Part shown: one piece after another, positions 1 to 64,000 of the stretch | How the letters are laid out: every line of letters begins with the position of its first letter | Numbering within the stretch: the stretch's first letter is position 1 | NCBI GenBank assembly: GCA_950097015.1 | Contig: CATNEN010000029.1 | Coordinates: forward strand, 7,874,001-7,938,000 | Direction of reading: 5' to 3' | DNA from: Macrostomum hystrix | Lineage: Eukaryota; Animalia; Platyhelminthes | DNA: 64,000 nucleotides | Notes under the pieces: model-generated | What the model was told of the DNA's origin: nothing | The model's database searches: none | The model's input: the letters and a program-made list of their open reading frames with translations, nothing else | Made by a program: the position numbers and the translations under genes

Positions 1-2010
1 GGCTGGCCGATCAGCCGACCAATTTAAAACTTTCAAGAAAAAATCGTATTTACAAATGACTCACTGGGAGCGTCAATAAGGATTAAAGAAGCGACAGCAG
101 CTGATATAATTTTTCAACTGCGAAATTATGGATTTTTATGAAGCAATTCCGACGATTGGTGAACAAGTGTTGTAGTTTATTAGCGAGAAATGGCATTGAG
201 GCTGGGGTTAAACACAATCAGTGCGTGACGTTGATACGCCAGTCGTGCCACATGTGACCTAACCGAGAATCAGATTCAACTGAATTACCACTTCAAATCC
301 AAACGCGCCCCTTATGATAAGTGACTCCATTTTGTTGAATCTTAACTCCCACGTCACTGACATCTGCTGCAACGCACTGGTCTGAGGACAATGGCGCCAA
401 TAGAGTGCCAGACAAAGACTTACTCGCTATAGTTTGTGTTTGCTGTCTAAGCAGGTGGGGATTAAGAACCGGTTGTTGAGCGCGGAACAGAACAGCAGCA
501 GTGGCAGGTAGCAATGCACCAGACATTGGTTGACTCATACAACTAGGCCGGCTGGTTTTCAAGACAATAGAATAAACTTAACAGTGGTTAATAGCTTAAA
601 CAGAATTAGAATTAGAGCTAGGTGCTCATGACGCGCACATGACGCGCTCGCACAAAGACAAAATCATTTTATCAGCTGGATCAGTGTTTTGATGCAGCTG
701 ATAGTACTGTGTCTCACACCTATGTTCCTGAGCCGCGTGCCAAGGTCACATTCATTTGGGGCGCAGCCGCTGAGAGAAGGCTGGCCGTTTTTTTCGTTCA
801 ATTTACGCCCTTGAGGGCCAACCTCTAAATCACAGTGAGAGTGTGTGCCTTCGTACAGAATGCAGAAATAGATATTGCTTTTATCACGCCAATAAATAAA
901 AATACCTGTTCAAGCCCATTAAAAAAACTAAAATATGTTCATCCGGAGTCCAAATCTCACGACTCGAAGGCGGAGAAGGCGAACAAAGAAGTGTTCAGAT
1001 CTGATCGTGGGATGAAGTTTATTGTTTCATTGACTTTGCATACAGCTAGACTTTGTCACGCACAGTACGGTACCAAATAGTTGATTGGTAGAAGCAATCG
1101 ATGTGATCAATTCAAATAGCTCGGGTGAGACGCTGGTTGTAAATGAACAGCTGGTAGCCTTTCTACTTGCAGGTAATTTTCGAATGCCTGCATTGACAGC
1201 TGCTGGCTAAAAGTACATTCTAAATAGAGCACATGACAGGTTTACTGGGTTAGTTAAGTGGCAGGGGGGCACAATGTTCGGATAAAGTCAAGAGATCAGC
1301 GCTCACTGGGCAGAGTGGGACAAAGGAGAAAAAAAATTCGTAGCTGCAAGCAATGCCTAGTGTTGGCCACAACGAGTAGATAAACAAGCGATAAACATGG
1401 TAAGCTAGATTTCGCATCTAAAAAAATGTGTTTAGCTTGCATTGCATCGGCTATCAAGCAATTACGACACAAAAAGTGTTGTAAACATCGATTAGCAAAT
1501 TTGACAAACTTAAATTAAAGCTGCTTAACAATATGGTATTCCCTCCAACAGGCGAAACTTATAGTTTAAATAAATTATTTCAAAAGCAAACATAGGGAAA
1601 TAATAGTTAAAGCCTACAAAGCATTCTAGCACAAATATTGTGTGTAGACATAAGGATAAAATAAGCAAGCATAGTGAGGTTAACAGATATGTACATAACT
1701 ATTGCATTATTCATAAACTAATTATCTAGAAAGATAATCAATTCTGGCTCTGTGGAGAAGCCGCAACAGATAAGGATTGGAAGAGTTAAGTTGCTTTTAA
1801 TATTTTGGTAGAATAAAAAAAGATTTAGTTAAGCCACGAAAGTATTAGGTACTTAAAGTAAAGCACAAAGCAACACTGTCTACTAGGCTACTACGAGTAC
1901 GATGCGAGCATCAATGATTTTATATAATGAACTTAGGAAAACACAGCAAAACCATGCTGAAAATTGGCTAAAGACAAAATTCAACTCGAAATTAACATTC
2001 GAACAATCCT

Positions 2011-2411
2011 AAACTCGTACACTCTTACACTCGTAAACTCGTACACTCGTAAACTCGTACACTCGTAAACTCGTAAACTCGTACACTCGTACACTCGTAA
2101 ACTCGTACACTCGTACACTCGTAAACTCGTACACTCGTAAACTCGTACACTCGTAAACTCGTACACTCGTAAACTCGTAAACTCGTACACTCGTACACTC
2201 GTAAACTCGTACACTCGTACACTCGTAAACTCGTACACTCGTAAACTCGTACACTCGTAAACTCGTACACTCGTAAACTCGTACACTCGTAAACTCGTAC
2301 ACTCGTAAACTCGTACACTCGTAAACTCGTTAACCCGCGAAGTCGTAAACTCGTACACTCGTAAACTCGTTAACCCGCGAAGTCGTAAACTCGTACACTC
2401 GTAAACTCGTT
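2011..2411. repeat. 8-bp minisatellite ACTCGTA(A/C), about 50 units
   Basis: Directly visible tandem array. It produces the spurious RVYE-repeat ORFs 1981-2358. Confidence 0.97.
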
Positions 2412-2900
2412 AACTATTTAGCTCTATAACCCAAGCTCAATAGAACTCAAACAGGTAAAAAAAAGCCTTGGGAAGAAGCGGTAACCGATAATAATTTGAA
2501 AATCCCAGCCAAAGCAGTCAGAAAGAAATCATTTTTGGCAAGAAAGGGGAGGAGCGAAAGAACACGACAAGAGCAGAAGTAAGCGCACAAAAATCTTGAA
2601 TTTTTGTTTAAAAAAAAGGTAAAATCATAAGATAAAGTCAGGAAAGAAAATAGCGACAAAAAACAAAACAGCTAGGCCCGAAAAAGCACTACAGCAAGTG
2701 TGGGTTTATAACTCATACATTAGTAACATTGCATTGAGAGCAGAACAGTGTACTCATTTTGCGCTTAGAACTGACTTAAAAAGCTTGGATTCAAACTAAT
2801 GACCTCAAAATATTCTTGAGCTCACTAAAAAGTTATGATAATCGTTTAATCATATGTTAAAAAGCAACTACAAGTAAAAGACACCGAAAACGAAATAACG

Positions 2901-3103
2901 GAGTCTAGCAATCCACTCACACTACCTGAAACCCAATGTCGCAGGTGAGTCTAGCAATCCACTCACACCACCTGAAACCCAATGTCGCAGGTGAGTCTAG
3001 CAATCCACTCACACTACCTGAAACCCAATGTCACAGGTGAGTCTAGCAATCCACTCACACTACCTGAAACCCAATGTCGCAGGTGAGTCTAGCAATCCAC
3101 TCA
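2901..3103. repeat. 46-bp tandem repeat, about 4.4 copies, overlapping the SLC7 stop codon
   Basis: Unit gagtctagcaatccactcacactacctgaaacccaatgtcgcaggt starts at 2901, 2947, 2993, 3039 and 3085. Confidence 0.95.
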
Positions 3104-6100
3104 ACTTTCGTGAGTATTGCTTGGTGCTACCAGCATAAATTTCTGCACCAGGTAAGTGAATTTCTCCTGCAAGCGTTCGAAGGAGGCCGGCTTTGACTTC
3201 CAGGCCACGCAGACAAAGTAGACGGGAATGCCGGACAGCACCATGAGCAGGCAGAGGCCGGTGCCCTTGGGCTCCGTGTACAGCGGCACAATGAGCAGGT
3301 AGAGGCAGAACAGCAGGAAGGTGACAGGCACAATCCAGTGGAATTTGATTGGTCGCGGCCATTCCGGATGTTTGCGGCGCAGGTGGAGCATGGCTAAGAT
3401 GCTGGCACCGACTGAGAACCACTGGGCGAACGAGATGTAGTCCACCAGCGTCCAGATGCTGTCAGACAGCAACATCAGCAGGGACAGCAGGCACTGAGGG
3501 CAAGGTGGGAGGCGCCGGTTGTAGTGGTCCAGCAATCCATTCAGGGGAGAATTTAGGCATTCTAATTCCATTCAGGAGGATTCTCTCGCCCAGTGATCCA
3601 AGCTTCGGATTCCTAACCGGGAGGTCATGAGTTCGAATCGTAATAATAATATTACGATTGCTGCCCGTGATGGGCCACGGGCAATGGCACATCATTTGGT
3701 GACACTAGACCCGCAGCAGGCAATTCTGCCCATTTCGCAGACTCCTGAGCACACACGCACACTGATACTGTACACAGGCACACACTCACACAGGTGAGTA
3801 TATCTGCCCTGACTTTCTCATCGTCAGGCAGTGTACACTCTCACTGTGCCTTGGAGGTTGGCCCTCAAGGGCGTAAATAGCACGACAAGCCCCCAAGCCT
3901 TCTCTACGCGGCTACGCTCCAAAAAAATGCGGCCTCGCCGCGGAATCGAACTCATGATCTTAGTGCGAGAGGCAAACGCGTTAACCGCTCTGCCACCAAC
4001 CCCCGAGTTGGAATTTGAGCCCAGAAACATTTAATATTTGTCTTTGAGCAAGACATTGCATTGAAAAATAGCTTTAGTTCGTATGCCTGTCTAATAGGTA
4101 CCATCAATATCTGCGGTGACCACCCAGTCCATGGACTGTACATGGACTGCAGCAACAGCTGTGCAACTGAGAGTAAATTGCTCGTACTGGGCTAGCTAAA
4201 ATAGCTCGCCTTTAACATTTAAAGCACAGCAAAAATGGCTCGATCCGGCAGGATTTAACCATCGGGGAAAAAAGTTTACAAATAGTCCCAACTTTATCCC
4301 CTTATCCAAATGCGTCCTTAAAATAGACCAGGGATTAGGCTAGGGGTGGTTTGTAGAAAAATTTTCTATCCAATGAGTTTCGGTTGGCAGTAATTTTTGT
4401 GATTCATTTTTTACAATATACTCACTATCCTACTCATAGTAGAATGTCTAGAAAAATATAGAAAAAAGAACTAAAAAACAAGCACAGCCACTCACTGTGA
4501 ACACCATTGCGGGCATTGGCGTCTTGCGCTTGATGCTGATGTAAGACAGGAAGGCCGGCAGCTGCTTCTCACGGGCGCCAACGAAGAAAATGCGGCCGGA
4601 TGTGAACAGAAGGCCGTTCACGGTGCCGAAGCAGGAGACGGACACGGCCAGGGGCATCACGAAGGCGAATACGCCGTAGTACTTCTCAGCGAATGACTGC
4701 GGATGAGATTCCAATACAAAAAGGATGAGATTCCAATACAAATAGGATGAGATTCCAATACAAAAAAGATGAGATTCCAATACAAATAGGATGAGATTCC
4801 AATACAAAAAAGATGAGATTCCAATACAAATAGGATGAGATTCCAATACAAAAAGGATGAAATTCCAATACAAAAAGGATGAAATTCCAATACAAATAGG
4901 ATGAAATTCCAATACAAATAGGATGAAATTCCAATACAAAAAGGATAAGATTCCAATACAAAAAGGATGAGATTCCAATACAAAAAGGATGAAATTCCAA
5001 TACAAAAAAGATGAGATTCCAATACAAAGAGGATGAAATTCCAATACAAAAAGGATGAGATTCCAATACAAAAAGGATGAAATTCCAATACAAAGAGGAT
5101 GAGATTCCAATACAAAAAGGATGAGATTCCAATACAAAAAGGATGAGATTCCAATACAAAAAGGATGAGATTCCAATACAAAAAGGATGAAATTCCAATA
5201 CAAAAAGGATGAGATTCCAATACAAAAAGGATGAGATTCCAATACAAAAAGGATGAAATTCCAATACAAAAAGGATGAAATTCCAATACAAAAAGGATGA
5301 AATTCCAATACAAAAAGGATGAGATTCCAATACAAATAGGATGAGATTCCAATACAAAAAGGATAAAATTCCAATACAAAAAGGATGAAATTCCAATACA
5401 AAAAGGATGAAATTCCAATACAAAAAGGATGAAATTCCAATACAAAGAGGATGAAATTCCAATACAAAAAGGATAAAATTCCAATACAAAAAGGATGAAA
5501 TTCCAATACAAAAAGGATGAGATTCCAATACAAAAAGGATAAAATTCCAATACAAAAAGGATGAAATTCCAATACAAAGAGGATGAAATTCCAATACAAA
5601 GAGGATGAGATTCCAATACAAAAAGGATGAAATTCCAATACAAAGAGGATGAAATTCCAATACAAAAAGGATGAGATTCCAATACAAAGAGGATGAAATT
5701 CCAATACAAAGAGGATGAAATTCCAATACAAAAAGGATGAAATTCCAATACAAAAAGGATGAAATTCCAATACAAAGAGGATGAAATTCCAATACAAAAA
5801 GGATGAAATTCCAATACAAAAAGGATGAAATTCCAATACAAAAAGGATGAAATTCCAATACAAAAAGGATGAAATTCCAATACAAAAAGGATGAAATTCC
5901 AATACAAAAAGGATGAAATTCCAATACAAAAAGGATGAAATTCCAATACAAATAGGATGAAATTCCAATACAAAAAGGATGAGATTCCAATACAAATAGG
6001 ATGAGATTCCAATACAAAAAGGATAAAATTCCAATACAAAAAGGATGAAATTCCAATACAAAAAGGATGAAATTCCAATACAAATAGGATGAGATTCCAA

Positions 6101-9100
6101 TACAAAAAGGATGAAATTCCAATACAAAAAGGATGAGATTCCAATACAAAAAGGATGAAATTCCAATACAAAAAGGATGAGATTCCAATACAAAAAGGAT
6201 GAGATTCCAATACAAAAAGGATGAAATTCCAATACAAAAAGGATGAGATTCCAATACAAAAAGGATGAGATTCCAATACAAAAAGGATGAAATTCCAATA
6301 CAAAAAGGATGAAATTCCAATACAAAAAGGATGAAATTCCAATACAAAGAGGATGAGATTCCAATACAAAAAGGATGAGATTCCAATACAAAGAGGATGA
6401 AATTCCAATACAAAAAGGATGAAATTCCAATACAAAGAGGATGAAATTCCAATACAAAAAGGATGAAATTCCAATACAAAAAGGATGAAATTCCAATACA
6501 AAAAGGATGAAATTCCAATACAAAAAGGATGAGATTCCAATACAAAAAGGATGAAATTCCAATACAAATAGGATGAGATTCCAATACAAATAGGATGAGA
6601 TTCCAATACAAAAAGGATAAAATTCCAATACAAAAAGGATGAAATTCCAATACAAAAAGGATGAAATTCCAATACAAAAAGGATGAAATTCCAATACAAA
6701 AAGGATGAAATTCCAATACAAATAGGATGAGATTCCAATACAAATAGGATGAGATTCCAATACAAAAAGGATAAAATTCCAATACAAAAAGGATGAAATT
6801 CCAATACAAAAAGGATGAAATTCCAATACAAATAGGATGAGATTCCAATACAAAAAGGATGAAATTCCAATACAAATAGGATGAGATTCCAATACAAAAA
6901 GGATGAAATTCCAATACAAATAGGATGAGATCCCAATCCAGAGGTCGGTAATGCTTCAGATCCCAATCCAGAGGTCAGTAATGCTTCAGATCCCAATCCA
7001 GAGGTCAGTAATGCTTCAGATCCCAATCCAGAGGTCAGTAATGCTTCAGATCCCAATCCAGAGGTCAGTAATGCTTCAGATCATTAGTTTGTATATTTGA
7101 AAATCTAAATACAAACAGAAGCAATTCTCCACATGGAGTTCAACGCACCACAGCGACTGCCTCAGTGGTGCTGATCTCGTAAGGTGAGAGCACGATGAAG
7201 TAGGACAGGTTGGTCAATACGTACACGATTGTCACAATGGGAAGGCTCAGGTAGATTGCTCTGGGCAGATTCCTAAAGGTAAAAAAACAATTGGCTTGTG
7301 CAAAAAAACATTGGAAGCCTTCGAAATTTATTTCACCGTAAAGGACGGAAACTTTTGATCTATCAAATAGTACACTTCCATAAAATTCGGTCATTCTGTT
7401 TGGGAGCTGTCGTGAAGTAGGCAGTGGGTATTTGAAATACCCCTCGGTAGTATTTTCCCAGGCGGGGAAATAGCGTGGTCTTTCTACTGTTAACCGAACC
7501 GAAGTCATATCTCATCATTATACTAATAGTAGGCAAAAGGCATTTTAAGCATAAAAACGTTCAGAAAGTATTACGAGATACTTACTTATGCGGTTCCTTC
7601 ATCTCCTCGGTGACAAAGTTAAGGAAGTTCCTGCGAAATAGAGAAGACAATTATTTTTCAAGCGTAAAGAGTTAAAACTAACAATGCTAAATTTAGAACG
7701 GAATCATCGCTCACCATCCAGCATAGGCAAAGAGGCTATTGTACAGAGCCATGGCAGTGCCGCCAACTGTTGGCAACTTCTCGGAGAAGTCGAAGGTATT
7801 CTCTGGCAGAATGTTCTCCACCTTGCCTGTGAAAAATACGCTCGTATTAGTATAACATTTTTATTTAGGCTTACCGAGTTTTTGTGTCTTGTGTCCAAAA
7901 AACATTTTTGTGTGCTGAAATTTTAAAATATTTCGATACATATCGGCTAGTTGTTTAAATAGCAATGAAATTCTCGCAGGTTCTTATGAAGACAATAGAA
8001 TATAGATCGTTGGACAATAAACGCGTGTCCCCACTTCTCTTCTCTTTTCCTCTGTTTCAGCAGCAGCAAAAGCAGCAGCAGCAGCAACAGCCACACCAAC
8101 TGCCCAGAAAAATTTAGATGAAAAATTCTCGGTAGACAGAAAGCAGACAGACGCTCCGGTTCTTGTGACAGTTGACATGGACAGCTCGGGAGCAGGCTCG
8201 CCACAGCGAGACAAATAGGAGACACCGGGTTCACGGACAGATGCGAGTGGGCATTGCTCCATGTTCCATTATTTTAATGGAATCCCACGGAAGTTGCTGA
8301 CAGCAACTTTAGCCAGATTGTTTCCGGCCAAAGCAGAAATGCATCACCAGAAAAGGTCACGAGCCTCTTTCGCCGGCTAGGTTTTGCTGTTGCTGGGACC
8401 ATTGTGCCGAGGAACGAAATATACCTATAGCAGAATCCATTTTCTGTATTCAATTTCTAGTTCTAGCTTTTGTGAATAGACCATTCGATTGCTATGACCC
8501 TTTATTGTGCACCAAAAATTTCTGAGCACAAAAGACGCATCGCCCTAACTGAATCCCTGCGGAACTAGGAACACAGTGTAAGCACACTGACATATACAGA
8601 TCCACTGATGACTTCTGAAAACCAGCCCGCAGTGATGAATGCGTCTGCGATTCCACTGAGGCAATTTTATGCTTGATCCAGAGTCACATATTTTCATGCT
8701 TCTGAACCAGAACTATAAGGTATGGCATGGAAATATAAATTTCTCGGCACTAAAAGAGTCAACCTTTTTTGTCTGCGCTATAAAAAAAGCAGACAAAACA
8801 CGAAAGCATGCGCTTTACTGATAGCATGCGTCCCCTCTCGACCAAAGATGTGTCCCTTCCCGACCAAAGATGTCTCTTCCCGACTAAAGATAGTCGAGCA
8901 TGTGTCCCTTCTCGACCAAAGATGTGTCTCTTCCCGACTAAAGATAGTCGAGCATGTGTCCCTTCTCGACCAAAGATGTGTCTCTTCCCGACTAAAGATA
9001 GTCGAGCATGCGTCCCTTCTCGACCAAAGATATATCTTCCCGACTAAAGATAGTCGAGCATGCGTCCCTTCTCGACCAAAGATGTCTCTTCCCGACTAAA

Positions 9101-12100
9101 GATAGTCGAGCATGTGTCCCTTCTCGACCAAAGATGTGTCTCTTCCTGACTAAAGATAGTCGAGCATGCGTCCCTTCTCGACCAAAGATGTCTCTTCCCG
9201 ACTAAAGACAGTCGAGCATGCGTCCCTTCTCGACCAAAGATTTGTCCCTTGTCGACTAAAGATAGTCGAGCATGCGTCCCTTCTCGACAAAAGATGTGTC
9301 TTTTCCCCACTAAAGATAGTCGAGCATGCGTCCCTACTCGACCAAAGATTTGTCTCTTCCAGACTAAAGATAGTCGATCATGTGTCTCTTCCAGACTAAA
9401 GATAGTCGATCACGTGTCTCTTCCCGACTAAAGAGTCGAGCATGTGACTCTTCCAGACTACAGATAGTTGATCATGTTTCTCTTCCCGACCTAAAGATAG
9501 TCGAGCATGTGACTCTTCCCGACTAAAGATGGTCGATCATGTGTCTCTTCCCAACTAAAGATAGTCGATCATGTGCCTCTTCCCAACTAAAGATAGTCGA
9601 TCATGCGTCTCTTCCCAACTAAAGATAGTCGAGCATGCGTCCCTACTCGACCAAAGATTTGTCTCTTCCCGACTAAAGATAGTCGAGCATGCGTCCCTAC
9701 TCGACCAAAGATTTGTCTCTTCCCGACTAAAGATAGTCGAGCATGTGTCCCTTCTCAACCAAAGATGTGTCTCTTCCCGACTAAAGATAGTCGATCATGC
9801 GTCTCTTCCCAACTAAAGATAGTCGAGCATGCGTCCCTACTCGACCAAAGATTTGTCTCTTCCCGACTAAAGATAGTCGAGCATGCGTCCCTACTCGACC
9901 AAAGATTTGTCTCTTCCCGACTAAAGATAGTCGAGCATGTGTCCCTTCTCAACCAAAGATGTGTCTCTTCCCGACTAAAGATAGTCGAGCATGTGTCCCT
10001 TCTCGACCAAAGATGTGTCTCTTCCCGACTAAAGATAGTCGAGCATGTGTCCCTTCTCGACCAAAGATGTGTCTCTTCCCGACTAAAGATAGTCGATCAT
10101 GTGTCTCTTCCCGACTAAAGATAGTCGAGCATGTGTCCCTTCTCGACCAAAGATGTGTCTCTTCCCGACTAAAGATAGTCGATCATGCGTCCCTTCTCGG
10201 CCAAATACGGTAAAGTATGCGTCCCTTCCATTATCGGAAGAACAGCAAAGATTTGATTCAATACAAATAGGCGATTAATTCGTTGAATCCTCATTCAGAG
10301 TGAATTATGAGTGCTCACCCATAGCGAGAACTACCAGGCCAGTGACGATGATGGCAGCCAATGCGATCAGCTTAGCAAACGAGAATGTGTCCTGAATGCG
10401 CACAGCCCACTTCACCTTGGTGATGTTGATAATGGTGAGCAGCACTGTCAAAATAGAAAGAAAAAAGTGGATGAAATAAAAAACAGTAGAAGTTCTTTGT
10501 TAAAAAATTATTACGAGCTCGTAAGTAAACCGGATTGTTTCTTTAGTTGTAATAGAAAATGGAATCATTGCATACAAACTAGTAAATGTTCCTTCGAACG
10601 AACACTTCTCGGTACGCAAGTATGTGCTCTGTTATTACCAAACACTCCATAAACTAGGTGATATGGGCCGTGACACAAAGCAAACAAAAACCACGCTTCT
10701 ATAGGGAGGAGAATAATGCTACTCAAATTTTATTCGGTCGATAAAAGGAAAAAGCCGAGTGCACTGGAACCAGGCAATCGGTTCTTAAAATTGTTAAGAT
10801 AAACTGACCTGATAAGGGCCAAGTGACGCTTTTCTTCCTAGCATTAATAATAAAACACTGCAGCGCATTTTAAAAGAATCTAAATAAGCTTAGAGTCTAA
10901 ATTAAATGCATGGTTTTTACTTAACTTTACGTCACTCTGTTCCTGTACCAGTCACTCTGTTCCTGTACCAGTCGCTCTGTTCCTGTACCAGTCACTCTGT
11001 TCCTGTACCAGTCACTCTGTTCCTGTACCAGTCACTCTGTTCCTGTACCAGTCACTCTGTTCCTGTACCAGTCACTCTGTTCCTGTACCAGTCACTCTGT
11101 TCCTGTACCAGTCACTCTGTTCCTGTACCAGTCACTCTGTTCCTGTACCAGTCACTCTGTTCCTGTACCAGTCACTCTGTTCCTGTACCAGTCACTCTGT
11201 TCCTGTACCAGTCACTCTGTTCCTGTACCAGTCACTCTGTTCCTGTACCAGTCACTCTGTTCCTGTACCAGTCACTCTGAATCTAACTTAAAAATTCAGT
11301 AAATACAAAGTATACTGAAAAAATGAAAGGCCGCTGAAACGCCCACGCAGAGAGAAAAGCACACGAGAATGTCAAAATGCATCGACCGAGATTTAAAAGA
11401 GACAATTGGTTCTACAGAACCCTAGGATATGAAAATCCAGAACCATGCTGAGGCAAGCTAGCACCAAAAATAACTGGTTCTTAGACCCGTCTTTTCCTAT
11501 TCTGCCTCTATCGCCCCAGAGGGCTTTTCAACCAAAGGGATTTAGGATCGGAATGCCGACCAGAAATTGCTAGGATTAAGACACTCCGGGTCGCTCTGCA
11601 TGCCTCGCCCAGCCCACATTGCCAGTCATTCGGTGACTTGAGCTCCCAGAGTCATACCAGTTGGCGATTCCGCTGTGAGCTTCAGTGAATCTCAGGCAGC
11701 AACAGCAGAGAGTCAATATCGCTTTTGGCGAAATTCGATCTTGCAAAAAATAATCTTCCGCTTGCCTTTGGCTAAGTCAGGAGTACGAATAGACAGACAA
11801 GGAGACATGCGGCTTAAAATAAAATTAAATATTTTTTGTAAACATTGAACTATTTTAACTCAAATGCATTGTTTTGTCATTGTCGTTCGTATTGTCCATT
11901 TACTCCAATTTCCAACTATTGAAGCGCTGTGATTGGCTGGCCTAATACAATTTTAATCGTGGTACTAAGACACTTCTTTCTAAATATGATTGGTGGGCAA
12001 TTGGCTATATTAGTTTTACCAACTTTTGTCTCCCGCACGACCTCTGATTGGCTAGTGTTTGATGCTTTGACCAAGTTTTGTCTCCCGCACGACCTCTGAT

Positions 12101-15100
12101 TGGCTAGTGTTTGATGCTTTGACCAAGTTTTGTCTCCCGCACGACCTCTGATTGGCTAGTGTTTGATGCTTTGACCAAGTTTTGTCTCCCGCATGACCTC
12201 TGATTGGCTAGTGTTTGATGCTTTGACCAAGTTTTGTCTCCCGCATGACCTCTGATTGGCTAGTGTTTGATGTTTTGACCAAGTTTTGTCTACGCACGAC
12301 CTCTGATTGGCTAGTGTTTGATGCTTTGACCAAGTTTTGTCTCCGCACGACCTCTGATTGGCTAGTGTTTGATGCTTTGACCAGTGCATGCCTGATTTGC
12401 CAGGTTTTTTTACTAATCATTTTTCTCATTCAATGTCACAAAATCTTGTTACAAGCTTGTCTAATCAAAGCACATTCATACACAGAGTGCATACCCTGAG
12501 ACCTGCCAGAATAAAATGAAGGACCAGCTGACTGGCAGATTTGAGAAAAACAACCTGGTTTCCACACTATTTCCTGGCTTTGGTGACATAAAAATGAAAA
12601 TTGCCTGGAGTTTGTTTCTAATTTCATTTACGTCAGTGAGCTTTGACTGACAATGTAACGTGATAGAATAATTGCTGCTTGTAGTGGCAGCACATTTTTT
12701 CTGCGAAACTAGCACAAGACTAAACTAGAGGAGGAGACCAGAAGAGTAACGATTATAGGTACGGAGAAATTGGAGGGCAAATAAGAAGAGAGCAGATGAG
12801 GAGGGGAGGTGAGGGCAGAGGGGTTGAGCTTGTAAGGAGAAAGCTCGTAAAGTTCTGGAATAAAGAAATTACTCATTACAGGCTGAGACTAAATGTAGCT
12901 CTCAATTGGCTAAAGGCAGATTCAAAGTGGTATTGCTTAGCATTCCAAAAGTGGAAACGCCAAATATAGTAAAGTTAAAGCAGGAAATCCTCATAACAGA
13001 CGCCCACTCGCCAGACCGGACAAAATCCTTGTTCCAGACAGTTTGTGTGCAAGGGTAGCAACTGGAACTAAAGCAATAACATTTCAGAAGTGCAGAAGAA
13101 GGACAACAGGAAATGCTGGTTTCCATTCTTATTTACCGAGTGAGCAAACAGAAAGGACAGAACGGACAGAATGTTTACACAACTGCGTGACAGTGTTTGT
13201 ACGAGTTTTGTAAACAATTAAAATCCTGTTTCTTGTATCAGCTAGCTGCGGCCTCAATTGTGTTACTTTTTTATTTTTCGAATTTGTTTAAGGCACTGTT
13301 TTGATTTTTCGAAAAACGCACGGATCTGTGAATGTGTAAATCCTGTGTAGGCTGTGTACAGCTTTTCAGTCCGTGGACTGGGGGGAGCCAATCACACCAA
13401 ACCTAATTTCTATCCCAGCTGATGCTGGTTACCCATTTAACAGCTTGGTGAACTCAGACACTATTACTTCTAATCAGTGTAATATTTTCGGGAGGGCTGT
13501 GGGCAATGTCACATCATCTGTAGACACTAGACCCGCAGCCAGCCAGGAGGCAATTCTGCCCATTTCGCAGACTCATGAGCACACACGCACACAGGTGTGT
13601 TCATCAGCCTGACTTTCTCATCGTCAGGCAGTGTACACTCCCACTGTGCCTCGGAGGTTGGCCCCCAAGGGCGTAAATTGCACGACAAGCCCCCAAGCCT
13701 TCTCTCCGCGGCTGCGCCCCAAATGAATGTGGCCTCGCCGCGGAATCTATAGCTTATCGAGTCTCTCGATGAAGTGGATTTGAACTCGGACCCAGACACT
13801 AGCGGACAAGCACTCACGAAGGCAGCACGCTGCCAGCAGTCTGGAAGGCCACATTGGCACATCGCAGCTGATGTATGCCAGCTTCAGGGCGTAGCGGGCG
13901 AATATCAGCGAGACCACGGCCTGAGCTGTTGGCCGGATTATCATGACGTTAATCTGCGGGTGGCATTCAGTCACGTGAACTATAGGCATTAATATATTCT
14001 TCGTATTAGGTCAAGGAGTAGGCGATTAGTAAGCGAGAAGAAAAAACGTGAGCCCGCAGCGCATCTCTACTTGTTTATTTCCGGAATCAGCAACACGACT
14101 ACCCAATTAGGAAGAGGGTAAATATATCTCAACTATCTATGACAATTTACAATTTAAAATAACAATTACAGGCTTATGAAGTTCCACTATTTTTTCTGAA
14201 AAGATAACCTGTTTACTGAGTACTAGGGCGCTACATCGCAAACATGCGTAAATACATATTGTATTATGAAACTTATTTTGGCGTAAAATGTAAATAGATA
14301 AGCTTGTTTTTCTCGTCTGCAACGGAAACACGACAATTCATAAATTTTTCATTCATTTACTCGTACTATGAAAATGTTTGGCCTAGACAGCACGTGACAC
14401 GCACGCCAGAACCCTCTTAATTCCTTTCTTCCGTGTGAAAGGAAGGAAACAGAAATATGACGAAATTCTTCTATCAGATAGCTGCTAATAGTTCGACCTT
14501 GCCGAGACAGTAAAAACAGTGTGAATCATCCAATTAAAGCAGATGAACAAACGTCTGCCAGACAGAAAACGGAACGTCTGTGTACGAAGGATAGGGCACA
14601 GCTGGTGTGAGTTTGCCGCCCACACACTCCCTACTGACTTGTTGTTAACAGCCCTACACACACTCAGTATTCAGGAGCACGTGATGCCTCCGCCCGCGTT
14701 GCTGCGCGTACATCGCCTAAAAACTCAGCTACTGTACGCATTTAACTCTCTCTCCCACCTCATCTGGACTTTTTCTCAAGTGCAATTCCATAAATAGAGT
14801 TAGTTTTTGAGCACTGAGTAAAGACAGACTGAGTATAGGGGTTGGGAGACGTAGACAGATTACAGAAACATCTGCCCCCTGAGCGGATGACACAATGAAG
14901 GGTTCGTGACAGGCCAGAGTACCTTACAGCAGCGGCGCGTGTCCACAATGCGAAGGGCACATGAGTATGTGCGTGCCAGAAAAAACTAGAATACAGCATA
15001 GCTAGCTGTCAATCTACCATCCCAGCACGCTTGTTCTCATCGCTCAGTCATCGCTGGCCTGACCTGACCCACCCATCAGATTTTTTTACAATTGAAAGCA

Positions 15101-15652
15101 GAAGATAGCTTACTCCAGTTTACAGTCCATTTTTAACCAAAGCGACAGCATGCTTCAGGTAGATAATGCAGTCGCTTCCTACACTCAATATCGATAATAA
15201 AATCCATTCAATCCAATCTGAAACTCACCCACAGCTGTAGGAAGCCGGCCAAGTTACCGAAGGCAATCTTAATATAAGCATAGTCACCGCCACTCTCAGA
15301 AATGGTGGTGCCGAGCTCGGCATAGCACAGTGCGCCAACCATGGACACAATGCCGCCAAGGCTCCATGTGATCAGGGAGAATCCGATCTGAAAATTTAAG
15401 CACCTCATTTCATAAAAAATACATTTAGAGGTCTTTTAATAGGCAGTTTGTAAGGGCAGTCAAACCCACAGAGCCGCCGCAGTACTTCAGCACTCCTGTT
15501 GGCGTGAGGAAAATTCCGGAGCCAATGATGCAGCCCACAATGATGTTGATGCCGCTGATGAGGCCGATCTCTCGTTTGAGTTCGATTTTTTCGCCACCAT
15601 TCCCGCCTTCACAGGCTGCAGCTTCCTTGCTGCCACTCTTTTTCAGAGACAT
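3101..15652 (-). CDS. SLC7A (LAT-family): L-type (SLC7/LAT, APC superfamily) amino acid transporter light chain, 9 coding exons, 492 aa
   Basis: Exons: 15470-15652, 15229-15387, 13818-13953, 10319-10444, 7715-7826, 7586-7630, 7149-7272, 4496-4696, 3101-3493. All introns are GT-AG with matching phases; total 1479 nt = 492 aa + TGA. Family motifs: [95 protein letters not shown]. Exons 4-6 were found by reading the reverse complement and are not in the ORF track. Confidence 0.95.
3701..4004 (-). mobile_element. tRNA-derived SINE, family A (full-length copy, SLC7 intron 8)
   Basis: Minus-strand head with A box TGGCAGAGCGG (3985-3995) and B box GAGTTCGATTCC (3942-3953); 3' end GGGTCTAGTGTCA. Homologous copies are at 745-845, 13523-13746, 23100-23300, 24280-24570 and about 58420-58465. 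Confidence 0.85.
4701..6930. repeat. 22-bp minisatellite GGATGA(A/G)ATTCCAATACAAAAA, about 101 copies, in SLC7 intron 7
   Basis: Continuous array that is stop-free in all three minus frames, giving the 742-823 aa artefactual ORFs. Confidence 0.98.
6931..7081. repeat. 30-bp tandem repeat x5 (tcccaatccagaggtcagtaatgcttcaga)
   Basis: Five aligned copies abut the 22-bp array; one copy has a single substitution. Confidence 0.97.
8058..8092. repeat. Imperfect (CAG)n microsatellite in SLC7 intron 4
   Basis: cagcagcagcaaaagcagcagcagcagcaacag. Confidence 0.8.
8826..10200. repeat. Compound 54-bp/32-bp satellite with an internal hairpin (CGACTA-AAGA-TAGTCG), SLC7 intron 4
   Basis: 54-bp unit cgactaaagatagtcgagcatgtgtcccttctcgaccaaagatgtgtctcttcc, with 32-bp units in the middle and a 194-bp higher-order duplication (9603-9796 / 9797-9990). 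Confidence 0.95.
10931..11279. repeat. 20-bp minisatellite GTCACTCTGTTCCTGTACCA, about 17 copies, SLC7 intron 3
   Basis: Near-perfect tandem array. Confidence 0.98.
12019..12384. repeat. 52-bp tandem repeat x7, each containing CTGATTGGCT (CCAAT box), SLC7 intron 3
   Basis: Unit ccaagttttgtctcccgcacgacctctgattggctagtgtttgatgctttga. Confidence 0.96.
13523..13746 (-). mobile_element. SINE family A, 5'-truncated copy
   Basis: Aligns to 3701-3950 (gacactagacccgcag...ggcctcgccgcggaatc). Confidence 0.85.
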
Positions 15653-18314
15653 GAAGATTCAAAACTGCTTCTGAAATGTTTCAATAAAGAGAAATATATT
15701 ATTCTGGCATCTAATAATTATGCTAATTGTTTCCAAAATCCCTTGAAAATATTATATTAATATATTAGACTTCATTTATTATATTGTATTTTATTTCTAC
15801 TGACTTTTGTACACTCAACTACTAATCATAAATAAAAAAATGGCCAATATATACTATTATCTATGAAGTCTAGCATAGCTTTAAAGTTGGATATTTAGTA
15901 AAAAACGGTGTATCCATGTAAAATATTGCCATTATTACTTAAACTTTAATTTAAATAAATCCAAACTTGATGGAGGACAAGTGGATAAAAATTGGAATCA
16001 TAGCTAATTAAACAATTGTCTTGCTTCTTAAATTATTAATTATCTACATATATTCCTAACTAGATTTCAAGCTAGTATATTTATATGTTAAATATATAGA
16101 TATTCGCCCTTGTGGAAGAAAAAATTAAGATATTTAAGTTCACCACTTTTATAACATTCCTGCTTCTTAATCTTAGTTTTACTCTAACTGTTCTAGACTC
16201 TAGTATGATTTATATTACCTAATATAAGTGAAATTAAAAAGTGCAGTCAAACGAACAACGTAAATTACTAAGACAAAGTATTTGAATCAGATCAAGCAAT
16301 TAGCATAAAAATGCTTGGTCAGGTTGTTATTAGTTGAAAAAATTACAATAAATTACTAAGCTTGATCTTGAATATTCTTTATTCTAAAGTTAACAAACCA
16401 TTTCTGAATCGCAAACTGTTTAGCTAAAAAACAAACAATATGTGCACACGAAATATACTTACTTGGAGTTGTACACGAAAGTGGTGAAATTATGCGCATC
16501 TATGTAGCGAGGGATAGAAAGCAAAGCAAAGCATACGAGTTGTGTAACGTCGGACGCGATAAAAAACGTGCTTTTATATGTTAAAAATAATTGCGTATTT
16601 ATAATTGTTACTTTGTGTGTGTGAATTTTAATTGTGGGCAAAAAGCTAGTAATAAATAGTAACTCTTAGTTTGGCGATATTCTATTTTCTTGAGATAATT
16701 TCAATATAGCTATGTATCAGTGTTTTAATAGAATTGCTTGACGGTGTGAGCTAAACCACTGTTTCAAGATTTTTTCCTGACATCTGCAGATACTTATATC
16801 TCAGATAGATGACATACATGATCGTATGTCAAATTTCTCGTCTTAAAATAACAGTCTGTTTTCTACTATTATATTTTAATTTTTTATTACAGTATTTTAC
16901 CCCCGCTGTGGGTTTATGTTTTTCTTTAATAAAATATTACAGTGCAAGCTTCTCTTCTCCCTGTAGAGTACGTCAATGTTTTTTCTGTAACATATAATTA
17001 CAGGATGCTTATTCTCCTGATCTGGCTTAATTTAAGCTTAATTGCTTTTTATGCCCTTTTCGAGATACCTTTTTTAGCTCATTGTTAAACTCCAGTATTT
17101 TAGCAGTTTGATTGACACTTTGGGAAGTTTAGATGCAAATCATATCAATCAAAATATATCAGCGATTCAACGGTACTTTATTATGACAATCATGGAGTGA
17201 TCTCTAGATCTGATAGGCGATAATAATATTTATCTAAAGGATTTTTTCTTAAGGAGCATATATAATTAGAACTAAAATTTGGCTATTTATGTAAGCTGAC
17301 GGGTAAATCCACATAAGACATCCCACATCGAATTAATGATCACACGCAGGCAGCTCTACGGTGCAGCTTACACGTAATACGATCCTCAGTTAATAAAAAG
17401 ATTTTCCTTCACTATAGACTCTAACAGCTAAGCTGGCACGCAGGTTGTCAAGGGCACCAAAAGCTTTGTTTAATTAATGAAATTAATTAAGACAAGCAAA
17501 GTCAAGGTCTGTCAAACTCACGCGTCAGGTCGAGATGTCTGAGCATCGCTTGGCTGAGCGCATCTAATTGTGCCGCTGCAGTAGCAACCTAAGTGTGATC
17601 GCGTATCGAACCTGGTTATAATTTTTGTTTCATGCATGCCAATAAAAATGGTGCTGCAGAGCCTAATTAGAGGTACATGCTACCTACAACTACCAGTCTT
17701 CATTTTAAGGCTTAAAAACCCACAAAATGAGTATTTGTGGTAGAATTTACTGAAACTCACCATTTATTGAGACTGAATTCGATCATATCTTAACTGAGAC
17801 TTTTCGAAAATCGGTCACCTAGTTTGGGAGCTACGAGTATCGTGAAGCAGGCAGCGGGTATTTGAACTACCCCCGTGGTCTCTCCCCAGGGGGAGTATAG
17901 CGTGGTCTTCGTGACCATACCCGCTTAACTTATGATTAACAGGAATTTTATACTGTTAATGATACCTAGAGAATATTTTCACACTGATACAATGTCCACT
18001 TGTTGTATCCACTTCAAGAAATCATCGCACTTTATTGCTGAACAAGAATTAAGTTTCTATTTGCATTTCTGGTTGAGCGAATTTTTGTAGCGGAAACACT
18101 ACAACGAAAGCAGAGCCTAAAGACCCATGTAATTAGCTCGTATGTCACATGTTTCAAGTGTCTTGCTCAAGGAAACGAATTGCTTCCCGATGTCTGAGAT
18201 TCGAACTATATACCTCTCGATCTGAAGTCCGAAGCTCAAACCACGTAGCTTTAGGCTTCCCTAACCGATGGTTGTCCCTCCACTCGAGGTTTAAGTCACT
18301 GCTTTGAGTCAGCT

Positions 18315-18716
18315 CAAAGGGGCGGATAACTCAGTCAGTAAGGTGTCGGACTCTGGATCAGATGATCCTGGGTTCGACTCCCGACCTAGTATAGTACTTT
18401 TCTTGCAGCCTTTGGCAAGCTGCTTTGCCCTGATGTGCACACAGTCTCCACTCAGCTGCAAATGAGTACCGACATTTCGTCGGGTAATAATAATTCCGGC
18501 TGGAGTGGAATAAAGCAGTTCTGTGCGGCAATTCTGTGGGGTTTGGATGCTGCCGATATGTTTGGAAAAAATAAATTCAATTGCTGACACGCGGCTGTCA
18601 ACCGGTGTCCGAGAGAGCCGGGGAGTACATTAGGTGTGCAGTCCCCACCTGCTAGTGTGCCTGACACAACACCTGCACTGGCCCTTGGGTCTAGTGTCAA
18701 ATTATTATTATTATTA
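18315..18716 (+). mobile_element. tRNA-derived SINE, family B, full length with 12-bp target-site duplication
   Basis: Head ggcggataactcagtcagtaaggtgtcggactctggatcagatgatcctgggttcgactccc; (ATT)n tail; TSD TTTGAGTCAGCT at 18303-18314 and 18717-18728. Confidence 0.92.
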
Positions 18717-19734
18717 TTTGAGTCAGCTGACATCTAATTAGCTAAGCACGCAGGTTGAGCGTGGCTTAATTAGCTAGCTTCTAGTCTGGAATCAGCTACA
18801 CTCTTACAGGGAAAGCTGCTTCTAAAATGGAAAAAATGTAACAGATTTCATTGGCAATGTTTCGTGAGGCAAAATACTATGCTGCATGGTGAACTGTATC
18901 GATATTTTAATTGCAAGAAAAGATACTCATCAGAGAGGTTGCCACTCTCTATTGATTGATTGGCACCCCCAATCTTGAGCCGTTTCTCATCCCGAATTGT
19001 GCGATGCAGTGTGACCGAACTCAATGAAGAAGCAGAGCAGTCCACTGCTCACATTTTAACATAGAGTAGAGGAGATCAATATCAGGCATTTCACTGGTTC
19101 CGTTTAAACTTAGTAAATTAGTTTTCTTTCCTTAATCTGTCACCTGAAGTAAGAATCTCAAGTTATGTACTTTTGTAGCAAATCCGTTCCTGGGTCGTCA
19201 TGTCATTTCTATTCTGCTATCAAATTATCATTTTTACAGTACAATTAGTTGATTGTACTATATCGTTAAATTGTATCAGATGACCCTGTCTATATGGAAA
19301 AGATCAGCCCCTTGGTTAAGGTACTTGTCAAAAAACATGACAACATAGCGTTAGAAAGTCAAATTGATCATTCTTGTTTTGAATTGCCTCCGGTCAAGTG
19401 ACTTACTTGGAGGAATGGAAGCCTGTTGAAATACCACTCGCAGACATAATGAGCTGGAAGGATTTGGCGTGACATGGCAATCAAATACCTGAAGTAGATT
19501 CTTCAATATTTATTGCGAGCTTTTGAAACACTTTGTGCCAATTATCCTGATTATGATAACGATTGCGAGGAGAAATGATAGAGAATCATGATGCTGGATA
19601 AGTGCTGATGAACTGACTACATTTGTCGTTTTGTTTACAAATTCAGCAATTTTCACTCACAGAATGAGTGAAGTTGAATGAATGAACAGACGCATTACTC
19701 ATGAATTGGCGTGAATTCGAAAACTTTAGGCCAG

Positions 19735-19975
19735 CAAGCAGCAACCAGCTATTGCGTGGTGGATCTGAAGGCTGCGTACGGCTGTTCAGTCCATGGACTG
19801 GGGGGACGCCACACCCACCCTCAATTACCCCAGCTGATGCTGGTACCCATTTGATTCTCGAGCACTGAAGCAATGCAGAGTTAAGTGTCTTGCTAAAGGG
19901 CACAAATTGTTTCAGTGGAGTCGGGAATCGAACCCCCGACCTTCAAGTCATGAGTCCGAACCACTAGGCTACAAA
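19735..19975 (-). mobile_element. SINE family C copy
   Basis: Reverse-complement match to 35212-35440, including the B box and central domain. Confidence 0.88.
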
Positions 19976-20574
19976 CGCGAAAATTGAGCATGCAACATTT
20001 TATCACGAAATGCACAAAAAGAAAACATTTAATTTTGACTATCAAAAGCTGATTTGTAACTCCAGATCAAGGTAAATTTGTTCCCGAATTCATTAATTAA
20101 CTTGATTGACAAGCAATCAGATCCTATTCTACCAGTGTAGATTTCCCACGAGGATTTGGAAGGAGATTGGCACTAGATGTTGTTTACTGCGTGGCACTCA
20201 AATCAGTGTGAGACTCTGTGAATTCGGGTTTTATTAAGCTTTCAGAGAGATGCCATGCCATAAGCACGTTAAGAAACCTGCGAGCGTCATTTTTCAGATT
20301 GTCATTGACATTTTTAAGTGCTCCTTATTCTTGGATTACCTTACCAGCTGTCCGTCAGCTGAAAACCCGATGAAATTTCAGTGACCTCCTTCGCCTGCTA
20401 CTTTTACCGGACTTTCGTCATGAAAATCTGGACAATTATTTTTCAATTGTTCTTGAGATATTCGGGCCATGTTGTAGCCAGTTCACAGAGACAAACAAGT
20501 AGGCCGGATCTGTAGTCAGTTCTCTCAATCTGTCAGACTATCAGTTTTTCATCTGTCAATCTGTCAGCAGCCAG

Positions 20575-21475
20575 TCTTGTCAGTCACTGTCAGCAGTCAG
20601 TCAGCCACTGTCAGCAGTCATTTAGTTAGCCACTGTCAGCAGTCAGTCAGTCAGCCACTGTAAGCAGTCAGTCAGTCAGTCACTGTCAGCAGTCAGTCAG
20701 TCAGCCACTGTCAGCAGTCAATCAGTCAGCCACTGTCAGCAGTCAGTCAGCCACTGTCAGCAGTCAGTCAGTCAGCCACTGTCAGCAGTCAGTCAGTCAG
20801 CCACTGCAAGCAGTCAGTCAGTCAGTCACTGTCAGCAGTCAGTCAGTCAGTCACTGTAAGCAGTCAGTCAGTCAGTCACTGGAAGCAGTCAGTCAGTCAC
20901 TGTCAGCAGTCAGTCAGTCAGTCACTGTCAGCAGTCAGTCAGTCAGTCACTGTCAGCAGTCAGTCAGTCAGTCACTGTCAGCAGTCAGTCAGTCAGTCAC
21001 TGTCAGCAGTCAGTCAGTCAGTCACTGTCAGCAGTCAGTCAGTCAGCCACAGTCAGCAGTCAGTCAGTCAGCCACTGTCAGCAGTCAGTCAGTCAGCCAC
21101 TGTCAGCAGTCAGTCAGTCAGCCACTGTCAGCAGTCAGTCAGTCAGCCACTGTCAGCAGTCAGTCAGTCAGCCACTGTCAGCAGTCAGTCAGCCACTGTC
21201 AGCAGTCAGTCAGCCACTGCAAGCAGTCAGTCAGTCAGTCACTGTCAGCAGTCAGTCAGTCAGTCACTGTAAGCAGTCAGTCAGTCACTGTCAGCAGTCA
21301 GTCAGTCAGTCACTGTCAGCAGTCAGTCAGTCAGCCGCAGTCAGCAGTCAGTCAGTCAGCCACTGTCAGCAGTCAGTCAGTCAGCCACTGTCAGCAGTCA
21401 GTCAGTCAGCCACTGTCAGCAGTCAGTCAGTCAGCCACTGTAAGCAGTCAGTCAGTCAGCCACGGTCATTGTCAG
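20575..21475. repeat. (CAGT)n-derived compound micro/minisatellite (gtcagcagtcagtcagtcag[c/t]cact)
   Basis: About 900 bp of 21-25-bp units built from CAGT tetramers. Confidence 0.95.
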
Positions 21476-21736
21476 TCTGTCATCCACTGTCATCTGAGAT
21501 GTAAGAAGTCAGAAGATGCTCAGTCGCGGTCACTGCGCCTTCAAGGGTCATTCTTCCAAGTGAAGTGTGATGCCAACCGTCTCAGCCAATCAGATTGCAG
21601 AGCAGATGCTCATATAAGACCATGGCTGGAGATACCCCTCTGTTTGCTACCAAGCGAGGAACAGTTAATCAGTTCGCTCAAAATTACAAGTTTCTTCAAC
21701 TTGCAAATTGCGCGGCCAATCTAACAGTGAAAAAAA

Positions 21737-23850
21737 ATGAGGTAAAATTCTTTAGTGCGTCTGATTCCAATATTGTACGTATAATTTTGTGCCAATGCTT
21801 TTATCCAGTAATGTTAAGCTCCCTGTTTGAAACAGCGCCTGTACAGGAATAGTATACGCACTGGGTTTGTTTCTATGGGGCCAGTTGGAAATCGAATTTG
21901 TGTCGAAAAAAACGCAGTTATGCAGCGAGGCATTAAAAATATGCATTTAGACTGGAAAACACAGGACAGCCATCTCAGGCAACTGAAATTGACTCACATA
22001 AATGAGATTCACTTGGAATCGCACTGGACCCATATGAAACTGAGTAGGGTGAGAGATCGAAGGGTGATAGGCTACACTGCTGAGTTAATATTTCATGCCC
22101 ACTGTGGGACTGATAATCAGAGAATAACACTCGAGAGCACTTCCTGATGGATCTGGGGTTAGAAAAGTTATAGTATGCCGTCTGTGTGGCGCTTCAGGTT
22201 TTGAGTTTAGCTGCGGCTGAAGGACATATCTCTGATAGTCTCAGTAATTTTAAAACAATGTCTTTAATTTGGATTCTAGAAATTTCATGCATCTCAGCGG
22301 ACCCTCTTCGTTCCAGCAATCCGAAGCTGCCCGTGGTGACCCACGTGCTACTCATTGCCGGTTTCTGTGCGCTGCTGTGGGCCCCGCTAACCGTCTGGGG
22401 CAACTCGCTAGCCGAGGACGAAGAGCTGACGGGTGAGTCACAGTGCGTCCCAATCAACCAATGTACCCTCGTTACAATGTGCCCACTATCTAGGTGGGAT
22501 TAGCGAGTAAGCCGACATTCGAGGATTGGGCTAATCAGGAACTTTACTCTGAAATGGACTCAGTCGTCGACTTTGTACTCCTGTAGTGACGCATCAGAGC
22601 ATTATCCTCACAGCTCACTAGTCGTGCTCAGTTGATCTCGTTCTGTTTTACGCATTTCAAAGGACGGACTAATTTTGAGATTGTAATCTACAAAAGAAAT
22701 CAAAAAAATCTTTGTGTCTTGTCAATTGAGACATTGTCTGGCGGCATTGCAGTTGAGGCACTAATGAGACAGCTTCAGCTGGCGACGTACCGGAAGCTGG
22801 TCCGAGTCGCGACCAAATTGACTTATTGCACCCTGTCTGCTCTTTCACCCATCTTAGGCATTCTGTCTAGTGGATTGAAGTGAAATACGGACTCAGACAA
22901 GCTTATAGCTCTCATTTGCAATGCAGATGGGAGTTTTACGTGCAATAGGGTCTAACCCTCACTGTCTAGCATAATCAGCTTTGTTGAAGCTCATCAGCGA
23001 ATATAGCGATCAATAATTCATTCATGTTATATCATTAAAAAACACGCATTACCGTTTCACTCGAAAGTCCGTTGAATGCTTGCACACAAGGAATTATCAG
23101 CTACTGGCGGTGTGACCAATTCTGCCCATTTCGCTGACTCCTGAGCACACACTCACACAGGTGTGTACATCTGCCCTGACTTTCTCATCATCAGGCAGTG
23201 TACACTCACTGTGCCTTGAAGGTTGGCGCTCAAGGGCGAAAATTTTCCGACAAGTCCCCAAGCCTTCTCTCCACGGCTGCACCTCAAATAAATGTGGTGC
23301 CACTCACCCCCCAATAGACACCTGAGGCTGTGTACAGCTGTTTAGTCCATGTACTGGTGGAGGCTGCCACAAGCATCAAAATTTCTACCCTACGAACTGA
23401 AGGACTAGCGAATAAAGTGTCTTGCTGAATTACACAAATTGTCTCCCTTGGACTGAGATTCGAACTCCCGATCTCTTTTTTAGAATTCCGAAGCCCCAAT
23501 AAATACTGGGCTTATTTACATTCTCATTGCTAGAATTTCGGTTGGTTGTGGCAGCCTCATTATCTTCAATACCTCGTTGCACCTGTAAATTTGGGTTCCG
23601 GAAAGGAAAGTGTTGCGGTGTGTTGAAGATTGAAGATGAAACTCAAGCAAACGCTCATCGCATTGCAGAGAAGCGAGGCGCCAAAGACGTGATCGCCTAC
23701 TTCCCCTGCTCATACGGCGGCATCCCGTACCCGGTGACCTGCGGCAGCGGCACGGGGCCCAGGATCTTCAAGTCGAAGAACAAATTTCTGGTCTGCGTGT
23801 GCCTCTGCCCGCCAGACAAGACCGGCCCGAATTGTGGGGGCAGCTCCTGA
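21737..23850 (+). CDS. Putative secreted cysteine-rich prepropeptide (100 aa: signal 1-30, acidic pro 31-43 ending KR, mature 57 aa with 6 Cys)
   Basis: Model: 21737-21741 (ATG AG|gtaaaa), 22317-22432 (ccctcttcgttccag|...ACG G|gtgagt), 23669-23850 (cattgcag|AG AAG CGA GGC...TGA). Phases 2 and 1 match; 303 nt. Translation: MSNPKLPVVTHVLLIAGFCALLWAPLTVWG-NSLAEDEELTEKR-GAKDVIAYFPCSYGGIPYPVTCGSGTGPRIFKSKNKFLVCVCLCPPDKTGPNCGGSS. The last two exons have GC-rich third positions like the other genes here. The 5-nt first exon is the least certain part. Confidence 0.7.
23100..23300 (-). mobile_element. SINE family A, partial copy in intron 2 of the peptide gene
   Basis: aattctgcccatttcgctgactcctgagcacac...caagtccccaagccttctctccacggctgc matches family A. 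Confidence 0.8.
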
Positions 23851-24279
23851 TTGGCCAGACTGACCATGCCATGTACGGCTTCACTCTGACCCGACCAATA
23901 ACCGGCTGACTCCATCCCTATCGCCCTATAGGGAACAGATTACTCCCTTCAAAGGAGCTACTAAAAAACCACCAGTGTTTCTTAAAAAATGAAGCATGAC
24001 AAATACAAGGCGATGAAAATGAAGTTCAAATACATTTCAGGCTGCTACATGCACTAAAAGTACTGGGTGACAGCTTTGTTTTTTCTTGAGTCTCAACATA
24101 TATTGCGTATACTATAACAACTTCTACTTCACGGATGTAGAAAAGAAGATAAGGACAGAAATGCCCTTAGCCCAGGACCGCCAGTGTCACAACGAGATTG
24201 TAGCCCATTAGTTGGGCCTTCTGGACTTTCTAACCGAGAGTTCAGGAGTTCGAATGTCAGTCTAACGGAAAAAATTATA

Positions 24280-24570
24280 TCTTTGAGCAGGGATGGGTAT
24301 GGGTAGCTGCCTCTCGCATCAAGGTCCCTAAGTTCGATTCCGCGGCGAGGCCACATTTATTTATGGGGCGCAGCCGCGGAGAGAAGGCTTGGGGGATTGT
24401 CGTGCAATTTACGCCCTTGAGGGCCGACCTCCAATGCACAGTGAAGTGTGCACTGCTTGACGTTGAAAAGTCAGAGCGGATGTACACACCCCTGTGTGAG
24501 TGTGTGCCTGCGTACGGTATCTGTGTGCGTGTGTGCTCAGGAGTCAGGAGAAATGGGCAGAATTGCCTCT
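24280..24570 (+). mobile_element. SINE family A copy whose 3' end runs directly into the 16-bp satellite
   Basis: B box aagttcgattccgcggcgaggcc, with the body continuing to gggcagaattgcc; the normal 3' terminus is replaced by the array. Confidence 0.85.
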
Positions 24571-24579
24571 CTCGACAGG

Positions 24580-26715
24580 CTCTCGAAGCTACAGTCTCTC
24601 AAAGCTACAGTCTCTCAAAGCTACAGTCTCTCAAAGCTACAGTCCTCTCAAAGCTACAGTCTCTCAAAGCTACAGTCTCTCAAAGCTACAGTCCTCTCAA
24701 AGCTACAGTCTCTCAAAGCTACAGTCCCTCAAAGCTACAGTCTCTCAAAGCTACAGTCCCTCAAAGCTACAGTCTCCTCAAAGCTACAGTCTCTCAAAGC
24801 TACAGTCTCTCAAAGCTACAGTCCTCTCAAAGCTACAGTCTCTCAAAGCTACAGTCTCTCAAAGCTACAGTCCCTCAAAGCTACAGTCCCTCAAAGCTAC
24901 AGTCTCTCAAAGCTATGCTGTCTCTCAAAGCTACAGTCTCTCAAAGCTACAGTCTCTCAAAGCTACAGTCCCTCAAAGCTACAGTCTCTCAAAGCTACAG
25001 TCTCTCAAAGCTACAGTCCCTCAAAGCTACAGTCCCTCAAAGCTACAGTCCCTCAAAGCTACAGTCTCTCAAAGCTACAGTCTCTCAAAGCTACAGTCTC
25101 TCAAAGCTGCTGTCTCTCAAAGCTGCAGTCAGTCTCTCAAAGCTACAGTCTCCTCAAAGCTACAGTCTCTCAAAGCTACAGTCCCTCAAAGCTACAGTCC
25201 TCAAAGCTACAGTCCTCTCAAAGCTACAGTCTCTCAAAGCTACAGTCTCTCAAAGCTACAGTCTCTCAAAGCTACAGTCTCTCAAGCTACAGTCCTCTCA
25301 AAGCTACAGTCTCTCAAAGCTACAGTCTCTCAAAGCTACAGTCTCTCAAAGCTACAGTCCCTCAAAGCTACAGTCCCTCAAAGCTACAGTCCCTCAAAGC
25401 TACAGTCTCTCAAAGCTACAGTCTCTCAAAGCTACAGTCTCTCAAAGCTAGCAGTCTCTCAAAGCTACAGTCTCTCAAAGCTACAGTCCTCTCAAAGCTA
25501 CAGTCTCTCAAGCTACAGTCTCTCAAAGCTACAGTCCCTCAAAGCTACAGTCCCTCAAAGCTACAGTCTCTCAAAGCTACAGTCTCTCAAAGCTACAGTC
25601 CTCTCAAAGCTACAGTCTCTCAAAGCTACAGTCTCTCAAAGCTACAGTCTCTCAAAGCTACAGTCTCTCAAAGCTACAGTCTCTCAAAGCTACAGTCTCT
25701 CAAAGCTACAGTCTCTCAAAGCTACAGTCTCTCAAAGCTACAGTCCCTCAAAGCTACAGTCTCTCAAAGCTACAGTCTCTCAAAGCTACAGTCTCTCAAA
25801 GCTACAGTCTCTCAAAGCTACAGTCTCTCAAAGCTACAGTCTCTCAAAGCTACAGTCTCTCAAAGCTACAGTCTCTCAAAGCTACAGTCTCTCAAAGCTA
25901 CAGTCTCTCAAAGCTACAGTCTCTCAAAGCTACAGTCTCTCAAAGCTACAGTCTCTCAAAGCTACAGTCTCTCAAAGCTACAGTCCCTCAAAGCTACAGT
26001 CCCTCAAAGCTACAGTCTCTCAAAGCTACAGTCTCTCAAAGCTACAGTCTCTCAAAGCTACAGTCTCTCAAAGCTACAGTCTCTCAAAGCTACAGTCTCT
26101 CAAAGCTACAGTCTCTCAAAGCTACCGTCTCTCAAAGCTACAGTCTCTCAAAGCTACAGTCTCTCAAAGCTACAGTCTCTCAAAGCTACAGTCTCTCAAA
26201 GCTACAGTCTCTCAAAGCTACAGTCTCTCAAAGCTACAGTCCCTCAAAGCTACAGTCTCTCAAAGCTACAGTCTCTCAAAGCTACAGTCTCTCAAAGCTA
26301 CAGTCTCTCAAAGCTACAGTCTCTCAAAGCTACAGTCTCTCAAAGCTACAGTCCCTCAAAGCTACAGTCTCTCAAAGCTACAGTCTCTCAAAGCTACAGT
26401 CTCTCAAAGCTACAGTCTCTCAAAGCTACAGTCTCTCAAAGCTACAGTCTCTCAAAGCTACAGTCCCTCAAAGCTACAGTCTCTCAAAGCTACAGTCCCT
26501 CAAAGCTACAGTCCCTCAAAGCTACAGACTCTCAAAGCTACAGTCTCTCAAAGCTACAGTCTCTCAAAGCTACAGTCTCTCGAAGCTACAGTCTCTCAAA
26601 GCTACAGTCTCTCAAAGCTACAGTCACTCAAAGCTACAGTCTCTCGAAGCTACAGTCTCTCAAAGCTACAGTCTCTCAAAGCTACAGTCACTCAAAGCTA
26701 CTGTCTCTCAAAGCA
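24580..26715. repeat. 16-bp minisatellite CTCAAAGCTACAGTCT, about 130 copies
   Basis: Continuous array that is stop-free in all three plus frames (artefactual SQSYSLSKLQSLKATV ORFs). Confidence 0.98.
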
Positions 26716-27776
26716 GCTGTTTCTGAAGGGCGACAAATTTAAAAGGCAGTTATTTATACAAAATTTTTTAGATTAATTGCTTGCTAGAGTTATTCGCAAT
26801 TACAGTGTTGTTTATTTAATAGAAGCTTTTATTTCACTCGAATGTCCAATAGATAAAGTTGCGCTGTTTACAGTAAAAAATCAGACAAGTTTCTACGAGC
26901 AGTTAAAAGTTTGGAATCGGAAGAGCAATGCACGAAACATTAATGAAAACTTTTAAAGCTTTCTTTCCTCTGAAAGCCGAGTTCGTTTCATGAGTTCGAT
27001 TTTGTCCCATTTTTTTGGAAACAGAATAGTCGGTTGTGTGTTTAAGTCGAACTCGCCAAACTGAACCATAAAAAAATTCCTGAGTCGCAAGCAAACAATT
27101 TAATACCCCGAAATCTAACTCTCATTTATAAGAAATCAGCGCCGTTTACAACAGACGCATTAAGTAAGTGCGTAAAAGCTTGTCTACACTACTGCGAGTA
27201 GAAATATAAGTCAATATCAATTAAAAGCGATACAAAAATAGGTTGTAACATACAGGAGCCAGTTAATTGACAAAAAAATCCAGTTCAGTGTAATATCCGC
27301 CATCAGCACATGCAGCCAAAAGTACACAAAGAACCGATTAGCAGAGGTTCAAAGAAAACTTTCTAGAATAATTCATCACATTTAAATACTCGGACAGATA
27401 GTTAGGCTTGTTGCAACAAGCGGACTTGCCGGTCGGCAGACCAGCTGGTAGCTGAGGCGAGGTGTATCATTGAGTTTCTAACTGTTTATATCTGTAGAAA
27501 AAAACAAAGGTGTATAAGAACTTGTTTTTTGCAAAAAAGCGCTACTCAAACCAGGTAACTGGTTTGCCCTTGAAAAAGTTAAAGTCAATAAGAAAATTTC
27601 CAAACTTTTTACTTATAATTTAAAAAACAAACTATCTCAGGAACAATATCCAGTCCTTGAAAGTGGGAAAAAATTTACGTCATAAAAATATGCTTGTATG
27701 TAACTTAAAAAATCAAATCACTATAAACTAGAGGTTCGACTAGAGACGAGCAAATAGTTGGATGAGCGTTCAAGCC

Positions 27777-30700
27777 TCACACCTGCAGCAGGAGGGCGAC
27801 TCCGGCCAGAATCCAGCGCGATGGCTGGTCCTTGGTCTTCAGGTTGAAGGTCCACACAAAGGTGGGGCCGCGGGCCTTGGTCTTGTACACCGGGCAGGCA
27901 TAAGTGCCACGAAGCTCCAGTCGGTCGGTGGGCACCGCTCGGACGAATACAACCGGCAGCTCTGGCGCGATCTGCATCAGGGCCGCCTCGCGCACGCCGT
28001 GTCCAGCGTCCCACTGGGCGCCCTCCATAAACATGCCGTGCACGTAGGCGCCTTCGCGCGGAGCTCCGCCAACGTCGTCTCGGGTGCGCTTCGTGACGTC
28101 AACCTGTATGGCCATCTTGTCCAGCGGCCATTCGTTCTTGCGCGCCATCTGCTGCATGACGGCGGTGAGGAAGGACTGCGGATTAAACAGGCCGCCAAGC
28201 CAGACGCTCGGCGGCAGCTGGAAGTCGGAGGCCCAGATGTCGAGCTCGCGAACCCTCTGCTGGAGGTCTCCGAACCAGACGCCAAGCGGTTGCAGCGATG
28301 GATAGGCCTTTGCTGCCCAGGTGTCCGGCACCTGGTCCAGGAACAGCGCGCCGCCAAGGGCCTCCATCTGAGCTGTGATGGTCAGCTCACCCTTGAGTCC
28401 GAGCTCCAACGAGCGCAGGCTCGTGCGCATCTCGGACAGCAGAATGTTCATGCGTTCGCACTCCTGTAGAGCGACCACTGTGAATGGGGTCCGCTCCTCC
28501 GGCGCGATTTTGCCCAGCAGCTCAGGCATGAGGAAGGGCTCGGGCATTCGCTCAACTAGGTCTTCAAGGACGCTGCGAATCTTTTCATCGCGCGAGCTGG
28601 CCCCGGCACCGGCGGTGCCGGCGTCTCGCGGCTGCATCTCGAAGACGGTGCGAAACAGGTTGGCGGCAGTCTTGGTCAGGAACTCGACCTCGGCGTTCGG
28701 GTGTAGGCCATAAAGGTAAGGTGTCTCGGCGGGTAGTTTGTCATCAATGTAGGCCAGGTAGCCCTGGTAGTCTGACACTGGAGCTACCTGGAAGCCAGGT
28801 GCGAGCTCCATTTCACCTTCCACCTGTGAGCAGAGGAAACCAGTGGGAAAAAATTGTGTAATTTCACGATTTAGTCAAGATATTTTATCACACAAAACGG
28901 GAGTTTAGTTACAATTAGCGAGCTTAATAATCACTCTGAACAATGAGACGTCTTGAGCTTACCAAAGCCGGCTGCATGTAAGTCTCTAGATAGCTTCTAC
29001 ACAGCCGTCTGTCCCAATCGTCGGTGATGTGCCCACCGTACATAATTTCTCCGAATAAGTAGCGCAGATCTTCCCAGGGCACAGAAGCATTGGCTTCCAG
29101 GTAATTGTATAGAACGTCCACCGAGATGGTGAGATCGCCGTTGTTGAACGGGTAACTGCGGTTCCAGCCGATGGAGCCAAACTTTCGCCGCTCAGAGATG
29201 ACAGCGTGGAAGTAGCACAGCGAGAAAAGGATCGCATTGAATTCGACCTGCTTGCTGCACCGGTCCAGAGTGTCCTAGGAATGTTTCGTTAAAAAATCGT
29301 ATGAGAAATGTGCAAATACATGGAGCTCGAGGCAAATCTTATTGCATGGCATTCAGACTACCTTTAATCAAAATATCAGCTTACCTGATCGAACAATGCG
29401 AATGCCTTGTGAAGGTTTGCGTGCATTCCAGTTGGCGGCTCATTGGTGATCTTAATTGACGTCTCAAGGATGCCTTGAGGAATAATGTGGGATTCAGGCG
29501 TCGGCGACGGCTCCGCTGAGATGAAGACTCGGAACTCGACGTTCACTTCCGGATCCGGAAGCATACGCCTCAAGAATTTTGTCTAGAGTTGGCAGCCAGT
29601 TTTTCACTAGATGCACATTCTGCAGCACCACCCAGTGGCCCTGCCTGCTAGCCAGTTCCAGTGCGCGCTCAGCAACGACCTCTTGGCCCTGACCCAGCGA
29701 GATGTTGTGAAAGCGACCGTTGCCCTCTGTAAACTGTTTCTTGCGACCAAGGTTTTCAACCTCCTTCAGTGGGTCCACTCCTGGTGACAAGATGAAGAAG
29801 ATTGGCGTGGACGATGTCGACTCTTCAAACGACTTGGGGAAGTCGATAGGTCGGCCTTCAACATAGCGCGAGCCCATGCGGGTGGAGATGAAGTCCATCA
29901 TGGCGTAGGTCATGCGATCTGGTCGCAGGGCGCGCATGATGCACAGTTTCTGCAGAGCACTCTTGTTCTTCCACTCTTGCGGCAGCTTCTCGCGCTCGGG
30001 ACACTCGCTGGTGACAAAGGCCTTCCAGCGCTTTGCCGAGCCAATGATGTCGTTATCAAGGTTTTTGAATTCACCAGACTCTTGCATAGCCAGCGCCTTC
30101 ACACCGCCCCAGCCAGTACCGGTGATGAAGTCGACGGGCGACGAGAGACCAGTCATGATGGGGAAGCGCAGCAGGAAGTCTAGTTCCTGAGGGTCTATCT
30201 CGCTACCAAGCAGCATCACCTGAAGCGTCATCTGCGTCGTGAAGATTAGCTTGTCTCGCTCGAAAAAGACCTCGAGTTGTGTAAATCGTGACCAGGAATG
30301 TAATGCTCTCAAGCAGAATGCGGACGCGCTCCTCTTCGTCTTCAGTTTCTTCAGCTCGATCAATTGCATTATTAAATACAGTCTCAAACGCCTTCAATGA
30401 GAACTGGTACATCGGGTTGATCATCCAGAGGTCGTTCATGACAAAGAAAAGCATCGAAGCGCGAGCAGCGCATGGACGAAACTTCTCTCTTGCATTATTA
30501 ATATCAACCTCGGTTGCCTTCGAGATTTGTACTTTAGATTCGATCTCCAGGGCGGTGCGCTTATTGTTTTCAAGGTTCTCCACCAGTTCTACATCCCCAA
30601 GGAAGTTTTGCTGTGCAGCCGATAGTTTCGCTAGCAGCGCATCCTCAAGTCGCTTAAGTTCAATTTTAAACTCATTCTGATTGCGTGTCAGGTCCGATTT

Positions 30701-33700
30701 GAGCTCTTCGAGTTCCGGTTTCTCCTTGCGAACCACTGAGGCGAGCAACTGGTCTTCCAAGCCAATCCGGGTTACCGTAAAGTTGATGAGGGTGGTCTGC
30801 GCCTGGATCTCTGGCTTGAAGTGTGGGTTAGCCAGCTTAGTATGCAAAATTAGCCGGAAATTTTGATGATAGTCTATTTCTTTGTCACCGATTCGGATGG
30901 CACGACCGCGTTTGATAGTGTTGCGCCCGAGAAGTGGGTCCAGGACAGGGTCTATTTGTTCGCCAAGGTTTTCAATGAGAACTACCTCACCAGCACTTAT
31001 AGCTGACTCCACCGCGTCTAAATATTTTTTCTGGCCGATTCGTACGGCCCTTAGCTGAGAACCGTAGCGACGTTTTATCCACTGAACGCCTTGCAGCTGC
31101 GGGTCAACCATCAGCGGCCATCGCTCGCAAGTAGTCAAGACTGCGGCATTTTCGATCGACATCTGATCGCTTGGCAAGCCTTCATTGTTCCAGGTTGCCA
31201 CTTGGGCATCGTCTACAAGCAGCTTGATCGGGTCGAGACCTTCCGAGATTCGGATGGAGGTCCTTAGACTAGAAAGAAATGGAAGCCAGCGTTTTGACAG
31301 CAACTCAATGCGATAGTTCTTTGTGAAGTAGCCAACATAAGACACGTAAGCTGCGGTCACCAGGACGTCACCAGCAAGTGTCTCCTTGGTGCCGGTTAGG
31401 CGCTTAACTTCGCGGCCCCATCGCTCGTTTTCGCTGGCTAAACCATGGACAAGACGGTCAGCCAGTTCGATGGTTCTGGCAGTGGTCTCTGCCTCCTCTT
31501 GAACCTTACGCTTTTCCTCTTTGGCTCGGTCCAGTTCCTGATTCAGCGCATTCAAACTGGCTTGCAACTTGCCAACTTTTTGCTTAATGTTGTTTAAATT
31601 GTTGGTCAGCAGCTGCAGTTCCTTGCTGGCAGCTTCTAGAGCGTCTCTCTTTGGTTTGACTTCGCAGTAAACTTGATAGTACTTTATTATATTGATAACC
31701 CAAGCACACAGACCAGCAGCTGCAATGGACTTAGATTTCACTTGTTCTGGTTCGAAGCCCGGTTTATTAGTGTATTCCTTGACTGCTTTCAGACAGTTTT
31801 CGTGTATATTGTCCTTGTCATATGTGATGAGGCTCTCGAGGAACTGGTCAACTCTACCCATCATTACCTTGGCCGCCTTCCAACTACGATCGCGCGGTAT
31901 CTTTCCACTTTTAGCCATCAGGACCAGTACGGCGGCCGCTATACTAACGACAATCGGCGGCGGCGAAGTGAAAGACTTTAACTCCGTTAGGTTGTCGCGG
32001 TTCAGCGTGTTCAGCGCTGCTTCTGCCGCCTCAAGTGCGGGCAGGGCGCGCGACAGATCCTTTTGACAATCGTCCGTTTTAATTTTCACCTCAGCCTGTT
32101 TCTTTGATACCTTGTCCTCTTCTGCATCCGCCACAGCCTTTTCGTCTGCAACTCGCGCTGCGTCCTGATTCACCCTGGCTAGGATTTCATTGGCAGTCTG
32201 CTCCCTGGCAGCAACTTCAACCTCTTGCTCGGCAAGCTTTGTCTTGAGGTCGTCAACTTGCTCAGCAGTGGACTCTAGCTTTTTCAATCCGCTATCTAGA
32301 CGTGAGATAGCAGTTTCCAACTCGGAATCCTTTTTGTTAAGCAGGTTGCGATACAGCTGAATCTGTTCAAGGAATGACTTTGGAGTCGTGTAGTTGTATC
32401 GCTTCTCATTCAATCGGTACTGCTCGCTAGTCTCATTCACGGACTGGTGTGCGTAGGCCATAAACTCGGCCGTAGACTGTACCGTCTCTGGCGATAGCTG
32501 AGGCACTTCCGCCAGGAATCGCCTGGAAACAGAAACTAGCGCCTGCTGAGGCCATTCATGAAACCAGTCAATCGCTGTGTTATTGATCAGGGCAGGGAAC
32601 TTCCGACCTCGAATTCGCAGAGCGCTGCCAACAGGTGAAAAGCACAAAACAACCTTCAGTTTAAGCCGCACCTGGTCTATAAAAAAGCGCCAACAGTTTT
32701 CCTTGGTGTCCTGTAAGTTCATGCCTCGGACCTCGCCCTTGACGGCATTGCAAATCGACTCCAATTCGTCGTCGGCAAATAGGTCTGGAACTTCGCCAGA
32801 AGCAAGCATGTCGTTAACCAGAACCAGGAACTTCTCCTCGGCTATCTGTCCATCAGTGAGCAAGAACATTGTACGGATGCCCTTCTGGCCTGCCCGGACG
32901 TACAGCTGTGCGAGGTCGGCCCTCAGGTCAGCTATGCCGTAGCCCTTGCGCAGAGAGATCTGGAACACCTCCAGCGAAGTAAGGAAAGCTGCCAGGCGGG
33001 ATAGCGACTGCTTGCCAGAGCCACCGACGCCCACCAGGAGGGCGTTGCCTCTAGGCGACTCCAGAATTCGGCTGATGCGAAGGATGTGCGAGATGGCGTC
33101 CTCGAACAGCACTAGATTCATTGCTGCATTGATCTCATTGTACGAGTCCAGTGCTTCCGTCAGCACGTGCTCAATACTTGCGAGCGACTCCACGGCCTGA
33201 TATTTATCATCGCCCATGTGCTTAGCGAAGTGGCAAAATAGAAGAGGTCGACGGAATGCGGCCTCTTCTGACCCGGTGATGTAGTCGCTCAGCATCTTCT
33301 TCGCGACATCCTTGCTGATGCTCTGAAAATGTTTTGTCGATATAGCAACTACTGCTGGCAAAAAGTGTCATTGAACAAATCAAATATTACATTATACCTA
33401 CAAGTGGTGAACCATATGAATTACTTGCGTATTGCTAAAGAGAAAAGTTCTCCATTAATGCTTCTCATCGGTCCCTTTAATTGCTATCTGAATACTAAAT
33501 CCAACTCGATTTAGAACGAAAACAAATTTGCTTTCAGTGGTTTCTTGGCGCCTACCTGGTACTTAGCAATGTCTTCTGAGTCCACAAGCTTGTCACAATA
33601 GACCCTCTCGCACTCGTGCAACCACAATCGGATGAGGTCCATGCGGCCATGCAGGCAGTCCGGTTCGGCAAATAGCATGCCCTGGAACACAGCTGACAGG

Positions 33701-36700
33701 TCGCGCAGGTTGAATAGATAGTGAAACTTTACCGCGGTAGGCAGGAAATTCTGCAGCATTCGCTGATGCAGGCCAAGCGTAGCGTGAACGACGTCCTTGA
33801 CGGTCTGGAGACGTCTCACATCAGCCGGGAAGGTATCGCCAAGGTGCTGCGACAGAATGCTGGTGTAAATGGTCTCCAGTGCTTCGTGGCCTGGCAGCGA
33901 CATCGCCAAGACGGCGAAGTGACGTTGGAGGCGAGGATTTATGCTGAAGCTGCCAGCAGTAGGGTTCATGCAGGCCACATACTGCGTGTTGTGCACCTCC
34001 TTGAGCGAGATCTTCTGCCTGTCATACCAGTGCCCATAGTCCATGTGCTGCCTAATGAGGGCGTGAGGCTGCACAGTGAAGTACTTGTCCACTTCCGGCA
34101 TGTTCATGTCGTCGACAAAGTAGATCAGGCGACGGGTGCCCGGAGGCCCGAAATTCTTTCCCGATTTTTTCTCCAGCGGCTTCTCCAGCACTCGCTGCAG
34201 CATTTCCGAAGTGGTGTAGAAGTTGAAGGGCACGTTCGCAACCATGAAGTTGTCAGATGTCTCTACAAGTTCGCGCAGCTTCTCTTGCATTAGCACGGAC
34301 TTTCCAGTTCCAGCATTTCCGACTAGCATAACCGGGTAGCGCTTGGCGAGCAGCAGATCCAGCAGATACTTGATCCGCACCGTCTCTGCTGTGTGCACCA
34401 GAGTTGACTGCAGTGGTACGTCCGGGTCCAGCTCGAATTTAGGCACCCGCTTCGACCAAGGCTCAAAGCGCTTAGTTTCAAAGTCTAGGTAGACATCGAA
34501 TACGCCGTAGTCTTTTGCTACCTTTGGCATCTTGAATTCGTGAAGAAACCACTTGCTGAATTCGACTCGGTGATCGACCAGCTGCAATTTATTTTCAACA
34601 TTGTATTTTAAAACTAGCTGAAGTAAACGAATGTTGTACTGCCCACATTAAAAGTTCGGGCATGAAGCTGCCACTGATTTTGCCAGTAACTCAATCTAAT
34701 GTATGCAAAGTTCTTTGCATAATTCTGTACTTGTAATTTTAGCCCATGTATTCAAACTGATTAGCCCTGAATTGGAACCGAATAGCACACTTTACAACTA
34801 ACTTTAAATTTCAATTGCAAACTTATGTTAATCTGTGAAACCAATATTTGTATTTTGCGCATCACCTGATCCTGGAAAGTGCAGCCGCCAAAGGCCCAGA
34901 TACAAGCAAAGCAGAACAGCGGCTCCATCGCGTCCTTGGTTGCGTCGGCAGTGACACCATTCTCCGGCGTCATGATGCTCTCCAGCAGGCAGCAAAGCAT
35001 CTGCACGTGCGAAATCTCTGGTATTGGCGTCACCTTCTTGAACTTTGATTTAAGCACATCCAGGCAAGGCGGCACGTACTTGTCGAAAAGTACAGTCAGG
35101 TTGGCCTGCTCGGTCTGGCCGCCACGAGCGTTAATCCAAGAGGTCACAAATGGAAGCCAGCCGAGGTCCTGTTGAATCAAGGCACTGTTTCTTTTAAGAG
35201 GCTCTTTCCAAGAGATTGTAGCCTAGTGGTTAGGGCGTCGGACTCACGACTTGAAGGTCGGGGGTTCGATTCCCTGACTCCACTGAACAATTTGTGTCCT
35301 TTAGCAAGACACTTAACTCTGCATTGCTTCAGTTCACCCAGCTGTTAAATGGGTACCAGCATCAGCTGGGATAATTGAAGGTGGGTGTGTCGTCCAGTCC
35401 ATGGACTGAACAGCTGTACGCAGCCTTCAGATGCGCCGCGCATTAGCTGCGGCTGTGCTGTCGGCTGCACATCTGACCCAATTGGGGCAGGTGTAATAAG
35501 TTATTATTATGATTATCAATTCTTTTAGCTTTGAGTTTACTAAACAGTAGTAAGACCTCGATATTTTTCCGAAGGGGGAAAGACCACGGGGTATTTCAAA
35601 TACCAACTGCCTTAATTCACGATCGCTCCTAAACCGAATGACCGATTTTCAGAAAGTCCGTTTACAATGATAGAAATTTTCCGCCCTTTACGATGAACGC
35701 CTTACAAAGTTAATTGGTGACAGGCCAACTAATATTGCTCTGTATAAACCTCTATGCAAAATCCATGTTGGTTTAATAAAAAAATTACCAACATAATTCA
35801 TTAAATATAATCAACAATAGCCGAGATGGTTACATGATGAAATTTTTTGAGCCGAGAAATAATGCCTATATTGGTGGTTTTTGTCACTAGACACCCCGAT
35901 GAGAATCGTTGAGCATCTCGACGGTGCCGATGTTTTGTGATTCTGGAAGTTTTTTTCATCGGATAGAAGGGAAAGATTTTAGCCCCGTGTTCTAGATTTT
36001 CATTGCGAATATTTTAGGAGAAACAGAAAAAAAGAAAAAATCTGGGTATTTGAAATATCCCCTTCCAGTAACTTAGTTTTCAATCTGCTATTATTCAGGA
36101 CAGCACTCACCCCAGGGTTAATGTAAAGAATGCCGGCGCGAGATACTGTGGCCGGAGTAGCAGTTCTCAAATGGCTGATCTCGAACAGCAGTCGCATTGA
36201 CGGGGTGAGCGGAATGCGCTCGTTTGATGCCAGTGTCAGCACCTTATTGTCGTCCATGACTGTATTGAGCGATTCGATCCACATCGGATCGATGTCACCG
36301 TCCAGTACAATCCATTTGGGCCCGTCGTGGGTCACGTTGGCCAAATCGCGCATCACAACGGAGAAGATGCCGTCACGCCACTCCCTGGTGGCCGGGTTTA
36401 TAACGCCGAACAGTTCATCATTAGTCACAGCCTTGGGATTTAGATCCAAGGCCATTGGCTTTCGTTTCTGGTTCTGATAAGTCCTATTTAGCGTCTTCCA
36501 CACCTCGCTCTTGCCAGTGCCGGCAAAGCCGTTAATGAAGACCGAGTGGCGTACAGCGAACAGTTCCTGCAGCTGGACCACCTTTAGTATGAAGTTGTCC
36601 TCCGGCTGCAGGCCCAGGTCCAGAGCGGCCTGGCGCACCTGCTTCTCAAAGTCCAGGTCCCGCTTGCGCGGCACATCCAGCGCAGGGAACAGGTCGCGGA

Positions 36701-39700
36701 TGAGGCCCATGAACACTGGCATATCGTCAGTGACAATCTTCGGAATGTTGAAGTCGCGCAGGGCTCGCATGAGCACCTGATTCTCTGGCCTGGTTGGATC
36801 ACTTCGCTTGAGGGAGCCGGCCACGACAAGTACGGACTTAATGGCGCGCAGGCCCCAGTCGTAGTGGTCCTGCTTTGACAGCAGCTCTTTGCACAGTTCG
36901 TACAGCGTGATAAACTTCTTTGCCAGCAGGCGAGCTTCAAGGAAGCCTTCGGCTACAAGCATGATCTCGCAGATTAGGTCAAAGTCTGGCACAACCATGG
37001 CGCACGGCCGGAAAGAGGGCCTTCAGATTCTCAGGAAGCTCCGTACGGCCAGCATAGCTGCGGAGATTTTATGCATTTAGCAGTAACTAACAGCTTTACT
37101 TTAAAATACCATCAAATTGGTATACTTAATAACGACTGAACTTACCCAGGGTTCATGGTTATGAAAATTCCCACTGAAGTGCTCAAGCTGATCTCTTCGC
37201 CCAGAAATTTGAACTTGCCTCCCTCATCGATAGGACGATGCTCTTGCTGTTGCTGGCTGGCTGGCGGCAACAGCTTTCAGAGCGTCCTGGATGCACTTCA
37301 CCTGGACAGCCACCACGGATAGGACCTCCACGGCGATGCGGTTAAACTCATCGAAACAGCCCCAGGCACCGGACTGAGCAAGTCCTTTGTAGATATTGCC
37401 GATGGAGCGGTAGTCCATCTGCTCCGAGCAGTTGAACACGTACACCATCATGCCGAGTGCTCGGCCAAGATCTTTGGTTGTCTCCGTCTTGCCTGTGCCT
37501 ATAGTTGCAGAGTGTTCATCATATTGTGAGCACAATCATTGAAGCACGCACACAATGCAAGGCAACACTGACAAAGTACCACCAAATCACTTACCGGCTG
37601 GGCCAGCTGGTGCCCCACTCATGTATAGGTGCAGGGACTGCGTCAGCGTGATGTAGCATCTATCAGTTAATGGCGTTATCACCAAACGAGGCGTGTTGCC
37701 AAGGTACTCGTGGTAGTAGCGGAATTCGGCGTCGCAGATGTTAGCAAAACAGTCGCCCTGCTTGCTCATCCCATCTATTAAAGTTATAAAAAAAATTTAA
37801 GTCATTCGTTTTCAAAGACGCTCGCAGTGGTCGTCGTCAGAAATAGGTCAGAAACAATATTTTAAATATCTCACCTGTGTCTTAACTGTGATAGCCAAGT
37901 AAAGGCTTGAGAGTTTTCGACCTTCTGTGTGATCAGTTTTCCCACAATATCTCGATTGTGCACATCGATGGTGCAGATGGTCATGATCTTCTGTCGGTCC
38001 TGCGCACTCAAATCTCCAATGAGCAGGCTAATCAGAGCATTCAAATTGGCAATTTGCTTCTTATTGAACTCTTTCAGCGCATTCTCAAAGCCCTCCTCGA
38101 GCCGCGAGAAGGCCAGGTTGGTCTCCACAGTCCAGCCAATCTGCGAGCCGCTCAGAGCCACCTGAGCCGGGTAGTCGAAGATCCACTGGTCACGTGGCTT
38201 CTCTTCAAAGTTAGCCACGGCGTCGCTGAGGGTACGGCGCATGGTTTCTCGCATCTCCTTGAGCAGGATACTCAGCCAAACTTCTACTTGGCCATCCAGA
38301 GTTGGACGGCTGCTCAGCTTTACGAATTCGCCGTCCTTGCTCCACATCGCGTTAGCAGTCTTGGTTGCTTGGCCGTCACTGTTCTCAACGAATCGAAGCT
38401 TTGCCATGCTGTCAAACAGCTTTGTCAGGTGCTTCATTACCAGAACGGGCTCGTTTCCATGCGACAGGATGTCCAACAGATCGTTGTGTGAAACAAAGTA
38501 AAACCTAGGGAAGGCCAGCCGTTTAGTCTCCATGTAGTCCATGAGAGCTTTCTCGCACACGGACAGGTCCTGCTGAACCTTTTCCAACCGATGGTACTAG
38601 TCCAGCCTGGTTAGTTGACGCGACCACATTAGTGTGCCTAATAACCTCAGCTGCAATGCCCTTAAAGTCTTGGTCGATAGCCTCGAAACGCTGCGTGGAC
38701 TCCGGCAATTGGACTCGAATATCTTCCGAGCCAATGAAGATGGATTCCAGGTTAATCCAGGTTCGCTGCACCTCCAGATAGATGGCAAGAACCTGATCTG
38801 CAGTGGCTAGACGATGCACCCAGTCGCGAATCTGATCCAGAAAGTAAGATACGTGCTTGCTAGTCAGCATATTCTGCAGCTGGGCCTGGTTATCTTCCAG
38901 AGTCTCGATCACCTCATCGCTGGCTTTCACAATTGTGATGCCAGTGCGCTGATGCCGCTCGTGCTCTAATTCCATCACTAGCCAATTGGCTTCGATCTCC
39001 TTTAGAGTCTTCTCCATGGCCATCTCTTTGACTGCTTTGTCAACGATATTTCGCACTTCTTCCTCGTAGTGATGCAGCTCGAGCTGCAGCAGCTGGTGTA
39101 GCGTAGTACTCTCCGACATTGCGAAGCGGACTCCAGTAGCAAGCATGAGGGCAGCCCAGTGCCGATCCCGGATGGCCGGATTCCTCAGCTCGGTGACGGC
39201 TCGCAGGGAGGTGAGCATGTTCTTTACATCCATCTCGCCTCCAGCGTAGGCGTCCCATGAACGAACACCAGCGTCCAGTTGACGCAAAAGTTTTGCAAAG
39301 TTTTTGCACTCCAGGTCCATCATGTCGACATCGACCTGCATCCATGGCGTGTCCTGCCAGGCCTCGATGCTGGATCGGATTGTAAAAAGCAAATCCCACA
39401 GGCTCTTTAGCAGAAGCAGCTCTTTACGACACAGGCGGACTAATTTGAAGTCTGGAATGTTCACTTCGAAAAGTCGCCCGGATTCGACCAGCTCGGCTGC
39501 CTTTGCTTCGGCCTCTGACAAGCGACTGTTCCATCCGTCCATTTCGGTATACGGATCTGAGCAGCTCCTTTGAAAGGCTGAGCAGCATCTGAAAGCTTCC
39601 TGCAGGGCGCGTTGGCTCTGATCAAACTCAGAGGCTTCAGCACTGATGCGAGACACCTGCTGGTTCTGCAGCGGCAACAGACCTGTTCGCATCTGCGCCG

Positions 39701-42700
39701 CTGTCTTCTTGCAGTTACTCCAGCTCTCCGGCAAAGCTTCAAGCTGTTCGTGAACCTCTGGCGGCATCTCCTGGCCGTACTCTTTCAAAAGTTCGATGGT
39801 TTGCTGCAGCGGTTCAAACATCGCGTCCGTCTGAGCCTGGCGCTCCTTCTGAGCAGCCAGACGTGCCATAACAGCCACGAGATGATGATAGTCGCCAGGC
39901 TGGGGCTCATTGGTTAACACTTCTTTGGTCTCCTGAATGAAGCTGTCTAGCTCGCTTAGACTGTTAATCACGTGATTGATAAGGTGCTCTTTGAACAGGA
40001 GACTCCACTTCCGCACTGTGTTAAGCAGCGCCTGCTTGAAGGGCCTGGCGTCCACCCGGAGCCAGCCATTAAACACGACGTGCGGCTGCGTCTCGGCTAT
40101 CTCATTGTAGACTTCCTCAAAGTGGTCGATCTGCTCTCGGAACTGGGGAAGCGTCGGTGGCGACTCATCGACATCCTTGTTCGAGCTCCTCGTGGGTCAG
40201 CGTGTGACCGTAGAGCAGAAACTGGCGCAGGAATTCCTGGCGGTCGTCGGTCCACAGGCTGGCGTGCTTGCGGAACGATTCACGGTACTCCAATGCCTTG
40301 GACGTTGCTGGGGCGACGTGTTGTTCGACCAATGTTGAGCGGAGGTCATTTAACAGCTGATGACCTTCCAGGTCGGCCTGGTAGTTCTGATAGTCCGGGC
40401 TCTGTTCAACGAAATGACCAGCCACGCGCGGTATAAAACGGCCCTGTCGGAAGATGTCGCCCAGGAGTGTGTCGATGAGATCGTAGAAGGAGTCGGCGCT
40501 ACTACGACTGAGCGACTTCCGGAACTCAATTTGGGCGTGCTCAGTGTCCAGCTCCATCTTGATCTCGAACAGCGGCTGTTGATCCGAGCGCACTTCCGTG
40601 TGCTTGAGCAGGTAACTGAGGCTTGCAGTCACAACCTCGGTAAGCCCGTCCAGTACCATCTGGTCCAGAGTCTCCAGGTAGATTCGCCAGGTATTTGAAT
40701 CTGTTTGAAACTCGAACAGCTGCTGATTTTCCTGGATGAAGTTTTCCAAATTTCTTGTGAATTTATTGCACAAATTATTCTTGTGATGCTGATGCTGGCG
40801 AGCAAAGAAGTTTTGCTTTAGGAAAAACAAAGACTAAAACTAGGTCTATACTCACCTGAACCAGCCTGTGCACCTCTCGACCGACCTCCTCCACCTGTTT
40901 GTAGCGGAGCAGAATAACCTCCTCTCTGTCGTCGCATTTCAGGAGTGTCTCGTACTTCTCAGGCGTCCTCTCGTACACAGGTCGAGTAGCTAGGCCTCGC
41001 ACAACAGCTTGCAGCCGGTCCGTATTGGCGTGAGCCTGTACGACAATCTTGTGGGCGGCATGTACCGAGTCACGCAGCTTTTCAATGTAGGCCAGAGCGT
41101 CCGGACTCTCCCAAGTGACAGTGCTCAGGCCCTGCTCCGCCAGATTCTCGATGGACTGCATCCGGTCGCCCATTAGCTCACGCTCGTAGTGCAGCACAGA
41201 GTCGAGCAGGTAGTTGTACCAGCGCACCGTGTTGTACAGGTTGGCGTAGTAGATTCGCAGGGTCTCACGCTGAGCGAAGAGAGCCTCAGCGCCAGTTGGG
41301 ATTTCCACAGCGCCGGCCGCCGAGCTCAGGGTCAGGTTTGAGTCACTTTCAGTTGCCGGGGATGAGCTATTGCCATTCAACAGGCGAATGTACTTTACTT
41401 CGCTGAGTGCTGCCACCAGCTACGGGTGGGCAGGTGAGGTCACCAAGGTAAGTCAGCAGAATATTATATCGAGTAAGCTCTTATTGAACAAAAGTTCAAA
41501 GATTTTCCAAATTACCTTAGGATCAAAATTAACTTCAAGGTAGTTGGAATCGGCCAGCCGTAGCAGTAGGCGCTGGCCCAGGTTCACCTGGCATTCGCTG
41601 TCGATTCGCGCCTTCCATTCATCCACTACGGACTCGTCGAATCTGGTGGGTTATAAATTTTTCTGTGTCAGAAAACCTCTATAAAGTGCCCGAAAACAGT
41701 TTACACTATCATACGACTATAATATAAAACAATTTACGTGTCCAGAAAGGCCATAAGTTCATCCTTCTTCTTGAGCACTAGGATGCCCTGCTCAGTCTCC
41801 AGGCATCTGCGGATTGTTCGCGAGTTAAAAAGGAGAAATGAAAAGTAATTAATTTTTTACGGCTCGTAATTAAGAAAAATCTTATTAAGGTTTCAAACGT
41901 CAAATAAAAATAAGAAAAGAAACGTTTAGACGTGTTCTGTGCTTCCATGTGCAAACAGTAATTTGTGAATTCGACAACATTGAACCCATTCGCTTGTTCT
42001 AATTTGAAATTTTATTTGAATACTTGAAAACTAAATCTGGACCTTGTGCTGTGCCGAATTGAAACTTTGTGAGTTAAATAAACTGCAGTGATGCAAGGAG
42101 AAGCCAAGGTATGAAAGCAACATTTTTTTAAAACACATTGCCATTTAGGTGAAAGGTGACCTAAGTGCCGCTTAATGACCTGTCGGTCAGATTCCGAAGC
42201 TCTAAACACAGACTACAAGCTCCTTATATCACGCAGGGACAGACCCACAAAGGGCCTTCAGTAACGAATAGCTTTTGCGGATATCTAAGCATACTATAAA
42301 TATCGGGTACAGGTTGGTATCTAAATACGGAGTCTGGACTGGCCAGGTGTAAAGCAATTCCTTCAGAAATTGAACGGCCTGTACGAGCAATGCTCCATGC
42401 AAGGTTGCTATGGTGTGAACTTATAGTAAAACTCGAGCCAAAATGCACACAAGGTCGAACGCTTTAGGTCAGTCGGGTTTGACACTGATAAGAAAACTGA
42501 GACGTTTTTATGCGGCGAAAATTGCCAGTGCAAAAAAGTAAAAATGCATACGAAAGAGCAGAAACATTGGTGACTCTCTATCTCTGTTTGCTTTACCCCA
42601 ACGTCTCGAGCGAGTTGACGAACGGGCAGAGAAGCTGAAAAAGCGTTCGAGAGCAAAAATTGCGTGGAAGAGAGAGAAGTAAAAAAACTTAAGCAGATAG

Positions 42701-45700
42701 AAAGAAAAAATTCTGAGCAGCTCTGTCAGTCAGGTTAATCAGCAGCTGAGAAGCGGCCCTAGCTGCAGCAGCTATGATTTAACAGCCAGCTTGGAGTGAC
42801 TTTGAATGGCCGTGTTGTGCGCTTAGGTAGCGACTTGACTTTCTAAGCAAGTCTAGGCGCAGTTTACGAGTAGAAGATGGTCTGTTTGTGGGTGAGCACG
42901 TGTTGTCGAAAGCGAATACTGCATGCTTTTACACAAGTGTGCCGAGTTAAAGAAATCAAAGAACGGTGCAAGTTGACGGCGCCCCAGTAGATCAAACAGT
43001 GTATGAAGTAGCATGACCTAAAAAAGGCTTCGTCAATTTCCTCAAAAACATTGTCCTGACATGTTATCAAATAAGATAACAGGTCTTACTAATAACTAAT
43101 GAAACGAATTTACAATAGCGATTTACGAGTTCAAGCCGTTAATATAAGATTTATACGAGTAGCTTATTCATTTCGTATCGCCATGACAACACGAAAAAAA
43201 CCTATAACCTGTTGAACATCATTTTTTTCTGTGGCTCACCGCTTGTTAAGAAACCGCAGCTCCTCGATGGGTCGTTTTATTCGTCGTCGCAGCTCAGCGG
43301 ACCACTTGAGTGCACCTGCCACCTGGGGCAGGTTCCGGTGCACACTGTACCGACCATGAGCTGACCTATGGGCCAGCTGTCGATCGTAAATGGTTTTGCA
43401 GACCTCCAGCTCGTTGTCAATCTTGGTCAGGATGTCGGCGTACGAGTCTGCTAAGGCCTCCTTGATGAAAGGCTGTGTCTTCAGTGTGGAGTACACGGCT
43501 GCAAGCTGGAAGAGGCGAAGTACCAGTATTTGGATCCGATGTTTTTGAGCAAACCTACAAGTAGACTGATATTTCAATTAGTCGATAAGCGATCGATTTG
43601 GATCTCTTCCTCACCTTGAAGATGGACTCCAGCCCAGAGCAGTCGTGGAAAGCAAGTGAATAGATTGTTGCCAGGCGTCGATACAGTTCCCTCACGTTGC
43701 CCATCAGGAACTCGTAGTCGGCTAGGAAGCCCTGCAAGTGGGAAGTTTTTCGCAAAGAATTAAGCCTAATGAATCATAACGGTGCATCACAGAGGGTCTG
43801 CTTACCCCCTAACTGTGGGGGTTCAATAGGCTAGTTCAGTGTACTAAAAGTATACTTTTTGTTGGGAATCTGGTTCAACGCACCTATTTTGACAGTTTGC
43901 GAGCAAAAAATATCTAACTTTTATTCAAAAGATACTTTTTCCAATTTTCCAATTATTTTTTTGATTTACTTCATCGGCAGGGTCCATGCAGTTGTACTTC
44001 GGATCGCTGAGGCGTTGGTAGCTTTGCTGGAAGTCATTGGCTACGGTGCGCAGTCGGTCGCTAAGCAAGTTGCCCTTCCAGCCGCCGAACTCGACCTTCT
44101 CTAGCTTGGCAAACTCCAGCCAGGTGGCCAGCACCAGGCGGATCTGCTCCAAGCGCGCTCGGAACGCGTCGAATCTGGAGAACGCCATCGAGTGGCTGAA
44201 GCGCCACATCAGAACTGGCTGACTGCCGGACTTCTCAAAGTACTGAGGCAATTGCTCGCGGTGCAGCAGGTACAGCTGCCAGAAGGTCTCCAGGATGCGC
44301 AGGCAGCTGTTCACTTTCGGTAGGACCTCTTCGGCCTCGCCCTTAAACACTTCGTCGGATGGCAGGTATTGCTGCGCCTGTCGGAGACGAAAATGTCTTT
44401 TGTCTTGTATATGAGCGTATTTACATTTCCTGACCATTCAAGACAAAAAATTATAAGACCAAGCGATAGTAGCACATCAGGGGACAATCTATACATACCT
44501 GCTGTATGACAAGGTTGCACAGCTCCCTGATGAGCAGAATGATCCTAGCCGGTAGCCGATAGTACTGGCTGTGCGCCCAGATCAGGCAGATCAGGTGCCA
44601 GATTGGGGCCAGAAGCTTTTCAGACTCGTCGAAGTCGACATTTTCAAATTCTTCCACGTTCTGACCAAGAGGCTGCAGGTGAATGGAAATGTCTTGCGCC
44701 TCTCGGAACGCTGGAGAAAAAATTGGAGTTTACAGGCAATTGTACGCTCATATTTAAGTGCTTTTAAGAACATTTTTTGCATAAAATTGGTAAAAAATCC
44801 TTTGCTACCAAATCGTATAAAATTTAATCTTATGACGTCGTCTACAATCCAAACAGTTCTTTTCAGCAACTGCTCTCGACCATACCTTTAACGACGTCCA
44901 CGAAGACTTTCTTGAAGGCGCGCGAATAGGCACTGTTGGCACTCTCGAGCAGCTGGCCCATCCTCCGGGCCTTCTCCTGCATCATCTGATCGTAGACATA
45001 CTCCACGCTGCTGAACATCTGGCGCCAGAAGGCCACCTCTGTGCGCGGCGTCGAGTGCTCGCCACGAAGCAGTGGCTGTGCTGAGTCCTGGCTCAGGAGC
45101 GTCTCGACCTGGTGAGACCACTCGATTACCACTGTCTCAACGGCGTACACCAGCTGCCTGCCGTAGTTCGTCTCGGCAATGCTGAGGAACCAGAGGATAA
45201 CGACTGGTGATTAAATTATATTTTTATTTACCAACTGTCGAATAAAGAGGCCTTAATAGGTAGGGGCTAAGCAAACTGGCTAACAGGACATAACCTTGTG
45301 TCCATGTACGAATCCTTGGTAACTTGTGTTAGCGGAAACTTAGGATACACAGGAATTCTAAGCCCACCCAATCGGCCTCCTTACTCCTTCCAGTCCATTG
45401 TCCAGAAATCCGGCTTGACCTGCTCGCCGAGTCCTGGCGGCCGCTGGGGGAAAGGTAGCAGAGTCCGGCCGTGCGTCTTTGCTTCCAAGATGCTGGCATC
45501 GCGGCTGATGCGGCCCAGCTGCTGGCTGATGTCCTCCCGGATGAGCTGGGACCAATCCAGCCGGTTGCGATCGTTCTCTAGCACCGGCACCGAAATCTGG
45601 CGATATAAGACGATGAGAAGAAGATGAACTGTGTTACACAGAGTTCTCAAACAAAAAACCGGTAAGATTGCTGAAAACGTGAATCTGAACCGGGCAAGTC

Positions 45701-46846
45701 AGTTGCCCTAGCCTATATTTTATTCAAAATAGAAAGTAAATTTTTGTGTTTATTCTTTTAAGTAGTGTTTTATCATTAGTATAAGCATGAATATCAACAG
45801 GCGTGCAATATACACAGTTTGTAGACTAAAAAAGTTAGTAAAACATAATTAAACTGACACGCATTTTCATAAACCAAATTTCAGTACTTTAAAAGGTTCT
45901 TCGTGACAGAAATTTCATTCTATTTTGAAAAAAGTAGTAATAGTTGTAAGTAAATATATATATTTAAATGTACTCGATTCATAATTTAAGTTCATAGTGA
46001 AAAGAATTATTGAAACTATTGAAACTAAACTAAACTAAACTATTGAAATTATCTTTATAATTTTGGTCTAAATATTTACTGGTATGCAAATTTTCCTCAT
46101 TTAAAAAAATAGGATCAGTATTATCAATGTCTTGCCAATCACTGTCATGTAGGTTAATATCATAGAACTGTAAATAATATTTTTGTTAATCAGTTCTTTA
46201 TTTTAGATACAAATAACAAATATACAGAAAAAAATAAATGCAACTTCAGAAACGTCTAACTAAATGAATATTTAAAAAATCGTAGACAAAAAAACAGTAA
46301 CATAAACAATTGTCTGCTTTGATTTTTTTAATTAATCAACAGCTTATATAATAACTTTGTAACTGATTGCTTAATTCTAATGCCTCAATACAAAAAAACA
46401 TAATAGAAAATGTTTTTTTTGGACGCGTATTTCTCATACACACATTTACATACCTCCTTCAGTGTGGCTAAGCAAAAGCTAAGAACATTTTGTGGAAGCT
46501 CCGCGAAGTAAATCTGTCTTTGAATGTCTTTGTTTGCTGCATCAGGTAACAAAGGATTGCTTGGATTGCAGTTTCGGAAGTAAGCTATCTTTGCAAGTCC
46601 TCTCGTATTGCCAATAATATTTGTTGATAAACTGAGCAGTCCACCTGTGGACAGGGCAAAAAATAAATTCGGTACAGTTGTCCCGACTGCAAAAAACTCC
46701 AGAACTATCTTTGAAGTCTTCTCATCGGAGGCAATAAACTTTTCCCACTTATCTGGCTTTATTCGAAAAGACTTTTGCACAATTTGGGCTATAAAAGCCA
46801 ATCTCCTGTCAAAAACTTTTACTTCTTCGTTATCTTCTTCCGCCAT
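27777..46846 (-). CDS. DNAH9-like: Axonemal outer-arm dynein beta heavy chain (DNAH9/11/17 clade), 19 exons, about 4,540 aa, with 7 frameshifts in this assembly
   Basis: Exons: 46454-46846, 45385-45596, 44886-45181, 44499-44710, 43970-44377, 43615-43731, 43240-43505, 41738-41806, 41516-41642, 40856-41419, 37875-40731, 37595-37774, 37146-37498, 36111-37057, 34866-35168, 33556-34581, 29385-33322, 28963-29274, 27777-28823. P-loops: AAA1 GPAG|TGKT, AAA2 [11 protein letters not shown]3 [11 protein letters not shown]4 GVGGSGKQ. Also [30 protein letters not shown], the stalk coiled coil, and the beta-type C-terminus [13 protein letters not shown]. Frameshifts near 40175, 38597, 37764, 37255, 37013, 30265 and 29550. 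Confidence 0.96.
35212..35510 (+). mobile_element. tRNA-derived SINE, family C, with CORE-like central domain (dynein intron 14)
   Basis: A box TAGCCTAGTGG (35219-35229), B box GGTTCGATTCC (35263-35273), central gtcctttagcaagacacttaac...cacccagctgttaaatgggtacc, and a (TTA)n tail. Confidence 0.88.
35545..36063. mobile_element. MITE family D copy (dynein intron 14)
   Basis: Starts CAGTAGTAAGACC; inverted ggggtatttcaaatacc / gggtatttgaaatatcccc motifs; internal match to 56833-57277. End fragments are at about 7335-7489 and 17790-17915. Confidence 0.7.
43177..43190. promoter_or_regulatory. Candidate RFX X-box (ATCGCC-AT-GACAAC) in dynein intron 7
   Basis: Matches the RYYNYY-WW-RRNRAC consensus at every position; 50 bp from the exon 7 donor. 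Confidence 0.45.
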
Positions 46847-46969
46847 TTAAATAAATGAAGTTATACCTTCATGATTTATGTTATTGACTTTAAATCACAA
46901 ACACTAAACGTCTACCAAAAAACATTCCGAACCACACAATTTTGAAAACTCGCGCAATGTAGTATTCAC

Positions 46970-46984
46970 ATCTCTTATGGCAAC
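46970..46984. promoter_or_regulatory. Candidate RFX X-box (ATCTCT-TAT-GGCAAC) 124 bp upstream of the dynein ATG
   Basis: Perfect GGCAAC half-site with a 3-nt spacer; a forkhead motif TGTTTAC lies at 47038-47044. Confidence 0.5.
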
Positions 46985-47704
46985 GGTTTCCACGCTTTTA
47001 CGAAAAATCAACACCGGAATTCAATGTATCATTATGCTGTTTACTGTACGTGAAACTTGAAATAAAACAGTAAGTGACTAAGCCGCAAGTAAATATTGCT
47101 TATCAATAGAAAAACAGTCTTCTCTGTATATTTTTGGCCTTCCTCAGAGCATTACCTTTTATCCTCGCCGCCAAAAGCTATTAATGATTTAACAAAGATT
47201 TCCGAACTAAATTTCTCCTATTTCTCACCTCGTTTCTCATGCTTTGTTATATTATGATAGATGAAGTCGGTCATCCTATCGGCTAACTGGCTAGAACTCA
47301 CTATTATTTTTCTGCTATTGTGCACTGAAGCAATGATCATATCTGGTAAGCACATTATCAGCCTACAATAAAGCGACAAGCCGCAAACTCTTGTGCGTTT
47401 ATACCAGGGCGAGGTCCAATAAAAAAGGAATATCGAGATCTCCAAGAGACATAATTCCTGATTTCATATATTTCTATAGATTATGTTCATAGATAATCAT
47501 ATAAAACCAACAGTCTTGGCAATCGTTGAAAAGTCCCTGTCTAATTTAAGTAAAGCGTTAAACAAATATAATTTTAGCTCCCTTAACTCGAAATAAACTC
47601 GTTCAACCATCTGCAGTGTAATAAAAGAAAAAATACAAATAGTTGCTTTACATCTGCCCTGTTTGACCAGATGCAGATCCAGCCAAAGAGAACAGCCGCA
47701 TATG

Positions 47705-47945
47705 CAGCTATAAATTGCTGCATAATGAATGCTGCGTATAGCTGTGCAGTCCATGGACGACTGGAGGAATGCCACACTCAACCCTAATTACCCCAGCTGA
47801 TGCTGGTACCCATTTAACAGCTGGTTAATTAATTGAAGCAACAAAGAGTTAAGTGTCTTGCTAAAAGACACAAATTGTTGCAGTGGAGTGGGGATCGAAC
47901 CTCCGATCTTCAAGTCGTAGATCCGTAACTCTAACCAGGCTAGAA
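47705..47945 (-). mobile_element. SINE family C copy upstream of the dynein gene
   Basis: ccccagctgatgctggtacccatttaacagctgg...gagttaagtgtcttgctaaaagacacaaattg...ggatcgaacctcc. More diverged or partial copies are at about 13345-13470, 18150-18260 and 23325-23490. Confidence 0.85.
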
Positions 47946-48040
47946 CCCCAAGTTACAGTGTAGGATGTAGGACTGTTTTGCATGTACATTTAGACGCACA
48001 TTTATCTAATTTTAGGGTCGATTCTTTTTTCCTTTGTGTT

Positions 48041-48456
48041 AATAATAATTGACACTAGACTCAAGGGCCAGTGCAGGTGTTGTGTGTCAGGCACACTAGC
48101 AGGTGGGGACTGCACACCTAATGTACTCCCCGGCTCTCTCGGACACCGGTTGACAGCCGCGTGTCAGCAATTGAATTTATTTTTTCCAAACATATTGGCA
48201 GCATCCAAACCCCACAGAATTGCCGCACAGAACTGCTTTATTCCACTCCAGTCGGAATTATTATTACCCGACGAAATGTCGGTACTCATTTGCAGCTGAG
48301 TAGACTGTGTGCACATCAGGGCAAAGCAGCTTGCCAAATGCTGCACGAATAGTTCTAGACTAGGTCGGGAGTCGAACCCAGGACCATCTGATCCAGAGTC
48401 CGACACCTTACTGACTGAGCTATACGCCCTACACTGAGCTATCCGCCCTACCCCTA
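48041..48456 (-). mobile_element. SINE family B, full length with 11-bp target-site duplication and a short duplicated head
   Basis: Reverse complement of the 18315-18716 element; TSD TCCTTTGTGTT at 48030-48040 and 48457-48467. Confidence 0.92.
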
Positions 48457-48636
48457 TCCTTTGTGTTGCGCGACGTCACGCGCGTAATAATTCCTCATGT
48501 GGCAATTTTATGAGCAAATTTAGCTGGATATAGGCAGCGTCAGTCGAAACAATGAAATTAAAACGAAATTATTAACAGTTGGCTTTTCAGGAAAAACTCT
48601 TTAACCCGTCGTTAAAGCGTTAAAGCGCGATGGTTA

Positions 48637-48700
48637 GAGCCGTCGCGAGGCGCCGGGTAGTCTTGCTCGGAGTTGTAGGTGCAAAAACTGGCACACCCGT
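48637..48700 (-). other. Displaced 64-bp copy of coding sequence 50026-50090
   Basis: 62 of 65 positions identical (2 substitutions, 1 deletion); same orientation; 145 bp beyond the gene's stop. Confidence 0.9.
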
Positions 48701-48845
48701 TAGAAACGCAATAAGAAAAAAATTGAGAAATGTAATTATTATTATTGTCGCGCAATTTATTATGAGCGTGGTATTTTTGTTACTTAAAATAATTCCCGTC
48801 AACCGAAAAAATCAGTTAATAGTTTCAGATTGGTAATGCAGTGAA

Positions 48846-50992
48846 CTACATCAAATAGACAAGGAAGCGGTTGGCATTATACTTGGCTCCCCCGCCTTCC
48901 AGAAGTTGACCTCGGTTGGTTGTGTACACAAACGTTGGGCCGCGTCCGCTCCAGTGGCTGTTGCCCCAACGACACGGATCTCGACCGTCAGATACCACCC
49001 AGAAGGCTCTATCACCTGGACAACCGGCGTACACAAAGCTGATGAAGAAGCTTCGCTTTATTTCGGCATGGCCACGGATCGAGAAGAAATTGAATGCCGT
49101 TCCAACCGGGTATGGATAGCTTGAGACCACTCTTTCCTTGCTGAACCAGTTCTCCTTGTTCAGCTCAGCTCGCCGGACGGAGATATCGAACACAACCTGG
49201 GACACCATCCGACTGCCGTCCCGCATCTCCGCCACGATATGGTGCTTGCCAGTCCTGATGTACGCAGTTCTCAGACTATCGATCAACTCTGAGCGGAACA
49301 TGGTCGGCATCAGGCCGTTAGTCGGAACGCTGCTTTTGATGGCGCTATTCAAAAAAGTACCGGCAGCTTCATGATTCGAGTTGGCTTTGACAGTGAACAG
49401 CAGAATCTTGTTTTTCTCTAAAAAAAGTTTTGTGATACCGTATCAGTGAAGCTGAAATCCATTGACTCAAGAGGATGTTGCAATTAAATGAAAAACATAT
49501 TTTCATTGGGCATTACCAAAGTGATGTAATCCTTGCGAAGAAGCAGCTGAGCTATGCAACGAATGCTTGAGTCTCATGTAGATGAGAAAATTGTCCGCTG
49601 ACCTTGCGCCTCCGTTCTCGTAGGCAACTCCCTTGTATGCTGAGTAGATGAGGGCAGGTCCTTTACCTTGCCAGAACTGGCTACCCCAATGGCACACGTC
49701 GCGCGCGTCATTGACTACAAACAGTCCAAAGTCGGCCGGACACCCTCCGTAGTGGTAATTGATGAAGAATCTTCTGTGAATTTCTGCGTGTCCAGCAATC
49801 GAGAAGAAGTTGAAGCCAGTGTGACCGGCCCAGAACGGCTTGCTGGAGACCAGCCTCATACTGCTAAACCAGCTGTCCTTTGTCAGTCCGCTCGGATTCG
49901 CGTTGAACACAGCCTGTGCAACGGTGCGTCCGGCCTTCCGCATCTCGGCCACGATCTCCCAATTGCCAGCGGAGGCAACAACGGACAGCCGGTCCACCAA
50001 GTGCGACCGATACACGTCTGGGAGGGAGCCGTCGCGAGGCACCGGGTAGTCTTGCTCCGAGTTGTAGGTAGCAAAAACTGGCACACCCGTGTTTGCCTTG
50101 ACAGTGTACAGCATGAGCTTGTCGCCCTCTAAGAAAATTTGCGTGTCATTTGTAGTGTCATTTGCGTGTATTGTAGAAGCACAAATAAACTAAAATTGAC
50201 CAAGTGCAATAATGCTTGCACCGATAGAATTGACTCACCGAACCAGAACTCCTTCGGGAATGGTCTCTTGACGGCGTTGACAACTGGGAGGCTGACTCGG
50301 CTGAAAGTTAGCTGCGCGCCGTTGGCCTGGCCGAAGAATGTGAATCTTAGCGAAGCCCTTAGACTGCGGCTGCGCTCGCCCTTGAACCTCAGCGCTCTCA
50401 ATAGGCGCCGGCAGGTCGAGCGTCTGTTGCAGATAAATCTAACCACTGGCAAATCGTCCTTGCGCCACTCGGACAGGACATTTACGTCGGGACACTTGGA
50501 ACTACAGGCGGCCTGACGCATCTGGACCTTGAAGCGGTTGATCTCAAACAGATAGAACTGCGGCTGGGGCGGCAGCTTCATATCCCTCACAATCTGCAGT
50601 GGAACATTGAGGTAGTAGCCGTTTCCGAGTGGATCCCGCAGCACTCGAGACTGGCGTGGCAGCCGCATGGCTACGTAGGGCTGAACGATGCGCGCTTCCC
50701 CATGCTTGAAGCAGCGCAGCCGGCTTCCTCTAAATGTGAGGCTGGGCGCCCTTTCCAGGCCGCTGGCCTGGTTTTCAATCATGTCGGCCGTTGCTAAGGA
50801 CAGCACCAGCAAGAGGCTGCCGCAGAGCTGCAGAGCATTGGTCATGGCGCTCTTCTGAAAGAAAAGAAATCGAGCCTTTTAATAACAGACCGATAGAACA
50901 AACTTGCCTTGTATTTGACAAAACCTACTTTAGATGCAAGCCATTGTAACAACAGTTTTACGAGCTATATGAATGAAATTTAGCCTCACCAT
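48846..50992 (-). CDS. Uncharacterised secreted protein: signal peptide, Arg-rich N-terminal domain and two tandem paralogous ~190-aa domains (about 600 aa)
   Basis: Exons: optional ATG micro-exon 50990-50992 (ATG|gtgagg), 50239-50854 (ttttctttcag|AAG AGC GCC ATG...TTC G|gtgagt), 49517-50128 (ttag|AG GGC GAC...TTT G|gtaatg; reads through to a stop at 49503 if not spliced), 48846-49417 (ttag|AG AAA AAC...TAG). The signal peptide is MTNALQLCGSLLLVLSLATA. The two last exons align along their full length (e.g. FNFFSIAGHAEIHRRFFINYHYGGCP vs FNFFSIRGHAEIKRSFFISFVYAGCP). Confidence 0.85.
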
Positions 50993-52044
50993 TTTAGGTT
51001 TTGCTTCTTTGATGAAAAAATCGCAATGGGTTCTTGGTTCTTGTTCTGCGTTGCTGTCAATGTTCTAGACCATTCTTGCTAATGGAAAATGTAGCTAGGT
51101 ATAAATAAAATTATTTGTAGAGTCAAGCGCTATTCCCTAAAGTGGCAAGTGCAGTCAGTTCTGACCCAAGCATCTGGTGAGCGGCTAGTGATAGGTTAGT
51201 CGGAGCCGATCGGGATAATCGTTGAGTAGACAGCTGCTAGGCAGGGTCCGCCAAGGTATCTTGCCATGCTACTCAAGTTCTACTCAAGTACCCTACCAAT
51301 TTATTTTCTTGCTCACTCAACATTAGAAGCGGTGCGTGAGGCAAGGAGGCCATACTGAGAGAGTCACTGTTATATCGATTCATATTTATCAATTCCTTCC
51401 AATAAATAGAAAAGAGAATAACGAAATAGCCAAATAATCTAAGCGCTATCCTTTCTCCAAAACAAGGTAAATAAATTATTCAGCAATTCGTTAGTTAGTT
51501 GCCTTAACATGAGTATCTTGTGTCGAATGGCTAAAAACTAATGCCAAAATCAATACCTTATTTAGTAATTATACAAACTATATACAATAGTACAAACTAT
51601 TCTATAAATGATGAAATTTATAGAATGATTTATAAATAAATTTATAAATAAAATTATAAATTTATAAATGATTTTCAAGAACTATGATGAAAATAAGAGT
51701 AGCTATAGTAAAGCAAATTGGGATATACTGATATGTGGGCTATCATAACAAAGATGATAACAATGATGGACCAACTCACGAGACAAGCGGCTCCAATCTG
51801 AAGCCGGGCTGAATTTCCAGACAAAAGTCGATAGCGCTGTAGCTAGGCTGCCACCAGAGTGTCCTGAAGCTGTTCGCACCACGGTCAGGGAGTTGCCTCG
51901 CACTCGAAGAAAAATGATTCAGAGTCGAAATAGAGCTCTCACAGGAATTAGGTTTCGTATGAGGGTTTTGGTCTCGGCCTTAGCGGGAAACTGTCGCGTA
52001 GCAGCATAGCGCTCAACTGGTAGGTGTTCCAGGCGCATAACGTG

Positions 52045-52241
52045 GTTGCTAAAAATAGAAACTGACGTCATGCAAACAAGGCAACAGACCCATAACCAAG
52101 GGGTCTGTTGCTAAAAATAGAAACTGACGTCAGATAAACAAGGCAACAGACCCAAAACCAAGGGTTACAGTCTACACTCTACAGTCTACACTCTCCCACC
52201 CTTGGTTATGGGTCTGTTGCTAAAAATAGAAACTGACGTCA
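52045..52241. promoter_or_regulatory. Triplicated MEF2 (CTAAAAATAG) + CRE (TGACGTCA) module with 22-bp inverted repeats
   Basis: MEF2 sites at 52049, 52111 and 52220; CRE sites at 52063, 52125 and 52234; inverted repeat 52081-52102 / 52199-52220. The motifs are exact, but function is inferred. Confidence 0.45.
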
Positions 52242-54781
52242 TGAATACGTAGGAGAGAGGATCCGGCCGGGATCCCTAACAAATAACATTCTGACAAAGT
52301 AATTACACACACAGGCATACACAAAAGGCCCCTCCCCCCACAGGGTGAGAGAGTGCAGCCGGCGCAAATCCAAGTGCAGAGGCAAGACCTGAAAAGACAC
52401 AATGCTGCGAAAGTGACAAAGCTAAGTTTATAAACTAGCAACTCACTTCATTATCACGAATATGTATATCTTTTCCACCCGTCTTAAACGTAGCTTCTAT
52501 GAACTAGTTGCAGTTGTCATTTGTACAAATAAAAAGAGAGCTCGTAGCCTAGAATTTGGAGCTTTTGACTTGTGATCGAGATGTCGATAATTCGAATCTT
52601 AGCCCAAGGGAAATAAATTGTTTTTTGTGGAAGACACTAAATTCCCTAGTGCAGACTATGTCTGTAAATCTGGCTCCGTTTGGCTGGATGTAATTTCTAT
52701 ATATATTTATGTTACGCTGCAAATTGCATAAGTTTTTATCACCAATGGCTAAAAAAACTAATTAAGAAAAGCACAAATAAAAATTATTTCGTGTTGCAGC
52801 AAGCGTTTGTGACACACGGCAAATTGTTTTGGTGCCTTTTTCAAAATGTAATTAGACACTCAGTGAACTATATTTAACATCAGCTCTATTATTAGAGTAA
52901 GAATGCTTTACTTGATGTTTACTGTTTCAAAAAGTTGTTTAAAATTTAATTAATAAAACTGTTAAAAACTAACACAAGACGATTTGCATATCTAATTATC
53001 TGTGGGACCGTGAACTTGTGTCTATCCGGCAGCTGTTTTAACAAACTGAATGAGGAATACTTTCATATTGGTCTCGTCTCAATCATAACTCTTTGTGAAG
53101 CAGAATTGGAAAATTCTAGAAGCACTCAATAAAATATACAGACTCGACAGCTCAAAGCGAGCAAGAAATCTACGATAATTCATTGAACAAAACAAAATAA
53201 GATTATTATATTTTCACAGTTTTTTTCAGTTAGTCAAGTGTGTTGCAAACAGTTAGGCTTAATAAAGAACTAAAAATAGTATTTTGTAACAATCAGAACT
53301 GCTGCATATTAATTAAGCAGGTGTCTCGAGAATCACAAAACAAAGCAAAATAGATTTTCATAGAGATCCATTCATTCGACTTTTTGATCGAGTACAGTCT
53401 ATTTTTCACACGTTAAAAACGAAAAGAAAAATAATAAACGAACTCGTAAATTCTGCCAAATCACAGCAATTTGACTTTATACAGATGGCGCTGATAAGAA
53501 GCTGACCCGAAAAATAAAGCAAAAGTAAAAGTCCAGTGCTAGTAAAATAATAATTGAATGATAGAAAATTAGTAAGTCACGCTTAGAATTGCTATCTTAA
53601 GTCATAAAACTGAAATATATATTACTCTGTGTTACGAGTGTAACCTAAAGTTCTCGCCTTTTATACTTGTAGCTGTGATAAAGAGTTACAACATCAATAA
53701 TAGCAGGTTATGAGTGTTCTTAAGAAACAGAAAACAAAATATGCTGTAGTTGCTGGTTTTTCTTCATTACAATGACTGCAACATAAATTGATCAAACTAC
53801 AAATATAATTAAAGTGTTGTGGAGGTAATAATATTGTGGAGAGCAAAACAGTGAAACAATAGACGGCGGTTTTTAGTTTACAGCAGCATTGTCATTGGTT
53901 ATAAAACATTTTAGGTTAATATAAACTATATTTGTTTAAAATACGGAGGACTAAGACTAGAAATATAAAAGCACACATCAGAGCCAAAACTCTTAGTGTA
54001 TCAGTAATACAAGCTCGGACGGGAGATTTTAGATCTCACACAAAAGAAACAAACAGGAATTCCTTCGCTAATCGAAGTTAATAAAAAGCAATAAAGACAA
54101 TAAAACAGAATCCCTAACTAATCAACATCACAAGCGCATTAGTGCAGCAGAGAATCTAAGAGGGTGCTTCTGCAACTGAGCATTAAACATTAAATAACAA
54201 TTTAGTAGGACGCGTCTTGGTTTTTAGGCGAGTGAGAAAAAAATAGTTTGGTAGTCAGTTACGCTCCAGAGGAGCTCGTCTAGTAAGTTCTAGTAAACTA
54301 CTAATCAAGTGTATTTAAGTCTTGAATTTGCACCTGCATTGGGCCACAACTCATTTCAACACCTGCCGTTTAAATGTTCTGTGTTAACTTAATACATAAA
54401 AATTCTAATTGTGGATAAGTTTCTAGAAACTCGAGCCTATCTTACACTTGATCATCTGATGGCCTTTCAGCAGTTTGACGCAAAAATAATAATGCCGAGG
54501 GAAGGGGCACAATGTGTTGAGAGCCGAGACTGAAAAATAAGTAACAATATTGAATACATTCAAATAGAATAACGAGGTAAATGTACAAGTCCCCGTACAA
54601 ATCGGGGGACAGGTGAGCGTTTGCGGTGGTGCGTTAGGTGCAGGGGAACGATTGACGATGGAAGAGGGAGCAGGCTTATGACGCAATCCGATTTCTTGTC
54701 AATAAACTTGTTGGAGCCTTTGCAACCTGGCTGCTAGTTGAAACCGCGAACATTTAAAAGGCTGCGGTCTGCTCGATGACG

Positions 54782-57700
54782 TCAGACGATGTTGTCGTCA
54801 CCGTTGTTTCCATTCGTGGCGTTCATACCGGCGAAGGCGGTGTGGCGGTGGTCAGGCTCCAGCTTGGTGTCGTCCAGCTCCTGCAGCCGCTTGTGCCGGT
54901 AGATGCTCCACAACTCGCAGGCCAAGTCGCCCGCCACGATGTCGCCGCAGTTCATGGCGATCAGGCGGATGATGAAGACGCCGTCGATTCGCAGATAGTT
55001 CTCTACGAATTTTCGGCTGGTGGTCTTGTCTGTGTCCTTCAGCACGTTCATAATCTTCAGGTACTTCCGGATAAAGTTTAATCGGCGCCTGGCGATGGAC
55101 ATGCGGAAGAACCAGTTCACAAAGGAGGTCAGCGTCACAATGCTGACTAGAACGTGCCAGAACCACAGGAACACGTAGATCTTCTCCAGGAACATGTTCA
55201 GCGGCAGGACGCACTGCAGAGTATAGCTGAGTAGCGGAAGGAAGAGACGTTCGAACTGATTAAAAACTTTTTTTAGATCTCTTGTTTCATTTTTATGATC
55301 ACAGAAGCCAACTGACAATACAAAGCTGGTTAAAATGCACAATTAAAAGTTCAATTGTAAAAAGTACAATGTTAAAGTATCATCGAATGTAGTCTTATAC
55401 TTTATTAAAACGTGTTGTTACCCAATTGCTACTAAAAGTACGAGTAGTTAGCTAAGTTTCGAAGTAAGATATTTGTTAATAAATCAGGAACTTTTTGTTC
55501 GTGTTATAGCTTCGTGTTCGAAATATAATTCATTTGAAAGTGCTATTTTATAGTCCTTAATAGATATACAGATAAGAAGGCTCATGATGTGTCCTAGGCT
55601 CTTTCTTTACCAGTGGAATGGTCATCTTTGGCCAGAAGACACTAAAAGTGAAGCCCAAAGATATTGTATTCCTATCACAGATCCTACTCGAATATACACT
55701 GCAGTAATTGCTATATATAAGATCTATGATGAAGCCGGAGAATTTGAAACGAGGCCAATTAGCCAGTTCACAGGCTTGAAAACGATCCAACCATGCCGAG
55801 CCACGACAGGTCCCAAAATGACGGTAGCTTTCTTACATCTACTTTTAAAATGGACAATACTGCGAAAGTGACGCAGGCCTCTCATACAGTTCTTTGCTGT
55901 GCTGTTGTTTCGTTAATTTGTTACTTAAAATATACACACTGACAAACCATGTTAAAGTTTTGCCATAGACAAATTTTCTGCACGTTTTTTTATCAGCACG
56001 CTTTTTTAATAGATTGACTATAGGATTTTACCATAGACATAGGCGTTATCTACACGCTTGAGCGTTGTACAATGTTCATTATGACCACCCAACGAAAACA
56101 CTAAATACCAGCTAGCTGTCCATAAAACTTTTGCGGTCATTAATAGAGGTGACCTTGAAATAATTTATCGTTGGCGCTATACGCGCTCTCTGTCGCAGCT
56201 ATTATAAACCTCTCAATAGACGGTCTAAAATGTTTATATTGGCGCCAAGTTGTGACCTTGGCGACTTTCTGGTGTGAAAACAGTTTTTTCTTTGTTCTTT
56301 TTTGCAAAGAGAATTTTAAGCATCAGTCAGGTGCAACTCAAGCTTAGTCGCCCTACTCGCCATTCATTCAGAAAATGCGTCTTACGGATCTACCCTTCGC
56401 CAGGACCCCTTAGTTTTCAATGTGTTGCTCTGGCATTGTTGTTCCACGGCTGGTTTGTTGCCAAGTCGTTCTAAACTCATGCGCTACTCAGCCTAAGGTG
56501 CAGGCTTGCCGCCTCATTGCTCGCCAGCTTCTTGCCTTTCCTTCACCTGGCTGGTGCTTCATCTCCTCCCCGACTGTTTTGTTCCCACAGCCGGGGCAGA
56601 GCAAACAGTCGGCATCCACCCTCAGCGCAATGCTATGATTGATTTCTTAGCCATGAGCCACCGCAGTCTAACCTTATAGCCATGCGGCTCACCTGACTCA
56701 CTGGCCAATTAAGGTGCAATGCTGGGCTTATTAAGAAAATACCTGACCAAATGAGGCTTTTCTACCTCACACTAAAAGATTGAATCGATTCTGAATATAT
56801 TCTAGAGCGACACGTGTATGAAGTGAACTATACAGTAGTCAACCCTCAACAAAGGGGACGTTCCCGAACCGAATGACCGTGAAAGTTTTCATGAAAGTCC
56901 AGCAAATGGATCTAAATTTCCGCCTTTAACGATGAGCTAACTTTCTAAGCCGTTCGAACAACTGACATTGCTCTGAATAATCCCTATGTTGAATCCAAAT
57001 TGATATAATCAATACAATATATTCAACAATAACAGCCGACATTGTTACTTTATGAAATTTTGTGAGCGGAAACATTATGCCTATATTGGTGGTTTTGCCA
57101 CCACACACCCCAACGAGGATGGTTGAATATCTCGACGATGTCGATGTTTTGTTATTCTAGAAAACCGTTTCATAGATAGAGTGGAAAAATTTAGCCGATG
57201 TTCTTGGCGAATGGCTGAATACTTAGGGACAATGAGACAAAAAGGGTATTTGAAAAGGCCCCAAGGTCTTTCTACTGTTAATTAGCTTTCAAGCATGCCC
57301 TTTGACGAATTGTTGAACAGTGAAGCATTGAACATTTTCTTATAGATGCTAGCGAGGCGAAATGACAGAGTTCCATGTCTGTCAATGCAAAATGAAGCGT
57401 CTTTAGTGCCGGACCATGCTGTGATTTGAATCCCTGATCAGGAACAACATTGCTTCCTGCAGCTTAGATTAATCCATTTTCAGTCTCGAGAGCCTCAGTC
57501 AATGTTGTGCAAGATATTTTTAGATTTAATATGTAGCTAGGAGTGCACGACGTCAATTAGGCTTAATATTTACTAACCTTGCGCAGAATTTCATATCAAA
57601 ATTATGTCCCATCTTTAGTTTATTTACTTGGCACGGCTGAGTTTGGAGATCTGTTAAAAAATTCTGCATACTTGCCAACCTTGATCCTCGGAGCACAGTC

Positions 57701-59884
57701 ACTAATTCTGAGTACAACTCACTGCCATGAAGGTGTGAATACACATTGTTGTGAGTTCATCCCCAACGGCGCCATTGTCAGACAGCCCGTTGCAAAGAAT
57801 AAAGTTATCTCCCAATTTCTAGGCCAGAATTGTATCATATTTTATGCAGATTTGCAGACACACGCGCTTGGAATCTCCGTTCTAAAGTAGAATGTAGGTC
57901 CCCGTAACGCTGCACACGCACACACTCTCAGAGTGGAGCATTGTGATGGAGTGGGTGTCAGCTGGGCAGCCACACCTCCGACTGGATCGCGGATGCATCA
58001 TGGCCGGTAGGAGATTCCGCTATACTCAATGCATTGCTTCTCTCGCCCCAAAAATCTCTATGCCTCATTCACACTCTTTCCGTTGCTATTTTCCACTCGC
58101 GTCCTCCCAAAGCATTCCTGCGAATTCCCTAGACCATATAAATGCGGCTCCGATGAGGGCAAATGAATAGTTGACTATTATAGACTGATACATTATATAT
58201 ATATATTTATATGCGTTTGCCGATAGCCTAACCAGAATCCGAGAGTAAATAGATGCATCCATGTTTATTATCAATTCATTCTCGCATGCAGCTTGCTATT
58301 TAACTATGCTGTACTGGTTTCTGCCTTATTTAGCTGCTGTCCATTGTGCCTGAGGGTAAATAGCTGTTTATCCAGCTGCAAACGGTTTTTCACTAGATTG
58401 CTGCATTCAGCATTCACGGGAGTGTGTGCTCAGGAGCCAGCGGAACGGGCAGAATCGTCTGTCGCTGGCTTCAAATAATGTGCCAGTGCGCGCATTCCAG
58501 GAAATGTTTGTCAACATAGACAACATAGGCAACATAGACAACATAGACAATATAGACAGAGCAACAGATTAGAAATATTTTAAACCACAAGTTTCATAAA
58601 CGAGAAATACGTATGCAAATATTTTTTATGCAACAAAATCAAACGATTGATTTTGTTTGATCTAAACTTCAGATTTTTCAACGATTTATGGTGTCAGAGC
58701 TGTATTTATTGCTATATTGGTCATTGTGTAATACGTAGAGCTAGTTTGGCTTAGTACTGTACGCGTTCGTTGAGCACTTGATTAACACGATTGTGAGCAG
58801 AAGGTTGGCAACTAAATGATTTACATAAAGTCATAGAATTCTACAATCAGATTTGAAGCCATCAAAATTTAGTCTATGATTATTTGACTGAGAAGTGTCA
58901 CGATCTACTGAGCACAACGTTTGCAGAAAATAAGCCTTCTGTAAGCTGTACCTTACAATAGTGTTTGCTAAGAGCTCACCTGAAACTATACTTGCAGTCA
59001 GGTTTGTGCTTAACAGTTCCCCTATTGATCATTGTTCTAGAAGTTCATTGTTTCTTTACGGAAGTAAAAAATCTCAATTCGACTGAACTCAGAATCAACT
59101 AGTTCAGAGCAGTCCTCGTTTAGCTAGAAACTATCTTTTGGTCTCAAGAATGAACTAAACAATGCCAGGTGTTTCTTAGATTTTCCTACTGCAAAAAGCA
59201 ACAAACAATGCACTCACTGGTAATTCTGGCCCTCCTTCTTGGCCTGCAGATCGCAGAAGGTGACCCTCGGGAAGTTCGATGACTGATACCATTCAATGCC
59301 TTTGAAGATGTCTAGCAGCACACGGAAGCCAAAGAATGTGTAGGTCGTGCCAATGAACCTCTCCATGAGGTAGAGCTGGCCGAACACATTCAGCAGGTAC
59401 AGGACCTTGATGAAGAAGTACAGCACTACCAGGAAGTTGCCATAGCGCTTGCCGCAGCAGAAGCAGCTGCACTTGGACAGGCAGTGCTTGAGTCGGACGC
59501 CGACTCCGCGCCTGTACTCCCGCTGCCTGTAGATGCAGCCCTCCATGTACCTGGCCATGAAGCGCACATTCTTGTTCAGAGCCTCCGGGATCACCACATT
59601 GGCGTCGGTGGCCATCTGCAGAATCTTGCGCACATTGAAGCCAGAGTAGTTCATGAATAGGCGCCAGATGAGGCAGGGCAGGTAGAACATTAGCGCCTGC
59701 ACAGCAAGAACTATGGGAGCCCATTGGTAATAAGTGATCATAAGCTCATTGCGCACGTGCTGCGGCGGCAGGTGCTCAGCCTGCACTGGCGCATAATAGG
59801 TATTGGCCACCCAGCAGTAATTCTCGGCGTATTCCTCCCAGCCGCGAGTGAACTCCTGCGGAATCCAGCACTGGATGGGCTTGC
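54782..59884 (-). CDS. inx: Innexin (invertebrate gap-junction/hemichannel protein), last two coding exons; N-terminal exon not found in window
   Basis: Exons 59218-59884 (cgcag|GC AAG CCC ATC CAG TGC...TAC CA|gtgagt) and 54782-55226 (ctcag|C TAT ACT CTG CAG TGC...TGA); phases match. Innexin motifs: PIQCWIPQEF..WEEYAENYCWV.NTYY, YYQWAPIVLAVQALMFYLPCLIW, FPRVTFCD, QCVLPLNMFLEKIYVFLWFW. The first exon must end in phase 1 and probably lies beyond 64000. Confidence 0.95.
56833..57277. mobile_element. MITE-like non-autonomous DNA element (family D) with CAGTAG... terminal inverted repeats
   Basis: Begins ta|CAGTAGtcaacc and ends ggtcttt CTACTG|tt. Its internal sequence (atgcctatattggtggtttt...catctcgacg...) is shared with 35545-36063; subterminal gggtatttgaaa motif. 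Confidence 0.7.
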
Positions 59885-59923
59885 CTGCGGGCGGGGGAGC
59901 GTCGGCTGCATCAGCTACTGAAG

Positions 59924-60137
59924 TTTCATGAGATTCTTGAGTCATTTTATGAGGTTCATTTCTTTCATGAGATTCGTGAGTTGTATTATGAGATTCATGA
60001 GTTTCATGAGATTCATGAGATTCATGAGATTCGTGGGTTTCATGAGATTCATTAGATTAATGAGATTAATGAGATTAATGAGATTCATGAGATTCATGAG
60101 ATTCATGAGATTTATGAGATTCATGAGATTCATGAGA
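59924..60137. repeat. 9-bp repeat (TCATGAGAT)n upstream of the innexin exon acceptor
   Basis: Degenerate tandem array. It gives the MRF/MNL low-complexity ORFs. Confidence 0.9.
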
Positions 60138-60998
60138 TTTGTCATATCAGTTTCATTTTTTAGAATTTATGGAATGCATGAGACTTAAAAACTCAATTTT
60201 TGGCTAAATTAACTAATTTCAATGACTATGATTACTAATGAAAATATTATCATGACTTGTCGCAAGTTCTCATCAAAATTATAACTTTATTTCAAAAGTT
60301 TCTGGCTACAGCTAAAGAAGCCAATCCCGCGACAACAGCGGAGCCCTCCAGGAAATCTCCAAGCGCAAAGTTTCTCCGACACCCTTGTTCAGCAGCAGAC
60401 GCGACAAGCAGACAGGCAGGAGGGCAGGCCGTGAATGTCTCCGCATTAATTCGGCCCAACCATCTGGCTGCAACAGGCGCTTCTCAGAAAATGTTTTCGT
60501 GTGCCGTGCGTTGTCCCGCGGAAAAACTCCCGATGGCAAATTCAACTAAGGCCACTGGCCCACAGACTGAAGCGCTTGAGTTGAGTAGCAGGAGTTTAGG
60601 AACAATTTAAGTGCTCAATTATTCAACTATCTGGTTGTTCATTATGCATTAAGGACTAGACTGCAGGCAGTTTTGTCCCTCTTGCTAACTAAACTTTTTG
60701 TGGCTTTTCTCGTATGTTCCTAGAAGGAATACAGAGACAATCAGGACGAGACCTCAGATGGACACGGACGACTGGACTAAACTACATCAAGGCAGTGCAT
60801 GCATGGAGACCTATGGAAATGAATTGTGATCAAATCCATAGTGAAGAACTTTCACAAGAGACCTTTCAGCAAAAACCGCTCAGTCCACATTGACCTACCA
60901 CAGTTTGCCGATGTTTGCTTGAGTCTGATTGCTCCGAGTCATTGTGAGTGAGTCATTGAGTCACTCTACGCATACTGTTGTCTCACATTCCCTTTTTA

Positions 60999-61880
60999 TA
61001 GATCTCTCAATCCAATCTCATCCTCTGTCTCTCTATTAGATCTCTCAATCTAATCTCATCCTCTGTCTCTCTATTAGATCTCTCAATCCAATCTCATCCT
61101 CTGTCTCTCTATTAGATCTCTCAATCCAATCATCTTCTCTCTAGATCTCTCAATCATCTCTTCTCGTCTCTCTTTAGATCTCTCAATCTAATCTCTTTCT
61201 CTCTCTCTATTAGATCTCTCAATCCAATCTCATCCTCTGTCTCTCCATTAGATCTCTCAATCCAATCTTATCCTCTGTCTCTCTATTAGATCTCTCAATC
61301 TAATCTCTTTCTCTGTCTATTAGATCTCTCAATCCAATCTCATCCTCTCTCTCTCTATTAGATCTCTCAATCCAATCTCTTTCTCTGTCTCTCTATTAGA
61401 TCTCTCAATCTAATCTCTTTCTCTGTCTATTAGATCTCTCAATCCAATCTCATCCTCTGTCTCTCTATTAGATCTCTCAATCCAATCTCATCCTCTCTCT
61501 CTATTAGATCTCTCAATCCAATCTCATCCTCTGTCTCTCTATTAGATCTCTCAATCCAATCTCATCCTCTCTCTCTATTAGATCTCTCAATCCAATCTCA
61601 TCCTCTCTCTCTATTAGATCTCTCAATCCAATCTCTTCCTCTGTCTCTCTTTTAGATCTCTCAATCTAATCTCTTTCTCTCTCTCTATTAGATCTCTCAA
61701 TCCAATCTCATCCTCTGTCTCTCTATTAGATCTCTCAATCAAATCTCATCCTCTGTCTCTCTATTAGATCTCTCAATCTAATCTCATTCTATGTCTCTGT
61801 ATCTAATTTCTTCCTCTGTTTCTCTCTAGATCACTTAATCTAATCTCACCCTCTCTTCCTTGATCTCTCATCGTTTGTCT
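60999..61880. repeat. ~38-bp pyrimidine-rich minisatellite (tagatctctcaatccaatctcatcctctgtctctctat), about 21 copies
   Basis: Tandem array with CT-slippage variants, degenerating after about 61800. Confidence 0.94.
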
Positions 61881-61924
61881 CTCTCTTGATCACTCTGGTC
61901 TCTGTCTTACTGTAGTCCATTCTC

Positions 61925-62070
61925 CCTATACTCTCTCCTTGTAATCCTATACTCTCTCCTTGTAATCCTATACTCTCTCCTTGTAATCCTATACTCTCTC
62001 CTTGTAATCCTATACTCTCTCCTTGTAATCCTATACTCTCTCCTTGTAATCCTTTACTCTCTCCTTGTAA
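61925..62070. repeat. 21-bp tandem repeat (cctatactctctccttgtaat) x~7
   Basis: Directly visible. Confidence 0.95.
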
Positions 62071-64000
62071 TCTCTTGTTGTCTCATTGTTGCTGAACCTT
62101 TATTTTCCCATTGAATTTATGTCCTATTGCTGAAGCGGCCCTCCCCTACTAAGCAAGGCTGAATAGCTGCAGTTTTTCTTCCCCGATGAGCCGGGAGGAA
62201 CAGCCAGTGCAATCGATCATGCCTTGTTTTGCAAATTGGCGCGGTGGTAGCTGCGATGGTTGCAGCGGTGGCGGTGGAAATGGTAGCATTGAGTCCATTC
62301 TCAGCCCACGCGTGCCACCTCTACTAGGCTAGCTGCGCTGAGCACCGGCTTACCCGGCCAGCGGCGCAACTGTCACCCATTTGAAATTAAATTAGTCGGA
62401 TTCTTTAAATAAGCCTCGACTGGCTTTCCTAGTTTTTTTCATCCATTCATTCACTTAATCCCACTGGGACGGGGCATAGGCCACACTTCCCAGGTCCATT
62501 ATCTCCTTACCCGCCCGTCCGCTCATGAGACCGTTGGGAATAAATTCGACGGCAGGAAAAAAAAGAGAGAAGAAAAAAACTTTTTCTCCTAACTTTTTTA
62601 GCCTTCACAACTTGGTCGCGAGCGGATGATGGGATAAGTGGGTTTCAGCTGACAGTGGACTCCCGTATACTACTCGCAGCACAGAGTACGAAAGGGTCAG
62701 GCGGACAAATCACGGTTAACAGTTTTAGCGACCTACGCCAGCGGCCCTTCAAAGCTCGTTACTAATAGTGCGACGCGGGAATCACAGAATTGATAAAGAG
62801 CTAAGGTGGCAAATGAGTGCAGTAGAGTACCCCCTGCCAGCCAGTCTGCAGGGACTTGATCGAGTACTTGACTCAATTTAGGATCGCGGCCAAGGAACTA
62901 TTTTAAAATAAAAAGTTCGTTAAATTTAATCTTGGCCTTTGTCCCCAAGTGGGTAGCGAGGGAGGACAACGGGACGACTCTATGCGTATGTGGAGTCAGT
63001 GGAATGGGCAGAATTGATAATATGATAATATACGTATAATATAAGGAAGTCATTCTGCAGCCAACAATTAGCCTTCGGGCAATAATAAAATGAAGAAGGA
63101 AGAATGATTTGATCGCAGCAAAGTCCACTTCAGATATTTTATTGATGGTACTAATGGTTTGCGAGAGAATCTGGACCGTTTGCATGGGGATCTACCACTC
63201 TGTTGTAGATCGTTGAGTCCTGTCTCAGTCAGGAATGAAGACTGGAATTAGGTGATGAATCGGCTGGCTCAATGAGCTGACTGCTGGGCCCATCGAGACC
63301 GGCAAAATCCCATCCCGGCGTTTCCTCTTCCCATTTCCCTCTTCATTGCTCTCGCTCCGCTTCTGGCCAGAACCTCGCCGCCCATCTGTGCCTAGGAAAG
63401 TGGATCCCATAATGCCGCTCTGATGGGATCAGATGAGGGAGGAGGCTGGGTTTGGGGAAGAATGACCCGATGAAAGCAGACGCGGCCGATGTTTGTGGAG
63501 TCATCTCACCCGGTCACCTGATGAGACAAAATGTAAATTAAGAACTACAACATTGTTTATCACAGTCTGCCCTACATCCAACTTCGCCCGATTACTTTTA
63601 CACGAGGAGCTGCAGCCGATTGCTGACTGACTGGCTGGCAACAGGATACCTAATCTGGGACGGCACGCCATCACTGCGTTTTCCCATCCGGGGAGGTGGA
63701 AGTTCGGCTCGAGCCAGAAAAATTTTCTTCCTATGAACTCCGGCGAGATCTTTGTCGAATGTTGCGTGAACGCTCGGCTTCTTGGCTTTTTATGTCAGGA
63801 AGATTTCTGTTTTACTCCAGTACAGAACTAAGAGGGCTGAGCGATAAAATGAAGTCCTATCCGACACCCGTAGGGAATATTATATGCTTTCTCAAACTCG
63901 GTGAAATGCTGGCAGGCAGTTGTGCAGTTACCAAGTAATACAGTTTGAAGTTTCGAATTCTTAATTATTGTCCCATGAAGACAGGCCAATCAATCTCTAC

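Follow-up and report, generated by a model that had tools for sequence, protein, structure and literature searches.

A three-exon Macrostomum gene for a conserved six-cysteine secreted peptide that appears to be a derived EGF-type module

Introduction

The closest described systems to the gene reported here are soluble peptides built on a single EGF module and the prepropeptides of toxins and antimicrobial peptides. Lymnaea L-EGF and gigantoxin I, an EGF-like toxin of sea anemones, are soluble single-EGF peptides. Ligands of the EGF receptor (EGFR), such as EGF, TGF-alpha, neuregulin and Spitz, bind through an Arg before Cys6 and a Leu about 5 residues after Cys6, and their precursors are usually membrane-anchored. 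A signal peptide followed by an acidic pro-region, a Lys-Arg (KR) site and a Cys-rich peptide is the layout of many toxins and defensin-like peptides. In toxin families such as conotoxins, the mature part is less conserved than the signal and pro-regions.

Among flatworms, planarian Smed-egf-6 and egf-7 are secreted single-EGF ligands that lack a transmembrane anchor, and the flatworm EGFR family has expanded, M. lignano having 8 EGFRs (accessible part of PMC4914847). Macrostomum gland secretomes are described as rich in lineage-specific secreted proteins (accessible parts of PMC5977470 and PMC6410801), and rapid evolution and turnover are reported for reproduction-related genes of the genus (accessible parts of PMC7336406 and PMC10468722).

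Here we analyze a locus in M. hystrix. The window, the whole stretch of DNA that was analyzed, comprises 64,000 nucleotides (assembly GCA_950097015.1, contig CATNEN010000029.1, 7,874,001–7,938,000), and coordinates refer to positions within it. A preliminary description had proposed a hidden three-exon gene at this locus, encoding a toxin- or neuropeptide-like precursor with an unfamiliar six-Cys mature peptide.

Gene structure

The locus is a real, spliced three-exon Macrostomum gene for a secreted precursor. Exons 21737–21741, 22317–22432 and 23669–23850 on the forward strand join into a 303-nt coding sequence (CDS), and translation of the spliced exons gives a 100-aa precursor. The junctions 21741/22317 and 22432/23669, for which the preliminary description had called for RNA evidence, are both present in contigs that lack the introns; these come from four public runs of a single study, covering two coded organisms, and bear out the hidden gene and its junction coordinates. 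One 385-nt contig holds all three exons together. The locus is organized as follows.

21586–21590, + strand: CCAAT box-like element, a putative promoter part
21613–21619, + strand: TATA box-like element (TCATATAAGA), putative
21663–21741, + strand: exon 1, with the 5' UTR, the start codon and 2 nt of codon 2, from contigs
21742–22316, + strand: intron 1 (575 nt, GT..AG), skipped in X2 and X4 contigs, with zero depth inside
22317–22432, + strand: exon 2, which completes the signal peptide and encodes the larger share of the acidic pro-region; covered by contigs from each of the four runs
22433–23668, + strand: intron 2 (1236 nt, GT..AG), skipped in contigs of all four runs
23669–23676, + strand: start of exon 3, completing the Glu codon and followed by the Lys-Arg dibasic site (23671–23676)
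23677–23847, + strand: mature six-Cys peptide, 57 aa, from translation
23848–24053, + strand: stop codon and 3' UTR, from contigs

X4 contig record 22 starts at 21663, directly after an Illumina adaptor, and runs into exon 2; the exon 1/exon 2 joint is present in X2 record 8 as well. The 5' UTR spans at least 21663 to 21736, the start codon ATG occupies 21737–21739, and an in-frame TGA at 21728–21730, 9 nt before the ATG, closes the frame upstream. The TATA box-like element, read from the sequence like the CCAAT box-like element, stands about 45–50 nt before the earliest base covered by a transcript. The TCATATAA motif is found upstream of the M. lignano orthologue too, and in the M. lignano loci L004 and L005 it is shortly preceded by CAGCCAAT.

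Donors and acceptors are canonical at both introns (GT..AG). Intron 1, which interrupts the same codon in the orthologue of M. lignano, is bounded by GAG/GTAAAA (exon 1 end 21741) and TTCCAG/C (exon 2 start 22317), and intron 2 by ACGG/GTGAGT (exon 2 end 22432, phase 1) and TTGCAG/A (exon 3 start 23669). Contigs leave the intron sequence uncovered apart from a repeat; intron 2 holds a dispersed repeat copy at about 23117–23485, and unrelated contigs are drawn to this part only. Small joint offsets given by the aligner were traced to a 5' UTR A-run one base shorter and to a synonymous G>C at 22431, one of three coding differences between RNA contigs and reference (22431, 23724, 23727), all of which are synonymous. 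The stop codon TGA lies at 23848–23850 and contigs end at about 24050–24056 (X1 record 1 reaches 24050, X2 record 14 reaches 24056), with an AATACA hexamer read at 24029–24034 as the putative poly(A) signal.

Two alternatives to this model were rejected. A start at the ATG at 22259, which lies within intron 1 in the reading frame of exon 2, is ruled out since contigs splice from 21741. The acceptor at 23534, inside intron 2, which the preliminary description had named as a possible route to a larger protein, is used by no contig in the four runs, and start, stop and 3' end all lie within the transcript itself. GC3 is 0.83 in the CDS versus 0.36 in the alternative in-frame extension 23536–23668.

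Precursor and mature peptide

The precursor begins with the features of a signal peptide, namely a basic n-region (Lys5), a hydrophobic core (VLLIAGFCALL, mean KD 2.95) and a c-region P-x-x-V-W-G with small residues at -3 and -1. Its V-W-G/N end fits the -3/-1 rule for signal peptidase sites, and Gly30, the predicted last residue of the signal peptide, is encoded at 22399–22401 within exon 2. This layout recurs in the orthologue (LVAG/E) and in the paralogue, whose UniProt name is 'Secreted protein'. The arrangement proposed earlier, in which a signal peptide, a short acidic pro-region and a dibasic site precede a six-Cys peptide, is found again in the M. lignano orthologue, which keeps EKR, and the dibasic site also in the paralogue lineage, where RR stands at the same exon 3 start (L002:1429 onward) and P0002 reads HRR. 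Although the flanks have diverged, every family member retains a dibasic pair where exon 3 begins, KR in the window gene and orthologue and RR in the two paralogues. In the paralogue lineage the pro-region lacks acidic character, and the mature peptide carries a charge of only +2.

The mature window peptide has the Cys spacing C-x10-C-x17-C-x-C-x-C-x8-C, with a computed net charge of +4, a pI of 8.9 and a mass of about 5.9 kDa; the computed charge of the pro-piece is -3. The combination of an acidic pro-piece with a cationic hairpin is also typical of antimicrobial peptides and, as such, speaks against a ligand. An AF2 model of the mature peptide (pLDDT 79) places strands at residues 5–10, 26–32 and 38–44, the N-terminal strand packing on a long hairpin to form a small all-beta module with three disulfides. 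The basic hairpin motif GPR-x-F-[KR]-S-[KR] is conserved across family members, and all four read C-L-C-x5-G-P-N-C at the C-terminal end.

Family and conservation

The M. lignano orthologue, BOX15_Mlig026996g1, is annotated "hypothetical protein" and shares with the window gene its exon phases, a convergent dynein heavy-chain neighbor and 89–91% identity over the mature part. A second, older paralogue, 66–74% identical to the window gene, exists in both M. hystrix and M. lignano. Searches with tblastn for its upstream exons in L002 and L003 found none, the region being divergent and satellite-rich. Contrary to the expectation of a new peptide, the M. lignano copies are already deposited, as BOX15_Mlig026996g1/g2 (PAA47331, PAA56703, PAA49465) and A0A1I8HUJ2, with A0A1I8HGG9, A0A1I8HQH8 and A0A1I8G223 for the paralogue. 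Their labels are all automatic: 'hypothetical protein', 'Secreted protein' or, for A0A1I8HUJ2 in UniProt, 'EGF-like domain-containing protein'. No publications and no records of expression, processing or activity were found for these copies, and 'Mlig026996' is absent from the full texts and supplements of the Macrostomum papers searched, whose tables are incomplete. The family is genus-restricted, uncharacterized and present in databases without a function.

Its restriction to one lineage, already suspected in the preliminary description, is borne out by an exhaustive profile search, which among 1.84 billion proteins finds the family in Macrostomum only. The sole profile match outside the genus, P0004, is a bacterial FG-GAP/ASPIC protein in which a Cys-free 49-aa C-terminal repeat resembles residues 4–36 (13/33 identical); we judge it to be chance or convergent because its E-value of 8e-5 sums four near-identical repeats. 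A cluster of paralogues in the source genome, which had been suggested as a check, is absent: the genome holds two copies only, on different contigs.

Across the four family members, 35 of the 57 mature positions are invariant. Between M. lignano and the window species the mature region is 91% identical with a dN/dS of 0.12 (56 codons, one species pair), versus 54% and 0.33 for the signal and pro-region. These values indicate that the mature peptide is under strong purifying selection, the signal and pro-region being the divergent parts, a pattern that on this comparison is the reverse of venom-peptide or reproductive-protein evolution. Together with the presence of only two unlinked paralogues, it tells against the toxin, venom or seminal-fluid flavor of the preliminary description.

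Relation to EGF modules

The mature peptide appears to derive from an EGF-type module, and the likeness is concentrated in its C-terminal end. There it contains C-x-C-x5-G-x2-C, the PROSITE EGF_1 signature. Aligned by hhalign with 28 EGF domains from its own genome, the peptide reached a probability of 88% over columns 41–56 (the last 16 residues), with a score of 28.3 compared with 11.7 +/- 3.9 for Cys-fixed column shuffles, 1 of 150 of which was as good. The probability is 3.6% in global mode, and the confident alignment covers 16 of the 57 residues. The top PDB profile matches are EGF modules, with EGF(+) 5ky5_B at E 0.033. Both lines agree with the earlier description, which limited the EGF likeness to the C-terminal end and called the third Cys misplaced.

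With hmmscan, the 57-aa peptide matched 0 Pfam-A families and no EGF model at E <= 10. PF00008, scanned against the whole genome, matched 145 EGFs but not this locus, and the long ORF 23527–23847 likewise had no Pfam match. Of the structural analysis proposed earlier, the prediction yielded the AF2 model described above (pLDDT 79) and in the comparison Foldseek, VIA-align and ESM Atlas found no EGF or other meaningful structural match to it, and an ESM Atlas feature search gave no usable match. The 2FTX/Argos fold described in the literature is unrelated.

The window peptide shares with EGF-like domains a near-canonical CLCPP-x3-GPNC sub-domain, where a solved EGF reads CLCPPGFTGPNC, a PC-x2-GG motif at the position of EGF Cys2 and, in the model, a small all-beta fold with three disulfides. 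It departs from the canonical six-Cys spacing (C-x4-7-C-x4-5-C-x8-13-C-x-C-x8-C, with 1-3, 2-4, 5-6 pairing in EGF domains): Cys1 is missing, an extra Cys precedes Cys4 by two residues, the loops between Cys2 and Cys3 (x10 rather than about x5) and between Cys3 and Cys4 (about x19 rather than x8-12) are longer, and no aromatic residue follows the Gly/Pro. An extended alignment of low confidence, in which EGF Cys1 is unmatched and Cys40 has no equivalent in EGF, suggests that the canonical Cys1 was lost and a new Cys gained before Cys4.

In contrast to EGFR ligands, Asn precedes the last Cys of the window peptide, only four residues follow it, so that there is no room for the Leu, and no hydrophobic segment lies after the domain. 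The canonical module and receptor-contact residues that define an EGFR ligand are both absent from the window peptide.

Discussion

On balance, we favor a convertase-processed, cationic, EGF-derived secreted peptide that would act as a conserved extracellular ligand or as a modulator or binder. A stand-alone, TATA-driven three-exon gene would give rise to an mRNA of about 580 nt and a 100-aa prepropeptide. Signal peptidase is predicted to cut after Gly30 and a proprotein convertase after Lys42-Arg43, removing a 13-aa acidic pro-piece and leaving a 57-aa cationic peptide with three disulfides. Remodeling of the EGF module may have involved loss of Cys1 and growth of the inter-Cys loops by 5 and 11 residues into a long basic beta-hairpin, presumably closed by a disulfide between the new Cys two residues before EGF Cys4 and the equivalent of EGF Cys3. 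The most likely role would be that of a diffusible ligand or modulator recognized by a conserved partner. A ligand or binding role is preferred to an arms-race role because the mature part is conserved between species and in two old paralogues, because the signal and pro-regions drift, and because there is no gene expansion. The cleavage sites, disulfide pairing and ligand function all remain predictions.

The main competing explanation, which we regard as unlikely, is a host-defense or offensive effector, a disulfide-stabilized cationic beta-hairpin with an antimicrobial or toxin-like activity that the anionic pro-piece would suppress, and with release from gland or epidermal cells. The charges of the two parts (+4 and pI 8.9 versus -3), the conserved basic hairpin, the restricted lineage and the layout shared with toxins and defensin-like peptides would all suit such an effector. 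However, the mature region, under strong purifying selection, far exceeds the signal and pro-region in conservation, the opposite of the conotoxin pattern, only two unlinked copies exist, with no tandem array, and the paralogue lineage combines a non-acidic pro-region with a mature charge of only +2. A specialized gland product (a prostate seminal-fluid protein, or a component of the adhesive organ, rhabdites or mucus) seems improbable. Although a small, secreted Cys-rich protein with a putative TATA-type promoter would be at home among the lineage-specific proteins of Macrostomum gland secretomes (accessible parts of PMC5977470, PMC6410801), its 91% conservation between M. lignano and the window species is unlike the rapid evolution reported for reproduction-related genes (accessible parts of PMC7336406, PMC10468722), and both paralogues are kept in a reciprocally mating species and in hypodermically inseminating M. 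hystrix. The absence of the gene id from the supplementary tables searched is a weak argument in the same direction, as these tables are incomplete.

We also give little credence to a secreted EGF-like protein left uncut at KR, whose whole 70-aa pro-form would function, for instance associated with the matrix or bound to a carrier. KR cleavage is itself a prediction, and the paralogue dibasic site lies 14–23 residues upstream of the conserved core, so that the site does not fix the N-terminus of the core; yet all four members keep a dibasic pair at one and the same place in the gene while its surroundings have diverged. It is most improbable that these exons are part of a larger protein with several EGF modules, or that the acceptor at 23534 adds 45 residues with a CxCxxGFxxxxC motif. 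Sequence from 23534 onward stays in frame and carries this chance EGF-type motif, and an M. lignano database model, P0003 (857 aa), has the domain at its C-terminus. In the RNA data, however, 23553–23663 is without any contig and 22432 is joined to 23669 in all four runs; the low GC3 of the extension, the stop upstream of the ATG and contig ends about 200 nt past the stop codon argue likewise. P0003 has neither a start Met nor a Pfam domain, and we reject it as a read-through or chimeric gene model because it departs from P0001 exactly at the exon 1/exon 2 boundary. A search for contigs that encode P0003, and likewise P0002, found none on record.

If the ligand or binder reading holds, an EGF module can exchange its first Cys and lengthen its hairpin, yet stay strongly constrained, and Macrostomum, in which transgenesis and RNAi work, would offer a compact, easily synthesized orphan ligand for regeneration, stem-cell or immunity assays. 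A bolder version, which we consider a long shot, is that these are Macrostomum- or Macrostomorpha-restricted diffusible ligands, derived from EGF through loss of Cys1 and one rewired disulfide, acting on a lineage-expanded flatworm EGFR or another receptor. Such ligands would be EGF-type growth factors built in a structurally new way, with possible parts in neoblast, regeneration or tissue homeostasis signaling. The window gene is one among many lineage-restricted secreted Cys-rich peptides of animal genomes; the analysis adds a validated gene model, defines the family as two paralogues shared by two species, and makes an evolutionary case against the toxin or seminal-fluid reading.

Toxin and antimicrobial prepropeptides resemble the precursor in the order of signal, anionic pro-piece, KR and cationic Cys-rich peptide and in charge complementarity. 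The window gene differs in its conserved mature part, its drifting signal and pro-region and the absence of a multigene cluster; venom families are recognized by a conserved signal and pro-region, a hypervariable mature peptide and multigene expansion, none of which it exhibits. Pfam, structure comparisons and literature gave no toxin framework matching C-C-CxCxC-C, we know of none with this Cys order, and a literature search on flatworm EGF-like toxins found nothing relevant. Database and profile searches detected no homology to secreted single-EGF ligands, which have the canonical six-Cys spacing and receptor-contact residues that the window peptide lacks. It nevertheless shares with them a short precursor with a signal peptide, one EGF-type module and no transmembrane segment, and, like them, it is predicted to be released as a soluble peptide.

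Gene structure and transcript evidence

The peptide gene is real, spliced and conserved, and its product is a small protein that begins with a hydrophobic leader and ends in a constrained, Cys-rich domain. The three-exon model of the preliminary description holds: splice sites, translation and cysteine spacing all match, and both joints are seen in sequencing contigs.

Features of the gene and its flanks (slashes mark exon boundaries; splice sites and stop codon read from the sequence)
20561-21492: satellite, 25-nt unit, 38 copies, ending ~170 nt 5' of the first transcribed base
21586-21590, + strand: CCAAT box, preceding the first transcribed base
21613-21619, + strand: TCATATAA element, preceding the first transcribed base
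21737-21739, + strand: start codon ATG, then AG/GTAAAA (donor 1)
22317, + strand: start of exon 2, acceptor 1 TTCCAG/C
22432, + strand: end of exon 2, phase 1, donor 2 ACGG/GTGAGT
23669, + strand: start of exon 3, acceptor 2 TTGCAG/A
23848-23850, + strand: stop codon TGA
24575-26714: satellite, 16-nt unit, 133 copies, beginning ~520 nt past the transcript 3' end

The joined coding sequence of 303 nt translates into a 100-aa precursor, the final 57 residues of which have the spacing C-x10-C-x17-C-x-C-x-C-x8-C. GC3 is 0.83 in the coding sequence versus 0.36 in the in-frame sequence that follows the competing acceptor at 23534. An in-frame TGA (21728-21730) lies 9 nt 5' of the start codon, which is the only ATG in the transcribed leader.

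Transcript data came from four runs of one study with two coded organisms, each run containing 8-13% of the sampled words, approximately the exon size of the gene. Comparison of the run contigs with positions 21000-24300 shows the 22432-23669 joint in all four runs and the 21741-22317 joint in two of them (X2 and X4); a single 385-nt contig spans exons 1, 2 and 3. Intron depth is zero, save at a dispersed repeat (23117-23230) that draws many unrelated contigs. Our guess is that the four runs are RNA; exact loss of two GT-AG introns without intron coverage is impossible for genomic DNA. The aligner leaves 'TG' and 'C' between the two sides of the joints because the transcripts have seven A's, not eight, before the ATG and because they carry G>C, a synonymous change, at 22431; the two further coding mismatches to the reference, at 23724 and 23727, are likewise synonymous. 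The acceptor at 23534, which the preliminary description had considered as an alternative, is used by no contig of the four runs, and neither is the intronic ATG at 22259. On the 5' side the contigs extend to base 21663, immediately next to Illumina adaptor sequence, and their 3' ends (24050-24056) fall 16-22 nt past an AATACA hexamer. We infer that the CCAAT box and the TCATATAA element, both of which also occur at the M. lignano loci, form the promoter.

Genomic neighbourhood

The upstream neighbour of the gene is an SLC7-type amino-acid permease gene (minus strand), and downstream lies a large, convergent axonemal dynein heavy-chain gene (27777-41416, minus strand; Pfam domains Dynein_C, AAA_9, MT stalk, AAA_8 and DHC_N2). 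The peptide gene is flanked by two different satellites, with 25-nt and 16-nt units, and long ORFs at 24363-26776 are an artefact of the 16-nt array. Two inverted copies of a dispersed element surround exon 3, at 23206-23485 (intron 2) and 24228-24444 (downstream), with arms 79-80% complementary. One arm carries a tRNA-T-arm-like GAGATTCGAACTCCCGATC, suggestive of a tRNA-derived SINE, and many unrelated expressed contigs contain the part at 23117-23230. Behind the unused acceptor, 23567-23602 in intron 2 encodes, in frame, CTCKFGFRKGKC, a match to the EGF_2-type pattern C-x-C-x2-G-F-x4-C. This stretch has low GC3 and is present in no transcript contig of the four runs; the motif is probably due to chance, a decayed former EGF exon being a conceivable alternative.

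Family and orthology

The nearest protein matches in the databases belong to M. lignano; the family is already in sequence databases, without an assigned function. A word-indexed protein search returned BOX15_Mlig026996g1 ('hypothetical protein', 90% identical; P0001) and A0A1I8HGG9 ('Secreted protein', 74% identical; P0002). A paralogue cluster had been envisaged; the genome of the window species contains a single additional copy, located on a different contig (C38:6607890-6608048, 72% identical), and a profile search of this genome found no copies beyond the two. Since both copies occur in both genomes, the two paralogue lineages are older than the split of the two species. The paralogue exon (locus L002) also lies between long tandem-repeat arrays (L002 128-1240 and 1923-2852), and its predicted mature N-terminus contains a nine-Ser run (AGC repeats) that the M. 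lignano paralogue lacks.

The M. lignano orthologue has three exons with identical phases and codon positions (joints ATGGG/GT, phase-1 G/GTGAGG and CAG/AGAAGCGC). Synteny is kept: a convergent dynein heavy-chain gene lies ~3.8 kb 3' of the orthologue (locus L005), and this common neighbour makes the orthology secure.

An exhaustive hmmsearch with a four-sequence profile against 1.84 billion representatives matched only Macrostomum proteins and one bacterial repeat protein. The family thus appears Macrostomum-restricted as far as this library, poor in flatworm transcriptomes, shows. We regard the bacterial FG-GAP/ASPIC protein (P0004) as a spurious match. Its residues ~770-948 form a 49-aa tandem repeat (GDIIYPVTTAIGAGNQIFKRIDR) that has no Cys and no annotation; it is 13/33 identical without gaps to residues 4-36 of the flatworm peptide, a resemblance we judge to be chance or convergent beta-hairpin similarity. 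An 857-aa M. lignano model (P0003) carries the peptide domain at its C-terminus; it has no start Met and no Pfam domain, diverges from P0001 exactly at the exon 1/exon 2 boundary, and was taken as a read-through or chimeric model rather than a genuine larger protein.

Relationship to EGF domains

The mature peptide has no Pfam match at E <= 10, and its locus is not among the 145 EGFs listed by a whole-genome PF00008 scan. The best matches in a PDB-sequence profile search are EGF modules (5ky5_B and 5l0t_B, E ~0.03), aligning vCLC-x5-GPNC with tCLCPPGFTGPNC and, weakly, PCsyGG with PCqnGG. Comparison of the family alignment with 28 canonical EGF domains extracted from the same genome (hhalign) gave a probability of 88%, confined to columns 41-56; the preliminary description had rightly placed the EGF likeness at the peptide's end only. 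When non-Cys columns were shuffled with the cysteines fixed, the score averaged 11.7 +/- 3.9 against an observed 28.3, and the similarity exceeds cysteine spacing because just 1/150 shuffles reached the observed value. A forced full-length alignment is of low confidence (3.6%, global mode), with loop insertions of 5 and 11 residues and EGF Cys1 unmatched.

Cysteine correspondence in the forced full-length alignment (low confidence)
Cys11: EGF Cys2
Cys22: EGF Cys3
Cys40: no EGF counterpart
Cys42, Cys44, Cys53: EGF Cys4-6

An AF2 model from the four-sequence alignment (pLDDT 79; strands 5-10, 26-32 and 38-44) can be reconciled with an EGF-type N-terminal strand that packs against an elongated major hairpin. 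Searches by structure, also proposed earlier, returned no EGF and no other meaningful match. The automatic UniProt label of A0A1I8HUJ2, 'EGF-like domain-containing protein', is consistent with an EGF-derived reading. Sequence comparison supports a probable EGF derivation of the C-terminal half; the N-terminal mapping and the pairing Cys11-Cys42, Cys22-Cys40 and Cys44-Cys53 are putative. Our reading is that the family is an atypical EGF-derived secreted peptide, a module with one rewired disulfide.

Proposed processing and action

The peptide would be secreted, with signal peptide cleavage after Gly30 and convertase cleavage after Arg43, and the mature form, with three disulfides, would act by extracellular binding. 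All four members have a dibasic pair where exon 3 begins, in diverged surroundings (EKR/G in the window gene and orthologue, IRR/S in the window paralogue, HRR/S in P0002; here slashes follow the pair). The pro-piece has a charge of -3 and the mature peptide (~5.9 kDa, pI 8.9) a charge of +4. Binding to EGFR involves an Arg just ahead of the last Cys and a Leu about five residues after it. Here Asn stands for that Arg and the tail stops four residues past the last Cys, so that a canonical EGFR ligand is unlikely. M. lignano has eight EGFRs, an expanded flatworm set (PMC4914847), and a divergent ligand of one of these expanded flatworm receptors is conceivable. Among the rival readings, a cationic defence peptide ranks first. 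Macrostomum full texts and searchable supplements contain no mention of the gene id, and expression-site or functional data were not found there.

Between the window gene and its M. lignano orthologue, the mature peptide is 91% identical (dN/dS 0.12, Nei-Gojobori) versus 54% for the signal plus pro-region (dN/dS 0.33). Across both paralogue lineages, 35/57 positions of the mature part do not vary, among them the six Cys, YFPCSYGGIPYPV, GPR-x-F and FLVCVCLC. As judged from sequence, a conserved mature part, a drifting leader and two unlinked copies fit the expectation for a ligand or binder whose partner is conserved, and they leave the toxin or venom framing of the preliminary description unsupported. 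Venom-type families typically show the reverse pattern. The rapid turnover of Macrostomum reproduction-related genes, as reported in two studies (PMC7336406; PMC10468722), does not fit the pattern of this family either.
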